Below, piece after piece: positions 1-64,000 of a DNA stretch of 64,000 bases. This stretch comes from an uncultured delta proteobacterium (GTDB lineage Bacteria > Desulfobacterota > Binatia > JACPRU01): positions 32,001 to 96,000 of the forward strand of contig CAVUWD010000008.1 of assembly GCA_963745025.1 (NCBI GenBank), in the 5' to 3' direction. Position numbers and translations under genes: made by a program. Under the pieces are notes generated by a model. It was not told the DNA's origin. It searched no databases and worked only from the letters and a program-made list of their open reading frames with translations. Position 1 is the stretch's first letter; every line of letters starts with the position of its first letter.

Positions 1-158
1 AGTCTTCCCGACCACCTATTACCTGACCATCGCCCGCGGCACGTTCTCGAAGGCGCTCGGCTTCTATCCGCCTGCGACTGTCGTTCGTCCCGCTGCTGAT
101 CACCGTGCCCGTGTTGCTCGCGCTCACCGGGGCGCTGCTCCAGAAGCAGGAGAAGTGA
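1..158 (+). CDS. 3' end of ABC transporter permease/ATPase (RbbA-like), truncated by window edge
   Basis: Reads FPTTYYLTIARGTFSK...LLQKQEK*, a typical ABC-2 permease C-terminus; directly upstream of a YhhJ-like permease. Confidence 0.7.
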
Positions 159-161
159 ATC

Positions 162-1290
162 GTGCGGGCGTCGAACATCCTGCATTTGGGCGTCAAGGAG
201 CTGCGGAGCCTCGCGCGCGATCCCGTGATGCTGGTGCTGATCGTCTGGGGCTTCACCTTCGCGGTCTACGCCGCCGCGACGGTGAAGCCGGAGACGCTGA
301 GCAAGGCGCCGATCGGCATCGTGGACGAGGACCGGTCGCCGCTCTCGACGCGCATCTCGAGCGCCTTCTATCTGCCGTACTTCACGCCGCCGATCGTTGG
401 TCACGCAGCAGGAGATGGACGCGCGGATGGACGTCGGGGCTCGACACCTTCGCGCTGGACATCCCGCCCGATTTCCAGCGCGATCTGCTCGCTGGGCGGC
501 GGCCGACGATCCAGCTCAACGTCGACGCGACCCGCGTGTGACCAGGCGTACACCGGGCAGCGGCTACGTCCAGGACGATCGTCACGACCGAGGTGCAGGC
601 GTTCGTCGAGCGCCACCGGGCCAAGATGGCGCTCCCGGTCGACCTGGCCGAGCGGGTGCGCTTCAACCCGCAGCTCACCAAGTCCTGGTTCGGCGGCATC
701 ATGGAGCTGATCAACCAGGTGACCATGCTGGCGGTCGTGCTCACCGGCGCGGCACTGATCCGCGAGCGCGAGCACGGCACGGTCGAGCATCTGCTCGTCA
801 TGCCGGTCACGCCCTTCGAGATCATGACGAGCAAGGTCTGGGCGAATGGGCTCGTCGTCCTCGTCGCCTGCGCCGTTGTCGCTCGTCGTTCGTCATCCAG
901 GGCGTGCTGGCGGTGCCGATCGAGGGTTCGGTCGCGCTGTTCCTCGTCGGCGCCGCGCTGCATCTCTTCGCCACGACGTCGCTCGGCATCTTCCTCGGCA
1001 CGATCGCCCGCTCGATGCCGCAGTTCGGGCTGCTCTTCATGATCACGCTGATGCCGTTGCTGATGCTGTCCGGTGGAATCACGCCTCGCGAGAGCATGCC
1101 GGAAGCCGTGCAGATGGTGATGTTGGCGGCTCCGACGACGCATTTCGTGATGCTGGCGCAAGCGATCCTCTATCGCGGCGCCGGGCTGGACGTCGTCTGG
1201 CGGCAGTTCGTCGTCCTGTTCGCAATCGGCGCGGCGCTGTTCGGCTACGCGCTCGCGCGCTTCCGCGCGACGATCGGCACGATGATGTGA
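162..1290 (+). CDS. ABC-2 type transporter permease (YhhJ-like), several frameshifts
   Basis: Pieces in three frames: MRASNILHLGVKELRSLARD; LTGAALIREREHGTVEHLLVMPV; ARSMPQFGLL..LSGGITPRESMP. Confidence 0.85.
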
Positions 1291-1416
1291 CCGTCCGGAT
1301 GAACCAGGCGCCGATGCGCCGGCTGGCCGGATGCAGGGCACATCCGGCGATGCGCTGGCCCGTGGCATCGCGGCATCGATCGCTGAACTACGTCATCTCA
1401 GTGCAAGCGAAGTAAG

Positions 1417-1890
1417 ATGCAGCACTATATAAACCTTCTGGTACCGTTGGACGGATCAAAGACGGCAGAAGCCGCGCTGCCGCACGCCATCGGCTTGGCA
1501 AAGATCGAACACGCAGCAGTGACGCTGCTGTTGGTCGTGCTGCCCATCGAGGACGTCATCGCGACCGGCTCTAGTGAGCCAATTTACGTCGACGAGCAGT
1601 GGGCGGCCAAGAAGCAGCGCGCCTTGTCGTACTTGGATGGCGTCCGTGAGCGACAGGAAGACGGCCTGCTCATCCGTACCGCAGTCGAGACCGGTCCCGT
1701 CGCTGCGACAATCATCGACTACGCGGTACGAAAATCCGTAGACCTCATCGTGCTCGCCACGCACGGACGCTCGGGGGTGCAGCGGTGGCTCCTGGGAAGC
1801 GTCGCCGAAAAGGTGTTGCACGCAGCCCGACAGACCGTCCTTCTCGTGCGGGCGTCTCCTGCTGCTGACAGTCCGCGCCCAAACGCGTGA
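1417..1890 (+). CDS. Universal stress protein (UspA family)
   Basis: LLVPLDGS N-terminus and DLIVLATHGRSG..LLGSVAEKVL C-terminal motif. Confidence 0.95.
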   Translation: MQHYINLLVPLDGSKTAEAALPHAIGLAKIEHAAVTLLLVVLPIEDVIATGSSEPIYVDEQWAAKKQRALSYLDGVRERQEDGLLIRTAVETGPVAATIIDYAVRKSVDLIVLATHGRSGVQRWLLGSVAEKVLHAARQTVLLVRASPAADSPRPNA

Positions 1891-1975
1891 GACAGACATG
1901 ACGAACCCCCTTCACGCTGTGCCGCGCGGAGTCCTCCAAGACGCGGCACATTGAGGATGGCCGAGGGGGAGAAGC

Positions 1976-2457
1976 ATGAGCCGCGAACAGTCCATGTCCA
2001 CCACGAGCGGCGACGAGCCCTTAGTTAGCCACCAATCCCGAGGTGTTTGCGGCGATATTTCAGCAGAACTGGGAAAACGTGCGCCATATCAAGAGCGAAC
2101 GCATGTGGTTCTTGAACACACACGCCATCACGAGCGCCGGCACCCTGTCGTTGCTCCAAACTATTCATGGCGAATTCGTACTTCAATTGTCGTTGCTCCT
2201 GTGCATGTGCGTTCTCTCGGCCATCGGAGTACTCATCAGTTTGCGCTTGAAGGCCGAGTTGGAGGAGTGCCTGGAGAAAATTCAGGCACATGGTCGCGCG
2301 GGCGCAGGTGGACGATTTCATGGCGCTCGGGCGGCTCGAAGGTCGTTGGTCACGTTACCCCGCCTTCCGGTGGGTCTTCCCGGTCCTCTATGCGTTATCG
2401 ATGGTGCTGTTCTTCGCACTCTTCGTGTATCGACTGGCACTCCGGCCTCAGCCGTGA
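1976..2457 (+). CDS. Hypothetical membrane protein, frameshifted
   Basis: Joined frames give ...FQQNWENVRHIKSERMWF...hydrophobic helices...FRWVFPVLYALSMVLFFALFVYRL; stop at 2455-2457. Confidence 0.5.
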
Positions 2458-2491
2458 GGTTGCACCGTCGCGCGTCGCCCGGACCGCCGCC

Positions 2492-4610
2492 ATGACCGTT
2501 GCTCCAGGCCGGAGTTTTCCGCTCGGTGCCACCGTCGTCGACGGCGGCGTCAACTTTTGCGTCTATTCCGGGCGCGCGAAGCAGTTGGAGCTCCTGCTGT
2601 TCAATGGCGCAACCGACGCTGACCCAGCCCGCGTCGTTCGACTCGAGGCGTCCGACTCACCGGAGCTACCATTTCTGGCACGCCTTCATTCCCGGCCTTT
2701 GCCCTGGGCAAGTCTACGCATACCGGGCGGCAGGGCCCTTCGACCCCGCGCGTGGACGCCGGTTCGATCCGGCGAAGGTACTGCTCGACCCCTATGCCCG
2801 CGCCGTCGTCGTGCCGGACGCATACGATCGCGCTACAGCAAGCCGCCCCGGCGGGAACACCGCGAGCTCGATGCGAAGCGTGGTCGTAGATCCCGACACT
2901 TACGACTGGGAAGGCGACGCCCCGCTGCGGCGGCCTTTCGCCACCACCGTGATCTATGAGATGCACGTCGCCGGCTTCACGCGGCATCCAAACTCGGGCG
3001 TCGCACCCGCACGGCGAGGCACGTATGCCGGGATGATCGAAAAGATTCCTTACCTGCAGGATCTCGGGATCACCGCGGTCGAGCTCCTCCCGGTGTTCCA
3101 GTTCGACCGGCAAGATTGCCCGCCCGGCCTGGTCAACTACTGGGGGTATTCGCCGGTCTCCTTCTTCGCGCCGCACGCCGGCTATAGCTCACGCCGCGAT
3201 CCGCTTGCCCCCGTCGACGAGTTTCGGGATCTCGTGAAGGCGCTGCATCGCGCGGGCATCGAGGTGATCCTAGATGTCGTGTACAACCACACGGCCGAAG
3301 GCAACCACGAAGGACCGACGCTGTCCTGGCGTGGCCTCGACAACGAAACATACTACATCCTCGAGGCCGACCGCGCCCGGTATGCGAATTACAGCGGCAC
3401 CGGCAACACGTTGAACGCGAATGAGGCCGTCGTGCGGCGCATGATCCTCGACAGCCTGCGCTACTGGGTGGCGCAAATGCACGTGGACGGCTTTCGCTTC
3501 GATCTCGCGTCCGTCCTGTCGCGCGACGAGTCGGGTCGGTCGCTCCCGCGCCCTCCCGTCCTGTGGGACATCCAGTCGGATCCGGTCCTGGCCGGAACCA
3601 AGCTGATCGCGGAGGCGTGGGATGCGGCCGGCCTCTACCAGGTGGGCAGCTTTCCCGGCGACACTTGGCAGGAGTGGAACGGCAAGTTCCGCGACGACGT
3701 CCGGAGGTTCGTGAAGTCGGACAACGATACCGTGACGGCCTTTGCCTACCGCTGTTTCGGCAGTCCCGATCTCTATGCCGAAGAGGAACGCGGACCGGAA
3801 CAGAGCATCAACTTCATCACCTCCCACGACGGGTTCACGCTGAACGACTTGGTGAGCTACGACGACAAGCACAACGAGGCCAACGGGGAGGGCAGCCGCG
3901 ACGGGTCCGACTTCAACCTCAGTTGGAACTGCGGGGCGGAAGGGCCGACGGCCGATCCGGAAATCGAGCGGCTGCGCGAGCGCCAGGTGAAGAACTTCCT
4001 GGCCATCACGCTGCTATCGCTCGGCACACCGATGTTGCTGATGGGCGACGAGGTGCGACGCACCCAGCGTGGCAACAACAACGTCTACTGCCAAGACAAC
4101 GAGATCAGCTGGTTCGACTGGACGCTCCTCAAGACACACCGAGCTCTCCACCGCTTCGTGAAGACCCTTGTCCGCCAGCGGCTGATGCTCGGCGACGAGC
4201 TGGGCGTCCAGGGCGTGAGCCTGAACGAGATCTTGCGTGAGGCGGAGATCCAGCTGCATGGTGTCAAGTTGAACAGTCCCGATCTGAGCCCCGAGTCGCA
4301 CAGTCTCGCGATCACGGTGCGCGGCAGAGGGCGGACGGCGCTGTTTCACGCTATGTTCAACGCATACTGGGAGCCGTTGGTCTTCGAGCTGCCGCCCGTC
4401 GTGTCAGGCGTTCATGGGCCGTGGCGACGCTGGATCGACACGTACCAAGATGCGCCGCACGACATCTACGATTGGCCCGGCGGGCCTGCGGTGGAGGGAA
4501 CGAGCTACACGTTGCAAGCGCGCTCGCTCGTGGTGCTCTTCGCCGTGCGGGACTACGATGCATGTCGGACGGCGAATGCACGATCCGATAATGATCCACC
4601 GCCAAGCTGA
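2492..4610 (+). CDS. glgX: Glycogen debranching enzyme (isoamylase, GH13), one frameshift near 2655
   Basis: [57 protein letters not shown] motifs. Confidence 0.95.
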
Positions 4611-4797
4611 CCCGGGCGCCCGGCAACAATGTCCCCATTGGAGGCCTAAAAGTGCTGGCGAGAAGCGGCTGGTTCGCGGCTCGCCCCTCGGCCACAGACA
4701 TCTACAGTAGAGCTTCAAGAGCAGACCTGAACTCCATCGTGGCTCAGGCCCAAGAGATACTGAACAACGCGTAGCGTTCAGCAGCAGCGGGTCAGCA

Positions 4798-6339
4798 ATG
4801 AACATCACCGGCAAGGTCGCCATGGTTCCACCGTTTCCGTCGAAATACCGGAGTTCCGGCATACTGCTACACGTTACGTCCCTGCCATCGCCTTATGGGA
4901 TCGGCGATTTGGGACCATCCGCGTTTTCCTGGGTCGACCGACTCCATGACAGTGGGCAAGGATGGTGGCAGGCATTACCGCTTGGGCCGACCGGTTATGG
5001 AAACTCACCATACCAATCTCTGTCTTCCTTTGCGGGCAATGGTCTGCTCATCAGCCCCGAGTCCCTAATTTCGGATGGACTGCTCAACGCGACTGACTGC
5101 GCGTCAGACTTCTCTTCAGATCTTGTCGACTACGATTCCGTTATTCCTTTTAAGGAGAAGCTGCTCGAGAAGGCATGGAGAAGGTTCGATGCTGGCGAGC
5201 GACGCGATCTCCGCTCTGCTTACGGCGAATTCTGTGCCAACCAACGAGGCTGGCTGGAAGATTACGCGCTGTTTCGAGCGCTGAAGAACAAGTTTGGCGG
5301 CTCCCACTATCTCGAGTGGCCAGAGGATTTGATGCAGCGCAAACCCGCTGCTTTAGCGAAAGCCCGGCGCGATCTTGCCAATGAAATTGATCGCTTCCGC
5401 TTCGAACAATTTCTGCTGCTGAGGCAAGCAGAACAGCTCAAGGAATACGCGCACGGCAAGGGTCTGAGCCTGATTGGTGACCTTCCATTCTTTGTTTCAC
5501 CGGATTCCAGCGATCTGTGGGCGAACCCGGAGTTATTCCTGCTGGATGAGCGGCGGCGGCCGCGTTTCGTCGCTGGAGTTCCTCCCGATTACTTCAGCGC
5601 CGAGGGACAGCTATGGGGCAATCCCGTCTACAACTGGGATGCGCGTCGTTCTACCGGCTATCGGTGGTGTCTCGACAGGATTCGCACTCTGCTGGATCAC
5701 GTAGACGTGATCCGCCTGGACCATTTCCGAGGTTTCGCGGCTGCTTGGCATGTCCCAGCCGGGGCCAAGACAGCGCAGTCCGGCCAGTGGCTAGCCGGGC
5801 CAGGAGCCAACTTTTTCGAGGCGATCCAGCGAGACCTCGGGCGCTTGCCATTTATCGCCGAGGACCTTGGCACCATCACTACCGACGTAGGACTTCTGCG
5901 CGACCAATTTCAAGTGCCAGGCACGCGAGTTCTCCAGTTCGCGTTCGACGGCAATGTTGAAAATCCTCATCTTCCCCACAACTTTCTCAGCAACACCGTG
6001 GCGTACACAGGCACGCATGACAACCCGACAACTCGCGAATGGTACGAACAATTGCCCGATTCTCAGAGACAAACGTTATGGAAATATCTCAAGCGCCGGC
6101 TCTTGAATAGTGCAGAAGCTGCACCAGCGCTGATCGAACTGGCATGGTCATCCGTGGCAGCTCTGACGGTCGCGCCATTACAGGACGTTCTTGATCTCGG
6201 CGTTGGAAGTCGAATGAACGTACCTGGTCGTGTGGGCGGAAACTGGCGTTGGCGCTTGGTCGACAAGATGTTGTCGACAGCCGCCTTCCAATGGCTGTGC
6301 GAATTGACGGAGAAGTGTAAGCGTCGCGCGAACCCCTGA
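4798..6339 (+). CDS. malQ: 4-alpha-glucanotransferase (GH77)
   Basis: RSSGILLHVTSLP, GVPPDYFS..GQLWGNP, RLDHFRGF, IAEDLG, YTGTHDN, RMNVPG..NWRWR. Confidence 0.95.
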   Translation: MNITGKVAMVPPFPSKYRSSGILLHVTSLPSPYGIGDLGPSAFSWVDRLHDSGQGWWQALPLGPTGYGNSPYQSLSSFAGNGLLISPESLISDGLLNATDCASDFSSDLVDYDSVIPFKEKLLEKAWRRFDAGERRDLRSAYGEFCANQRGWLEDYALFRALKNKFGGSHYLEWPEDLMQRKPAALAKARRDLANEIDRFRFEQFLLLRQAEQLKEYAHGKGLSLIGDLPFFVSPDSSDLWANPELFLLDERRRPRFVAGVPPDYFSAEGQLWGNPVYNWDARRSTGYRWCLDRIRTLLDHVDVIRLDHFRGFAAAWHVPAGAKTAQSGQWLAGPGANFFEAIQRDLGRLPFIAEDLGTITTDVGLLRDQFQVPGTRVLQFAFDGNVENPHLPHNFLSNTVAYTGTHDNPTTREWYEQLPDSQRQTLWKYLKRRLLNSAEAAPALIELAWSSVAALTVAPLQDVLDLGVGSRMNVPGRVGGNWRWRLVDKMLSTAAFQWLCELTEKCKRRANP

Positions 6340-6660
6340 TCATGCCGCTGCAGACCCTTCCGGTGCTTTCACGCCACGGGCGAGCATGCCCTAGTGCATC
6401 CAGACCACCATGCTCGGCGCGCGAACACGGACTTCGTCACGGTCACGCAGACGGTGCTGTTCCGCGGTGCCGGCATGGAGGGCGTAGCCGCAATTCGCCG
6501 CGCTTGCGCTCATCGGCAGCGTTGATGTTCGTCGCGCTTTCGCAGGATCTTCGGATCGATGGCATGAGGGGCGACTCAGCGCGAGTTTGATGCGCGCGCA
6601 CGCTGCGAGAGAAGCGTGCAAACCATCCCGAGGGAGTGCTAGAGCGACGGAGGATCTGCG

Positions 6661-7074
6661 ATGAGGGAATCCAGAGAACATCTGAGATGGCTCCCGCTCG
6701 TGGCGCTGCTCTTCGTCGGCGGCGCGGTCCAAGCAGTGGCCGAGGAGCAGTTGCCGCCCCCGACTTGGGGGAAAAAGCTTTTTGTGCGGCACTGTTCGGC
6801 GTGCCACGGATCGGACGGGCGTGGGGCCGGCCCCGCAGCGGCCGCTCTGAAGACGGCGCCTCCCGACTTGACACAGCTCCGCCGAACCCATGAGGGCAAG
6901 TTCCCCTTCCTCCGGGTCGTGGAGTTCATCGACGGCGAACGCCCGGTCCCGGCGCACGGATCTCGTGAGATGCCGATCTGGGGACACGTCTTTCGCTGGA
7001 AGGAAAGCGACACCGGCGCGAGGGCTCAGGTCTATGCGCTCGCTCAGTACATCGAATCGATTCAACAAGAGTAG
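6661..7074 (+). CDS. Periplasmic c-type cytochrome
   Basis: Signal peptide, CSACH heme motif, PPDLT, HGSREMPIWG with distal Met. Confidence 0.9.
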   Translation: MRESREHLRWLPLVALLFVGGAVQAVAEEQLPPPTWGKKLFVRHCSACHGSDGRGAGPAAAALKTAPPDLTQLRRTHEGKFPFLRVVEFIDGERPVPAHGSREMPIWGHVFRWKESDTGARAQVYALAQYIESIQQE

Positions 7075-7643
7075 GCCGCTTCTGCGAAGACGCGGGCGAG
7101 GCCATGATCAACCTCTTCGTCGCCGGACTACTTCTGCCGGTCACGCATCTCGGAATTTCCAGCTCGGCGCTGCGAACGAGAATCGCCGCGAACGGGACGC
7201 TCGAGGTTTCGGCCGCGAACCGCCCCACTGCCGACCGCGCCGGCGTGCCTTCTTGGCGTCGAGCAGCGGCGCGCCGGTCAACCCGAGCGAGCCGACACTC
7301 CCGAACGAGAGCACGCTCGCGAGATCCCTCGTGACGGCGATGTGACCCACCGCCCAGAGGCCGACCTCCCAGAGAAAGGGGTTTCCTGTGACGCCATGAT
7401 TACTCGCCGACCGAACCGCGTCAAGGGGCAGCCGATTGATCCGGCGGTGCTGTTCGCGCGCCGCGGCCTAGGGGCCGAACGACCGGCGGTTGAGCGGACG
7501 GCGGTCACCACCGTTTGCATCAAGTAGGATGCTGCCCGCCGGTCGCTCATTGGTCCTATATCGAATGACGATCACGACTGTGCTGTAATTAACGAGGTGG
7601 CTGGAAACATCGAAGAGGAGCTCGCCGCTCAAAGGACCTCCGC

Positions 7644-8553
7644 ATGACTGCGCCGCGCACGCCACGCGTGGGACTTGCACTGGGCAGCGGCTCCGCCCGT
7701 GGCTGGGCGCACATAGGCGTCATCCACGCGCTGGAGAAGGCAGGCGTTCGTCCAGATATCGTGTGCGGAACATCGATCGGCGCATTGGTCGGTGCCGCCT
7801 ACGCGGCAGGTGAGCTGGATCGCCTCGAAAGCTGGGTACTTGAATTGAGAATCGGGGACGTGCGTCGGGTTCATGGACGTAAGCCTGAGCGGTGGAGTGC
7901 TCAAGGGCGATCGTCTGATGGGATTCTTCCGCCGCAATTGGGCAGACCGTTCGATCGACGAGCTCGGTGTGCCGTTCGGAACGGTCGCGACTTCGCTACG
8001 TACGGGGGCGGAAGTCTGGCTGCGCCACGGCTCGACCCTCGACGCCGTGCGCGCCTCGATCGCCCTGCCAGGGTTATTCGCCCCCGTGCGATGGGAAGGA
8101 TCGTTGCTGGTTGATGGCGGTCTGGTCAACCCTATACCGGTGTCGCTGGCGCGCGCGATGGGCGCGGATATCGTGATCGCAGTCGACCTCGGGTCCGACA
8201 TCCTGGGCCGCCGATTTCGCGCGGCCTCGGCACCGGAAGCGGCGGCCGGCGCCGTTCCCAACTGGATGCGCAAGCTAAAGGAACACCTCAGCGCGCTCGC
8301 ACCCGAGAAGTCGCCTGACGAACCCGCAATGCCCTCGATCCTCGACGTCCTGACCACATGCATGGACATCGTTGAGGTGAGGATTGCCCGCAGCCGCATG
8401 GCTGGCGAGCCACCGGAGGTGGTTGTCGCACCACGGTTGGCGCGCCTTCGGCTGCTCGATTTTCACCGGGCGAAGGAAGCGATTGAGGAAGGTCATCGCG
8501 CGGTGGAGCGAGTCGCTCACAATCTTGCTGTGCTCAACGATCATGCATTGTGA
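7644..8553 (+). CDS. rssA: Patatin-like phospholipase (RssA-like), frameshift near 7862
   Basis: [20 protein letters not shown] nucleophile elbow, LVDGG. Confidence 0.85.
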
Positions 8554-8665
8554 CCGCGGCAATCCGGAACTGCCGCGTGCGATTTCGTGATGATCCTGAA
8601 ACAAGCGACCATCATCCGTGTCGGAGAATGAAACCACGAAGAACGCGAAGTTCACGAAGAGAACA

Positions 8666-8747
8666 AGAACCTGCCCAGGGCGGAGGCCGGGCACGAAGGC
8701 GCGCCAATAATGGTACTTCGGCCCGACTCGTCGCGCGATAGAACGGA
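8666..8747 (-). pseudogene. Scrambled two-piece glgX remnant
   Basis: Minus strand encodes [10 protein letters not shown] (26/29 nt match to 3510-3538) then YHYWRAFVPGLRPGQV (39/48 nt match to 2667-2714). Confidence 0.7.
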
Positions 8748-8808
8748 TCAAACCACTCGGGACCGGCCCGCGTAACCATGGCCTCTGCGCGGGCCAGCGC
8801 CACCTACG

Positions 8809-9576
8809 CTATCTCGAGTAATCGATCAGCTCGGTAGTCGTGACGGTGCTCATCCCGGGTGCGCCGCGTGTGCCAGTGCCCGCGCGATTCGTGCCGAGAT
8901 CGCTCATGCCACCCGTCTCAGCTTTCGCCTCCGCCTTCACCATCCCAATACCCTTGACCAGCCAGTATGTGGAAGTCGTGTGCGTTGTCATGCCGGACAT
9001 CGTCGCGGCCGGCTGGTTTCCGTCGTTTCTGTTCACCTCGGGTATCGGTGTGCCAATTTCGTTTTCGGCGGTGATCTTCAGCGCCTCGAACGTCCCGGCG
9101 GGAACAGTCACTGACTCTGTACCGTCCACCTTATGGCGCGTCTTTATGTCGAAGATCAACGGTTCCGTGCTGGCCATCTCGATCGTCTCAGTTGTCTTCC
9201 AGGTGTAGCCAGCCTTCAGCTTCAGCGCGGGCGGCAGGAACGAGCCGGAGTGCCTCACGAACTTCACATCCGTCCCCTCGCGATCCTCTCCTAGCTTCGT
9301 GAAGTCGAGTGAGATCGCTCCACCGTCGCAATCGACCTCCATTTGCAACTTCTTTGCCGGCTCGCTTTTGTCGTGCATCCACGCAATCGCGACAGTCGCC
9401 TTGTCCTTATTGACGCTCTCGACTTTCCAAATCGACTCGTGGCCATTGGAGGACTTGTAGTGACGGGTGAGGCCCTTCCTCAGCGGCAAGTAAGGATGAT
9501 CACAGGCGGCGTCTGCAGCAGGACCCGAGAAGAGCGCGGCGGTGACGAGAACAACGGACGTGAACAACAGTCGCAC
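8809..9576 (-). CDS. Secreted hypothetical protein with ESVTVPAGTF motif (TapB/DUF3108-like)
   Basis: GGAGG RBS before GTG 9576; signal peptide; PYLPL, TVPAGTFEALKI and YWLVKGIGMVK motifs. Confidence 0.65.
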   Translation of the reverse strand: MRLLFTSVVLVTAALFSGPAADAACDHPYLPLRKGLTRHYKSSNGHESIWKVESVNKDKATVAIAWMHDKSEPAKKLQMEVDCDGGAISLDFTKLGEDREGTDVKFVRHSGSFLPPALKLKAGYTWKTTETIEMASTEPLIFDIKTRHKVDGTESVTVPAGTFEALKITAENEIGTPIPEVNRNDGNQPAATMSGMTTHTTSTYWLVKGIGMVKAEAKAETGGMSDLGTNRAGTGTRGAPGMSTVTTTELIDYSR

Positions 9577-10299
9577 GATACCTCCAATCTTGCGTGTCCG
9601 AGGAGGGCGAGTGCGGGCCCGCGCTCCCGGCAAAAGTGGTTGTAACTCGCTTGCGCGCGGGCGGCGTCTTGGGTCGCGAGCGCCGCGTCGCGCTGGACGG
9701 GGTCACGGCCTTTCTCATCTCAAGCTCGGCAACGTTTCTCCAGGTGCTTTTCGCGCCGTCTCGCGCGGTCGGCTATGTCCCTGAGTGGGTACCGAAAGCC
9801 TTGGCAGCTAACACGCATGAGCGCGTCGGCGGCATAATCCGAACCACAGGCTCCAAGCAGATCGCCTTGTGGCTGCGCGACGGCCTGTCTTCTCATCTTC
9901 GCTACCTGGCTTCTCGTGTTCGAGAGCTGACCCCCATTCGCCAACGGCATGATCGGCCATCATCCCCTTACGATTTCGTCCAGTATATACCGTGCTTGAT
10001 ATTTTCGACCCAAACGCGGCCAGCCGAGTCCTGGAATCGCCTATAACTCCATTGGCAGCCTTCATCGAGGAGTCGTCCGGTGACGGTACTTCCCAACCGT
10101 CCTGACACAGTCCGGTTTTGCGCAACTCCGGGTGAGTCGGCTGATCGGGAGTTCGGCCACTTGGCCAGATTGTAGCATTCCTGCTCTTTCGCTACTCGAT
10201 CAACGGACTGGGGATTGGTGGCAGAAGGTTTCGCCATCTCTTCGCTGGGTAATGCTGCGGGCAGCCGTGCCTGAGAACCGCGCCAGATCACCGCGTCAG

Positions 10300-10715
10300 C
10301 CGGGGGGCCTGGCCCTTGTTCCGCTGCCCCAGGCCGATCGACGGGTCGAACGCGGTGCGCCGCTCCTACTTCAGCGGCGAGGTGCAACAGCTGGACGAGC
10401 ACGAGCGTCTCGCCGCGCGCCAGTTCATGCTCGAGCAGCTCGAGCGCGCGGGAGTCACCGAGGTCGACCCGCCTTTTACCACGCCGGCGCGAAGCGAGTC
10501 GCTTGCTTGCCGTCGTCGTAGTGCTTCGTGATCGCGCCGATCGAGGTCTTGCTCGCCGAGGGAGCCCGAGCGCGAGTCGGTGCGCATGATCCTGCACGAG
10601 ATCGGGCACGCGATCTCAGATCTGCCGGTGCGCGAGTCCGGCAAGTCACTCGCTCGGCTCGAAGCGGACGGCACTGTTCCAGAAACCTCGGGGCGTGAGC
10701 AACACGCCGAGTCAA
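10300..10715 (+). pseudogene. Possible degraded zinc metallopeptidase fragment
   Basis: ILHEIGHA (HExxH) at ~10590-10612; the surrounding frame is broken by stops and frameshifts. Confidence 0.3.
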
Positions 10716-10755
10716 GGCGTTGTCCTGTCTTTGTCTACAAGAAACGAAAGAGGCA

Positions 10756-10785
10756 CCGGGCGCTATCTGTTAAGATAGCGCCCGG
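10756..10785 (-). terminator. Stem-loop, probable intrinsic terminator of the minus-strand recombinase fragment
   Basis: Perfect 13-bp stem CCGGGCGCTATCT/AGATAGCGCCCGG with 4-nt loop; T-rich run follows on the minus strand. Confidence 0.6.
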
Positions 10786-10813
10786 CTCTTCTTGTTCCGC
10801 CAAGTCGAGATAC

Positions 10814-11029
10814 TTAGATCGTGTCATGGTCGGGACAAGGCGCATCGGGCCGATGGGCTTCCGGCGATCTCTGCCCACGGAGAACCTTCCGAACGTTCTC
10901 AAGCGACCACGGCCTCTGCTGGAGCGTCTGCCAGCCGTTCTCGTTGAGGCGGCTTGCGATATCGGCCGGGGACAATCCTGCGGCCCCGAGCTCGCGGATG
11001 ATGCGGTGAACGTATGCAGATAACAACCT
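10814..11029 (-). pseudogene. C-terminal HTH piece of a second large serine recombinase
   Basis: LLSAYVHRIIRELGAAGLSPADIASRLNENGWQTLQQRPWS aligns with LLPPFTQRKARKLAAQGLRPCEVGRRLNELELFTKTGRPWT of the intact LSR. Confidence 0.75.
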
Positions 11030-11687
11030 ACTGTTCTGGGTACTCTCCCCACGATCTATATGCGAAGTCCACGGTTACGTCATGCAAGTTGCTTACCCTG
11101 GCGGGCGTGCTGCGCAGATCCGGTGCCCCGGGCTGAACCTAAAGGGTGGGCCTACCTGCATTACGCTGCCGGCGGGGCCTCTTGAACGCAGCATCGTCCC
11201 GTTGGCCCTGGCGCATCTGACGCCGGTCGGCATCTCGATTCTTCGCCAGGAATGGGAGGATCGAAAGAGGGGGAACAAAGAGCTGGCGGGCCTATCGGCG
11301 GAGACGCTCCGCCTGGCGAAGGAGCGGCTCAAGCGGACACGGCTTCTCTTCCTCGCTTGTGATCCATCCCGATCATCGAGAAGCCAATGCCATCCTTGAA
11401 ACTGAGCTCGACAACCAAGCTGCCGAAGTAAGACGGCTCGAAGAGGCTGTTCAAGACGATCAAGGCGAGCGTCCCGATTCCTTCAACGGGGCGGTGTGGA
11501 ACGAGATCGAACGCTTGTGGTCTAACGTAGCCGCGATTTGGGCCGCGTCCACGACGACCGTTGCGGATCGAATCGAGTTACTCGCAGCAATAATGGAACG
11601 CCTGGTTGTGCGACGGGATCGAGAGCGAATTTGCGGCACGATCGTGTGGCGAGACGGCACAGCAGGGACGCCTTTCGAAGGCAGGTT
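11030..11687 (+). pseudogene. Zinc-ribbon/coiled-coil piece of the second LSR, inverted relative to its C-terminus
   Basis: CEVH..MQVAY..RC..C..LPA and WAASTTTVADRIELLAAIMERLVV..IVWRD match CPVH..MMIHY..YC..CVSVPA and FMAETTTNEERKEVIRALVERVTV..IKWVD of the intact LSR. Confidence 0.75.
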
Positions 11688-11768
11688 TCATCGTGACCGA
11701 AAAGCGTCGCCAACCCCTGTCCCACAAGGCTTTCAGCAACTCACCCGCCCTTCACGAGCACACACACT

Positions 11769-12570
11769 TTGGAGAAGACCCACTGCAGATGGGAGGATCC
11801 GGTGGGTCTGAAGGAAAAGAGCGCGGATGTAGGACGAGCGCCCGCGCCGAGAAGAGCCACAACAGGGCGTTCCGACCTGATTGAACGGCTATCGCGCGTC
11901 GGGGTCTTCGGCATTGGGTCAGCCGGTCCGCCAGACGCTTCTGAGCTGCAGGAGCTCATACGCGAGGTCGAGACGGCCCTAGTTGAGCAGCCGACCCTAG
12001 AACTCCGCTATCGGCTTGCGACTGCGATCATGACATACGTATTCTTTCACGTCCGAGGGGACGCACGAGTACTTTGGCTGAATCGCGCAGACGGACTCTT
12101 GCGACAGGCCCTCGCGGAGGCCGAGCGCCTCGGTTCAGCGTCGCCGGTTGCGCTGCCAGAAGTCCGCGCCGTGTTGTCGCGGCTTCTCGTGGAATCGCCG
12201 ACCGTCCGCGATCTGGCGACAGCGGAGAAGCAGCTGCGTGCGACCTGGAAAGAGACGACTGAGTACCGACCGGAATTGTGCTCGCTTGTAAGTGCCGTCT
12301 ATAAGCAAGGGCGCTATGCCGAAGCCGCGGAACTGGCGCTGGAACTGCACCAAAGAGCCACAAAAGACAGCGAGTGGTGCGACAACCCGCCGCCCGCCGC
12401 TACAGCTCGCAGTTAGTGCACTGCGAGCTGAGGTGAGACGACTGAAGAAAGCAAACGACGCGCGGGCTGCCCGAGCTGTCTCCGAGCGACTCTGTCGTCT
12501 GCCCTATGCGAGTGACAATGATCGGAGGATCCTCGAGCGACTTCGCGTGGAATCTCCGGCAACGGCCTGA
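11769..12570 (+). CDS. Helical-repeat (TPR-like) hypothetical protein, frameshift near 12395; start uncertain
   Basis: All-helical ORF with LVSAVYKQGRYAEAAELA TPR-like segment; continues in a second frame to 12570. Confidence 0.5.
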
Positions 12571-13003
12571 ACGTGCCAAGTGGGTCGCGTGAAGCTTCGG
12601 AGCCACGCCCAGCCACGACCCGAGGCTATGACGCTCAAGCCTACGATACGTTTCGAGCGCACTTCAATTAGACCAAGCTCGCTGAGCTCGACATAAACCG
12701 CGCTTCTGGATGGTCGTCTCCAGGATGATTGACAGCCAGCGTTTTCTCTTCTGCTCGGCCGAGCGTGCGATTCGGTTCGATCGAGAGCCCGATGTGTCTC
12801 AACAAAGAACGTCCTCACTTGCCCGAGATGCCGACTGCGAGAGCCATTAGATCATTCGCAGTCAAACTGTGAGCATCGTTCATACTGAGTGCGCACTACC
12901 TCCAAAACCGCTCTTTCATTGCGCCGCGCAAACTTTAGTAAACAAAAACCATTCGCTGCGCCATAATAGTAGATAGATAGGACCGAAGGCCGAGGTCTGT
13001 CTG

Positions 13004-13041
13004 AAGCCCCGGGAGGAATGCTCCTCTCCGGGGCTTTTTTT
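13004..13041 (+). terminator. Terminator-like hairpin (copy 1) upstream of small ORF
   Basis: AAGCCCCGG...CCGGGGCTT followed by a T run. Confidence 0.65.
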
Positions 13042-13095
13042 CTTTCTCGGCCACAACAGGTCGCCGCCAGAGGGCGAGCGATCGGGAGGTGAGTC

Positions 13096-13251
13096 ATGTC
13101 CAGAGTCGTTTGGAAGAGAGTCGGAGAGGTAGTGCTGGATGTCCTTGTGGTGGCGGTGGTCATCGTGGCGACTGCCCTCGTAGAAAAGCTCGCACGAGCG
13201 GTGGGCGACTTCGGCTCCGGTGGTGAGATCGATGAAGGAGAGAGACCGTAG
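13096..13251 (+). CDS. 51-aa single-TM peptide (not in ORF track)
   Basis: GGAGGTG RBS; MSRVVWKRVGEVVLDVLVVAVVIVATALVEKLARAVGDFGSGGEIDEGERP*. Confidence 0.65.
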   Translation: MSRVVWKRVGEVVLDVLVVAVVIVATALVEKLARAVGDFGSGGEIDEGERP

Positions 13252-13329
13252 GCCCACCAACCGTGCACCAACGTAGCAGCGACGATCGGTGAGCGCTCAC
13301 GCACTCACCGATTGCCAGGTCCACCAACC

Positions 13330-13370
13330 GAAGCCCCGCCGGGAACACCCCGCGCGGGGCTTCTTCTTTT
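13330..13370 (+). terminator. Terminator-like hairpin (copy 2) upstream of Cys-rich ORF
   Basis: GAAGCCCCGC...GCGGGGCTTC plus TTCTTTT; same stem base as copy 1. Confidence 0.6.
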
Positions 13371-13388
13371 CGCAATCCGGAGGTGCGA

Positions 13389-14141
13389 ATGCGAGTAACC
13401 CTTGTTCGAAAAAGCGCGAACCGAAAAACCGGGTCCATCCCAGTCTCGATGAGCCCGAAATCGACTTGTCCTTTGACCTGTCCACTTCGGAGAAATGGCT
13501 GCTACGCCGAGCATGGCCCGGTCGGCTGGCATTGGAAGCGGCTCTCCCTTGGCGACACCGGCATCAGCTGGAAGGCATTTCTGGAGAACGTCCGACACCT
13601 ACCGAAAGATACGCAATGGCGCCACAACGTCGCAGGGGATTTACCCGGCCGCGGCGACAAGATCGACACGGAAAGACTCGCCGAGCTCGTCGAGGCAAAC
13701 CGCGGTCGGCGAGGCTTCTCGTATACGCACAAGCCTGCGCTCCCCGAGAACCTGGCGGCCATACGACGAGCGAACCGCGCGGGATTCACGATCAACCTAT
13801 CGGCCGACAATCTGGCCGAAGCCGACGAGCTCGCCAGGAAGAACGCGGGCCCGGTCGTCGTGATTCTTCCGGCCGACGCGGCTTACAACCACGTCGAGCG
13901 GACGCCCGCGGGGCGGAAGGTCATCATCTGCCCGGAGAGCTACCGCAACGACGTCACCTGTGCTTCCTGTCGGCTCTGCGTAGACGCGAAGCGCGAGACG
14001 ATCATCGGCTTTCCCGCCCACGGGCCAGGATTTCGAAAGGCCGAACGCGTGGCGCTCGCGGGGAAGGGAGGTGACAATGCCCTACGCGTCCGTTTACCGG
14101 ATTTCCCTGGTCCGCGACGGACGGCTACCGTACAAGACTAG
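13389..14141 (+). CDS. Phage-type Cys-rich protein (Gp88/DUF7227-like)
   Basis: NRKTG.IPVS..TCPLTCPL..GCYA, WRHNVAGD, FSYTHK, GFTINLS, CP..TCASCRLC, IIGFPAHG; GGAGGTG RBS. Confidence 0.7.
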   Translation: MRVTLVRKSANRKTGSIPVSMSPKSTCPLTCPLRRNGCYAEHGPVGWHWKRLSLGDTGISWKAFLENVRHLPKDTQWRHNVAGDLPGRGDKIDTERLAELVEANRGRRGFSYTHKPALPENLAAIRRANRAGFTINLSADNLAEADELARKNAGPVVVILPADAAYNHVERTPAGRKVIICPESYRNDVTCASCRLCVDAKRETIIGFPAHGPGFRKAERVALAGKGGDNALRVRLPDFPGPRRTATVQD

Positions 14142-14319
14142 GCAGTCGAATGACGTCGCGCACTGCGTGAGGCCGCCTTTGAAGGGCGTCGACCGGGAGC
14201 AAACCGAGATTACGCGCAGGCTTCGCCGGGGGGGCGACGTTATCGGCGTTCGCGTTTTGGACGACGTAATCATAGGCGCCGATGGCCATCGGAGCTTCGT
14301 TGGCGCGGGCTACTGCTAA
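14077..14319 (+). pseudogene. radC: RadC/JAB-domain gene with internal deletion
   Basis: YRISLVRD..DREQ joined directly to ITRRL..G..IGVRVLDDVIIG..SF; the HNHPSG core is absent. Confidence 0.8.
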
Positions 14320-14521
14320 TCCGAACAACCGAACGCAGCCGCAGACGACCGAGCTTCCGGTTCAGCATCAAAGTTTCCGCCTGAATCGATCAATCGATCC
14401 CGTCTCCGTCCCGCCCGCCACATCTCCAAGTCTCGTCCTTCGGCTTTCCATCCATGACCGGCAGCAGCGCGAACTCTATACGGCTCGCGTTGCTGCCGGT
14501 CCCTCCTTCTTTTTTTGCTTC

Positions 14522-16375
14522 TTACTGCAGAAGCGGACGGTCCGTATCGCTGCCTGGAGCGGCAACGCCGGTAGGTGGCTTTAGTGTGTTGACTTTCTTG
14601 TTCGTCACATGGCGCAGGAGCTGCGAGGCTGTCCCTGCCGTCCACGGTCGACCTGTCTTGGTGAAAAGCTCTAGCTCGTTTAGTCGACGCCCGACCTCGC
14701 AGGGGCGGAGACCTTGCGCGGCAAGCTTACGGGCCTTCCGTTGAGTGAACGGTGGAAGAAGGATTGTGAGTTCGTGGTCCGGCTCGTCGTCGACCCACTT
14801 GATCCGGAGGCGGATTGTCTCGTTCGTCCGCTCGAGGACTGTGACGCGCTCGACCAGAGCACGGATGACTTCCTTTCGCTCCTCATTGGTGGTCGTCTCC
14901 GCCATGAAGATCTCGAGGAGCTGGTCGGCGATCTCAAGAAGGCGGTCGAGAGCGGTGTCGTCAAATTTCAGGATCTCCTGTCGCTCATTCTCTACCGCCA
15001 GCTTGACCTGCTCGCGATTGTCTTTGACCTCTCGCAAGGCCTGCTCAAGCTCCTGGACCACCTCGACGTTCGTCGGGTCGACGATCCTCACTCTGTAGCG
15101 GAGCTCCTCAAGCTCCCTCTCGAGGGCGTTCATTTGCAACCGCCGCAGGTGCTCCCCCGCGGCGAGGTCTCGCCGTGCTCGGTCAAGCGCTTCGCGGAGA
15201 GCATTCAAGCGCGGAGCCGTGAGGCGTGCGAGAACGGCGTCTCGAATGGCCGGATCCACCCGTCGGGCGGGTACGCTGACGCAAGACCGGCGGCCGCGGT
15301 CTCGCTCGCCCTTACAGTAGTAGGCGGGCGCCCGGACGCAGTCAGTCCGAGCATCGCCGTAATGGATCATCATCCGCCTGCCGCCTTGCGTGCCGACATG
15401 AACGGGGCAGTCGATGAGCCTCTCTAGGAGGGCCGCGCCGCGGCCAGCGGGTCGACCGTCGCCCTTCTTTGTATTGTCGTCGAGGATCTTCTGTATCTCG
15501 AACCAATCCTCGGTCGAAACGTAAGCCTCGTGATGCCCTTCGATGACAATGCGCTCTTCCCGAGGGGTCGGGATGCGACGAACCCGCCCACCCGGCGTCT
15601 TTCTGGCCGGATCGATTTGCGATTTTCCGAATTCGTACGCGCCCGTATAGGAGAAATTGCGATAGATATCGAGCAACAGGGACTCATTCGCTTCTGTTGG
15701 CCCCTTCCTGCCAGGGAACCGCATACCGAGGTCGTTGAGCGCACGGATCGTTTTCCCCACGGAACGGAGCTTGAGGATCAACTGGAACGCGGTCCGCAAG
15801 GACAGCTGAACCCACGTTCTCGGATCCAAGGCCCAGGTCTTCTGCATGTAGCCCATCGGGGAGCGGGTGACTGACTTTCCCGCCTTGGCTTTCGCGACCC
15901 GCCCCCGGCGCATCGTCTCGGAGCGATAAGACGTGTCGATGTCCGAAACGACGGCCATGAGCTTCGCGTAGACCAGATGCCCCGACACGCGCATGTCGTA
16001 GACGCGGCCATCGAGGGCCACGAGCACGTCGAATGCGGCACAGATGTTGAGAAGGTGAAACCAATTTCCTGCTTCGCGTCCGAGGCGCGTGAAGTCGACG
16101 GCGATGAGGATCCCGACTTTGCCTTCTTGGATCAGCTGTATGATCCTCTGATAGCCCTCCCTCAGAGCCGTTGTTCCCGACACTCCGAGATCCTCGATGA
16201 CGAGAATCAGAGTCTCGATCCACCCCCAGAGGAGGGCGTACCGCTTTTGATTACGCTGTGCCTCCGTGCTGCCGGTATTATTTTGAACCTGGAACTCCGT
16301 GCTCTGCCGGACGTAGACGATCGCGAGACGATTCAGATGCTGGTCCTTGATTTCTTGAGGCCTCGATTCGGGCAC
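14522..16375 (-). CDS. Large serine recombinase (resolvase + recombinase + Zn-ribbon + C-terminal HTH)
   Basis: IVYVRQST catalytic Ser, EDLGVSG, DFTRLGR, PMGY, YTGAY, IEGHHEAYV, CPVH; 617 aa uninterrupted. Confidence 0.93.
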   Translation of the reverse strand: MPESRPQEIKDQHLNRLAIVYVRQSTEFQVQNNTGSTEAQRNQKRYALLWGWIETLILVIEDLGVSGTTALREGYQRIIQLIQEGKVGILIAVDFTRLGREAGNWFHLLNICAAFDVLVALDGRVYDMRVSGHLVYAKLMAVVSDIDTSYRSETMRRGRVAKAKAGKSVTRSPMGYMQKTWALDPRTWVQLSLRTAFQLILKLRSVGKTIRALNDLGMRFPGRKGPTEANESLLLDIYRNFSYTGAYEFGKSQIDPARKTPGGRVRRIPTPREERIVIEGHHEAYVSTEDWFEIQKILDDNTKKGDGRPAGRGAALLERLIDCPVHVGTQGGRRMMIHYGDARTDCVRAPAYYCKGERDRGRRSCVSVPARRVDPAIRDAVLARLTAPRLNALREALDRARRDLAAGEHLRRLQMNALERELEELRYRVRIVDPTNVEVVQELEQALREVKDNREQVKLAVENERQEILKFDDTALDRLLEIADQLLEIFMAETTTNEERKEVIRALVERVTVLERTNETIRLRIKWVDDEPDHELTILLPPFTQRKARKLAAQGLRPCEVGRRLNELELFTKTGRPWTAGTASQLLRHVTNKKVNTLKPPTGVAAPGSDTDRPLLQ

Positions 16376-16530
16376 GATTGGTTCCTCCTTTCGTTCTCGA
16401 GCACCTTGACTGCGAGGCGAGCGAGGAGCCGCTCTGCTCGATTGAGCGCCTCGCTCCCCAGAGAGGGTTCTGCTGGTGGTGCCGGAGCGGAGCTCTTGGT
16501 CCGCGCCCGGGCTCGCTTGGATGGATCCAT
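16333..16530 (-). CDS. Small ORF overlapping the LSR start (candidate accessory/directionality factor)
   Basis: AGGAGGTG RBS; MDPSKRAR...AERLLARLAVKVLENERR. Confidence 0.55.
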   Translation of the reverse strand: MDPSKRARARTKSSAPAPPAEPSLGSEALNRAERLLARLAVKVLENERRNQSCPNRGLKKSRTSI

Positions 16531-16650
16531 CGATTCACCTCCTGGAAGAAGCAAAGAGCGGAAGGGTCGCGCGCCGACGCCGAGGCGCCAGGCGTACCTC
16601 TCCCGCCCGTGTTCACCGAGAGTATGGCGCGCGCGCCGGGGATCTTTAGG

Positions 16651-16702
16651 TTCCGGTGCATTTCCTAGGTAATTCTCGAATTAGGCCTGAGATGCACCGG
16701 AA
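16651..16702. mobile_element. 52-bp symmetric att-like site for the LSR
   Basis: TTCCGGTGCAT-N8-TAATTC-[TC]-GAATTA-N8-ATGCACCGGAA, symmetric about a central dinucleotide. Confidence 0.7.
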
Positions 16703-16723
16703 TATTCCGCGGCTGTTCGACGC

Positions 16724-17311
16724 CTATGCATCCTTCTTCGCTGACGCTTTCAGCAGCAGGCGGGTGAAGGTCTCAGCCAGGGAACTCACGGCGTGCAGCA
16801 GATTAGGGTCCGGAGGTCGCATGGGTGTGGCTGCGACGTCGACATCCCCTGCCGCTGCATCCGCTGATGCTTCGCCGGTAGGGCGTGGCTGCTTTCTGGA
16901 AGGGCTGTTCGGTGTCGAACTCGATGGGGAAGGGGGTCGGCGCGACACGGCGCTGGGCGCCCCGCCGTCGCCGTTGTCCTTATTGGGAGGATTGGGCTCA
17001 GGGTGATGATCGCCGTCGGACGGGCGAGCATCGCCAACCGGATCGTCGGCATTGCTTGCCAGTGGTGACATGACGCGCTCGGCCACCGTGGTGGACGTCG
17101 TCGCCAGCGGCGGCGTCGTGGTGCTCGGCGAGAGAGGCTGGTCTGCTCTGGGCGGAGCTTCAGTTGCTTCCCTCACGTGGCGATGGACGTGCTCATGGTG
17201 CTGTTTTCCGCCGAAGGGGAGGGTGCCTTGGCGCTCGCGATGCTGATCACGCTGCGAATCGCCGATGATGCTCGAGCGAGTGAGAGAAGTACGGCGATCT
17301 TTAGCGGCCAT
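16724..17311 (-). CDS. Low-complexity hypothetical protein downstream of AlpA
   Basis: 195-aa ORF overlapping the AlpA stop; Pro/Ser/Thr-rich with an amphipathic C-terminal helix. Confidence 0.45.
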   Translation of the reverse strand: MAAKDRRTSLTRSSIIGDSQRDQHRERQGTLPFGGKQHHEHVHRHVREATEAPPRADQPLSPSTTTPPLATTSTTVAERVMSPLASNADDPVGDARPSDGDHHPEPNPPNKDNGDGGAPSAVSRRPPSPSSSTPNSPSRKQPRPTGEASADAAAGDVDVAATPMRPPDPNLLHAVSSLAETFTRLLLKASAKKDA

Positions 17312-17903
17312 CGCCTACTCCGCCGTCCCCGCCGCCAACCTGACGGCGCTCCTGGACCCACCTATCGACCTCGGTCCGGAGCCAGCCGACGCTTCGGGAC
17401 GAGATCTTCCTCCTCGGAGGGAAGAGCCCGCGCTTCTCCGCCCTCCAGACGGTGCTTCTGGCGAGCCCCGTTATGGTACGAAGTTCCTTGAAACGGACGT
17501 AGCGGTCCCCGTCACCATCTTTTGGATGAGGGTGGGCCGCCTCTGAGTCTCTCGCTACGTTCTCTGTGGGGAGGAGATTCTCTTTGGAGACAAGGTGGCG
17601 GACGTAGTCCTTCAGGGCGGTGATCGACCTCTCGAAGGCCTTGGTCAGCTCGCGTTGCTGCTTCGCGAAGAGACGCTCGACCTCTTCCAGCGAGACGGCC
17701 GTGGGGGACTTCTTCGGGGCGGGCGCTCCTAGTCGTAGGGCACGCGACCTGCCAGAAGCCGGCGGTACAGAAGCCGCGTCATAGACGGTACCCCCCCCGG
17801 CAGCGTCATGAACTCTACGGCGAGAGTCCGCTTCTTGTGCTGGGTTGCCGGGATTTACGCTTCCAAAGGAACAACCTGTGCTGGGCATTGAACGCTCCCA
17901 CAA
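17301..17903 (-). CDS. alpA: AlpA family regulator/excisionase with N-terminal extension; start uncertain
   Basis: RYVRFKELRTITGLARSTVWR..KRGLFPPRRKIS.RSVGWLRTEVDRW. Confidence 0.85.
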   Translation of the reverse strand: MWERSMPSTGCSFGSVNPGNPAQEADSRRRVHDAAGGGTVYDAASVPPASGRSRALRLGAPAPKKSPTAVSLEEVERLFAKQQRELTKAFERSITALKDYVRHLVSKENLLPTENVARDSEAAHPHPKDGDGDRYVRFKELRTITGLARSTVWRAEKRGLFPPRRKISSRSVGWLRTEVDRWVQERRQVGGGDGGVGDGR

Positions 17904-18093
17904 CAGGCGTCCTTCGGTTTTCCCGACCAGACGCGGATTTCAGCCCTTATCGGCGGCCGCTACCGTGTTGCTAATAATCAAATTACCCGCTGAGCGGAAC
18001 TTGGTCAAGGAAACGTGGTGCCGCTCGTGCGAGCGGACTCTTATGAGAGCGAGAGATACGAAGTGAACAAAAGGTAGACCTGATGTCTGATAT

Positions 18094-19305
18094 TCAGACC
18101 GCGGCCTCGAGCGAGATCACGTTCGACGGCGTCTTCGTCCGCGTCCCTGCGATGATCTCGCGGAGTTCCCGATCCCATCTTGTAAGGGCATCCCGCTTGT
18201 CCGCGTCGTAAGAGTGGCGATCGTAGATCGCGGTCACGCCCTGCTCGACGTGGTTGAGGATCTTGGCGACCACGAGCCGCGGGATCCCGATAGAGGTCAT
18301 GTAACTTGCGGCCGTCCGCCGAAGATCGTGCGGCGTGAAGTTAGGGATCCCAAGATCGTCGACACTGCGTCGAACGGCATGATCCGGCGCGGTGGCGCCC
18401 ATATGGTCCTTCTTCGGTGAGGGAAAGACCCACTGCGAGTCTTTGGCAAGCTCGCGCGCCTCGCGGAATAGCGCGATCGCTTGTTGGCCCAACGGAACAC
18501 GGTGGGGGAGTTGGTTCTTCACGCGCTCGGCGGGGATGGTCCACCATCCGTTTGCCAGGTCAATATTTTCCCACCGCGCTGATACGATCTCGCCCTTGCG
18601 CTGAGCGGTCACCAACATGAGCTTCAACACGATCCTGCTCGCAGGACTCATCGCGGCTTCATCGAGAGTTGCCCAGAACAGCCGGATCTCGTCGGGGCTC
18701 AACACTCGGTCGCGCCGATTCTCCTTCCCGGGCGGCTTGACCTGCGTGCATGGGTTGGCCGGGACAAGGTCGCGAGACAGCGCGAAGTTGAACATCCTCC
18801 TCACCACGGCGAGCGTGCGGTTGGCCGCGATGGGGGAGCCGCGATCGACGATTCGGTCGAGCAGCGCGATGACGTCCGACCGTGTGATTTCTTTCGCCTT
18901 GCTCCACCGCCAGAGTGGCAGAATGTCCTTTTCCAGAATCCGCTCGTCCTCTCTCCACGATCGCTTTCGCGGCTTCGCCCAGCGCTCGAGGTACTCCGTC
19001 GCAAGGTCTCCTACGGTTGGTGCGGTGCGATCTACCCGACGCTGCCGAACGATCGCGGCGCCGGGATCGAGGCCCTGCTCGAGGTCGGTGAGCGCTTTGC
19101 CGTGAGCTTGGTGAGCATGAGCGACCGTCATGGAAGGGTAGGTACCCAGTGTCATGCGGCGTGAGCGGCCTGCATGATGGTAGACGAACACCCACGACTT
19201 CGTGCCGTTCGGCGTCACACGGATGCCGAAGCCATTGCCCTCCCAAAACTCATAGCGAGCGTTCTTGACCTTTAGGTTCTTGATGGCCCTGTCCGTGAAC
19301 TTCAT
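18094..19305 (-). CDS. Tyrosine integrase, P4-like, with N-terminal arm-binding domain
   Basis: MKFTDRAIKNLK..GFGIRVTPNGTKSW; catalytic R (TAQRKGE), K (VKN), HDLRR, LNH, Y (AIYDRH). Confidence 0.95.
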   Translation of the reverse strand: MKFTDRAIKNLKVKNARYEFWEGNGFGIRVTPNGTKSWVFVYHHAGRSRRMTLGTYPSMTVAHAHQAHGKALTDLEQGLDPGAAIVRQRRVDRTAPTVGDLATEYLERWAKPRKRSWREDERILEKDILPLWRWSKAKEITRSDVIALLDRIVDRGSPIAANRTLAVVRRMFNFALSRDLVPANPCTQVKPPGKENRRDRVLSPDEIRLFWATLDEAAMSPASRIVLKLMLVTAQRKGEIVSARWENIDLANGWWTIPAERVKNQLPHRVPLGQQAIALFREARELAKDSQWVFPSPKKDHMGATAPDHAVRRSVDDLGIPNFTPHDLRRTAASYMTSIGIPRLVVAKILNHVEQGVTAIYDRHSYDADKRDALTRWDRELREIIAGTRTKTPSNVISLEAAV

Positions 19306-19321
19306 CTTGGTCCGTTGGTCT

Positions 19322-19343
19322 GGGGTAGCAATTGGGGTAGCAA
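19322..19343. repeat. Integrase arm-type direct repeat (left arm)
   Basis: GGGGTAGCAA twice, 12-bp period, between int start and tRNA core. Confidence 0.7.
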
Positions 19344-19484
19344 AATTGACGTTGCAATGCATGAATTTCTGTGAGACATCGTGAAACAAGAAATACCATA
19401 TAATTACCGATAATCAAAGGCAAATGAGTCTGTTCATTGACACCTATTGAATAGTCCTGAACGGCTAAGAAACAACGATGAGAT

Positions 19485-19531
19485 CTGATTCGTAATCAGC
19501 AGGTCGCCGGTTCGATTCCGGCGGGTGGCTC
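19485..19531 (+). mobile_element. att core: 3' half of tRNA-Thr(CGU), not a full tRNA
   Basis: CTGAT-TCGTAAT-CAG anticodon arm region, GCCGG-TTCGATT-CCGGC T arm, GGGTGGCT acceptor strand; no D arm or 5' strand upstream. Confidence 0.9.
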
Positions 19532-19537
19532 TTTCAA

Positions 19538-19600
19538 AATCAATGATTTATGTTACAGCCACAGATCGGAAGGAGCTTTTCAGGTAGCAAATAGGTAACA
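19538..19600. promoter_or_regulatory. IHF-like site and right arm-type repeat
   Basis: AATCAATGATTTA fits WATCAANNNNTTR; AGGTAGCAAATAGGTAACA repeats the left-arm motif. Confidence 0.6.
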
Positions 19601-19709
19601 CGCAGCGAGTATGGATCTCGAGGTTGACGAAGGAGATTCCCTCCGATCTCGATCTCGAGTACCGATTCCTGTGCGCTCCCCGGCGCGCCCAGCATGCGCC
19701 GATGATCCC

Positions 19710-19846
19710 GATTACGAATCCGCAGGGTGGCCGTCCGCCGACGTCCATGGCGTCGCAAGCCCTCGGAAATCCCAAGGTCTTCAATCCGGTATTGTCCAGC
19801 TAGTCTGCTGGTGTCCATTGGCTTGGCTGTCAGCGTGGCTGTCAAA
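19710..19846 (-). mobile_element. Second att remnant (11-bp tRNA-Thr anticodon core plus a different arm repeat)
   Basis: GATTACGAATC is the reverse complement of GATTCGTAATC; TGGCTGTCA twice with 12-bp period ~105 bp away. Confidence 0.55.
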
Positions 19847-20028
19847 CTACGCGGCTGATCTGGATGCGCCACCTCTCGCTACCTCGGCGCGAGCGCGCGA
19901 TGATGAGGAGCCGCTTTCCGCCGCGTCCACGTGTTCCAACGTTTGAAATCCAGGTGTTCGCGTTTCGCACATTCACTGCTATCGCCTGAATTCAGCGGCC
20001 TTGGCGGCCAACTTCCTGTACTGCTTGG

Positions 20029-20628
20029 GTGCGCGTCGATCGGCCCGCGGTCGCGCCGGCCGCGGGCACCCGCCCCTCCGCTTCCTTCGTCGAGCCGGAG
20101 ACGCTTGGCCGCATGCAGGGGCGGCGCCTGTTCGTGGCGGAGCGCGCGGACGAGCCGGTCGCGTTCTGCGTGCTTTCGCCGGTGCCGCGACGGAACGGCT
20201 GGCTCGCCGAACAGATTGTCCGCGGGCGACGCGCGCCGAACGGCACGGCGGAGCTGCTCGTGGATGCGGCGCTCCGGGCTGTCGCTGCGGAAGACGCAAC
20301 GTTCTTCACGCTCGGTGGTGCCTTCCTCTCGAAGCGCGCAGACGCCACGCAGCCGCCACCCGGCTGGCTCCGCCTCGCCTTCTTCTGGCTCCGCCGGCAC
20401 GGGAAGCGCTTCTACAACACCGGCGGCCTCGAGGCCTTCAAGGCCAAGTTCCGGCCGATCGCTTGGGAGCCGCTATACCTTGTGGCGAACGAACGCCGCA
20501 TGCGCCCGAGCGTCGTCTACGCCGCCGCGGCGGCGTTCACCGGCGGGTCACCGGCGCTCGTCGGCGCGCGCGGGATCGCGCGCGCGGCGCGGATCGAGCT
20601 CGGCTGGGCGCTCCGCGGCCGGTACTGA
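20029..20628 (+). pseudogene. 5'-truncated phosphatidylglycerol lysyltransferase domain (DUF2156-like)
   Basis: RRLFVAER..PVAF..SP, APNGTAELLVDAA, RFYN..GLEAFKAKFRP..WEPLYL; no RBS/N-terminus. Confidence 0.75.
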
Positions 20629-20718
20629 CGACGCCGGCGGCGACGATTCGGGCCCACGAACGCTGTGGTTCGTCAAGTGCGCCTCGACGCTGATAACCGA
20701 TCGGCTGGAAAACATTAG

Positions 20719-21903
20719 CTAGAACCTGTAGTCGGGCAGCTTGACGTCGTCGCGCACTGTGCAACCGATGAAAAGATCGGCGATGAAAGGAATCCGCAAT
20801 AGTCGGCTGACAAGGTTGCGGAACGCGATGCCGAAGGCCCTCCTCGGCGCGAACGAGGAAGCGAATCTCACTGCCGACTCCTGCTTGCGCTTCAGAAACG
20901 GCATCATCCGCTCCTGATAGCGGGCGAAGGCTGCGATGTGATCGTCCCCGCAGCCGTGCAGTTCGCCTGCGAGAACATAAGCCTCGGCCATGGCAAGCCC
21001 AGTCCCTTCGCCGGCAACGAGGGAGACGCAGGCTGCAGCATCGCCGATCAGTGCTGTGCGGCCTTTTGTCCAGCAGTCCATGCGGATCTGGCTGACACGG
21101 TCGAAATAGACGCCTCTGGCATCGTCCATTGCCGCGAGAATCCGGGCGCATTCCCAGCCGACATCGGCAAAGACGTTTGTCAGCACCGATTTGCATTCCT
21201 GCTCGCTCGATGGACTTTCGGCGGTCAGGTACTCGTCGCGGAAGACGAAAAGAAACAGCGTCATGTCATCGCGCAAGGACAATCGCAAAATTTGTCTTCC
21301 CGGAACCGCGTGGCCGACAGCTACGAACTCATCGCGTGGCCGGTAACCGTCGACCTCGAACGCGGCGACGTGATAGCCGAGCGAGACTTCGAACTCTGAT
21401 TCAGGCCCGAACACTAGTCGGCGAACACGCGAATGCAACCCGTCCGCTCCAATGACCAGATCGACCTCGCGCGGAGCGGCATGATCGAAGTCAACCCGAA
21501 CGCGATTGCCCTCATCCTCGATCCTCGCTACGGAGTCGCCGAAAATCGTCTCGACCTGTCCGTCCAGCGCATCGTAGATCGTGGCGGCAAGGTCGGAGCG
21601 CCGCAGCTCGGTGAAGCGGCCGTTCGTCATACGGTGGAAGACGTCAACCGAGAAGCCGCCGCTCTTGCGGCCATGCCGGTTGACGTAGCGCACCTCCCTG
21701 ACCTGATAGCCCACCTCTCTGATTCGGGGGAGTAGACCCATCTTCTCGGCGATGTCGTAGCCGACCCCCCAGAAATCGATGGCATAGCCGCCGCTGCGAA
21801 GCTGTGGCGACTCTTCGATGAGCAGCACCTCATGACCGGATTCCCGCAGCCAGTATGCGAGTGTCGGACCGGCGATGCCGGCCCCGTTGATGGCAATTCT
21901 CAT
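20719..21903 (-). CDS. FAD-dependent monooxygenase
   Basis: MRIAINGAGIAG, DLVIGADGLHS, ALIGDAA..GEGTGLA. Confidence 0.92.
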   Translation of the reverse strand: MRIAINGAGIAGPTLAYWLRESGHEVLLIEESPQLRSGGYAIDFWGVGYDIAEKMGLLPRIREVGYQVREVRYVNRHGRKSGGFSVDVFHRMTNGRFTELRRSDLAATIYDALDGQVETIFGDSVARIEDEGNRVRVDFDHAAPREVDLVIGADGLHSRVRRLVFGPESEFEVSLGYHVAAFEVDGYRPRDEFVAVGHAVPGRQILRLSLRDDMTLFLFVFRDEYLTAESPSSEQECKSVLTNVFADVGWECARILAAMDDARGVYFDRVSQIRMDCWTKGRTALIGDAAACVSLVAGEGTGLAMAEAYVLAGELHGCGDDHIAAFARYQERMMPFLKRKQESAVRFASSFAPRRAFGIAFRNLVSRLLRIPFIADLFIGCTVRDDVKLPDYRF

Positions 21904-22052
21904 GTACGCCCAGTCAGCCCGACTCCAAATTGACCTCAGATGTGCAACCATCGCGTAGAAGATGCAGTCCGAATATCATTCCATTCGTTCTCCTCACCGG
22001 CCTTGATCGTTCGGCGAGAGCAAGCGGACGCCCCTGCGGTTCGCACTCTCAG

Positions 22053-23870
22053 CTAACCATGAGAGCGGGCGTGCGCGGGCCCTTCTGACTTCGTAAGGTT
22101 CATCGCGGTGTTGATCAATGCCACGTGCGTGAAAGCCTGCGGGTAGTTCCCGAGTAGCCGCCGTTCCTCGGGGCTGTATTCTTCGGCAAGCAGGCCGACG
22201 TCGCTGCGCAAGGAGAGGAGTCGCTCGAAGAGCTCGATCGCGCGCGGACGGCGCCCCTGCAGCACGTAGTTGTCGACCAGCCAGAAACTGCACGGCAGGA
22301 ACACTCCGTCGCCCGGAGGCAGCCCGTCGGCGCTGCCTCCCGGGGAATACCGCAAGACCAGATCGTCGCGCAGCAGTTGGCTCTCAATCGCCTGCACGGT
22401 TCCCTTCACGCGGCGGTCGGTGGCGGGCAGGAACCCCACCAGTGGGAGCATCAGAAGGCTCGCGTCGATCTCCGCAGATCCGAAAGATTGTGTGAACGTG
22501 TTACGCTCGGCATCATATCCGGAGCGACAGATTTCCTCGTGCATCTGCGCGCGGACCTTGCGCCAATGAACCGCGGATCCCTTGAGGCCGTATCTTTCCA
22601 CGGCCTTGACCGCGCGATCGACGGCGACCCACGCCATCACTTTGGAATGAGTGAACTGACGGCGCCCTCCACGCATTTCCCAGATGCCCTCGTCGGGCTG
22701 CCGCCAACGAGCGATAACGTGGCGCACGACCGCACGCTCGAATTCCCAGGCTGCCCTTTCGGGCTCGATGCCTGACTGCCGTGCGGTGTGCATGCAGTCT
22801 AGCAGTTCGCCGTAGACGTCGAGCTGAAACTGTTCGACGGCGGCATTACCGATCCGCACCGGCCGAGACCGTTCGTATCCAGGCAGCCAGTCGAGGCAGA
22901 CCTCGGAAAGGCGGCGCTCTCCGCTCGGACCGTAGAGGGTTTGCAGCTCGGCGGGATCACCGGCGGCCGCGCGCAGAAGCCAGTCGCGCCAGGCGCGCGC
23001 CTCGTCGACGAATCCCGTCCGCATCAAGGCGTAGAGCGCGAACGTCGCATCGCGAATCCAGCAGAAACGATAGTCCCAGTTACGCACCCCGCCGAGCCTC
23101 TCCGGAAGGGAGGTTGTCGGCGCCGCAACCAAGCCACCCGTCGGCGCGTAGGTGAGAGCCTTCAGCGTGATCAGCGACCGAAGCACAGCTTCCCGCCAGG
23201 GACCTCCGTAAGTGCAGCTAGCCGACCAAGAACGCCACCACGTCTCGGTGTCTGTGAGAGTTGCCATCACGTCGATGGGAGGCGGTGGGGGCTCGTGCGA
23301 GGGATACCACGCGAGCACGAAGGGTATGCGTTCCCCAGCTCCGACCGTGAACTCCGCGACGGTGGTCATGCCTCTACCTTGAATCGGCGTGGGCGTCCTC
23401 AAGCAAAGGGCATCCGGTCCACCGACGGCCGTGAGTGCTCCACCGATGCGCCGAACCCACGGCAAGATCGAGCCGTAGTCGAGGCGCATGATTAGCTCCA
23501 TCGACATCGGCACACGCCCGCGAACGCCTTCGACAATGCGTATCACCTCGGGGAGGTGGTTTCGGGGAGACATGCAGTCGATGACGCGAACGATGCCGCC
23601 TCCGGACTCGAATTCCGTTTCAAGAACCAGCGTGTCACCGCGATAGCGCCGCCGGCTCGGACGATGCTCTACGGCAGGCGCCAACTTCCAACGGCCGTGC
23701 CGCGGCTCGCCGAGAAGCGCCGCGAAGCATGCTCCGGAGTCGAAACGAGGGAGGCAGAGCCAGTCGATCGACCCGTCTTTCCCGACCAGCGCGGCGCCGT
23801 GGGTGTCCCCGATCAACGCATAATCCTCGATGCGCAGCGCCACTCGATGACTCCTCTTCTCCGCGGCCAA
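22053..23870 (-). CDS. Glycoside hydrolase family 15 (trehalase/glucoamylase-like)
   Basis: IEDYALIGD, AAPTTSLPE..GG.RNWDYR, QLDVYGE, GIWE, GLLAEE, GNYPQAFTH. Confidence 0.95.
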   Translation of the reverse strand: MAAEKRSHRVALRIEDYALIGDTHGAALVGKDGSIDWLCLPRFDSGACFAALLGEPRHGRWKLAPAVEHRPSRRRYRGDTLVLETEFESGGGIVRVIDCMSPRNHLPEVIRIVEGVRGRVPMSMELIMRLDYGSILPWVRRIGGALTAVGGPDALCLRTPTPIQGRGMTTVAEFTVGAGERIPFVLAWYPSHEPPPPPIDVMATLTDTETWWRSWSASCTYGGPWREAVLRSLITLKALTYAPTGGLVAAPTTSLPERLGGVRNWDYRFCWIRDATFALYALMRTGFVDEARAWRDWLLRAAAGDPAELQTLYGPSGERRLSEVCLDWLPGYERSRPVRIGNAAVEQFQLDVYGELLDCMHTARQSGIEPERAAWEFERAVVRHVIARWRQPDEGIWEMRGGRRQFTHSKVMAWVAVDRAVKAVERYGLKGSAVHWRKVRAQMHEEICRSGYDAERNTFTQSFGSAEIDASLLMLPLVGFLPATDRRVKGTVQAIESQLLRDDLVLRYSPGGSADGLPPGDGVFLPCSFWLVDNYVLQGRRPRAIELFERLLSLRSDVGLLAEEYSPEERRLLGNYPQAFTHVALINTAMNLTKSEGPAHARSHG

Positions 23871-23919
23871 GCTTTTTGGCTACGAAACGCCTCGTTCAGA
23901 CCCGGGCCAGAGGCAGCTT

Positions 23920-24288
23920 TCAGGTCGACTCGCTCACCCAGGCCAGCGCCAAGGCCAACTCTGCGTTCCGGTGAACGCGCACGCGTCCCGGCATCGTCAC
24001 GCCGATAAGCCGGCAGACACCGCGCACCCATTCGAGGTCCGATACGATGGCGATGCGTTCCCAGGCGCCGAAGTGTGAAAGACCGACCTTCGTGTCGTCC
24101 CACAGGGCGGCCGCGTCGAATCCGGCGAAGTCCGCACCCAAGTGGTACAGAACGCGGAGCTTCTCGTGCCTCGCAAGCTTCGACTCAACGGCCGGGATGA
24201 TGACCGACTCGTAGTCGGAGCCCGTGATGACACCTTTGCCGCGAATCGCAAGGACTTTGTCGGGCATACCTTCGATCAGCTCCACCAT
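23920..24288 (-). CDS. STAS/SEC14 (SpoIIAA-like) domain protein
   Basis: VLAIRGKG.IT..DY, GFDAAALWDD.K.G, ERIAIVSD..W. Confidence 0.85.
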   Translation of the reverse strand: MVELIEGMPDKVLAIRGKGVITGSDYESVIIPAVESKLARHEKLRVLYHLGADFAGFDAAALWDDTKVGLSHFGAWERIAIVSDLEWVRGVCRLIGVTMPGRVRVHRNAELALALAWVSEST

Positions 24289-24317
24289 GACCTGTAGCTC
24301 ACCGATCGTACGCGCGG

Positions 24318-25139
24318 CTATTTCGCCGACCACAGCGAGCTGGAGATGACATTGGGGAGCTTCTTGGGATCGAAGACGTCGTCGGGGACCTGGACATCGT
24401 AGTGCAGGTCGTCGACTTTGTAGTCGCTCCAGTCCTTGGATTGCACGTCGTCGACGCGCACGTGCATCGGCGTCGGCACCGCGTCTACGATCGCCACGTC
24501 TTCGTAGACCTGTTTTCGCCACAGGGCGTTGCCGGCGTCATAGTGGTCGCGTTCCAGTGGCAGATCAGAATCTACGGCGATCCAATCGACGATCCGGCTG
24601 TAGTACCACGCTTGTCGCGGCTTCTCCTCGAGCTCGTATGCCTGCGTTCCTCCGTGTTCCTTCGTGCCGAGGAGCTTCAGCGACTTCTCATGGATTTCCA
24701 ACAGTCCCATGTCCGCATAGGTGAAGTCTGAATTGAGAAACGGCTCGAAGGAGCCGAGCCCCGAGATCCTGCGCACGCGGCGAAGGGCGGGAAGGTACAG
24801 ATACTGCTCGTGGGACTTCCCTTCATGCTCGACCACCAGGAAGGCCACGCCTTTCAGCGTGTCGGGACTCATCACAACGGTGACACTACGTTGGCCGCCG
24901 GGAAAGACCTTGCGGGCCTGTCGCGCCACCATCTGCGTGTTCTCGCCGAAGTCCGCGGAGTGGAAAGTAAGGGTCAGCGTACGAATGCTCGGCTTGGCCG
25001 GTTCCAGTGCGGCCTTCATCGTCTTCAAGATCGTCGCTCCGTCCGGCGCCGCCGCCCGCACGTGGCCTACGCACGCCAGCAGCAGCGCCATTGCCAAAAC
25101 CAACCAAAGCTGGCCTTTCGACGATGGTGGCTTGATCAT
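24318..25139 (-). CDS. Outer-membrane lipoprotein-sorting protein (LolA-like)
   Basis: Signal peptide; P..LKG.AFL, QYLYLPALRRVRRIS, FLNSDFTYADM. Confidence 0.85.
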   Translation of the reverse strand: MIKPPSSKGQLWLVLAMALLLACVGHVRAAAPDGATILKTMKAALEPAKPSIRTLTLTFHSADFGENTQMVARQARKVFPGGQRSVTVVMSPDTLKGVAFLVVEHEGKSHEQYLYLPALRRVRRISGLGSFEPFLNSDFTYADMGLLEIHEKSLKLLGTKEHGGTQAYELEEKPRQAWYYSRIVDWIAVDSDLPLERDHYDAGNALWRKQVYEDVAIVDAVPTPMHVRVDDVQSKDWSDYKVDDLHYDVQVPDDVFDPKKLPNVISSSLWSAK

Positions 25140-25806
25140 TCCTCGTCCTCCTTCTCGGCTCTGCGCCTGTTCGGGGCTCGTCGGTAATCGTCAGAGCGAA
25201 TAGGCTCTCCTCCGACACTGGGTCCGTGAATTCCAGGACGAGCTCTGTGAAGTTGCTGGATACCACTCCCGCGACGACCTTCGCTCCCGGCGGGGGCGTG
25301 AAGTCGGTCCCCTTCCTAGTCGCACTCGGACGCGATGCGACATCTGCTGACTCATGGCAGAGCCGCTTCGGACGGCGGACCGGCGCAGAACCGAGGGGCG
25401 CGCCCCAAGAGCTGGCGCTACGGGTAAGAATAAGAACGCCCAGTTTGCACGCTCGGCGACCGGCGCGACCAAGGCGTGCTGATCGATCGGCTTGGTGAGC
25501 CGCACTCCTCAGCCGGCCCCGAGAGTGATCTTTTGATTGTGGAAGTCTGCGCGGTCGGCAACCACAGGGAAAGAAGCAAACCGCGCGTGCGGTTCGAGGG
25601 TCGCCTTGGTGTGGCAGCCGCGCTCAAAATAATGCGCCCAGTTACGGGGATTTTTTGCGGTAGCTCGGCGGTATGAGAATGCGTCACGCAAGTTCTCCAA
25701 TCGTTGGGACGAAACATACTTACCGCGGATTCAAACGATCGAGTCCCAACGCCTCTTTTTTTGGTGGCCACGAAGCTCCTGATCTTCGAACGATGGAAAT
25801 CACTAG

Positions 25807-25826
25807 ATAGTTGGTAGTCAAACGAT
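25807..25826. promoter_or_regulatory. Possible MarR operator
   Basis: ATAGTT-N8-AACGAT imperfect palindrome in an AT-rich patch ~120 bp upstream of marR. Confidence 0.4.
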
Positions 25827-25942
25827 ATTGTGTTTCAATGGGCGACGATGCTTCGCACGGATGATTTCGTTAGGTTTCACAAGCCCAGGACGCGACTATG
25901 GCCGCTCGACCGCGCGTAGAGCGAAGGCAGAACTGGGTAGGC

Positions 25943-26482
25943 ATGAGGACCTCCGACGACTTCGGGCACGAAGCAGTGATCGCTGCTCTCGGCCCGGCAC
26001 TTCAGTTCATGAGACTCCTCTGGGCGGTCGATCATGCGCTGCAAAGGGCGTCCAAGCGCATGGCGAGATCACTCGGAGTCACGGGACCTCAGCGGCTTGT
26101 CATCCGCATCATCGGTCGGTCTCCAGGGATTTCGGCCGGTTTGCTTGCGAAGATTCTGCATGTCCATCCGAGCACGCTGACGGGAATCCTCGAACGCCTG
26201 GAAGGCCACGCGCTCGTCCGTCGGCGCCATGATTCCGCTGACGGTCGGCGGGTACTTCTCTCCCTGACGCCAAAAGGCCGCAATTTCGATGTCGCGGCCA
26301 GCGGCACGATCGAAGCTGCCGTGGCACGAGCACTCCGGAGAGTACCGGCCACCGAGGTCGTGATCGTTCGGGAGTTCATGGCTGGCCTGGCCCAAGCGCT
26401 GCAGGAAAATCGTCCGGGTTTGCGCCGACGGGCGAGGAGGTCGGCGGCGTTACGACACGCGGCTTCGAGAACCGAGACGTAG
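25943..26482 (+). CDS. MarR family transcriptional regulator
   Basis: GVTGPQRLVI, HPSTLTGILERLE, DGRRVLLSLT.KG. Confidence 0.9.
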   Translation: MRTSDDFGHEAVIAALGPALQFMRLLWAVDHALQRASKRMARSLGVTGPQRLVIRIIGRSPGISAGLLAKILHVHPSTLTGILERLEGHALVRRRHDSADGRRVLLSLTPKGRNFDVAASGTIEAAVARALRRVPATEVVIVREFMAGLAQALQENRPGLRRRARRSAALRHAASRTET

Positions 26483-26505
26483 CAAATCCCCAGATTGCGA
26501 CACCC

Positions 26506-28101
26506 TTGAGCACCCCCGAGAAATCGAGAGTAGTTCAGCGCGAGCTCAAAAGCTTCTTACGCTCCCACGAGCAGCGCCGCCGACAGCTTCCCCGAGCGCT
26601 GCTCGTCGGACTTTTCGCGGGCCTGGTTGCGGTCGCGTTTCGCGCCACGCTCACGGAAGTCGAAGCGCTTCGCGACCGGATCGTCGAGTACTCGCGTTTG
26701 CATTGGGCCTGGTGCTTCGGTTTGCCCCCCTTGATGGGAGCGCTCGGTGCCGCCGTCGCGGTCGGCCTGACGAGGCGCTTTGCTCCCGAAGCTTCGGGAA
26801 GCGGTATTCCACACGTCAAAGCCGTTCTGCACGGGCTCCGTGACTTACGCTGGGCGCGCGTGATCCTGGTCAAGTTCGTAGGAGGGATCTCGGGCATCGG
26901 TGGAGGTCTGGCCCTCGGTCGAGAAGGTCCAACGATTCAAATGGGCGCCGCCGTCGGAAAGATGGTGAGCGGATGGTTTTCCTCGACTCCGCGCGAGCGA
27001 CGCACGCTGATCGCTGCGGGTTCCGGGGCTGGTCTGGCCGCTGCCTTCAACGCGCCCGTCTCCGGGTTGATCTTCGTTCTCGAGGAGATGGAGCGCAACT
27101 TTTCTCAAGGCGTGTTCGCAGTCACCCTGATTGCCTCGGCGGTTGCAGACGTGACGACGCGCCTACTTCTTGGCCAGCTCCCCGTGTTCCACGTCGAGGT
27201 AGCCTCGATCCCCTCGCTGACCGCGCTACCAGTAGCCCTGGTTCTCGGAGCAATCGCTGGCGTCCTCGGAGTCGCCTTCAATCGCGGATTGGTATGGAGC
27301 CTGTCGAGCTTCGAACGCCTAGGGCACCTGCCCCCCGCTGTGGTCGGTGCGCTTGTCGGCTCGGTCGTCGGCGTCGTCGCTCTCGTCGCTCCTGGCTCGG
27401 TCGGCGGCGGTAACCGACTTATCGAACGCATCTTGGCCGGAGAAGTTCCTCTGTACGCCCTCATCGGCTTCTTCGTCCTTCGCTTCGCTCTGACGATGGC
27501 CAGCTATGGCTGCGGTGCGCCGGGGGGAATTTTCGCTCCGTTGCTCGTGCTCGGCTCGGCGATCGGTCTGGCGGTCGGAGGAGTCGCTGCAGGTCTCTTC
27601 CCTCAAGCGGTGGAGCATCCCGAGTCGTTTGCCGTCGTCGGCATGGCTGCATACTTTTCCGCCATCGTTCGCGCGCCGCTGACGGGAATCGTGCTGATCG
27701 TCGAAATGACCGGCAACTACTCGCTGGTGCTCCCCCTTCTCGTCGCCTGTCTCGTTGCCTATGGGGTCGCCGATCTCCTTGGTGACCGACCGGTTTACGA
27801 AGCGTTGCTCGAGCGGGACCTTCTGCGGGAGGAGCCTGCTAGCGGTGATGCGAACGGCACGATGTTGCTCGACCTCACCATTGCGCCTGGTGCGCGGTTT
27901 GCGGGGAAGCGGGTGCGTGAGCTCGGGCTGCCGGCCGGCTGCATTCTGATCCTGGTCAGACACGGGATTCACGAGCAGGTTCCGACGGCGGAATCCGTGT
28001 TGAATGCAGGCGACCACATTACCGCTCTCATCAGCGGTGAAGCCTCGACAGCAATCGTCGCGCTTCGGGAAGGAGCGGGCATCGACTCTGTGGTTCTATA
28101 A
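26506..28101 (+). CDS. clcA: ClC H+/Cl- antiporter with C-terminal TrkA-C (RCK_C) domain
   Basis: GSGIP, GREGP, AAFNAP, LEE, GIFAP, PVY; tail GKRVRELGLP..VP....L.AGD. Confidence 0.92.
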   Translation: MSTPEKSRVVQRELKSFLRSHEQRRRQLPRALLVGLFAGLVAVAFRATLTEVEALRDRIVEYSRLHWAWCFGLPPLMGALGAAVAVGLTRRFAPEASGSGIPHVKAVLHGLRDLRWARVILVKFVGGISGIGGGLALGREGPTIQMGAAVGKMVSGWFSSTPRERRTLIAAGSGAGLAAAFNAPVSGLIFVLEEMERNFSQGVFAVTLIASAVADVTTRLLLGQLPVFHVEVASIPSLTALPVALVLGAIAGVLGVAFNRGLVWSLSSFERLGHLPPAVVGALVGSVVGVVALVAPGSVGGGNRLIERILAGEVPLYALIGFFVLRFALTMASYGCGAPGGIFAPLLVLGSAIGLAVGGVAAGLFPQAVEHPESFAVVGMAAYFSAIVRAPLTGIVLIVEMTGNYSLVLPLLVACLVAYGVADLLGDRPVYEALLERDLLREEPASGDANGTMLLDLTIAPGARFAGKRVRELGLPAGCILILVRHGIHEQVPTAESVLNAGDHITALISGEASTAIVALREGAGIDSVVL

Positions 28102-28153
28102 TCTCGCTGTTTTCTACGCATTGGCTCGGGAATACCGCCTACGATGGAACGTG

Positions 28154-28830
28154 ATGAAGATGCGCAATCTCGCCGATCTCGATCTCCACATCGCTCGCGC
28201 GCGCATCTTCCTTTCACTTGCCACGCTGAGCTCAATCTACGTCGACCCGAACGTTCCCGACATGGACCCCATAGATCCGATTGACGGGCGATCCGATGCG
28301 CATTCGACCGCTACGCACTGGCGGCGTTGTGCACTCATCTGGCGTACAGCGGGGTCATGCACGCAACCGGGAGCTATCGTCCCTTCGGCCGGCGGCTGCG
28401 AATCACATCGACTGTCCTGGACATCTTCTTGGCGGTCGTCATCGCAGTCTTCACCGAGGGGAGGACGAGTCCGTCCTTCGTGTTCTTCGTCTTCGCGATC
28501 ATCGCCACAGCCTGCCGCGAAAGGTTTCAAGCGACGATCACTCTCACGGCGTGCAGCGCGATCCTCTCTGGCCCTGATCATCACATCGTCGCGCGGCGCC
28601 ACCCAGAGCGTCTATCTGATGCGCCCGATCTATCTCGCGATCGCCGGATACCTGATCAGCTCCCTAGGCGAGCAGCGCGTGGCGTTCGAAACCCGAGTTC
28701 GCGACCTCGAAAGCCGCTCACAGCGGCTAGCCATTGCCCGCTCATTGCACGACGGGTTCATACAGTCGCTCGCCGCGGTGAAGCCTCGTCTCGAGACTTG
28801 CAAGCAGTGGCTCTCCGAGGGGCTATGCGC
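28154..28830 (+). pseudogene. Truncated, frameshifted sensor histidine kinase (paralog of 53783-54898)
   Basis: Near-identical translated blocks (LADLDL.IARARIFLS, TEGRTSPSFVFF, RSLHDGFIQSL); ends before the HATPase domain. Confidence 0.85.
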
Positions 28831-29160
28831 TCACATGGTTTCTCATCAACGACCTGGTGAACATCGAGGTTTACCGCATGATGCATCTGGGGACGGCACG
28901 CCATCAACGCCACTTGGCCAGAGTCAACGCCAGGCTTCATCCGGCCGCAGTCAAGGCGGTGGCTCCATCCACCAGCTAAGGAGGCGGACCTGACGCTGGA
29001 GCTCGATTCATAGGAAGAAACCCATGAAGGCGTCCAGTTCACCGCTTCCCGTACCGCACGCCTAATAAAACAGTGGAGAGGCGGTGAACCGTCGCTTCAA
29101 CCGCACGTCCGCCGGCCGGTGCCTGGGTCAAACATCCAAGCCATAGGAGAAGCCGCAACG

Positions 29161-30039
29161 ATGAATTACGGCAAGAGATTCGTCGTCGAGCCCGGCGCCA
29201 AGGTCAGGCTCAGCAGGATTGACCCGAAATTCAAAGACAAGCACCACGAATCGCACGACAGTGCGACGCCGGAGACCCAGAAACACGTCGAGCGCATGGC
29301 CAAAGCGCAGTATCTGCTGTACGCCGACGGCAGCCAGTCACTGCTGGTCGTCTTGCAGGCGCTCGACGCCGGCGGCAAGGATGGCGTGGTGCGCCATGTG
29401 TTCAGCGCCATGAACCCGCAAGGGACGTCGGTCGTTAGCTTCAAGCAGCCGAGTAAGTTAGAAGCGGCACACGACTTCCTCTGGCGCGCCCACCGGCACA
29501 CGCCGGGCAACGGGGAAGTCGTGGTCTTCAACCGGTCGCACTATGAGGACGTGCTGGTGGTGCGCGTGCACAAGTTAGTGCCGAAGGTGGTGTGGTCGAA
29601 ACGCTACGAGCTGATCAACGACTTCGAAAAGATACTCCATGATAACGGCACGCGCATTCTCAAGTTCTATCTCCACATCAGCCCGGAGGAGCAGCTCGAA
29701 CGCTTCAAACAGCGGCTCGATGACCCGATGCGGCACTGGAAGATCAGCGAGGCCGACTACTCGGAACGCAAGCTGTGGCCGGACTATATGGAAGCGTACG
29801 AGGACGCCATGGAAAAGACGAGCACCAAGCACGCCCCGTGGTATGTAATCCCGTCCAACCACAAGTGGTTCCGCAATCTGGTGATCTCGGAGATCCTGGC
29901 CAACACCATGGAAGACATGGGCCTGAAGCTGCCTCCGTCGCAGGTGGACATTGGGGACATTCGTCGCAAGTATCATACTGCGGCGGCGCGGCAGGCGCGG
30001 CGAGGCCACAAGCCGCCGAAGGCATCGCGCAAGAAGTAA
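29161..30039 (+). CDS. ppk2: Polyphosphate kinase 2 family (class III-like)
   Basis: QALDAGGKDG, FKQPS, HDFLWR, FNRSHYEDVL, APWYVIP. Confidence 0.93.
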   Translation: MNYGKRFVVEPGAKVRLSRIDPKFKDKHHESHDSATPETQKHVERMAKAQYLLYADGSQSLLVVLQALDAGGKDGVVRHVFSAMNPQGTSVVSFKQPSKLEAAHDFLWRAHRHTPGNGEVVVFNRSHYEDVLVVRVHKLVPKVVWSKRYELINDFEKILHDNGTRILKFYLHISPEEQLERFKQRLDDPMRHWKISEADYSERKLWPDYMEAYEDAMEKTSTKHAPWYVIPSNHKWFRNLVISEILANTMEDMGLKLPPSQVDIGDIRRKYHTAAARQARRGHKPPKASRKK

Positions 30040-30135
30040 GCGCGCCTCAACCCAGCGAACTAGTCGACGTGGCGCTCCGGAAAGCCGCCAGGATAGCGAA
30101 CGCGAACGCCTGGATTTCTGACGCGTTGAAACACG

Positions 30136-30498
30136 GTGGACGCGGGCGGAAAGCGCCCCCTCTTCATGGGAGCCTTGCGCGCTCAGGACTTCGATGCTCT
30201 GGCGCTCACCGCAGACACCTGGATCGGGGCCCATGGCGATCTGCGCAGAATCGTGATCCACCCCCGCGAGTTTCCCGGCTGGGAGAACCCTGGGGCTTCC
30301 TCCGGTACGTGCGGTTTGCGCGATCATCATCGGAGGGTCCGGAGAATCGCCCTGGCGGCGGACAGCAAATTGGCCAGCCTGGCCTCCCGCGTCGGCGAGC
30401 ACTTCGTTCAGGCCGAGGTGAGGACCTTCGGATACGACGATCTCGCGAATGCGGTCGCGTGGGCGGGAGATGCGACCGCGCAGAGCGCAAGGCCCTGA
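30136..30498 (+). pseudogene. Degraded STAS/SEC14 (SpoIIAA-like) gene
   Basis: DF..L...D, FPGWE, RDHHRRVRRIALAAD, AEVRTF...L..A.AW. Confidence 0.65.
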
Positions 30499-30632
30499 AC
30501 GGCTGAGATACCATGCTGCCATGCATCTCCGTTCATCGATTTTACTCGCCACTCTTTGGGGGTAACCGTCTTCCCCGCCGGCACACGGACATCATTGGAA
30601 TTGTTTTCACTTCATGATTTGACGCTGCTCAC

Positions 30633-31545
30633 TCACTCCGCGTTCCTATGTGCCTTCGCTTTTGATAGCGCTTCGAAGCCGGAGATGACGTCGAACAGTT
30701 CCTCGTCGATGCCACTCTGGCGCAAACGGTGGAATGTCCCGTTGAGGTTCTCCAGCAATTCGTCGATGTTTTTGTCGGCGCGTTGCATCGCCGCCAGGCG
30801 GCTCGCGTTCTCGCTCGCGAGGGATTCGGCGCACGCCCGGAAGAGCGAGACGAAAAGATATTCGCGGATGAGCGCCCGCAAGGTCGCGGTGCCGCCACCC
30901 ATGACCTCGGGCAAGTTTCTCGTCGGCCAGGGAAGTTCGGCCAGCTTGCGTCGCCAGTTGCTCGTCCAGCGGCAGCAGCCGCTGACTGACGGGCGCATAG
31001 AGCGCCCCGGACGTGCGGGCGGTTGTGGAAGAGGTGGAGCTCGGTGACTTCACCCTTGGCTCGTGGCGCGTCTCGCTCTCGACGAGAATCTGCCCGACGA
31101 GCGGGGTGATGGCCTTGACGGAATTCGGCACGGTGAAGAGTCCGATCAGCGGCAGGCCCGCGTCCGCCAGGCGCGCATGAACGCGCTCACCGACGGCCCA
31201 GACCTGGGGTTTGCCGGGCAGAGCGGCCAGGGTCTTGATCGCATAATCGGCCACCACGTCATTGAACTGGCCCACCAGTCCCTGGTCGGAACCGAACACG
31301 ACCGCGCCAATCGCACCCGCATCGGTTTGTCCTTTCCGTTCTGCCATCAAGGCCGCCGGCTCGCTTTCCCGAAAGCATGCGCCCAACCCCAGCTCCACGG
31401 TCCGATAGTAGTCGGCCAACGCGCGCACCGATTTCTCGTATTGTCCGATGCTCGAGGCGGCCAGGGCCTTCATCGTGCGGACGACGGATTGGAGATCACC
31501 GGCACTGCTGATCTTTCGGCGCAGGCTCGCCGTGGTGTCGCTCAT
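30633..31545 (-). CDS. atpG: N-ATPase gamma subunit, frameshifted
   Basis: [43 protein letters not shown]. Confidence 0.92.
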
Positions 31546-33153
31546 GACTTCTCCTCGGGTTCACGCTTGGGCTTGGGCTTTGACCTCCGGTTTGGACTCT
31601 CCGGCTTGGGCTCGGGTTCCGGCTTGGGCTGGAAACGGGCGAGCGCTTTGCGGGCGATTTCGATGATCGTTTCACGATCCTCATCGCTCAATTTGTCGGC
31701 GGTTTCGAATCGCGCGCACACCTCCGCCGGGATGTTCGCCGCCGCCTCGCGCACGGCGTGCTCGGCGTCCGTCATCTGGTCAAGCGGCACGCGGTCGAAG
31801 AGTTCCGCGGTCAACGCCAGCAGGACGGCGATTTGTGCGGGCACGGACACCGGGGCGAATTCCGGCTGCTTGAGGCAGGCGCGGATTCGCCGTCCATGCT
31901 CGATGATCTTGCGGGTGTCTTCATCCAGGCGGGCGCCGAACCGGGCAAAGGTCTCGAGTTCCTCGAACTGCGCGTAGGCGAGCTTGAGGTCGCCCGCCAC
32001 CGCGCGGTAGGCCGCCCGTTGCGCCTTGCCGCCGACGCGCGAAACGGATTTGCCGACATCGACCGCGGGCAGCACGCCCAATTCGAACAGCGACGGCGAG
32101 AGGTAGATCTGCCCGTCCGTGATGGAAATCAGGTTGGTCGGAATGTAGGCGGAAATGTTCTGCGCTTCGGTTTCGATGATGGGCAGCGCGGTGAGCGAGC
32201 CGCCGCCGAGTTCCTTGCGCAAGTGCGTGGCGCGTTCCAGCAGCCGCGAGTGGATGTAGAAGATGTCGCCGGGAAAGGCTTCGCGACCGGGCGGACGGCG
32301 CAGCAGCAGGGAAAGCTCGCGATAGGCGCGCGCATGATGGGTGAGGTCGTCGTAAACGATCAGCACATCGCGGCCCGCTTCCATGAAATACTCCGCGATG
32401 CTGGTCGCGGCGTAAGGAGCGATGTAGGCGAGACCCGGCGGGTCGTTGCCCTCGGTCACGACGACGACGGTGTAATCCATCGCGCCCTTTTCCCGCAAGG
32501 TGGCCACGGCCTTCGCGACGGCGGACGCGCGCTGGCCGATGGCACAATAGACGCACAGCGACATTCTGGCCGCGCTGGTTGAGGATGGTGTCGATCGCAA
32601 TGGCGGTCTTGCCCGTCTGGCGGTCGCCGAGAATCAACTCGCGCTGGCCGCGCCCGATGGGAATGAGCGCATCGATGACTTTGAGGCCGGTCTGGAGCGG
32701 CACGGTGACGGGCGCGCGGTCCATGATGGGCGCGGCGGGGCGTTCGATGGGCAGGCGCTCGCTGGCGGCCACCGGCCCATTGCCATCGAGTGGCCGACCG
32801 AGCGGGTCGATGACGCGTCCCAGCAATCCATCGCCCACGGCCACGTCCATGACCCGGCCCGTGCGCTCGACTTCATCGCCCGCGTGCAGATGCCAGTATT
32901 CGCCGAGCAGCACGACGCCGATTTCGTCCTCGTCCACGTTGAACGCGATGCCGAACACATCGCCGGGAAACGTCACCAATTCCTCAAAGCCCACGCCGGG
33001 GAGGCCGGACACCTTGGCGATGCCGGTGGCGATGCTGGTGATCGTGCCCACCTCCCGCGGCGTCAGTTGCGGCGTGAAGGCTTCCCGCACCTGGCTGATT
33101 CCAGCAAACGCGCTGTCGAAAACGCTCTGGAGGCTCTCAGGTTCCATGTTCAT
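31542..33153 (-). CDS. atpA: N-ATPase alpha subunit, frameshift near 32570
   Basis: [40 protein letters not shown]. Confidence 0.96.
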
Positions 33154-33171
33154 TGGCTCTTTGTTTCGGGC

Positions 33172-33978
33172 TTAGGTCTCTTCAGGTTTGGCACGGCTCG
33201 GCTCGTTGGCTTCAGGTTTGTCCTTCTCTTTCAGAAGTTCGCCGACGCCCTTTTCCAGCGACGCGAGATAATCCGCGATGCTCCACGCCACCTTTTGTCC
33301 ATTCGTGGTGAGTTCGATCCCGCTGACCAGGTCCGGCGCGGTCTCGAACCGGACGTGGATTTCAGCCGAGAAGGTTTCGTTGAGCGCATTTTGTATCGCC
33401 GCGCGTTGCTCCGCAGGCAGGTCAAACGCGCTGCGCACGAGCGCGGGGTCAGACGCTGTCTTGAGGGCCTCGGCGAGGCCTGCTTTCGCCTGGCCGTCCA
33501 TCTCTCGCAAGCGGCGAGTGAACACCTCGCCCAGGCGTTCTTCCAGACTCGTCGTGGCGAGATCCGTCAGCGCCTTTCGCGCGATGGCAAACACTTCCTG
33601 CTGGGTCCGGCGACTGATGGCTTGATTCAGGTTATGGGCATCGTTTCTCAGCGTTTCCTGTCGCTTGGCACTCAAGGCGTCGGCCGCCTTCCGCGCTTCG
33701 TCGAGGAGCCGCTGACGTTCGGCTTTCGCCTCGTCCGTCGCCTTGCTCAAGAGCGCGGCGCGCTGCTGGTCGAACTCCTCGTTCTTGTGCTGGAACTCGT
33801 CGCGCTCCTTTTGGGCTTCGGCCTTTTTCGCGTCGGCATCCGCGAGTTCCGCGGCGATCCGCTTCTCCCGCGCGTCGATGGCGTGGAGGATGGGCTTGTA
33901 AAGAAAGCGCTTCATCAACCACACCAGGATGAGGAAGTTGAGCGCTTGCGCACCGACGGTGAACCAATCGATGAGCAT
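33172..33978 (-). CDS. atpF: N-ATPase b subunit (b/delta-like fusion)
   Basis: MLIDWFTV.AQ..NFLILVWL..FLYKPI; C-terminal GIEL..G.KVAWS. Confidence 0.92.
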   Translation of the reverse strand: MLIDWFTVGAQALNFLILVWLMKRFLYKPILHAIDAREKRIAAELADADAKKAEAQKERDEFQHKNEEFDQQRAALLSKATDEAKAERQRLLDEARKAADALSAKRQETLRNDAHNLNQAISRRTQQEVFAIARKALTDLATTSLEERLGEVFTRRLREMDGQAKAGLAEALKTASDPALVRSAFDLPAEQRAAIQNALNETFSAEIHVRFETAPDLVSGIELTTNGQKVAWSIADYLASLEKGVGELLKEKDKPEANEPSRAKPEET

Positions 33979-33981
33979 GGG

Positions 33982-34262
33982 TTACTTTCCTGCGGCTTGG
34001 GCGATGACGTGATTCCAGAACGGGTTGGCGAAAATGAGAATCATCGAGACCACGAAGCAGTAGATGGCCGTGGACTCGATCATCGCCAGACCGACGAACA
34101 GGGTCCGGGTGATGGTGGCGGAGGCATCGGGCTGCTGCGCCAGCGAACTCAGCGCCGTCGCGACCGCCCGCCCTTCGCCAGCGCAGGCCCCATACACCCG
34201 AAGCCGATCGTGAGGCCGGCGGTGACGATTGAGGCCACCGCGATGAGGGTCATGCTATCCAT
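33982..34262 (-). CDS. atpE: N-ATPase c subunit, one frameshift
   Basis: GEGRA..AL..AQQPDA, GLAMIESTAIY. Confidence 0.92.
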
Positions 34263-34293
34263 AGTATCTCCTTTCGTTGTTGTCGTTCGTGCT

Positions 34294-34993
34294 TCAATGT
34301 CTTGGCATCTGGTTCAGGCTTGGGCTTGCGGACGTGCGCGTGGCGGCCGCGATGTAAACCGCGGCCAGGATGCTGAAGATGTAGGCCTGCACCATGCCGG
34401 TGAGCAGACCGAGCGCCGTCATGACGATCGGAAAGATGAAGGGCGTGATGGTCAGCAGAATGCCGATAATCATCGCCCCGCTCATCATGTTGCCGAACAG
34501 ACGGACGGCCAGGGCCAGCGTGCGCGAGAGTTCGCTGATGATGTTGAACGGCAGCATGATGAACGTCGGCTTCACGTAGGACTTGAGGTAGCCGCCCAGC
34601 CCCTGCTCCTCGATGCCGAAGAGCGGCACGGCCACAAACACGCACAGCGCGAGTGCCGCGGTGGTCGAGAGCGAGCCGGTCGGCGGCTCGTAGCCGGGAA
34701 TGATGGTGCAGAGGCTGGCCGTGGCGACAAACAGGAAGAGCGTGCCCAGAAAGCCGAGATATTTCTCGCGGCTGACGCAGGCCGACCTCTTCGATTTGTT
34801 TCTCGATGCCGGTGACGACGATTTCCAGAAGGTTCTGCCAGCGGGAACGTTTCAGACCCGTGGAAAGTTTGCGCGTGATGAGTTTTGAACCGACGGCCAG
34901 CACGAGCATCAGTCCCCACGTGAACACAATGGTGGCGTTGAGTTTGAGAAACCCGTGTTGCCAGAAGATCATCTCATCGGGACTAAGGCGCAT
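34294..34993 (-). CDS. atpB: N-ATPase a subunit, frameshifted
   Basis: MRLSPD, PFNIISELSRTLALAVRLFGN, QAYIF..LA.VYI. Confidence 0.92.
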
Positions 34994-35297
34994 GGCTGGC
35001 CTCCTGTGCCGGGCGGGTGTGGTGTTCTCCCGGCGGCCGGGTCAGCCGCGTCACGACGAGGCGCGCCATGACAAATCCAAGGAGACACAGCAGCAGCCGC
35101 TCCCAATGACCGCCCGCGACAAAATAAAATCCAGCCAGGGCAATGCTCATCCGCAGCAGCAGGCTGCCGAAGAACCAAAGCGCCGGCCGTTTGGACGAAA
35201 CGCCCTTGCGCACCGTCCACCAAAGGCCGCCGAAGAAAATCGCACCGAGCAAAACGCCCGCCACCAACGCCAGCACCAGAGTCAACGTTTCATTCAT
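34983..35297 (-). CDS. atpR: N-ATPase AtpR subunit
   Basis: LG.IFFGGLWWTV, WF.GSLLLR, LLGFVMAR; position in operon. Confidence 0.85.
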   Translation of the reverse strand: MNETLTLVLALVAGVLLGAIFFGGLWWTVRKGVSSKRPALWFFGSLLLRMSIALAGFYFVAGGHWERLLLCLLGFVMARLVVTRLTRPPGEHHTRPAQEASHAP

Positions 35298-35627
35298 CGT
35301 TATCCTCCTGTTCCTCCCGCATTGCCTTGTCTTCCTTGGCCACCCAATGCCACGCATTCAAACAGCCGATCGCCAGCCCGACCACCAGCAGCGCCAGCGT
35401 CCAGGAATGGCTTGCCCGGATGGTGCTTGTCCAACCAGATACCGAGCGCCGCGCCGAGCAGCGTCGGAACCACCACCGACCAGCCGATCAGCCCCATCAT
35501 GCCCAGGCCGAACCAGACGCCCTGCGTGGACGTTACGCCGCGCCTTGAGCTTGCGCGCCGCCTTCGCGCCGACCTCCCGGCTGAACGCCGTCCGGTCTTT
35601 CGCGGTCTTGCTTTCCGGTTCGTTCAC
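35290..35627 (-). CDS. atpQ: N-ATPase AtpQ (AtpZ/gene-1-like), frameshifted
   Basis: VWFGLGMMGLIGWSVVVPTLLG..LG.WLD..G..NAWHWV. Confidence 0.85.
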
Positions 35628-36013
35628 TCATGATGAAACTCCGCGAAGCGGCGGATGAAACCGCTCTCCATTTTCGCCATCACCGAGCGCACGCTCTGCT
35701 CCCGCTCGTCCAGGTTCAGAAACTCCCGCTCCACCGCCTCGCGCAGTTGGCCGAGGTCCGTTCCGCCAATCGCGTTGCGCACGGAGACGAGCACGTCCGG
35801 GCCGGTCTTGACCAGCACCCCTTCATCGACGGCCACGTAAACCTCGCCCTCCGCTTCGGTTTCGTAGATCAGAATCCCCGGCGCGAGCGCCGCCACGCAG
35901 TCGAGCCGGTGTGGCAAGAGTCCAAACGAGCCCTCGCGCGTCTCCGCGACGATGCGCGACACGCCGGTTTTCTCGGCGAAGATTTGGAACGGCAGGAGAA
36001 CCTTAAGATTCAT
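35624..36013 (-). CDS. atpC: N-ATPase epsilon subunit
   Basis: MNLKVLLP, GSFGLLPHRLDCVAAL.PG, AVDEGVLVK. Confidence 0.9.
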   Translation of the reverse strand: MNLKVLLPFQIFAEKTGVSRIVAETREGSFGLLPHRLDCVAALAPGILIYETEAEGEVYVAVDEGVLVKTGPDVLVSVRNAIGGTDLGQLREAVEREFLNLDEREQSVRSVMAKMESGFIRRFAEFHHE

Positions 36014-36134
36014 GAGTGTCGGCTGGCATGTTCGACCTCCGGTTGAGGTTTCGCCTCGGGCTTCGGCTGCGGCTCGGCGTGGCTTTGGCTCGGAATCGGC
36101 GGCAGGCTTCGGTCGGCCTTGGCTTCGGTTTGAC

Positions 36135-37602
<1,468 letters not shown>

Positions 37603-37965
37603 CTACGCCTCGCCCAACCACTTCCGCGCCTCAGCGGCGTCGGCGTGATCGAAGTATCGGATCGTCGCTTTCGTGAACGGCTTGCAGAACGTCGCCATGC
37701 CGTGCTGCCACTTCTTTTCGCCGACCATCGCGAGTCGCTCGATGTCGGCGAAGTGTTTGATGGCAAACTTGGTGTCCTCCCACAGCGCGCCGGCATCCCA
37801 GCCGTGGAAGCCGGTCATGTCGAACAGCACGCGCAGCTTTCCGTGCTGCCGGACGAGTCGCTCGAACTCGGGCACAAAGTGCTCGTAATCTGCTCTTGCC
37901 AGCTTCCCGCTGACGTGAACGACGAGAATCTTCCCGCCGTTTTCTTCATTGAGTTGAATGGGCAT
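37603..37965 (-). CDS. STAS/SEC14 (SpoIIAA-like) domain protein
   Basis: SGKL..DY, GKLRVL, F.GWDAGALWED.KF, ERLAMVG..WQ. Confidence 0.9.
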   Translation of the reverse strand: MPIQLNEENGGKILVVHVSGKLARADYEHFVPEFERLVRQHGKLRVLFDMTGFHGWDAGALWEDTKFAIKHFADIERLAMVGEKKWQHGMATFCKPFTKATIRYFDHADAAEARKWLGEA

Positions 37966-38001
37966 TTGGGACTCCTTTGAACCGTTTCAAGTTAAGGCCC
38001 G

Positions 38002-38100
38002 CCCGGCCAGCGGGAAAATCACCGCCGTACAGAGAACGCAGCGGTGCGCCAGATCTGAAAGCAGCACCGCAACCGCCAGCATCACAGCGAAGACCAACTT
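38002..38100 (-). pseudogene. Possible N-terminal remnant of a cation:proton antiporter
   Basis: LVFAVMLAVAVLLSDLAHRCVLCTAVIF.LAG resembles CPA1 N-termini from memory. Confidence 0.35.
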
Positions 38101-38187
38101 CGGCGCGAGGGAAAGGATGTGGCCAGCGCGCTCGTGGTGTCGATAAGCTCTGACACATTGACATTCAGCCCTTTCGCAACAGCAGGA

Positions 38188-39168
38188 TCATGCCGACCAA
38201 TGCCGCCAAGAGTGCCGCCCACAGCCCGATAGCGACGCGCGTGGCTTTCGCGGCGCGATCTTCTCCCACCAGATCGCCGGACGAATGCCCTGTGCCAGAA
38301 ACGTCATCACGCCGGCAGGTTCACGCAGATCAGGTTCATCAGAAACAGCGACAACGCGCCCATCGCCAACACCGGCTGCCCGCCGCCCAGCAGCAGCCCG
38401 AACGTCACCAGCGGCGGCAACAGCGCCACGGCCACCATCACGCCGATCAAGGTCGCCGACACGCCCGTGGTGAACGCCAGCGCGCCGGCGCTGCCCGAGG
38501 CCAATGCCACCGCGATGTCGCCGAGCCCCACCGCGTTGCGCGACGCCACTTCGGGCGATGCAGGGTTCACGTGCACCAGCACGCCGATGATCATTCGACA
38601 ACACCATCGTCGTCTCAATCCCGGCAAGCGCCGTCAAGAGCGCGCGCCGCAGCAGTGACAGGTCACCCAACGTCGTGCCGAGTGACAACGCCACGTTCGG
38701 CCCGAGCAAGGGCGCAATCACCATCGCCCCGATGATGATTGCCACGCTATTGTAATACAGACCAACGGCCGCCACGATGGTCGACAACACGACCATCGCC
38801 AGATAGACGCGCGAACACCGCGCAGCATCTTTGATGTCCTCGTACAACTCCTCTCGGCCGATCCGCTCCGGCGATGGCTCCTGCGGCGGCGATTGTCCGG
38901 GCGCGGCTTCCGGCTCCGGCTCGGCGCGCGGCAATGTTGCTTCGACGGGCAGAATCACCACCCGGTGGCCCTCCGCACCGGCGTACTGTTTCTCCAACAC
39001 ATCCAGCACCGTCTCGCTCTGTTCCGCATCCAAGAGAATCCGTACCAGCACTTCCCCGTCCGGCAATCGGACCTGGCGGTGTTCGAGCACCTTCTGCTCG
39101 TTCAGAAGCTCACGGACTTCCCGGCCGTCCTCTTCTTGCAACACCATCTCGATCAATCGTAGCGCCAT
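38188..39168 (-). CDS. TIGR00341/DUF389 family membrane protein, frameshifted
   Basis: VEATLP, RIGREELY, IIGAMVIAPLLGP, GVMVAVALLPP, N.ICVN. Confidence 0.85.
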   Translation of the reverse strand: MALRLIEMVLQEEDGREVRELLNEQKVLEHRQVRLPDGEVLVRILLDAEQSETVLDVLEKQYAGAEGHRVVILPVEATLPRAEPEPEAAPGQSPPQEPSPERIGREELYEDIKDAARCSRVYLAMVVLSTIVAAVGLYYNSVAIIIGAMVIAPLLGPNVALSLGTTLGDLSLLRRALLTALAGIETTMVLSNDHRRAGAREPCIARSGVAQRGGARRHRGGIGLGQRRRAGVHHGRVGDLDRRDGGRGAVAAAGDVRAAAGRRAAGVGDGRVVAVSDEPDLREPAGVMTFLAQGIRPAIWWEKIAPRKPRASLSGCGRHSWRHWSA

Positions 39169-39175
39169 CGCGCGC

Positions 39176-41551
39176 TCATCCGTTCCATTTCCAGTTGCGA
39201 ATCTCCGGCAGGTCCTCGCCGTTCTTGTCGATGTACTGCTTGTGCTCGATCAGCTTGTCCTTGAGCTGCTGCTTCAGGTAGATGCCCTTGTCGCCGGTCT
39301 GCGGCAGGCGGTCGATGGTGTCCATCACGAGGTGGAAGCGGTCCAGGTCGTTCAGCACCGTCATGTCGAAGGGCGTGGTGATGGTGCCCTCTTCCTTGTA
39401 GCCGCGGACGTGGATGTTGTCGTGGTTGGTGCGGCGGTAGGTCAGCCGGTGGATCAACCACGGGTAGGCATGGAAGGCGAAGATGACCGGCTTGTCCTTG
39501 GTGAAGAGCTCGTCGAAATCCATGTCGCTCAAGCCGTGCGGGTGCTCGGTTTGCGGCTGCAGCTTCATGAGGTCGACGACGTTGACCACGCGGATTTTCA
39601 GCTCAGGCAGATGCTCGCGCATGATGGAGACGGCGGCGAGCGTCTCCAGCGTGGGCACGTCGCCACAGCAGGCCATGACCACGTCGGGCGCAGCGGCCTG
39701 GTCGTTGCTGGCCCACTGCCAGATGCCGATGCCCTCGGTGCAGTGCTTGACGGCGGCGTCCATCGTCAGCCACTGCGGCGCCGGGTGCTTGCCCGCGATC
39801 ACGACGTTGACGTAATGGCGGCTGCGCAGGCAATGGTCCATCACCGACAGCAGGCAGTTGGCGTCCGGCGGAAGGTAGACCCGCACGACCTCGGCCTTCT
39901 TGTTCACGACGTGGTCGATGAAGCCGGGATCCTGATGCGTGAAGCCGTTGTGATCCTGGCGCCAGACATGCGAGGCCAGCAGGTAGTTCAGCGAGGCGAT
40001 CTTGCGCCGCCACGGCAGGTGCGCCGTGACCTTCAGCCACTTGGCGTGCTGGTTGAACATCGAATCGATGATGTGGATGAACGCCTCGTAGCAGTTGAAG
40101 AGTCCATGCCGCCCGGTGAGCAGGTAGCCCTCGAGCCAGCCCTCGCATTGGTGCTCGCTGAGCATCGAGTCCAGCACGCGTCCGGTCGGGCGCGAGAAAT
40201 TCGTCGTTCGGCACGGTCGCAGCGTCCCATTGGCGGTTGGTCACCTCAAAGAGGGCTTCCAGGCCGTTGGAGAGCGTCTCGTCAGGGCCGAAGACGCGGA
40301 AATTCCGCTGCTCACCGTTCAGCTTCGCCACATCGCGCAGGAAACGGCCCGAGCACATGCGTGTCGCCGATGCCGCGCGCCCCCGGCGAGGGCACGTCAG
40401 CCGCGTAGTCGCGGAAGTCCGGCATCCGCAGGTCGCGCAGCAGCATGCCGCCGTTGGCGTGGGGATTCGCGCCCATGCGTCGTTCGCCCTTGGGCGCAAG
40501 TTCGGCCAGTTCCGGTTTCAGGCGGCCCTGCTCATCGAAGAGCTCCTCCGGCCGGTAGCTCCTCAGCCAGTCTTCCAACAGCTTGAGGTGTTCGGGATGG
40601 GTGGCCGGGTCGGAGAGCGGCACCTGGTGCGCCCGGAAGGTGCCTTCGATCTGCACGCCATCGACCATCTTCGGCCCCGTCCAGCCCTTGGGTGAATTGA
40701 GAACGATCATCGGCCAGCGCGGACGCGTGAGGTTGCCGTGGACGCGGGCGTCCTGCTGGATGTTCTTGATCTGCTCCACCGCCGTATCGAGCGTCGCGGC
40801 CATGGCCTCGTGCATCAGGGCCGGCTCGTGACCCTCGACGAAGTAAGGCGTCCAGCCGTAGCCGCGCAGCAACTGCTCCAGTTCCTCACGCTCGATGCGG
40901 GCCAGGATGGTCGGGTTGGAGATCTTGTAGCCGTTGAGATGCAGGATCGGCAGCACCGCGCCGTCGGTGACGGGATCGAGGAACTTGTTGGAATGCCACG
41001 CCGTGGCCAGCGGCCCGGTCTCCGCCTCGCCATCGCCGACGACGCAGGCGACGACGAGATCGGGATTGTCGAACACCGCCCCGAACGAATGGCTGAGCGA
41101 ATAGCCCAGCTCGCCGCCTTCGTGGATCGAGCCCGGGCACTCCGGCGATGCATGGCTGGGAATCCCACCGGGAAACGAAAACTGCGTGAAACAGCTTCTG
41201 CAGCCCGGCCTCGTCCTGGCTGATGTCGGGATAGACCTCGCTGTAGGTGCCCTCGAGGTACGTGTTGCCCACGACGGCCGGGCCGCCGTGCCCGGGACCG
41301 GATACGTAGATCATGTCGAGGTCGTATTTCTTGATGACCCGGTTCAGGTGCACGTAGATGAAGTTCTGCCCGGGGGTCGTGCCCCAGTGTCCGAGCAGCA
41401 TGTGCTTCACGTCCGCGAGCGTCAGCGGCCGCTTGAGCAGCGGATTGTCGTAAAGATAAATCTGGCCGACCGACAGATAGTTCGCGGCGCGCCAGTAGGC
41501 ATCCATCTTGTGGAGCAGCTCCGGGGCAAGAGTCATGGTTTGTGAATTCAT
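39176..41551 (-). CDS. xfp: Phosphoketolase (XFP family), several frameshifts
   Basis: [56 protein letters not shown]. Confidence 0.95.
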
Positions 41552-41612
41552 GTTCAGCCTCGTCATTTCAGCTTCAGCGTTCGCGCCTGAGTGTACCTAC
41601 CGACACTTCGAT

Positions 41613-44600
41613 TCACGCCTCCGACGCCGGTAGATGCCAGCCGCGCCAGACGAAGTAGATGGCCGGGTAGACGAGCAGCTCCATGAGGAACGACGTGATC
41701 ACGCCGCCGACCATCGGCACCGCGATCCGCTTCATCACATCGGCGCCGGTGCCGTGGCTCCATATGATTGGTAGCAGGCCGGCCAGGATGACTGAGACCG
41801 TCATAGCCTTGGGCCGCAGGCGCTGCACGGCGCCGTGGTAGATTGCCTCGCGCAGATCGCCGAGCGAGCGCATCGTCCCCTTCTGTCGCCACTCCTCGTA
41901 CGCGACGTTCAGGTAGAGCAGCATGACGACGCCGGTTTCCGCATCCAGTCCCGCCAGCGCGATGATCCCCACCCACACCGCGATGCTCATGTTGTAGCCG
42001 AGGAACCAGATCAGCCAGATCGCTCCGACGAGGCTGAAGGGAACCGCGAGCATCACGATGAAGGTCTCCAGCAGGCTGCGCGTGTTGATGTAGATGATGA
42101 GGACGATGATCAGGATGGTGATCGGTACCACCACCAGCAGCCGTTGCTGGGCGCGCAGCATGTACTCGTACTGGCCGGACCAGACGATGTTGTAGCCTGC
42201 GGGCACGCTGATCTCCCCCTTGGCGATGGCGTCGGCAACGGCGCCTTGCGCGCGTTCGACGTAGGTGCCGACATCGATGTTACGAATGTCGACGTACACC
42301 CACGTGTTCGGCCGGCTGTTCTCCGTCTTGATGCTTGGCGGTCCCTTGCTGATCTCCAGGGTCGCCAGCTGCGCCAGCGGAATGTGCTGGCCCATCGACG
42401 TCGGCACCACGATCGCGCGCAGCTCATCCAGATTGTCGCGCAGCTCGCGCGGGTAGCGCAGGTTGATCGGATAGCGCTCGAGGCCCTCGACGGTGGTCGA
42501 CACGTTCATTCCGCCGATGGCGCTGCTGATGACGTCCTGCACGTCGCCGACGGTCAGCCCGTAGCGCGCAATCTCGTCGCGGCCGATGGTGAAGTTGATG
42601 TAGTTGCCGCCCACGACGCGCTCGGCATAGACGCTGAGCGTGTCGGGTACGCGCCGCACCACCGCCTCCACCTGCTCGCCGATGCGCTGCAAGATGGCGA
42701 GGTCGGAGCCGGAGATCTTGATGCCGACGGGCGTCTTGATGCCGGTCGACAGCATGTCGATGCGCGTCTTGATCGGCATGGTCCACGCGTTGGTCACGCC
42801 CGGAAACGTAATGGCCGCATTGATCGCGTCGACCAACTCGTCGGGCGTGCGCCGGCGATGCGCGATCACTGTGCCGCGCATGTCGGTGATATCGACCACC
42901 GGCCAGTCCTCTTCCGGCTTCAGCATCACCGTGGTTTCCACCATGCTGAGCGGAGCCGGATCGGTCGCTGTCTCGGCGCGGCCGATCTTGCCGAAGACGT
43001 GGTGGACCTCGGGAAAACGCTTGATGATCTTGTCGGTCTGCTGCAGCAGCTCGCGCGCCTTGGTGATGGAGATCCCCGGCAGCGTCGTCGGCATGTAGAG
43101 CAGGTCGCCTTCGTAGAGCGGCGGCATGAACTCCGAGCCGAGGCGACTGTACGGCCAGCCAGGTAACGGCGACCGCGAGCGCCACGCCGACGATGATGCC
43201 CCAGCACCGCGCCTTGTGCCGCAGGATGAGCTCGATCACCGGATGGTAGGCGGCAATGAGGAAGCGGTTTAGCGGGTTGCGTTCCTCCGGCAGGATGCGC
43301 CCGCGGATGAGGTAGCCCATCAGCACCGGCACCAGCGTGATGGAGAGGAACGCGGCCGCGCGCCATGGAGTACGTCTTGGTGAACGCCAGCGGCTTGAAC
43401 AGCCGTCCTTCCTGCGCCTCCAGCGTGAACACCGGGATGAAGCGACACGGTGATGACGAGCAGCGAGTAGAAGAGCGTCGGGCCGACCTCGATCGACGCG
43501 TCGCGGATGATCTGCCAGTGCGGCTTGCTGTCCTGGTCGCGCTCGATGTGCTTGTGGACGTTCTCGATCATGACGATGACGGCGTCGACCATCGCGCCGA
43601 TGGCGATCGCGATGCCGCCGAGGCTCATGATGTTGGCGCCGATGCCCTGCACGTACATGACGATGAACGCCAGGAGCACCGCCATCGGCAACGTCAGGAT
43701 CGCCACTAGCGCGCTGCGGAAGTGGAAGAGGAAGACGACGCAGACGATCGCTACGGCGAGCGACTCCTCGAGGAGCTTCTCGCGCAGCGTGGCGATGGAG
43801 CGCTCGATGAGCGTTGACCGATCGTAGGCGACGTGGATCTCCACGCCCTTCGGCAGCCCGCGCTGCAGCTCGGCAAGCTTGGCCTTCACGCGATTGATCA
43901 CCTCGAGCGCGTTGGCGCCGGAGCGCACGACGACGATGCCGCCGACGGTCTCACCCTCGCCGTTCCATTCGGCGATGCCGCGGCGCATGTCCGGTCCGAT
44001 GGTGACCGTACCGAGATCGGAGATCAGGATCGGCGTGCCGTCGGGCCGCGCGCCAACCGCCGCCTTCGCCAGCTCGCTCGGGTCGGTGACGTAGCCCTTG
44101 GCGCGCAGGATATACTCGGTCTCCGACATCTCCATCACCCGGCCGCCGACCTCGTTGTTGGAACGCTGGATCACCTGCCGCACCTTGCTGAGCGGGATGT
44201 CGTAGGCGCGCAGCTTTTCCGGATCGACGGTGACCTGGTACTGCTTCACGTACCCGCCGATGCTGGCGACCTCGGAGACGCCGTCGGTGCCGGTGAGCTC
44301 GTACCTGAGGTACCAGTCCTGGATGCTGCGCAGCTGTTGGAGGTCGCGTGTCTTGCTGGTCAGCGCATAGATGAACGCCCACCCCACGCCGGTGGCGTCG
44401 GGCCCGAGCGACGGTGTCACGGCGCGCGGCAATTGACCCTGCAGCTGGCTGAGATACTCGAGCACGCGACTGCGCGCCCAGTAGAGATCGGTCCCGTCCT
44501 CGAAGATCACGTAGACGAACGAGAAGTTGAAGAAGCTATAGCCGCGGACGACCTTGGCGAACGGCACCGACAGCATCTTGGTGGTGATCGGGTAGGTGAC

Positions 44601-44792
44601 CTGGTCCTCGACGATGCGCGGCGCCTGGCCGGGATACTCGGTAAAGATGATGACCTGCACGTCGGAGAGATCGGGAATTGCGTCGAGCGGCGTGTGCATC
44701 AACGCGTAGTAGCCGCCCACCGCGATGAACACGGCCATCAGCAGCGCGAAGAACTTGTTGTCGAGAGAGAACTCGATGATGCGTTGGATCAT
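41613..44792 (-). CDS. cusA: Heavy-metal RND permease (CusA/SilA-like), frameshifts near 43150-43440
   Basis: [51 protein letters not shown]. Confidence 0.93.
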
Positions 44793-44799
44793 GGCGAGC

Positions 44800-46497
44800 T
44801 CACTCGGTGCCCGCGGCGTGCGTGTGCGGCGGCGCGGGCGTTTCGTTCTCCGCCTGCGTGTCCGGCACCGGGATCAGCGACATGCCGCAGACCGGACACC
44901 TGCCGGGCCCCGGCTTGTGGACGAACGCGTGCTCGGGCATCGGACACGTCCAGTAGGCGATGCGCGGGCTCTCCACGTGCCCGGCGTGGCGGCGCACCGG
45001 CACCAGCGTCATGCCGCAGATCGGACACTTGCCGGGCGTGTCGTAGAGAGTGTCGCCGTGCCCTGGCATCGGGCAGACGTAGTACAGCCGCCCTTCGTCG
45101 GCGGCCTTCTCCGCCGCCTCGGGATGTGCGGCCGCGGCGGTGCGCGCGGTGGCGTCCTTGACCGGCGCGGCGCCGTTCGCCGTGCCCGGCTGCATGAACT
45201 TTAGCGCCGCCTCACGCAGCCGGCTCTCGGAGTCGAGCAGGAACTGCCCGGACACGACGACCGTCTCGCCCGGCTCGAGGCCGGACAGCACCTCGAGCTC
45301 GTTGCGCTCGGCGCGGCGTCCGATGGTCACTTCGCGCGCTTCGAAGTGGCCGGGCTTCGGCATGACGAAGACCACGGAGCGCGTGCCCGTGTCGATCACC
45401 GCGACGTCGGGTACCAGCGTCGCATCGTCGGCGACCTGGCTGACGAGCGTAACCGTCGCGTACATGCCCGGCTTCAGCTCGTAGCCCGGGTTGTGGAATT
45501 CCATGCGCGCCGACACTTCGCGCGACTTGGCGTCGAGGTAGGGATACACGTAGGTGACGCGGCCGCGGAACGTCCGACCGGGCAGGTAGTCGAGCGTCAT
45601 GAACGCTTCCTGCCCGAGGCGCACGTAGGGCAGGTCGTACTCGTAGACCTTGGCGATGACCCAAACGGTCGACAGGTCGCCAATGCGAAAGACCTCCATG
45701 CCGGCCATGATCCGTTGGCCTTTGACGACGTTCTTCTGCGTGACGATCCCGGTGAACGGGGCGCGAATGGTCAGCGTCTTGCGCACCGTGCCGGTGCGTT
45801 CGAGCTCGGCGATCTGCCCCGGAGAGATGTCGAAGTATTCCAGTCGCGTGCGCGCGTCGCGCACCAGCGCCTCCGAATCACCGCGCGACCGCGGGATCAG
45901 CGGCATGTCCTTTTTCTGCAAGTTGCGCAACGCCGCGAGGTACTCTTCCTGCGCGGAGAACAGCGCCGGCGAGTACAGCTCGAACAGCGGCTCGCCTTCG
46001 TGCACCTGGGCGCCGGTCTGGTTGACGTACAGCTTCTCGACCCAGCCGTCGACCTTGGTGGTCACAACGGTCAGCGTCGTCTCGTCGTAGTCGACGAAGC
46101 CGACCGTGCGCACGGTCTTGGCGAGCGGCCCGCGCTTAACCGTGTCGACGCGCACGCCCATGTCCTGCTCGACCACCGGATCGATCTGGATCGAGCCGGC
46201 GGCCGCTTCGCCTTCGTAGACCGGAACCAGATCCATTCCCATCGAGTCCTTCCCCGGTTTGTCGTGGATCTCGCCCGGACTCATCGAGGACTTCCAGTAG
46301 AGGACCTTGCGGTCCTTCGACGCTGTGCCTTGCGCTGCCGTCGGTGTGCTCGCCGACGCGTGTGGCAGTCCCATGGCTGCGGAACTCTCCGGCGCGGCCC
46401 CATCGGCGGCGGACGCGTTCCACCGGAACGCGCCGACGGCTCCACCGGTGACGACAACGACGAGGCCCATCCCCACGAGGATCGGTCGTAGCGTCAT
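44800..46497 (-). CDS. RND periplasmic adaptor (CusB-like) with extra metal-binding domains
   Basis: PGKDSMGMDLVP, LKPGMY, SGQFLLDSES; two C-terminal CPM..H..PG.CP.CGM.L motifs. Confidence 0.92.
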   Translation of the reverse strand: MTLRPILVGMGLVVVVTGGAVGAFRWNASAADGAAPESSAAMGLPHASASTPTAAQGTASKDRKVLYWKSSMSPGEIHDKPGKDSMGMDLVPVYEGEAAAGSIQIDPVVEQDMGVRVDTVKRGPLAKTVRTVGFVDYDETTLTVVTTKVDGWVEKLYVNQTGAQVHEGEPLFELYSPALFSAQEEYLAALRNLQKKDMPLIPRSRGDSEALVRDARTRLEYFDISPGQIAELERTGTVRKTLTIRAPFTGIVTQKNVVKGQRIMAGMEVFRIGDLSTVWVIAKVYEYDLPYVRLGQEAFMTLDYLPGRTFRGRVTYVYPYLDAKSREVSARMEFHNPGYELKPGMYATVTLVSQVADDATLVPDVAVIDTGTRSVVFVMPKPGHFEAREVTIGRRAERNELEVLSGLEPGETVVVSGQFLLDSESRLREAALKFMQPGTANGAAPVKDATARTAAAAHPEAAEKAADEGRLYYVCPMPGHGDTLYDTPGKCPICGMTLVPVRRHAGHVESPRIAYWTCPMPEHAFVHKPGPGRCPVCGMSLIPVPDTQAENETPAPPHTHAAGTE

Positions 46498-47972
46498 GGT
46501 GCGGTGCTTCCCTCTTTTGGTGCCGAAGCGGCCGGCGCGTCATCGGCGATGCGCGGCACGCGCACGCCGATGAGTTGCTGCAGGTCGGCGAAGCGTTGCT
46601 CCAGCTGGGCGAGGGCGCGATCATAGCCGAGCGAGAAGTCGAGCCACTTGCGCCAGTTGTCGATCAGCGCCGTGAATTCGAGCGATCCGGCTTGATAGGT
46701 CGAGGTCGACACCTCGACGGCTTGCCAGGCACGCGGCACGATCAGGTCGCGAAAGAGCAGCGCCTGGCGGTACTGCGTGTCGATCTTCACCAGCGTGTCC
46801 TGCAGTTGGAAGGACAGCTGGTTGCGCATCTCGCGGTACTCCTCGACGGACGCCAGGGTCTGCGCGTTGCCTTCGAGCACGCGGGCGCGCAGGCGCTGCC
46901 ACCAGATCGGCAGGTTGAGGCCGAACCCCAGGCTCCACGCATCGTCGCCGGTGTGCACCGGGCTGATGCCGGAGCTGGAGATGAACGTGTACGTGTAGCC
47001 GACGGTGAGGTCGGGGAAGTAGTTCAGGCGTGCGAGATTGACGGTCTCGATGTCGCGCTCGATCTGCTCCTGCAACCGCGCCAGGCGCGGGTTCGCGGTC
47101 ACGGCGTGTTCCATCGCCTGTGGCAGCTTCCATTGTACCTGCCGGAGATCGAACGCGCGCGGCGGCGGCAGCGGCGCGTCGACGGCGCGATTCATCAGCG
47201 CGTTGAGCTGGGCGCGTGCCGTGGCGCGTTGTTGATCGAGAGTGATCAGCTCGTTCTGCAGGCCGTAGAGCTCGACCTCGGCGCGCAGCACGTCCTGCTG
47301 CGTCGCCGCACCCGCCTTGTAGCGCGCCCCCGCGACGTCGTGGATCTGTTGCAGCAGCTGCTCGCTCTGGCGGGTGATCTGGATCGAAACGTCGGCGAGG
47401 TAGTAGCTGTAGTAGACCTTCTGCACCTGGGCGACGGCGGAGATGCGCGCGTCGGCGAGACTGTCGAGCGCCATGCGCACGGTGGCCTCGGCGATGCGCC
47501 CGCGGGCACTGAGCTTGCCGGGGAAGGGGATCTTCTGGGTGACACTGAGGGCGCCGGCCATCATGCCCGCAGCCGTCTCGATCATGTCACCGGTCGGCGG
47601 GACGATGTTGATCATTGGATCGTCGAGCGAGGTGACCTGCGGGACCTGGTAGCCGAGCACCTGTAGCTGGCGGACGGCGCGCCCGATGGCCGGGTTGTCG
47701 CGCAGCGTGATGCGGACATAGTCGTCGAGCCCGGCATCGTCCGGCAGCGGCGCGTCGTTCGGCGACGGCAGGCCGTGCTCGGCAGTGTTCGTCGCCAGGC
47801 GGAGGGTCGCTGCGGTATCTTCCACCGCCGGCGTGAGATCGCGTGCTTCGGCAGCGATCTGGCGCTGCAACGCCCAGTTCACGGTACTGCAGCCCGCGGT
47901 GCCCAGCAGTAGCGCTGCGAAGCAAGGAACGAGGGCTTGTCCGCGGCGCTTCGCCCGTTCCTCCCGAGTCAT
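46494..47972 (-). CDS. TolC-family outer membrane factor (lipoprotein)
   Basis: TAGC lipobox, QKIPFPGKL, RY.AG...QQDVLRA, operon position. Confidence 0.9.
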   Translation of the reverse strand: MTREERAKRRGQALVPCFAALLLGTAGCSTVNWALQRQIAAEARDLTPAVEDTAATLRLATNTAEHGLPSPNDAPLPDDAGLDDYVRITLRDNPAIGRAVRQLQVLGYQVPQVTSLDDPMINIVPPTGDMIETAAGMMAGALSVTQKIPFPGKLSARGRIAEATVRMALDSLADARISAVAQVQKVYYSYYLADVSIQITRQSEQLLQQIHDVAGARYKAGAATQQDVLRAEVELYGLQNELITLDQQRATARAQLNALMNRAVDAPLPPPRAFDLRQVQWKLPQAMEHAVTANPRLARLQEQIERDIETVNLARLNYFPDLTVGYTYTFISSSGISPVHTGDDAWSLGFGLNLPIWWQRLRARVLEGNAQTLASVEEYREMRNQLSFQLQDTLVKIDTQYRQALLFRDLIVPRAWQAVEVSTSTYQAGSLEFTALIDNWRKWLDFSLGYDRALAQLEQRFADLQQLIGVRVPRIADDAPAASAPKEGSTAP

Positions 47973-48075
47973 GCACGCACTCCGTAACGATGCGGCGTGT
48001 CCTGGAACCGCGCGCAGCACGCCAAGAGTCGAAGAACACGACCGCGCATCGGCAATCAGACATCGTTTGGTCTCC

Positions 48076-48820
48076 TCATAGCCAGCCGTTCGCAAATCCC
48101 GCCCGCCGTAACCCCGTGACGACGTAGGGGCAACGCCGCGTCAGTCGCCAAAGCAAGTCCGAGCGGTAGTTCTCGCACATCAATACGACCGGCCCCAGGT
48201 TGATCCCGTAATGGTACAGCGAGGTCCAGCCGGGCTTGCCCTGCGAGTCGTGCGGAAAGGTCAAATTGAAGCTGCACTTGAAGCAATACTTGCCGGTGAT
48301 CTCCGGGTAGACCTCCTTGAAATGCCGAACCGTCGGCAGCACGATCTCCGGGGCAAAGGGCAGTGAGGCGACCACTGCCCACGGCGCGACGGTCCCGTCG
48401 TCCGGGCCGTACGGCACGCCGCGCGCCACATAATCGAAGAAGCGGCGCTCGACGCCACGGACCTGCCGCACCGTCCAGCCGGGTCCATCGCTCGCGGTCA
48501 GCCCCCAGAAGTATTGGCCGTAGCCCACGAATGCGAGAGGGTTATGAACCGCGTACTGCTGCTGGACGTGGGTCGCTCGCCGGCTGTTCTCGAAGTAGTC
48601 GATGCCCTTGCCGCGCATGAAGGCATCCTGGATCCCACGGAAGTCGATCCACAGGTGCGAGAATTGATGGGTGAAGAGCGAGCTGCCATACAGGAACTCG
48701 TGCCCATAGATCTCCTTCCACTCGTAGGTGGAGGTCCACGCCGAATAGCTTTCCTTTGGCAGCGGGTACGTCGGCGAACCAAGGCCCAGCACGTACACGA
48801 GCAGGGCCTCGTCGTAGCAC
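48076..48820 (-). pseudogene. 5'-truncated glucoamylase-family (beta-glucan hydrolase-like) gene
   Basis: YDEAL..YVL.LGSPT, LFTHQFSH.WIDFRG, DYFENSRRAT, WGLTASDGP, GLRRAGF. Confidence 0.8.
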
Positions 48821-49075
48821 CGAGCTCTCGCCATTCACAGTGACACCGTCCGCGGGAATCTTCTCGCCTGGTTTGATCAGGACCTTGTCATCCACCGCCA
48901 GCTCGCTCAGCAGCACGTCCTTCACGCTCCCGTCGGGCATGAGCTTGTGCGCGTCCGAGGGCATGAGCTTGGCCAGCTCCTCCAGGGCCCTCGAGGCTCC
49001 CATCACCGACTTCATCTCGATCCAGTGCCCCAGCAGCATGATGTCAACGAGGGTGGCCAGCTCCCAGAAGAACGC
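48820..49075 (-). pseudogene. Internal fragment of a Cu-type P1B ATPase (CopB-like)
   Basis: FFWELATL.DIMLLGHWIEM, KPGEKIPADG..GESSV. Confidence 0.85.
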
Positions 49076-49486
49076 GCCGGCCGCTCAGGGGCACCCTGCA
49101 CAACAATCTCGACGAGCGGCCGCTGGAAGACAGCGATCGGGTACGGAGTGCTCGCCCACCGCGCGGCAACGATCGTAAGCGCAACCCCCGCCCCGGCGAG
49201 CAATATCATCGCGCCAAAGGCGAGCAGAACCTGCGCGACGCGGCTCGTGCGCCCCCGTACATGAACGACCGAGGGCCTTTCGTAGGGGCGCTCGTCCCCC
49301 CAATCGGTTGGGCCGCTCACTGAGATGCTCGATCACGCCACGACGACAACAGCGGCATTACATGATCGTATAAATTTCAACAAGCGAAGGTCCGCAGGGC
49401 TACCCGGGGATTTACCTCACGTCGCTGAGCGGGGTGTTTGTCTGGCCCGGGTAGTCCTACCGCGCCTTCGGGAGCGTTTGCCAGAC

Positions 49487-49654
49487 TACCCGGAGCAGGG
49501 TTCGTAGCGCACGCTTAGGCCGGTGCCCGGCGCCGAGCTGCGCCTTCCTAAGATTTTCTGCAGCTCGCGGGCGTACGTAAGGTTGGAATCTAGGACACCG
49601 GCACTGCCACTCTACCGCTCTACGCCCGCTTTGACGGGGCGCACAAGGGGCGCA
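49487..49654 (-). mobile_element. att remnant: tRNA-Leu-like 3' end plus arm-type repeat
   Basis: Minus strand CGAACCCTGCTCCGGGTA (49504-49487); GGGGCGCA twice with 11-bp period at 49636-49654. Confidence 0.45.
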
Positions 49655-49839
49655 AAACCACTAACCCCCTGACTCCTCGACTCTTCCTCCACACTTTAAG
49701 GCTGGGAAGTCGAGGAACTTCGGACTAGAAGTCCATCGCGAACGCGCTTTGGCCCAGCGCCAAGAGGATAAATCCGGCGATCACCGCCCGAGTTCCTATC
49801 GTCCGCGTCGTTTCGCTCCGGTTTCGGCTATTACTTGGG

Positions 49840-50450
49840 CTTGCCCAGGCCCGCATCGTCACGCGCGCATATCGCAATCGCCGAAAAGTCCATGTCGCCC
49901 CGTCCCTTGGCAATACTGGACACGAACCGCTCGCGGGAAAGGCGGCTATAGGCATTGGCGCTCCTGCTTCCGCCCCGGTCTCAAGCATCAGTTTTACGTC
50001 CTTGAGGCCGAGCTCCATCCTGAATGTCACGGGCTGGTGCACCATGCGGGCGATTTCGGAGCCAAAGCCCTGGTACACGAGACAGGCAAAGGCTGTTTGC
50101 GTGAGCATCTCCACGGTTTCGACTCGATCGACGCCGCTCTTTTCCGCCAGCGTGAGCGCCTCGGCGAGGGCCTCGATCGCGGCAATGATCAGAAAGTTCA
50201 TGGTGAGCTTCACGACGCTGGCGGCCCCGGGGTCCTCGCCGAAGTCGAATACCTTCTGCCCCATCGCCTCGAGCAGCTGGCGAATTTTTTCTTTCGCGGC
50301 GTTAGGGCCTGACGCGCAAAGCCACATTTGCCTCGATCACGCCGCGTCGGGCCGCCCGAAGGCAGGCGCCGCAACGTAGAAACTCCCGCATTCGGCGTGA
50401 TACCGAGCGAGCCTACTCAACCGGTTCAGGTCCTGGTCGCCGCGAGCTAG
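49840..50450 (-). pseudogene. NAD(P)-dependent 3-hydroxyisobutyrate/6PG dehydrogenase family fragment
   Basis: YVAAP.FGRPDAA* then G.A.VVKL..NF, F..LG.KD; in-frame stop and no Rossmann N-terminus. Confidence 0.75.
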
Positions 50451-50657
50451 ATAACGCCTCGATCTCAGACGCCCGCACTCCCGCTCCGCCGCCCCGCTCT
50501 GACGGGAGCAACGTCCCTCTTCTCGGCCTCCACCTAAAGTAGGGGCGAAATCCCTACTTCCGCTGGATTGGCGGAGCGCGCCGGGTGCGTTCCACTTCCC
50601 GATCCGACCGTCGGGCCAGGCCACAACGGGTTCCGCGTTACGAAAGGAAATCATCCC

Positions 50658-50906
50658 GTGAACAAGGCGTTCCTTGCAGTCCCTTGCGCGATGGGCCTTG
50701 TCGGCATCGCACTCATCGCTATCGCGCTCACCGCCGCGGAGGAATTTCGTTTCCTCGGCGCGACATTGGAGAAGCGCTTCGGCTTCGTGCTCGGCGGGGT
50801 CGGAATCCTTGGCGCCGTGGTCATCGCTTCCGTAATGCGCGGGAAGCTGAAGGCTGAGGCGCAGGGTCCTCGGCGCACGGCCGAATCGCACCGGCCTCGC
50901 GCCTGA
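50658..50906 (+). CDS. Small two-TM hypothetical protein
   Basis: AAGGA RBS before GTG; two hydrophobic segments. Confidence 0.45.
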   Translation: MNKAFLAVPCAMGLVGIALIAIALTAAEEFRFLGATLEKRFGFVLGGVGILGAVVIASVMRGKLKAEAQGPRRTAESHRPRA

Positions 50907-51307
50907 TGCTGGAACCACGGATGGGCGGCGCAGCAACGACCCGTGGAAGCCGGATGGCCAGCCGTCTTCCACGAGGCGTGTGCAGCAGCGAGAGAGACGG
51001 CGTAAGGGCTTTCGCAGTAGGCAGGTGGGCGCCATCGTTGGCAGAGGCGACCATACTTGTGCGTTTCGTGACCGTGCCGCTGCTGGCGCTATGGCTAAGC
51101 CGCTGCACCAAACCCCACGACGAAGGCCTGGAGAGCTGGCGGGGCAACCTTTGCAGAGATCATGCTGGGATCTGCCGTGATGCAGCCAGCGGGGAACAGG
51201 CGCCAGTCGTATGCGAGGATGCGAGCATTCCGGTTTGCCCCAAGATGCGACTATGAGTGCTTGCCGTCGTGAATCGAGTTGGAAACTCTGGGCTTCGCAG
51301 GTCAATC

Positions 51308-52600
51308 GTGACGAAAAGGTTCTTCTTCGCCCTCTTCTTAGCCACGAGCCCAGCGTGGGCGGAGGCGCAAGCATCTCACGACGATCCGATCGCAGCAGTC
51401 GCCCTCTGGTTGGCCGTCATCCTCGTGACCGCAAAGCTCGGTGGCGATCTCGCCGTGCGCGCAGGTCAGCCGGCCGTTCTCGGCGAGCTCATCGGCGGCA
51501 TCGTGCTTGGCAATCTCTCGCTCGCTGGGGTCTCGGCGTTTGCGGGAATCAAAACGGACCTGTCCCTCGAGATGCTCGCTCGGATCGGTGCGCTCATCTT
51601 GCTCTTCGAGGTCGGTCTCGAGTCGACCGTGGCTGAGATGCTCGACGTCGGGACTTCGGCGATGCTCGTGGCGACGGCCGGAGTCGTCGCTCCGTTCGCG
51701 CTGGGCTGGGGCGTGGGGGCGTGGCTCCTCCCGGAGCACAGCACGTACGTCCATGCCTTCCTCGGCGCCACACTCTGTGCCACGAGCGTCGGTATCACCG
51801 CGCGGGTCTTGAAGGACCTCGGACGGTCGCAGAGCCGCGAGGCACGAATCATCCTCGGTGCGGCTGTGATCGACGACGTGCTCGGTCTCGTCGTGCTCGC
51901 GGTCGTCAGCGGTGTCGTCGTGGCAGCCGATACGGGCGGCCATCTTTCCTACGGCGCAATAGCCGCGATACTCGGCAAGGCCATTGCGTTTCTCGCCGGC
52001 TCGCTGATTCTCGGTGTCTATCTGTCACCGAAGATCTTCCGTCTGGCAGCGGCCCTCCGTTCGGGAGGCGTGCTGCTCGCGGCGGGGCTCTCCTCTTGCT
52101 TCCTCCTCGCGTGGCTTGCGAATGCGATCGGCCTTGCGTCGATCGTCGGAGCGTTCGCCGCCGGTCTCATTCTCGAGGCCTTGCATTCCGCGATCTTCGT
52201 CGAGCGTGGCGAGCCCGGGCTTCGGGAACTCGTTCATCCGATCTCGGGCTTCCTCGTGCCGGTGTTCTTCGTCGTCATGGGAGCCCGCGCAGACCTTCGT
52301 GCGTTCACGGAGCCTACGATCGTCGGCCTGGCCACGGCGCTCACCATTGCCGCGATCGCCGGCAAGCAAGCGTGCTCGGCAGCGGTCACAGGCCGAGGCA
52401 TCGACCGTTTGTCGATCGGAATCGGCATGGTGCCTCGCGGCGAGGTCGGGCTGATCTTCGCGAACATGGGGCTCGCGTTGTCGGTCCATGGCGAGCGCAT
52501 CATCGACGCTTCCACGTACTCCGCCTTGGTCGTGATGATCATAGTCACCACCATGATTACTCCGCCGGCTCTGAAGTGGAGTCTCGCGCGAAGGCGCTGA
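51308..52600 (+). CDS. Cation:proton antiporter (CPA2/NapA-like)
   Basis: GQPAVLGEL, LLFEVGLES, ATSVGIT, AAVIDDVLG, GMVPRGEVG. Confidence 0.93.
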   Translation: MTKRFFFALFLATSPAWAEAQASHDDPIAAVALWLAVILVTAKLGGDLAVRAGQPAVLGELIGGIVLGNLSLAGVSAFAGIKTDLSLEMLARIGALILLFEVGLESTVAEMLDVGTSAMLVATAGVVAPFALGWGVGAWLLPEHSTYVHAFLGATLCATSVGITARVLKDLGRSQSREARIILGAAVIDDVLGLVVLAVVSGVVVAADTGGHLSYGAIAAILGKAIAFLAGSLILGVYLSPKIFRLAAALRSGGVLLAAGLSSCFLLAWLANAIGLASIVGAFAAGLILEALHSAIFVERGEPGLRELVHPISGFLVPVFFVVMGARADLRAFTEPTIVGLATALTIAAIAGKQACSAAVTGRGIDRLSIGIGMVPRGEVGLIFANMGLALSVHGERIIDASTYSALVVMIIVTTMITPPALKWSLARRR

Positions 52601-52889
52601 GCGTACCGCGAGCGACGAGGGTTCCCATGACCTCTGCCGTGCCACTGGATTCTTTTGGCTGGCGGCTCGTCTTGCCACCGCCGGCTGCTCGATGGTCGCG
52701 AGCAGGCGCAGCCGCTCGCTGCTTTCGGGACAGGCAAGCACGTCGGAATGCCCAGAGCCCCTACCCGCCCGATCTCCACCCGGTTTCCCGGTTCTGTTCG
52801 ATTCGCGGCTCGATTAAGGTGCCCCTGGCGCTCGGCCGACGTGCTGCATCGGCTGGGCCGGTGCCCGGGCCGCCGTGGGCGGCGCTCGT

Positions 52890-53323
52890 TTCTCCGCGAT
52901 CGTCCGCGCTCCTTTGACCGGGATCGTCCTTATCGTGGAGATGACGGGTAACTACTCGCTCGTCTTGCCCTGTTGGTCGCCTGTCTTACCGCTTATGGTG
53001 TCGCTGAGTTCCTTCGCGACCGCCCCGTGTACGAGGCCTTGCTCGACCGTGACCTCGTCCGAAGTCAGGAGAACGCGGCACTCGAGGGCACCCTGCTTCT
53101 CGACCTCACCATCACGTCCGGAGCCCCGTTCGACGGTCGGCGAGTGCGCGAACTGGGACTTCCGCCAGGCTGCATCGTGATCCTGCTCCGGCGGGGAGTG
53201 CGCGAGGAAGTACCCACTACCGAGTCTCGCATCATGGCCGGCGATCAAATTACCGTGCTGGCCGCCCCGCACGCGGCGGGTGCCCTTCGGCTTCTTCACG
53301 AAGGAGCTGGGCTCGGTGCCTGA
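52890..53323 (+). pseudogene. 3' fragment of a second ClC-TrkA-C gene
   Basis: FSAIVRAPLTGIVLIVEMTGNYSLVLP identical to the intact ClC; RPVYEALL; TrkA-C tail. Confidence 0.85.
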
Positions 53324-53782
53324 CGTTCCGTTCCTCGACTCATCGCCTGCGCGCAGCAATGAAAGCCGAGACCAGGCACGCAGGACGCATGAATCCCCAG
53401 GGAGCTGCGAAGTCTTACGGAATACGCCCTACCACGACCCGGTTGCGGCGCTGGGGTGGGTCGCATGGACTCCGTGGTCGTTGCCCGACCGCCGAACCCG
53501 ATACTTTCAACGGGGACCGCAGGAGCCCCGTTGCGGCCGCCTTCATGGAACAATGCATCGGAAGCTCACCGAGCACTTCATTCGCCGGTTGTACCAACCG
53601 TGTCGCGCCGGTGAACCGGGCGAAGAGAACAGAACGCGGGACAAATCGAAAGCCTTCGGTGCCCGCCTGGATCGAAGACACCGTCCGCGCGGCATTGCGG
53701 ACCGACTCACCGTGCGTGTAGTTCGATCATGCAGCCAACTACGCGGGCGCGCAGCGACCCGTGGCGACAAAGGCGAACCTCC

Positions 53783-54898
53783 ATGATCACACGTCATCTT
53801 GCCGATCTGGATCTCAACATCGCTCGAGCTCGGATCTTTTTGTCTCTCGCCACCCTGGTTTCCGTTTATGCCGATCCGAATGTGCCCGACATGACTCCAT
53901 GGATACGGTTGACGGGCGGGCCGATGCGCATCGACCGCTATGCATTGGCCGCGCTGTGCACCCACCTCGGCTACAGCGCGGTGATGCACGCCGCCTCCAG
54001 CTATCGGCCGCTCGGTCCGCGGCTTCACCTCGCCTCAAAGATGCTCGACATTTTCTTCGCCGTCATTGTCGCAGTGTTCACGGAAGGAAGGACGAGCCCG
54101 TCGTTCGTGTTCTTCGCATTCGCCATCATCGCCGTCGGCTGTCGCGAGGGTTTTCGCGCGACGATCACGGTTACTCTGTGCAGCGCGATGCTGTATTTGG
54201 CCCTGCTCGTCTTATCCTCGCAGGGTACCGCGCCGAGCGCCTATCTGATGCGTCCGGTCTATCTGGCAATCACGGGGTACCTGATCAGTTTCCTCGGTCA
54301 GCAGCGAATCAACTTCGAGACCCGGGTTCGGGAGCTCGAGACCCGCGCGCAGCGGCTGACGATTGCGCGCTCTTTGCACGACGGATTCATCCAGTCGCTT
54401 GCGGCGGTGAAGCTTCGCCTCGCCACGTGCAGTCAGTGGCTCTCGGAAGGGCAGCTGGAGCGCGGAATCGCTGATATCACCGATCTTCAGTCCGGCATCA
54501 CGCGGGAGTACGACGAGGTCCGAGCGTACGTACGCTCGCTGGCGGAGCTCGAGGGGACTGCGGTTTCGATGCCCGAGAACTCCGATACGCGCTTCGAGGT
54601 CGACGTGCGCTTTCGCGCGCGCGGGGCCGTGACCGAGCAAATCCTGCAAATCCTACTCGAGGGTACACGCAACGTCGTCCACCATGCCGGCGCGACCTCG
54701 GCGGTGTTCTCCGCGAGGGAAGAGGCCGGAACCGTGCGCATCTCGCTCGACGACGATGGGATCGGCTTCCCCGCAGGAACGCAGGCGCCTTGGTCGATCG
54801 CCTCGCGGGTGTCGGAGGTAGGCGGGCGAATCGAAGTTTGCGATCGGTCGGGGGCAGGCGTACACCTCGAGGTCGAGCTACCCGCTGCGTACACCTGA
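53783..54898 (+). CDS. Membrane sensor histidine kinase (HisKA_3)
   Basis: TM region; ARSLHDG.IQ H-box; E..RNVV.HA N-box; DDGIGF. Confidence 0.92.
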   Translation: MITRHLADLDLNIARARIFLSLATLVSVYADPNVPDMTPWIRLTGGPMRIDRYALAALCTHLGYSAVMHAASSYRPLGPRLHLASKMLDIFFAVIVAVFTEGRTSPSFVFFAFAIIAVGCREGFRATITVTLCSAMLYLALLVLSSQGTAPSAYLMRPVYLAITGYLISFLGQQRINFETRVRELETRAQRLTIARSLHDGFIQSLAAVKLRLATCSQWLSEGQLERGIADITDLQSGITREYDEVRAYVRSLAELEGTAVSMPENSDTRFEVDVRFRARGAVTEQILQILLEGTRNVVHHAGATSAVFSAREEAGTVRISLDDDGIGFPAGTQAPWSIASRVSEVGGRIEVCDRSGAGVHLEVELPAAYT

Positions 54899-55533
54899 TG
54901 AAGAATCGCGTCCGCGTCATTCTGGCCGACGACCACGCCCTCTTCCGCGGAGCTCTGCGGTCTCAGCTCGCGCGGGAGGCCGACATCGAGGTGGTTGGCG
55001 AGGTAGAACGAGCCGGAGATCTCGCGGCGACGATCGATCGCGTCGCGTGTGACGTCTTGCTGCTCGATCTCCAGATGGAGCGCTGGTCACTCAACGACAT
55101 CGAAGAGTTGTCGAAGAGAGTACGCGTGGTCGTCGTCACTGCCAGCGAGCGCTCCGCGGATGCGCTCGCGGCGGTTCGACTGGGCGCACGAGCCGTGGTT
55201 CAGAAGCACCTCGCCTTCGAGACGCTGGTCGGCGCCATCCGGGCTGTCGCGGAAGGACTCGTCTGGCTTCCACCTCATCTACAGACAGAACTCGCCGAAG
55301 ATTGGAGATCCCCCGGCCGGACGTCACTGACGGAGCGCGAGCGTGAGGTCACCCGGCTGGTGGCGGTCGGATTGCGCAACGCGGAGATCGCTAAGCGACT
55401 GTTCATCAGCGAGCTCACGGTGAAGACGCACCTCAACAACGTTTTCCAAAAGCTAGCTCTGCGAGATCGTGTCGAGCTGACTCGTTACGCGATCCGCGAA
55501 GGCTTGGTCGGAGTGCACGACCCGGAAGTCTGA
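54898..55533 (+). CDS. NarL/LuxR response regulator
   Basis: ILADDH, LLLDLQM, LTEREREV..G.RNAEIA..TVKTH; TGATG overlap with kinase. Confidence 0.95.
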   Translation: MKNRVRVILADDHALFRGALRSQLAREADIEVVGEVERAGDLAATIDRVACDVLLLDLQMERWSLNDIEELSKRVRVVVVTASERSADALAAVRLGARAVVQKHLAFETLVGAIRAVAEGLVWLPPHLQTELAEDWRSPGRTSLTEREREVTRLVAVGLRNAEIAKRLFISELTVKTHLNNVFQKLALRDRVELTRYAIREGLVGVHDPEV

Positions 55534-55668
55534 GCCAACCCCTCCTACCAAAGTACCAGGGGAGATTCCTCCCGTCGTCGAATGGTCGGTTGGCCAGCTC
55601 GCACTATATTCGTGCCTGGTCGAATTGTCTCGCGCAGTTCGCGCGAGCGCCGAAGGGAGGCTTTGCCT

Positions 55669-55917
55669 GTGCAAAACAAGATTGCCTTGCTCATCCCGGC
55701 CGGATTGCTCCTTGTCGGCCTGTACGTGCTCGGCACGTCGTTCGTAGCCGGGGAGTCGATGACGCTCTTTGGGATCCACGAGCTGCCCACGCGGTTTGGG
55801 TACATACTCGGCGCGCTCGGGGTTTTTGGTGGGGGGGTGGTGCTCGTCGAGATGGTCGTGGGGGGGCGCGCGAAGCGCACGCAAACGAATAGTTCCCGCC
55901 CATCGCCGGTGTCGTAG
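55669..55917 (+). CDS. Small two-TM hypothetical protein
   Basis: GGGAGG RBS, GTG start, two hydrophobic helices. Confidence 0.55.
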   Translation: MQNKIALLIPAGLLLVGLYVLGTSFVAGESMTLFGIHELPTRFGYILGALGVFGGGVVLVEMVVGGRAKRTQTNSSRPSPVS

Positions 55918-56064
55918 AGCGCGCGTGCGACGCAAAGCACGTCGCGACCAGGCCGCCTTGGCGAACGTCCATCGCCTCGGAAGGCGGTCACGGCAGTAAA
56001 TGCGGGCTCCACTTCCGTGTAACCGCTGGCGGAAGCTGGTGCCGGAAGGTGCGCGAAGCTTGAC

Positions 56065-57462
56065 GTGAAACTCACGATCATCAGCCAGGCGTGCCTGCTC
56101 GTCGAGTCCGGCCGCGGTGACCGCCTCATCATCGATCCCTGGATTCTCGGGTCGTGCTACTGGCGGTCGTGGTGGCTGTTTCCTCCGCCGCGCGCTGACC
56201 TGGTCCATCCGGAGACAATCACGGCCGTCTACTACACGCACGAGCATCCAGACCATTTCCACTTCCCGTCGCTGCGGCGGTTTCCCCAGTCGGTCCGCAT
56301 CCTGGTTCCGCGCTTTCCGGCTCCCCGCATGGCCACGCAGCTCCGCGAGCGCGGTTACCTCCGGGTCGAAGAAGTCTCCCACGGCGGGAGCGCGAAGATT
56401 GGCGCGCTCGAGCTCTTCTCCTATCAGAGCGGAGCCGACGACTCTGCCGTAGCGGTGACGGACGGCACGGCCACCGTGCTGAACATGAACGACGCCAAGC
56501 CGGGTGAGCTGGCGCTGCGTCAGATCCGACGCCGCCACCCCCGCGTCGATTTTCTCCTGCGTAGCCACGCCCCCGCTCAATCCTATCCGTTCTGCTACAC
56601 CGCCACCGACGAGCGGGCGCTGAAGCTCCTGCCGCTCAGCTACTACACCGACAGCTTCGCTTCGCTTGCCCAGCTGGTGGGGCCGCGTTGGGCGATTCCG
56701 TTTGCCAGTAACGTCTGCCACCTCCATCCCGAAAGCATCGATCAGAACCGCTACCTGATCTCGCCCGACGATGTACTCGATGCCTGTCGCGACAAGGTTG
56801 GGGAGGTCGAGATCGTACCGATGTCGCCCGGCGATTCGTGGGAGAGTGGCGCGGGGTTCGTGCTGGCGCCGAGGCTGTCGCGGGACGAGCGGGCGCAGCG
56901 CCTGCAGGCGCTGCATGAAGAGAAGATGGAGACGCTAGGGCGCGCCGCCGCCGAAGAGCGCGCAACGCCGGCTCTCCAGTTCGAAGTATTCCGCGACTAC
57001 TTCGAGCGCTTCGCCGCCGCTGTGCCCTGGCCTCTGCGCCGTGCGTTCGCGAGCCGCGTAGCCTTCGTCACGCCCGCGGAGGAATTCTTCGTCGTGGACC
57101 TCGGATCGCGGCGCGTCTACCGCACCGCCTCGCTGCCGGCGGACGTGCATTCGGTGGTGCGCATCAATTTCCACATGCTCCGCGACGCGATCGACAAGTC
57201 TGGGGTCAGCCTGGTCGGCATCAGCAAGCGCGCGCGCATCCACGTTCCCGGCGAAGGGCTCACGCGCGATGCAGCGTTTTGGGGCCTGTTGACCTTCTAT
57301 GAGCTCAGCTACTTCCCGCTGCGCAACCTGTGGAATGCCCGCGCGCTCGCCGGCCTGGCGCGGCGATGGCGCGAGATCGTTAGCGCCGCGCCGATCCTGA
57401 TGGGCCCGCGCAACGCCCTCGAGCGAGTCATCGAGCTGAAGCAGCCCCGCGGCACCCCCTGA
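56065..57462 (+). CDS. Metallo-beta-lactamase-fold protein (UlaG/CMP-Neu5Ac hydroxylase-like)
   Basis: DPWILGS.Y..SWW, THEHPDH, DS, LNMNDA, AIPFAS. Confidence 0.85.
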   Translation: MKLTIISQACLLVESGRGDRLIIDPWILGSCYWRSWWLFPPPRADLVHPETITAVYYTHEHPDHFHFPSLRRFPQSVRILVPRFPAPRMATQLRERGYLRVEEVSHGGSAKIGALELFSYQSGADDSAVAVTDGTATVLNMNDAKPGELALRQIRRRHPRVDFLLRSHAPAQSYPFCYTATDERALKLLPLSYYTDSFASLAQLVGPRWAIPFASNVCHLHPESIDQNRYLISPDDVLDACRDKVGEVEIVPMSPGDSWESGAGFVLAPRLSRDERAQRLQALHEEKMETLGRAAAEERATPALQFEVFRDYFERFAAAVPWPLRRAFASRVAFVTPAEEFFVVDLGSRRVYRTASLPADVHSVVRINFHMLRDAIDKSGVSLVGISKRARIHVPGEGLTRDAAFWGLLTFYELSYFPLRNLWNARALAGLARRWREIVSAAPILMGPRNALERVIELKQPRGTP

Positions 57463-57799
57463 GCTCGGCCGGGCGCTGTCCTTGGGCACCTCGTGGATCA
57501 ACAGGTCAAGGAAAAATGGACGATTTCCATCGCCTCTTGGCCTGGGTCATCGCCGACTCCGTCTTCTGGGCCGTCCTGGTTGGAGTCTGCCTGTGGTGCC
57601 TGGAGTGAAAACTTACCCGATCCGCCCGCGGCCGAGAGAGCTGGCCCCCGGCGCTCCACCGGAAGACGCGCTCGAATAGGTCCTACCCGCCTGTGGGGTC
57701 GGCGACGTGGGCCCAAGGCGCGCTCTCCGCGACGCGCTGTGGGATCGGAGGCCGATCACGATGACGAGATCCACTTCCCGAAGGTAAGGCTCAGCGTCG

Positions 57800-58010
57800 G
57801 ACGAGTCGGATCCCTGGCGGGAACGTTCGCGCGCCGAGGCCGAAACCGCGGGCTTCACATACGGGGACTTGATTCCGGAGTTTCGCGAGCTATCGCTGCG
57901 GCGTATGACCTCGATGCTGATTCCGAAGGGCTCGGCCAGCACCGGCCACTACAGCGATGCCGGACACCAGTGGGTCGCCGACCGCCTTCACGAGCGTCTG
58001 CTCGACTTAC
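57800..58010 (+). pseudogene. Possible SGNH hydrolase C-terminal fragment
   Basis: DL.PEFR...GHYSDAGHQWVADRL resembles SGNH block V. Confidence 0.45.
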
Positions 58011-58220
58011 CCGAGCTTCGCGACCACCTTGCTCACCTGGGTCGGTGACGGCGGCTTGCCTCTCCGATCACGGGCAATCTTCGCGCAGCCCGAGTTCGAA
58101 GGCATTCTCGCACTGGCTTTTTGCCTCCTGATCGCATCGGCGCTCTTTCTCCTGCCGAAATGATTCAAGGCACGCCCCGCGCGCGCGCCTGTAGGCGGCG
58201 CGCGGGAGCCTTTCAGCAAA

Positions 58221-58597
58221 TCAGGAGCATCTCGCGCCCGCGAGTGAGACGTCTTCAACTGCGATGTGGCCACCTGCAGGGTCGGTCGCATAGTGACCCA
58301 AATAGATGCCGTTCACGTGCGCTCCTGGTTCAACGATTCCTTCGGCTGGATCCCGAACAAACTGCCTGTCAGCCGCACCGTGCCGACACTCTTGCCGTCG
58401 TCGCTCTTGGCATTGGTCAAATCGAAATAACGAGTGCCGGTAGACTCTTGCGTGAGACAACCTTGGAATCCGTGCACGCGTCCGTCCTGCAGCGACCCTA
58501 CCTCGGCGTTTCCGGCGAACGCGGGGGCGGCTACAATGAAGATGAATGCACCGGCGGCCACCGGTAGTGCGGAAAGACTAATTCGTCGAACTTTCAT
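58221..58597 (-). CDS. Small secreted hypothetical protein, probable frameshift near 58320
   Basis: AGGAG RBS, signal peptide APAFA, GCLTQ motif. Confidence 0.5.
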
Positions 58598-59041
58598 TTG
58601 GGTCTCCTTCTCTTCTAAGGGGACCCGCGCGGAAGCCGCTCACGAAAGAGCTCGACGATGCGCATCGACTCGCTCCGCCGAACATCGGTCCGCACGGAGC
58701 CCAGTCCTTGTTGTCGAGACGAATCGTGAGGCGTGTGTATTCACGTGACCGGCGCACGGGCATCGGATACCGCGTAATCACGTCGATCATCGACCGGTAG
58801 ATCGCCGTGCCCGACGTTCGCTCTTAGTGCACAACTGCAGCCACCTTTACCATGGCCCGACGGACGGGCATTAGAGAACCTGAATTGCACAGTTGGGGGG
58901 TCGAATCGAGATCTGTTGCTGCATCGAGAGGACGCAAGGCGTTCTCGAGTCGCCCGACGCATCGTCGACGGTCGGCTTCGTGTTGACGCACGCCGGCTAC
59001 CGCCCCGCGGGGGTGGACCTATTCGACCCAGACCTTCGTCC

Positions 59042-60499
59042 GTGGAGCCTGGCATAGCGCCGCATCTCGATCGCTACCGCGTCGCGATCCTGCTGCTCGC
59101 GCTGGCGCTGGCGCCGCTCACCACGCTCCGCCTCTACGGCTCCGACGAGATCCAGTACTTCGCCTACCTGCGCTCTATGGTCTTCGATCGCGATCTCGAC
59201 TTCACCAACGAGTACCGCTGGTTCGTGGATCGCGACCCGAAGGAGTACGCGGATTTTGCGATGACGTTTCTCGGCCCCAAGACTCCCGCGGGCCGGCCGC
59301 CGAACAACGGCCCGATCGGCTCGGCGGTGCTCTGGTCGCCTTTCTATCTCGCGACGGTCGGTGCCGAATGGTTGCTCGGCGCGGCCAGCACGCCACCCGG
59401 CTACTCGCGCGCCGACTTCTCGGCCGTTTGTCTCGCCTCGATGCTCTACGGCGCCCTCGGTCTGCTGCTCACCCAGGAGGCCTGCCGCAGCTTTGCGAGT
59501 GCGCGTTCGGCGTTCTTCGCCACGGTGCTCATCTGGCTCGGAACGAACCTGCTTTTCTACATGTACGTGACGCCGCCGATGTCACACGCGGCCTCCTTCT
59601 TCGCCGCGGCGCTGCTTCTCTGGGCGTGGCTGCGGTCGAAGGAGAGCCCACGCGCCGGTTTCGTGATTGGGCTCCTCGCGGGGCTCGTCGCCAGCGTGCG
59701 CTTGCAGGATGTGCTGCTCGTTCTCGCGCCGCTTGCCGCGCCGCTCTTTTCCGGCAAGCGGGACGACCGCGCGCGCCTCGCTCGCCTGGCCGTTTGGGGA
59801 GCGGCGATCGGCGGCGGCTTCGCGCTCGCCTTCCTGCCACAGATCTGCACCTGGGAGGTGCTGAATGGCTCACTGACTCCGTTCGGCGTGATCTCAGTGA
59901 AGGGGCGTTTCACGCTCATCCCCTACCATCTTCCAGGCGTGCTCTTTTCGCCCTTTCACGGACTCTTCCTCTGGTCGCCGATCTTGTTGCCTGCTCTCGC
60001 CGGCCTCGGGACACTCGCCGTGAGCGACCCTCGCGGCAAGGCGATGGCGCTCGCCGTCGCCGCCGAGGTCTCCTTGATCTCGGGCTACGTTGTGGCCTTT
60101 GGCCACGGCTTCGGGCAGCGCCTCTTCATCAGCTCGCTGCCGATCGCGACGGTCGGGCTCGCCGTGTTCGCCGATCGCTTCGCGCCGCGCCTACCGCGGG
60201 CTGCGCCCGTTGCAGGAGCCCTGGCCGCGGTGTGGTGGAATCTCTCCCTCGTCGTGCAGCATTCGACCGGGATGATCCCGCGGAACGAAGGCGTCAGCCT
60301 CCAAACCCTCGTTCAAAACCAATTCATCGGCGTACCCGAGCGCCTCCCCGGCGTTGTCGGCCGCTACCTATTTGACCGAAGCTCGCTCTACCACGTCGAC
60401 CCGGAGCGCCCGCGCAGCGGCGACCCGCCTTCGTGGGCGCCGGGTGATTCGACCGCACGATCCAGGCGCGAGCATTCACCCGAAAATTCGGACCGGTAG
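59042..60499 (+). CDS. Multi-pass membrane glycosyltransferase (GT-C/PMT-like)
   Basis: SDEIQYFAYLRS..FD.DLDF.NE, G.A.LWSPF, MSHA.S, LFSP.HGLFLWSP, FGQR. Confidence 0.75.
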   Translation: MEPGIAPHLDRYRVAILLLALALAPLTTLRLYGSDEIQYFAYLRSMVFDRDLDFTNEYRWFVDRDPKEYADFAMTFLGPKTPAGRPPNNGPIGSAVLWSPFYLATVGAEWLLGAASTPPGYSRADFSAVCLASMLYGALGLLLTQEACRSFASARSAFFATVLIWLGTNLLFYMYVTPPMSHAASFFAAALLLWAWLRSKESPRAGFVIGLLAGLVASVRLQDVLLVLAPLAAPLFSGKRDDRARLARLAVWGAAIGGGFALAFLPQICTWEVLNGSLTPFGVISVKGRFTLIPYHLPGVLFSPFHGLFLWSPILLPALAGLGTLAVSDPRGKAMALAVAAEVSLISGYVVAFGHGFGQRLFISSLPIATVGLAVFADRFAPRLPRAAPVAGALAAVWWNLSLVVQHSTGMIPRNEGVSLQTLVQNQFIGVPERLPGVVGRYLFDRSSLYHVDPERPRSGDPPSWAPGDSTARSRREHSPENSDR

Positions 60500-60888
60500 G
60501 AACGCGCAACGTCTCCGCCTGAGCGTGCCACGGGGTTTATCTTCGCCGAAATGCGGAAACTGCTCGGCAGGCGTGGCGAGACCGTCGAGCGCTATTGAAT
60601 CACCCTCCTCCTGGGAGCCGAGGATCGTTCCGTCGCCGGGCGCGCCGTGAACACGTTCAGCGCGAGTTTTTTTGGCAAAGGATAGCGGCATAAAGGCCGG
60701 AAGGCTTTCGCCCGAAATGAGGTCGGCCATCGAACTGGGCATGGCCGACGCTTTAGCGAGTTTACAAACCTCCAGAAGCGCATCGACGCCAAGGAAGTGA
60801 CCGCCGGCGAACTGTTACCTTTCACCGCTAGCTGCACCCTTTCTTCGCGGATGACAAAAGTCCCATGCTGGTTGAACTATTGAGCCGA

Positions 60889-61140
60889 TCACAGGCCTGA
60901 CAGTCGGGAACCGCCTGCGGTGGATTTCTGCTTTAGCTGAAGCAGTAGCAGCCGAAGCTCATGAAGCCCGCGAAGAACGCGAAGCAGATCGAGAGATTCT
61001 GCGCGCCGGCCATCAGCGGCTGTTGCCAATTCCGTCGACGAAGCCGGACCGTCGGTAGAAGATTGGACTTCGCCACCCATGATCGTGTCCGTACGCTCTG
61101 GCTCGGGGACGGGTGGGTCCAGAAGGTTGGGGTCGCTCAT
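60889..61140 (-). CDS. Hypothetical protein downstream of second AlpA
   Basis: MSDPNLL... low-complexity ORF ending in a Leu-rich helix, directly after the AlpA stop. Confidence 0.35.
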   Translation of the reverse strand: MSDPNLLDPPVPEPERTDTIMGGEVQSSTDGPASSTELATAADGRRAESLDLLRVLRGLHELRLLLLQLKQKSTAGGSRLSGL

Positions 61141-61148
61141 GAGTAGTC

Positions 61149-61454
61149 TCACACGGCTGTGCGCGTGCGGAGCCAGGCCTCTATCTCGTCGGCAATCCAG
61201 CCGACGGCCCTGGCGGACAGCTGTCGCCGCCGAGGAAACTGGTTCGCTTGCTCCAGCCGCCAGATGGTGCTCCGCGACAAGCCGGTCATCGCGCGTACGT
61301 CGGGAAAGCGAATCGACCGCGTCGCCGACGTCAGCGGCGTGCTCGATGGCGGCTCTTCGCTTCCTCGGCGAGACCCAAGCTCGTCGAGACCCTTCGCGGG
61401 GCTCACGCCGCTTGCGCTGTCGCAATCATGAGGGCGTTTCTCTTGGCCGCGCAC
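61149..61454 (-). CDS. alpA: AlpA family regulator/excisionase (second copy); start uncertain
   Basis: IRFPDVRAMTGLSRSTIWRLE...FP..RQL..RAVGW...EI.AW. Confidence 0.88.
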   Translation of the reverse strand: MRGQEKRPHDCDSASGVSPAKGLDELGSRRGSEEPPSSTPLTSATRSIRFPDVRAMTGLSRSTIWRLEQANQFPRRRQLSARAVGWIADEIEAWLRTRTAV

Positions 61455-61627
61455 AACACAAATATGTCATGCGGCCGCTTCTCAGGCGATTCGGGGAGGG
61501 CCTGACGGACGGTAATGTCGCCCAGCGATAGAGGCACAAATCAGAATTATTCGCTGGACAGCAGGTAGCCTGGGAGTTACGATCGGCTCCGGGACTAACG
61601 CCAAAGCACCGCGCCCTGGCACGTCTA

Positions 61628-63211
61628 ATGCAACGGAAGTCAAAATCTGAATCCAGGAAGACTGTGGCGAGCTTCGACCAAGCCTCCAAGCGACGGTATT
61701 TCGATGGCCTCGTTGAGATTCTACGTGAAGAGTCGGAACAGTCCCTTGAACAGCTCGGTATCCTCTACCGCGTCTTTGCCATCACGTCGTCAGATGCAGA
61801 GGTGCGGCAACGCGCCCTCACGACAATCTCCCTGCAGCGACGATCACGACGCCAGGCGAGGATTCCGTCCTTCGCGTCCAGAATCCTGCAGCTCTCCTTC
61901 GCCAAGGATGCGCTGACGGTTGCGCGCGAGAGCCGCACGGCGGAGAAACATCGCCGCGTCGAACGTCTCGAGCGCCGGCTTCGTCTCAGTCCCGAAGAGC
62001 TTTCCCTCTTATGGAAGTGGATCCGTTGGGAGGACACGATCCTCAAAACGATCAAGCACGATCTTCGCGTTTCTCTGCGGCGTATCCCCTACAAGCTCTT
62101 TCGGCAGGCGGAAGAGACCGGCTTTCCGGTCTTGGCGTTCTATCTCAGCGGAACACGAGTTGGCTTGGCGGCCGTGGGCATTCCGCGAGGCCCAGCGGCC
62201 GAACGACAGAACCCGATGCTCGTAGCACTGGGTGCGAGCGCCGCCGCGGCGTGGGCAACGCTGAGCGTGCTGCCCGTCTCCGAGGTCCGCGACCTGCCGG
62301 CTCAGATCCTCTCCGAGGGGATCGTGCAGGACGTTCGGCTTTTCGGGGCGTCGGTCAAAGAGATGGTGGCTCTACGCGAGCGCTATCTCTGCTACCTCGC
62401 CGAGGACAACAAGGTGCTGATCCAACAGTCATCGGTACCAGCGTCGCCGCCACGAAAAAGGGGAAGCGTCGACGATCAGCGCTCCACGGCTTACTCCCCA
62501 CTCTCGGCCCTTTGGAATAGGGACCGATCGCTGGCAGGCGCGAAGCCTCTCGACACCGGTACGGTCAAACGACCGACCGCTCGCGTGAACGTCGTCGTCC
62601 GTACTCTAGTCGATCTCGCGAACGAGCAGCTGGTGCCGAACAATCCGGGTGGTGAAAGTCCAGCTGCCCAACCCACGGATGAAGTCCGGCAAGCCTGGCA
62701 CGAGAGACTTTGCGAACTCTCCCCCTATGCACGCGAGATTCGGTACGGGAGTTACTCCCTGCGCGATCTTCAGCGCGAGATTCGAGACATTCTCACGAAC
62801 CTTGCGGCCAAAGACTCTTGGGCGTCGTCCAAGGAGTACGCCGCCCTGGCGACTGTTCAGAAGTGGAGAGAGCCGGGGCTGGAGCCGTTCGCCATCGGAA
62901 GCTCCGGGGTCGGCATTCTCCCGTTGTCCGGGTCGCTTCACTGGGAGTGGGATTCCAACGGCGTATTCGAGGAGAGTTTCGCTCCGTGGGATCCCCGAAG
63001 TTGTGTCGTCCTCGCGCTGCGAGAAGCGTTAGGGTCTTCCGACGATAACGCACGGATACTGAAATGTCCCGTTTGCGGAAAATTCTTCGTGCCGAATCGC
63101 CGACAGCGCTATTGCGTACAAAATGGTCGGTGCAAATCGAAGGCGACCGAATTCCTGAGAGATCGTGAGAAGCACAAGAAGCAAAGACGAGATCGTTACT
63201 GGGCGGCTTGA
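61628..63211 (+). CDS. 527-aa hypothetical protein with C-terminal CGNR-like zinc finger
   Basis: RILKCPVCGKFFVPNRRQRYC....C plus basic tail; long uninterrupted ORF divergent from AlpA. Confidence 0.65.
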   Translation: MQRKSKSESRKTVASFDQASKRRYFDGLVEILREESEQSLEQLGILYRVFAITSSDAEVRQRALTTISLQRRSRRQARIPSFASRILQLSFAKDALTVARESRTAEKHRRVERLERRLRLSPEELSLLWKWIRWEDTILKTIKHDLRVSLRRIPYKLFRQAEETGFPVLAFYLSGTRVGLAAVGIPRGPAAERQNPMLVALGASAAAAWATLSVLPVSEVRDLPAQILSEGIVQDVRLFGASVKEMVALRERYLCYLAEDNKVLIQQSSVPASPPRKRGSVDDQRSTAYSPLSALWNRDRSLAGAKPLDTGTVKRPTARVNVVVRTLVDLANEQLVPNNPGGESPAAQPTDEVRQAWHERLCELSPYAREIRYGSYSLRDLQREIRDILTNLAAKDSWASSKEYAALATVQKWREPGLEPFAIGSSGVGILPLSGSLHWEWDSNGVFEESFAPWDPRSCVVLALREALGSSDDNARILKCPVCGKFFVPNRRQRYCVQNGRCKSKATEFLRDREKHKKQRRDRYWAA

Positions 63212-63412
63212 GTCACCGACTCTCCTCGCTGGAAACGCAAACGGCGACGCTACGAGAAAGGTACGGCGAGGCGTTCGAGACCTGGTAGTTGGTGCCGACC
63301 AAGCGCCATCCCCATCCACCTCCCGGATCCGCATCGAGGTCAACCAACCGCCTCGCTCCTCCGTCTCAACATCATAAAGCTCACACAAGGGTTCGAACAG
63401 GAGGAGAAGGCA

Positions 63413-63912
63413 ATGACTCGAAGGGTGTAGTTTCGCTGGTCGGCGTCGTCTCGATCGTCCCCGTGGCGGCGATGCACGGCGCGGCGTCCGCACACGGCAG
63501 GGGACGTCATCGAGGCGGCGGAGACGGAGATCTCTGGCTGCTCGCGCACGCCGCGGGTTTGAGTAGGAGCCAGATCGCCACGGCGTTCAAGAACGATTCG
63601 ACTCTCAAGACCGACCGCTCCAACCTGCGGAGCGTGCGCGAGGCCCTGACGACTTGCTTGGTCTCGGGAAGCTCGTGCGCAAGCCAGATTTCAGCCTATG
63701 CGAGCGCACACCAGGCACTCGCTCAGGAGGAGATGACGGTATGGGGAACCCTCTTCCAGGGCGCTCCCAACGCAAAGCAGGCGGCTACGGTTCTCAACCA
63801 GCTGAGGCAACTGCAAGCGCAGCGAAAGCAGATCTTCCAGCAGGTTTTCGACTCGACCAGCAGCCCGACGTCGGATGGCAGCACCGCGACGTCTGGTGAC
63901 GGTAGCTCGTAG
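63413..63912 (+). CDS. Periplasmic helical protein (Spy/CpxP-like), frameshift just after the start
   Basis: AGGAG RBS; signal peptide, His/Gly-rich linker, GLS..Q, helical Gln-rich body. Confidence 0.5.
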
Positions 63913-64000
63913 ACGGAGCTCGCCTTTTCCTATCGCGAAAGGAGAAAAGCAATGTCACGTTCCCTAGTTCTCCTCTGGGCGCTTACCGCACTGACGGCCG

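Follow-up and report, generated by a model that had tools for sequence, protein, structure and literature searches.

Two recombinase genes, one encoding a tyrosine integrase (IntA) and one a large serine recombinase (LSR), lie close together in the window, the 64,000-nt stretch of DNA analyzed here. In the reading that we favor, and consider fairly probable, the seam between two stacked tRNA-Thr islands and a separate LSR module stand side by side at this locus, which would make it a rather ordinary accumulation of decaying mobile DNA instead of a new system of two enzymes. The genes for IntA, AlpA, a low-complexity ORF, a small ORF and the LSR are all on the minus strand, and on this point the Pfam matches and the ORF list agree with the cluster described in an earlier note on this DNA.

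The tyrosine integrase and its tRNA-Thr site

The features on the integrase side of the locus, and those further along contig C8 that bear on it, are as follows.

17301..17903, minus strand: gene for an AlpA-type DNA-binding protein (Phage_AlpA, PF05930, E 2.1e-15; the longest ORF carries the domain at residues 133-183)
17986..17998, minus strand: hairpin resembling a terminator, its tail T-rich, in the gap between intA and alpA
18094..19305, minus strand: intA, P4-type tyrosine integrase, 403 aa from the ATG (ORF 18094-19389; Pfam)
19321..19343, plus strand: P arm of island A, TGGGGTAGCAA twice, 12 nt apart
19485..19534, plus strand: displaced 3' fragment of tRNA-Thr(CGT), anticodon loop to 3' end plus 3 nt
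19582..19602, plus strand: P' arm of island B, CAGGTAGCAAA and TAGGTAACAC, 11 nt apart
61149..61454, minus strand: alpA gene of island B (PF05930, E 1.1e-18)
C8:100235-101377 (window-equivalent 68235-69377), minus strand: IntB, second P4-type integrase, with the same three Pfam domains as IntA

IntA, whose start is probably the ATG at 19305, carries the arm-binding, central and catalytic domains of a P4-type integrase (Arm-DNA-bind_3, PF13356, E 8.1e-20; Phage_int_M, PF22022, E 3.9e-09; Phage_integrase, PF00589, E 3.2e-29), and matches the phrog_1 integrase family (E 7e-80). Candidates for its R...HxxR...Y residues (ARWENIDL, HDLRRTAAS and TAIYDRH) were read by eye off the translation alone. 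The AlpA protein scores 56.7 bits against a family cut-off of 21, and is 46% identical to the AlpA of island B; IntA and IntB are 49-50% identical.

ARAGORN and Rfam found no tRNA gene in the window. The tRNA-Thr of the earlier note is present as the 3' fragment at 19485-19534(+), which comprises the last 47 nt of tRNA-Thr(CGT) plus 3 nt and is 100% identical to C14:21436-21485; this segment lies inside an intact tRNA-Thr(CGT) gene, the sole intact copy found, on contig C14. A 48-nt fragment with 100% identity to that of the window is located past IntB at C8:101608-101655(+), 50 kb downstream and on the same strand. Two further fragments on that strand lie at C8:149678 and C8:150316, and in total the genome holds nine copies of the fragment, whose flanking arms are of at least three kinds.

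The earlier note also described arm repeats on both sides of the tyrosine core, and these are indeed there: TGGGGTAGCAA occurs twice at 19321-19343, and the pair CAGGTAGCAAATAGGTAACAC at 19582-19602 is related to it. The repeats on the IntA side (GGGGTAGCAA twice, spacing 12) are found again on C14, immediately downstream of its intact tRNA (GGGTAGCAG / GGGGTAGCAA, spacing 12), while those to the right of the core (AGGTAGCAA / AGGTAACAC, spacing 11) match the ones beside IntB (AGGTAACAC / AGGTAACAA, spacing 11). By a hand count from the sequences, the P' arm at 19582-19602 and the IntB-adjacent repeats agree at 18/21 positions with equal spacing. The arm repeats flanking each core thus sort by element.

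Since a second integrase and a second fragment are found and the arms sort by element, the tyrosine site is better described as attR of island A fused to attL of island B than as the apparently unused attP-like site of the earlier note; the tandem array, which that note had listed as one option, holds for this site, each member having its own integrase and its own fragment (IntA with 19485-19534, IntB with C8:101608-101655). Judged from sequence, 19485-19534 is the core common to attR(A) and attL(B) and the seam in a tandem island array. IntA and AlpA would represent the right, integrase-proximal end of island A, a P4-type island now decayed that had inserted at tRNA-Thr(CGT), and island B, of approximately 50 kb and with its own IntB, would have inserted at the same target. 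Flanked on the left by the P arm of A and on the right by the P' arm of B, the fragment would resemble a whole attP, and the site would have been used twice instead of being spare.

The closest known systems are tandem arrays of tRNA-gene islands with P4-type integrases, among them islands of the CP4-57/P4-type int-alpA kind. Such arrays share with this locus an integrase with an arm-binding domain and a small AlpA-type DNA-binding protein, as well as a crossover in the anticodon loop that leaves a displaced 3' tRNA fragment, with one integrase and one fragment per member. Islanders are defined by three features of a single replicon: an intact tRNA gene, its displaced 3' fragment, oriented like the gene, and an integrase gene between the two (PMC4383910). 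Here, fragment and integrase are on C8 whereas the intact tRNA-Thr(CGT) gene is on C14; the two contigs are unlinked and a search for contig-end overlaps found none, so that the array is not seen as one continuous stretch. The integrase differs from the Islander arrangement in lying at the end remote from the tRNA gene, beside the displaced fragment, and the nine fragment copies, their three or more kinds of flanking arm and the heavy decay are further differences. To the left of 19485-19534, C8 continues for 51 kb with no further tRNA-Thr fragment.

The LSR and its module

Directly downstream of alpA lies what would be a copy of the LSR module, with its surroundings as listed below.

16724..17311, minus strand: low-complexity ORF, whose acidic tail and C-terminal helix LLHAVSSLAETFTRLLL are the counterpart of module gene X
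16651..16702, no strand: imperfect palindrome of 52 bp between X and Y, conserved LSR-module site
16333..16554, minus strand: small ORF Y, probable start ATG 16530, 65 aa; stop overlaps the LSR start
14522..16375, minus strand: LSR, intact, 617 aa (Resolvase, PF00239, E 2.5e-16; Recombinase, PF07508, E 4e-17)
14453..14504, no strand: G+C-rich hairpin, then a T-run on the plus strand; 17-nt arms, 94% complementary; terminator-like
14071..14319, plus strand: remnant of a RadC-like JAB-domain gene (PF04002, E 1.6e-05; last 38 domain residues)
13383..14141, plus strand: DUF7227 gene (PF23872, E 8.9e-88; phrog_2554, unknown function), convergent with the LSR gene
11040..11679, plus strand: relic of the middle part of an LSR (zinc-ribbon and coiled-coil region, residues ~318-545; tblastn)
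10868..11026, minus strand: relic of an LSR C-terminal HTH (clade residues ~539-593; tblastn with P0001/P0002, 38-44% identity)

The LSR reads through with no stop codons and matches the phrog_95 integrase family. It combines a catalytic domain bearing the serine nucleophile with a Recombinase domain, as expected for a large serine recombinase, and its alignment shows conserved columns R23/S25/Q29 and D94/R97/R100, with R23 and S25 invariant in the motif VYVRQS. Pfam gave no zinc-ribbon (PF13408) match in the LSR or in its nearest relatives P0002-P0004 (P0002 at 56% identity); the sequence itself shows Cys and His residues clustered at 323-363, as well as a long helical stretch. As for the relics, ORF 10814-11026 has a Pfam Recombinase match, and 11040-11679(+), which is without a catalytic domain, matches P0003 (34-36% identity, E 1.9e-18) as well as P0002 and P0011.

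Neither the low-complexity ORF at 16724-17311(-) nor the small ORF at 16333-16554(-) matched a family in Pfam, PHROG or NCBIfam. The coding signature of the former is weak; it overlaps alpA by 11 nt in operon-like fashion, and its position and C-terminal pattern are common to the X ORFs of eight other loci. The hairpin at 14453-14504 lies 18 nt past the LSR stop and is unrelated in sequence to the palindrome at 16651-16702; a simple terminator scan missed it, its 12-nt loop exceeding the limit of the scan.

Nine related LSR loci (31-39% identity) were recovered from 61 relatives and 401 class genomes, a small and distant set in which ORFs were called by a crude script. Their full module reads: U, an unknown gene, divergent from the rest, then HTH_17, X, a palindrome of ~50 bp, Y and the LSR. 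An X-like ORF is present in 8/8 homolog loci with sufficient upstream DNA, HTH_17 was recognized by Pfam in six loci (the proteins being 48-62% identical among themselves), and U is homologous in four (E 1e-44 to 1e-89). The copy in the window has kept X, the palindrome, Y and an intact LSR, and is without U and the module's own HTH_17; the AlpA of island A has no BLASTP match to the HTH_17 proteins. Six of the ten LSR loci are on contigs of at least 90 kb, and the LSR copies there must therefore be integrated.

The comparison indicates that the LSR is part of a separate conserved module recurring in nine other genomes, and that there is no conserved Tyr-Int/AlpA/LSR unit. The earlier note had envisaged a single element with two integration routes, an undescribed dual-recombinase system, and had named as the finding that would speak against it homologous LSRs that do not co-occur with the Tyr-Int/AlpA module. 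This is largely what we see: at none of the nine related loci does the LSR stand beside a P4-type integrase and AlpA, and in the window it sits in a module of its own from which U and HTH_17 are missing. The proximity of IntA/AlpA to the LSR module would then stem from insertion or rearrangement, and not from a designed two-enzyme unit. Tyrosine integrases do occur near the LSR at three of the nine loci (G612, G640 and G001), two of them adjoining a tRNA gene, and a looser recurrent association between LSRs and tyrosine integrases may exist. These integrases are unrelated, differ in position and orientation, and none has the P4-type arm domain (IntA is 25% identical to that of G640; G612 and G640 match at E 0.005).

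A segment from alpA to the LSR (14434-17923, 3.49 kb) could alternatively be an independent element nested in island A, with the 16-nt direct repeat CGTCCTTCGG(C/T)TTTCC at its two boundaries, an arrangement reminiscent of the short direct repeats that delimit SCC elements. The two copies (14434-14449 and 17908-17923) agree at 15/16 positions and lie just outside the terminator-like hairpin of the LSR and 5 nt outside the longest alpA ORF; the length fits a unit of ~3.5 kb common to G051 and G563, and the nearby LSR relics point to repeated arrivals of such elements. Repeats of this quality are commonplace, however, with at least one 15/16 direct repeat in 65% of 300 random 4-kb windows of the genome; by a rough estimate, the chance of a repeat in these two boundary zones is ~0.07. 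Moreover, the left copy falls between the radC remnant and a T-run hairpin that resembles the radC gene's own terminator, the AlpA inside the segment is P4-type and not the module's HTH_17, and neither an empty site in the genome nor joints in the contigs examined were found. We thus regard a nested element as unlikely.

The palindrome upstream of the recombinase operon

The site that the earlier note placed just upstream of the LSR is present at 16651-16702, but is not fully symmetric as claimed: its two arms of 25 nt, on either side of a 2-nt centre (TC), pair at 19/25 positions (76%), with perfect complementarity confined to the outer 11 nt. Palindromes of at least 18/25 gave 1123 scan matches in the 5.65-Mb genome, overlapping spacer settings being counted separately, and the chance argument alone thus does not single out this one. 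We take it as real because a homologous site occupies the same position in related LSR loci. An inverted pair GCAT[CT][CT]...[AG][AG]ATGC upstream of the LSR was detected by regular expression in 4/10 loci, with near-variants in four more by alignment; a scan recovered a palindrome of at least 17/25 in 3/10, and in G001 and G050 the site is unrecognizable. It always lies between X and Y, and in most homolog loci its right arm adjoins the ATG of Y.

In geometry the site corresponds to a serine-integrase attP, an imperfect inverted repeat of ~50 bp around a non-palindromic central dinucleotide. The attP of the A118/LI integrase is described, in the accessible part of PMC3783163, as ~50 bp with two inverted 25-bp half-sites, a 2-nt crossover and outer parts that are most conserved; the palindrome resembles it in size, in its 25-nt inverted half-sites and in its 2-nt centre, and departs from that description in being flanked by module DNA on both sides and in overlapping the start of the downstream ORF in relatives. 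An attP is split into attL and attR upon integration. Here, the DNA on the X side and on the Y-LSR side is contiguous in 9/9 loci with enough flank, and no second copy of either arm exists in the genome at up to 5 mismatches in 25. The palindrome, which the earlier note had described as a second apparently unused attP-like site, is thus internal to the module and, with module DNA on both sides in integrated copies, behaves as a fixed internal control site.

These data bear directly on the proposal that one element carries both recombinases by design, entry through IntA at tRNA-Thr having left the LSR's intact attP whole for a route to another target. The palindrome has the size and symmetry of an attP (52 bp, 25-nt half-sites, TC centre, conserved outer arms; compare PMC3783163) and lies upstream of the recombinase operon, the LSR is intact while the surrounding DNA has decayed, the genes are co-oriented with alpA overlapping X, and the integrases at three of nine related loci, two of them beside tRNA genes, can be cited in its favor. 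However, the site is unsplit in all related loci with flank, including four (G051, G059, G462 and G563) with no tyrosine integrase within the flank examined, where a used attP should be split; the neighboring integrases share neither family, position nor strand; and U and HTH_17 are missing from the window copy. Two routes by design are, to our mind, quite improbable.

Given that the module DNA is contiguous in 9/9 loci, we take the palindrome to be a promoter/operator or a binding site. Most probably it would serve the Y-LSR operon as promoter/operator region, with the HTH protein of the module or the LSR itself binding there. Against a promoter/operator, the window copy does not abut Y but lies ~120 nt from its start, and a search of 14200-19700, the palindrome included, yielded no sigma-70-type promoter (0 found, 1.0 expected). 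In Tn4451/Tn4453, the joint of the circular form creates the promoter of the TnpX recombinase gene and exists only in the excised circle. The present site is similar in preceding a recombinase gene and in having symmetric arms that could carry promoter elements, and differs from that of Tn4451 in being whole in chromosomal contigs.

The small ORF Y and its predicted contact with the LSR

The core of Y reads LLARLAVKVL here, and the core LARLA(V/I)RA is kept in 8/10 loci aligned. The predicted complex of Y with the LSR reached a score of 0.67, against 0.00 for the best control; the mark thereby passed is attained by 116/157 solved complexes and by 2/215 mismatched pairs. Three runs showed a contact agreement of at least 96%, with a partner pLDDT of at least 57. 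Residues 24-49 of Y are predicted to contact LSR residues 381-400, 467-507 and 527-529, which flank the predicted coiled coil, where the SPbeta recombination directionality factor (RDF) binds according to the accessible part of PMC11722253. The models suggest that Y is a small partner gripping the base of the LSR coiled coil in RDF-like fashion; searches of Pfam, PHROG and NCBIfam revealed no sequence likeness to a known RDF.

Tn3-type resolvases have their res site upstream of their own gene, tnpR, which they also repress. By analogy, LSR and Y could recombine copies of the palindrome, as a resolvase or an excisionase would, and in this way trim or resolve dimers or tandem arrays of the island that carries them. 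This role would be in keeping with the one site, intact throughout and lying directly upstream of the operon, with a carrier within a tandem array, and with a Y that is co-transcribed with the LSR and predicted at the place where directionality factors bind. The palindrome is, however, single-copy in the genome, and serine integrases are reported to be unable to recombine two attP sites (accessible parts of PMC11722253 and PMC3783163). Of the explanations considered, this is the remotest.

A serine recombinase with a small neighbor gene is also found in SPbeta (SprA/SprB) and skin (SpoIVCA/Skr), as set out in the accessible parts of PMC6957869 and PMC11722253. Compared with what those parts describe, Y is distinct in lying immediately upstream of the recombinase gene and overlapping its start, and the LSR in belonging to a clade without a Pfam zinc-ribbon (PF13408) match. 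The predicted placement of Y, on the second DNA-binding domain at the base of the coiled coil, is like that of SprB on SprA in the same portion of PMC11722253.

Gene content of the recombinase cluster

Open reading frame prediction and family annotation of the window placed five ORFs, all on the minus strand, between positions 14522 and 19389:

Within 14522-19389, minus strand: LSR, a large serine recombinase, intact, 617 aa, Resolvase and Recombinase domains
Minus strand, overlapping the LSR start: ORF Y, 73 aa
Minus strand: low-complexity ORF, 195 aa, with an X-type tail
Minus strand: AlpA-domain ORF, 200 aa, AlpA domain at the C-terminus
Minus strand: IntA, a tyrosine integrase with P4-type arm-binding, central and catalytic domains

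An earlier note had described these five genes together with a tRNA-Thr; the genes are confirmed, and what the window holds of the tRNA is a 3' fragment alone. Neither ARAGORN nor Rfam detected a tRNA gene in the window, and a search of 20 other genomes gave no close relative of IntA at E 1e-60.

The tyrosine site as the probable seam of a tandem island array

Positions 19485-19534 exactly reproduce the final 47 nt of tRNA-Thr(CGT) with 3 nt more, and begin in the anticodon loop; the source genome has the intact gene on another contig (C14). On C8, the contig that carries the window at 32001-96000, tblastn located a second integrase, IntB (100235-101377, minus strand), which shares 49-50% identity and all three domains with IntA. 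Approximately 230 nt past the IntB start is a 48-nt tRNA-Thr fragment, 100% identical to that of the window and on the same strand. Further fragments are present at C8 positions 149678 and 150316, neither with an adjacent integrase. Pairs of short repeats accompany these sites:

Beside IntA: TGGGGTAGCAA, twice, spacing 12 nt
On C14, some 50 nt downstream from the intact tRNA: GGGTAGCAG / GGGGTAGCAA, spacing 12 nt
In the window, to the right of the core: CAGGTAGCAAA / TAGGTAACAC, spacing 11 nt
Beside IntB: CAGGTAACACA / TAGGTAACAA, spacing 11 nt

Counted from the sequences, the pair beside IntB and the pair right of the window core match at 18 of 21 positions, and another copy of this B-type arm occurs on contig C7. 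The arm repeats assign each flank to its element. Since they sort by element, the order reads tRNA - P'(A) ... IntA - P(A) - fragment - P'(B) ... IntB - P(B) - fragment, where P and P' are the arm repeats flanking the tRNA-Thr core in islands A and B. The site next to IntA thus looks like an attP because one core is common to P(A) and P'(B). Among the options raised in the earlier note, that of a tandem array was therefore right for the tyrosine site, in view of IntB, the second fragment and the sorting of the arms. IntA and IntB, each with its own fragment, match the signature of Islander tandem arrays, in which every member has its own integrase and its own fragment (PMC4383910). The pairing of each island with its integrase through the arm repeats gives island-mapping methods a clean example that can be checked.

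No contig-end overlap linking C14 to C8 was found. In G001, a genome of the same genus, no empty site could be defined, the genome being too rearranged: a match at 91% was confined to the window's first 1.3 kb, and the other matches were at 66-80% or were short tRNA-fragment matches. Public read runs contained only small shares (at most 0.16); four of them yielded scattered, low-depth contigs, some identical to the window, and no joints, too sparse a yield to bear on excision, empty sites or circles.

A rare LSR clade with a recurrent module

In a search of 5.8 billion proteins the nearest relative of the LSR, P0002, was 56% identical and located on a 105-kb contig; the next-nearest were at 46% (over half the length) and then 36%. 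Sixty-one relatives and 401 genomes of the class provided nine LSR loci at 31-39% identity (G001, G050, G051, G059, G453, G462, G563, G612 and G640). No relatives were found in 400 further genomes of the phylum at E 1e-60, in two genome-contig scans with a three-row alignment, or in a viral sequence scan, while plasmid and phage collections held only relatives at or below 32% identity. A metagenome scan returned only two short, distant loci, which were left out of the analysis.

The LSR locus of the window and the nine others were oriented on the LSR and their upstream DNA was read, revealing the recurrent order HTH_17 gene - X - inverted repeat - Y - LSR. The HTH_17 gene has Pfam matches in six loci, with proteins mutually 48-62% identical. 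X is a small acidic ORF that ends in an LxxVLxxLxRL-like helix and is present in 8/8 homolog loci with enough flank, and the inverted repeat between X and Y spans 40-52 bp. Y, with the core LARLA(V/I)RA, aligns in 8/10 loci and is visible in the sequence of a ninth (G051). Across these searches and loci the clade is rare and travels in its own module. With its fixed small partners and conserved 50-bp site, it is a ready candidate set of enzyme, partner and DNA site for bench work on recombinase control.

In four loci another gene, U (330-470 aa, mutual E values of 1e-44 to 1e-89), lies upstream of the HTH gene and is always divergent from it. Its members are:

L027, 7281-8273, minus strand
L028, 7236-8627, minus strand
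L039, 7974-9275, minus strand
L038, 12233-13648, plus strand

U matched no Pfam family at the thresholds used, with a weak zinc-finger hint (E 0.004) in one member. The possibility that U is a diverged tyrosine integrase was rejected (BLASTP E 1.3, no Pfam integrase match).

The copy in the window has AlpA in the HTH slot and lacks U. This AlpA gives a 46% match to the AlpA of island B and none to the HTH_17 proteins of the module. With AlpA in that slot and U absent, we take the window copy to be a module that lacks its upstream portion and abuts an int-alpA pair of the P4 type. A rival explanation would make the segment from alpA through LSR a nested element of its own, bracketed by a 16-nt direct repeat (15/16 identical) at 14434-14449 and 17908-17923; however, the repeat is not significant by itself, as 65% of random 4-kb windows of the source genome hold such a 15/16 repeat, and its left copy falls in what appears to be the 3' part of a radC remnant. 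Around the LSR unit in G051 and G563 no convincing flanking repeats were seen, and inspection by eye of nine loci revealed no conserved motif downstream of the LSR stop.

A unit of approximately 3.5 kb, comprising U, HTH_17, X, palindrome, Y and LSR, was noted in L027 (G051; 7390-10920) and L038 (G563; 9924-13530), where it adjoins, just upstream, a syntenic PPIase gene in two genera and in opposite orientations. Separate insertions into a symmetric target, or an inversion, could account for these orientations, and the unit beside the PPIase gene fits the behavior expected of a small mobile unit.

The palindrome upstream of Y is never split

In the window the inverted repeat is a palindrome at 16651-16702, whose 25-nt arms are complementary at 19/25 positions around a central TC, with the outer 11 nt perfect. 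Comparable palindromes are frequent in the source genome (1123 scan hits at >=18/25, that is, at least 18 positions), and a second, unrelated hairpin with a T-run is located just past the LSR stop. It is through homology across loci that the upstream palindrome stands out: arms of the form GCAT(C/T)(C/T)... and ...(A/G)(A/G)ATGC were matched by regular expression in 4/10 loci and near-variants were aligned in four more, the palindrome being unrecognisable by either approach in G001 and G050. In most relatives, the Y ATG coincides with the end of the right arm.

The geometry of the palindrome fits that of a serine-integrase attP, of about 50 bp with 25-bp half-sites (PMC3783163). Integration through an attP would leave it split in every integrated copy, but in all nine loci with flank the module DNA is contiguous on both sides of the palindrome; this role is therefore judged unlikely. 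Six of the ten LSR loci lie on contigs of 90-855 kb, and a search of the source genome allowing as many as 5 mismatches in 25 found no second half-site. Since it is never split in integrated copies, we take the palindrome for a fixed regulatory or binding site of the Y-LSR operon, putatively an operator for the conserved HTH protein or a site of LSR autoregulation. Weighing against a control site are a simple promoter scan, which returned nothing at the palindrome, and the distance of approximately 120 nt between palindrome and Y start in the window.

Y is predicted to bind the LSR

Complex prediction gave Y-LSR a score of 0.67 in three runs, as compared to 0.00 for the best of three controls. 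This mark was reached by 116/157 solved complexes and 2/215 mismatched pairs, a calibration that is only rough, as the Y-LSR prediction used custom alignments. Contacts agreed in at least 96% between runs, with a partner pLDDT of at least 57, and link Y residues 24-49, the conserved helix, to LSR residues 381-400, 467-507 and 527-529. These LSR segments flank a long helical stretch that we take as the coiled coil. For the SPbeta integrase, PMC11722253 places the directionality factor, a small partner that sets the direction of the recombinase, on the second DNA-binding domain and on the basal segments of the coiled coil. The prediction supports binding of Y to the LSR and is silent on function.

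Relation of the LSR to tyrosine integrases

The earlier note had proposed a dual-recombinase system with two unused attP sites, a choice between two integration enzymes with reserve sites that would have been a new mobile-DNA design. The proposal is unsupported, as the tyrosine site reads as an array seam and the palindrome is never split. The pairing of a P4-type integrase and AlpA with the LSR, on which it drew, recurs in 0/9 related loci. In G612 and G640 the HTH gene has a tyrosine integrase upstream of it in divergent orientation, the G640 enzyme running into tRNA-Val; in G001 the tyrosine integrase is 5 kb downstream of the LSR and precedes tRNA-Asn. These integrases are unlike one another: IntA and the G640 integrase are 25% identical, and the G612 and G640 integrases match at E 0.005. 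Loci G051, G059, G462 and G563 have U in place of an integrase, none being present within the flanks examined. In G640 (L040; 539-5004) and G001 (L026; 9084-17366) the LSR modules thus sit inside other tRNA islands near the integrase end, and the tyrosine integrases of these islands are unrelated to IntA.

Another reading would make the module (X - palindrome - Y - LSR) a specialised rider on unrelated tRNA-targeting integrase ends, repeatedly landing beside, or being recruited at, tRNA-Thr (window), tRNA-Val (G640) and tRNA-Asn (G001), and adding a serine-recombinase route via the palindrome for movement or rearrangement of its carrier. If true, the integrase-LSR pairing would be a recurrent functional partnership and no accident; we consider this improbable. 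The loci fit a module that moves by itself and frequently comes to lie within other mobile DNA, and a looser recurrent association of the LSR with island integration ends may still hold. Overall, the evidence points to known processes, with islands stacking at one tRNA target and modules nesting and decaying. What remains is an unsurprising new case of stacked tRNA islands plus a serine-recombinase module with small partners.

Surrounding DNA and tRNA-Thr fragments

To the left of the cluster, 13383-14319 holds a DUF7227 gene, then a RadC-like gene remnant and a strong T-run hairpin; C19, C14 and C11 have partial copies of these sequences. Coding signal is poor across 9600-13300, a region with the look of a graveyard of past insertions. 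Within it, 10868-11679 contains two relics of same-clade LSRs back to back, a C-terminal piece (minus strand) and a middle piece (plus strand), which suggest repeated arrivals.

Island B shows many broken-looking genes between 30646 and 44792, reflecting decay or assembly frameshifts: ATP-synthase subunit fragments (30646-32600 and 36253-37593), a phosphoketolase broken in two (39176-41076) and an AcrB/CusA-type pump spread over two ORFs (41613-43127 and 43320-44792).

Besides the intact gene, the source genome has nine copies of the tRNA-Thr(CGT) 3' fragment, on C7, C8, C14, C15 and C19, and G001 has 17 matches to the fragment, spread over many contigs, yet no close IntA relative. Such fragments are unusually numerous in the genus. 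The flanking arms in the source genome are of at least three different kinds. A conserved left flank is common to the fragments at C19:28546, C7:108191, C8:149678 and C14:19984, and a GTGTGCCA repeat pair lies to the right of three copies.
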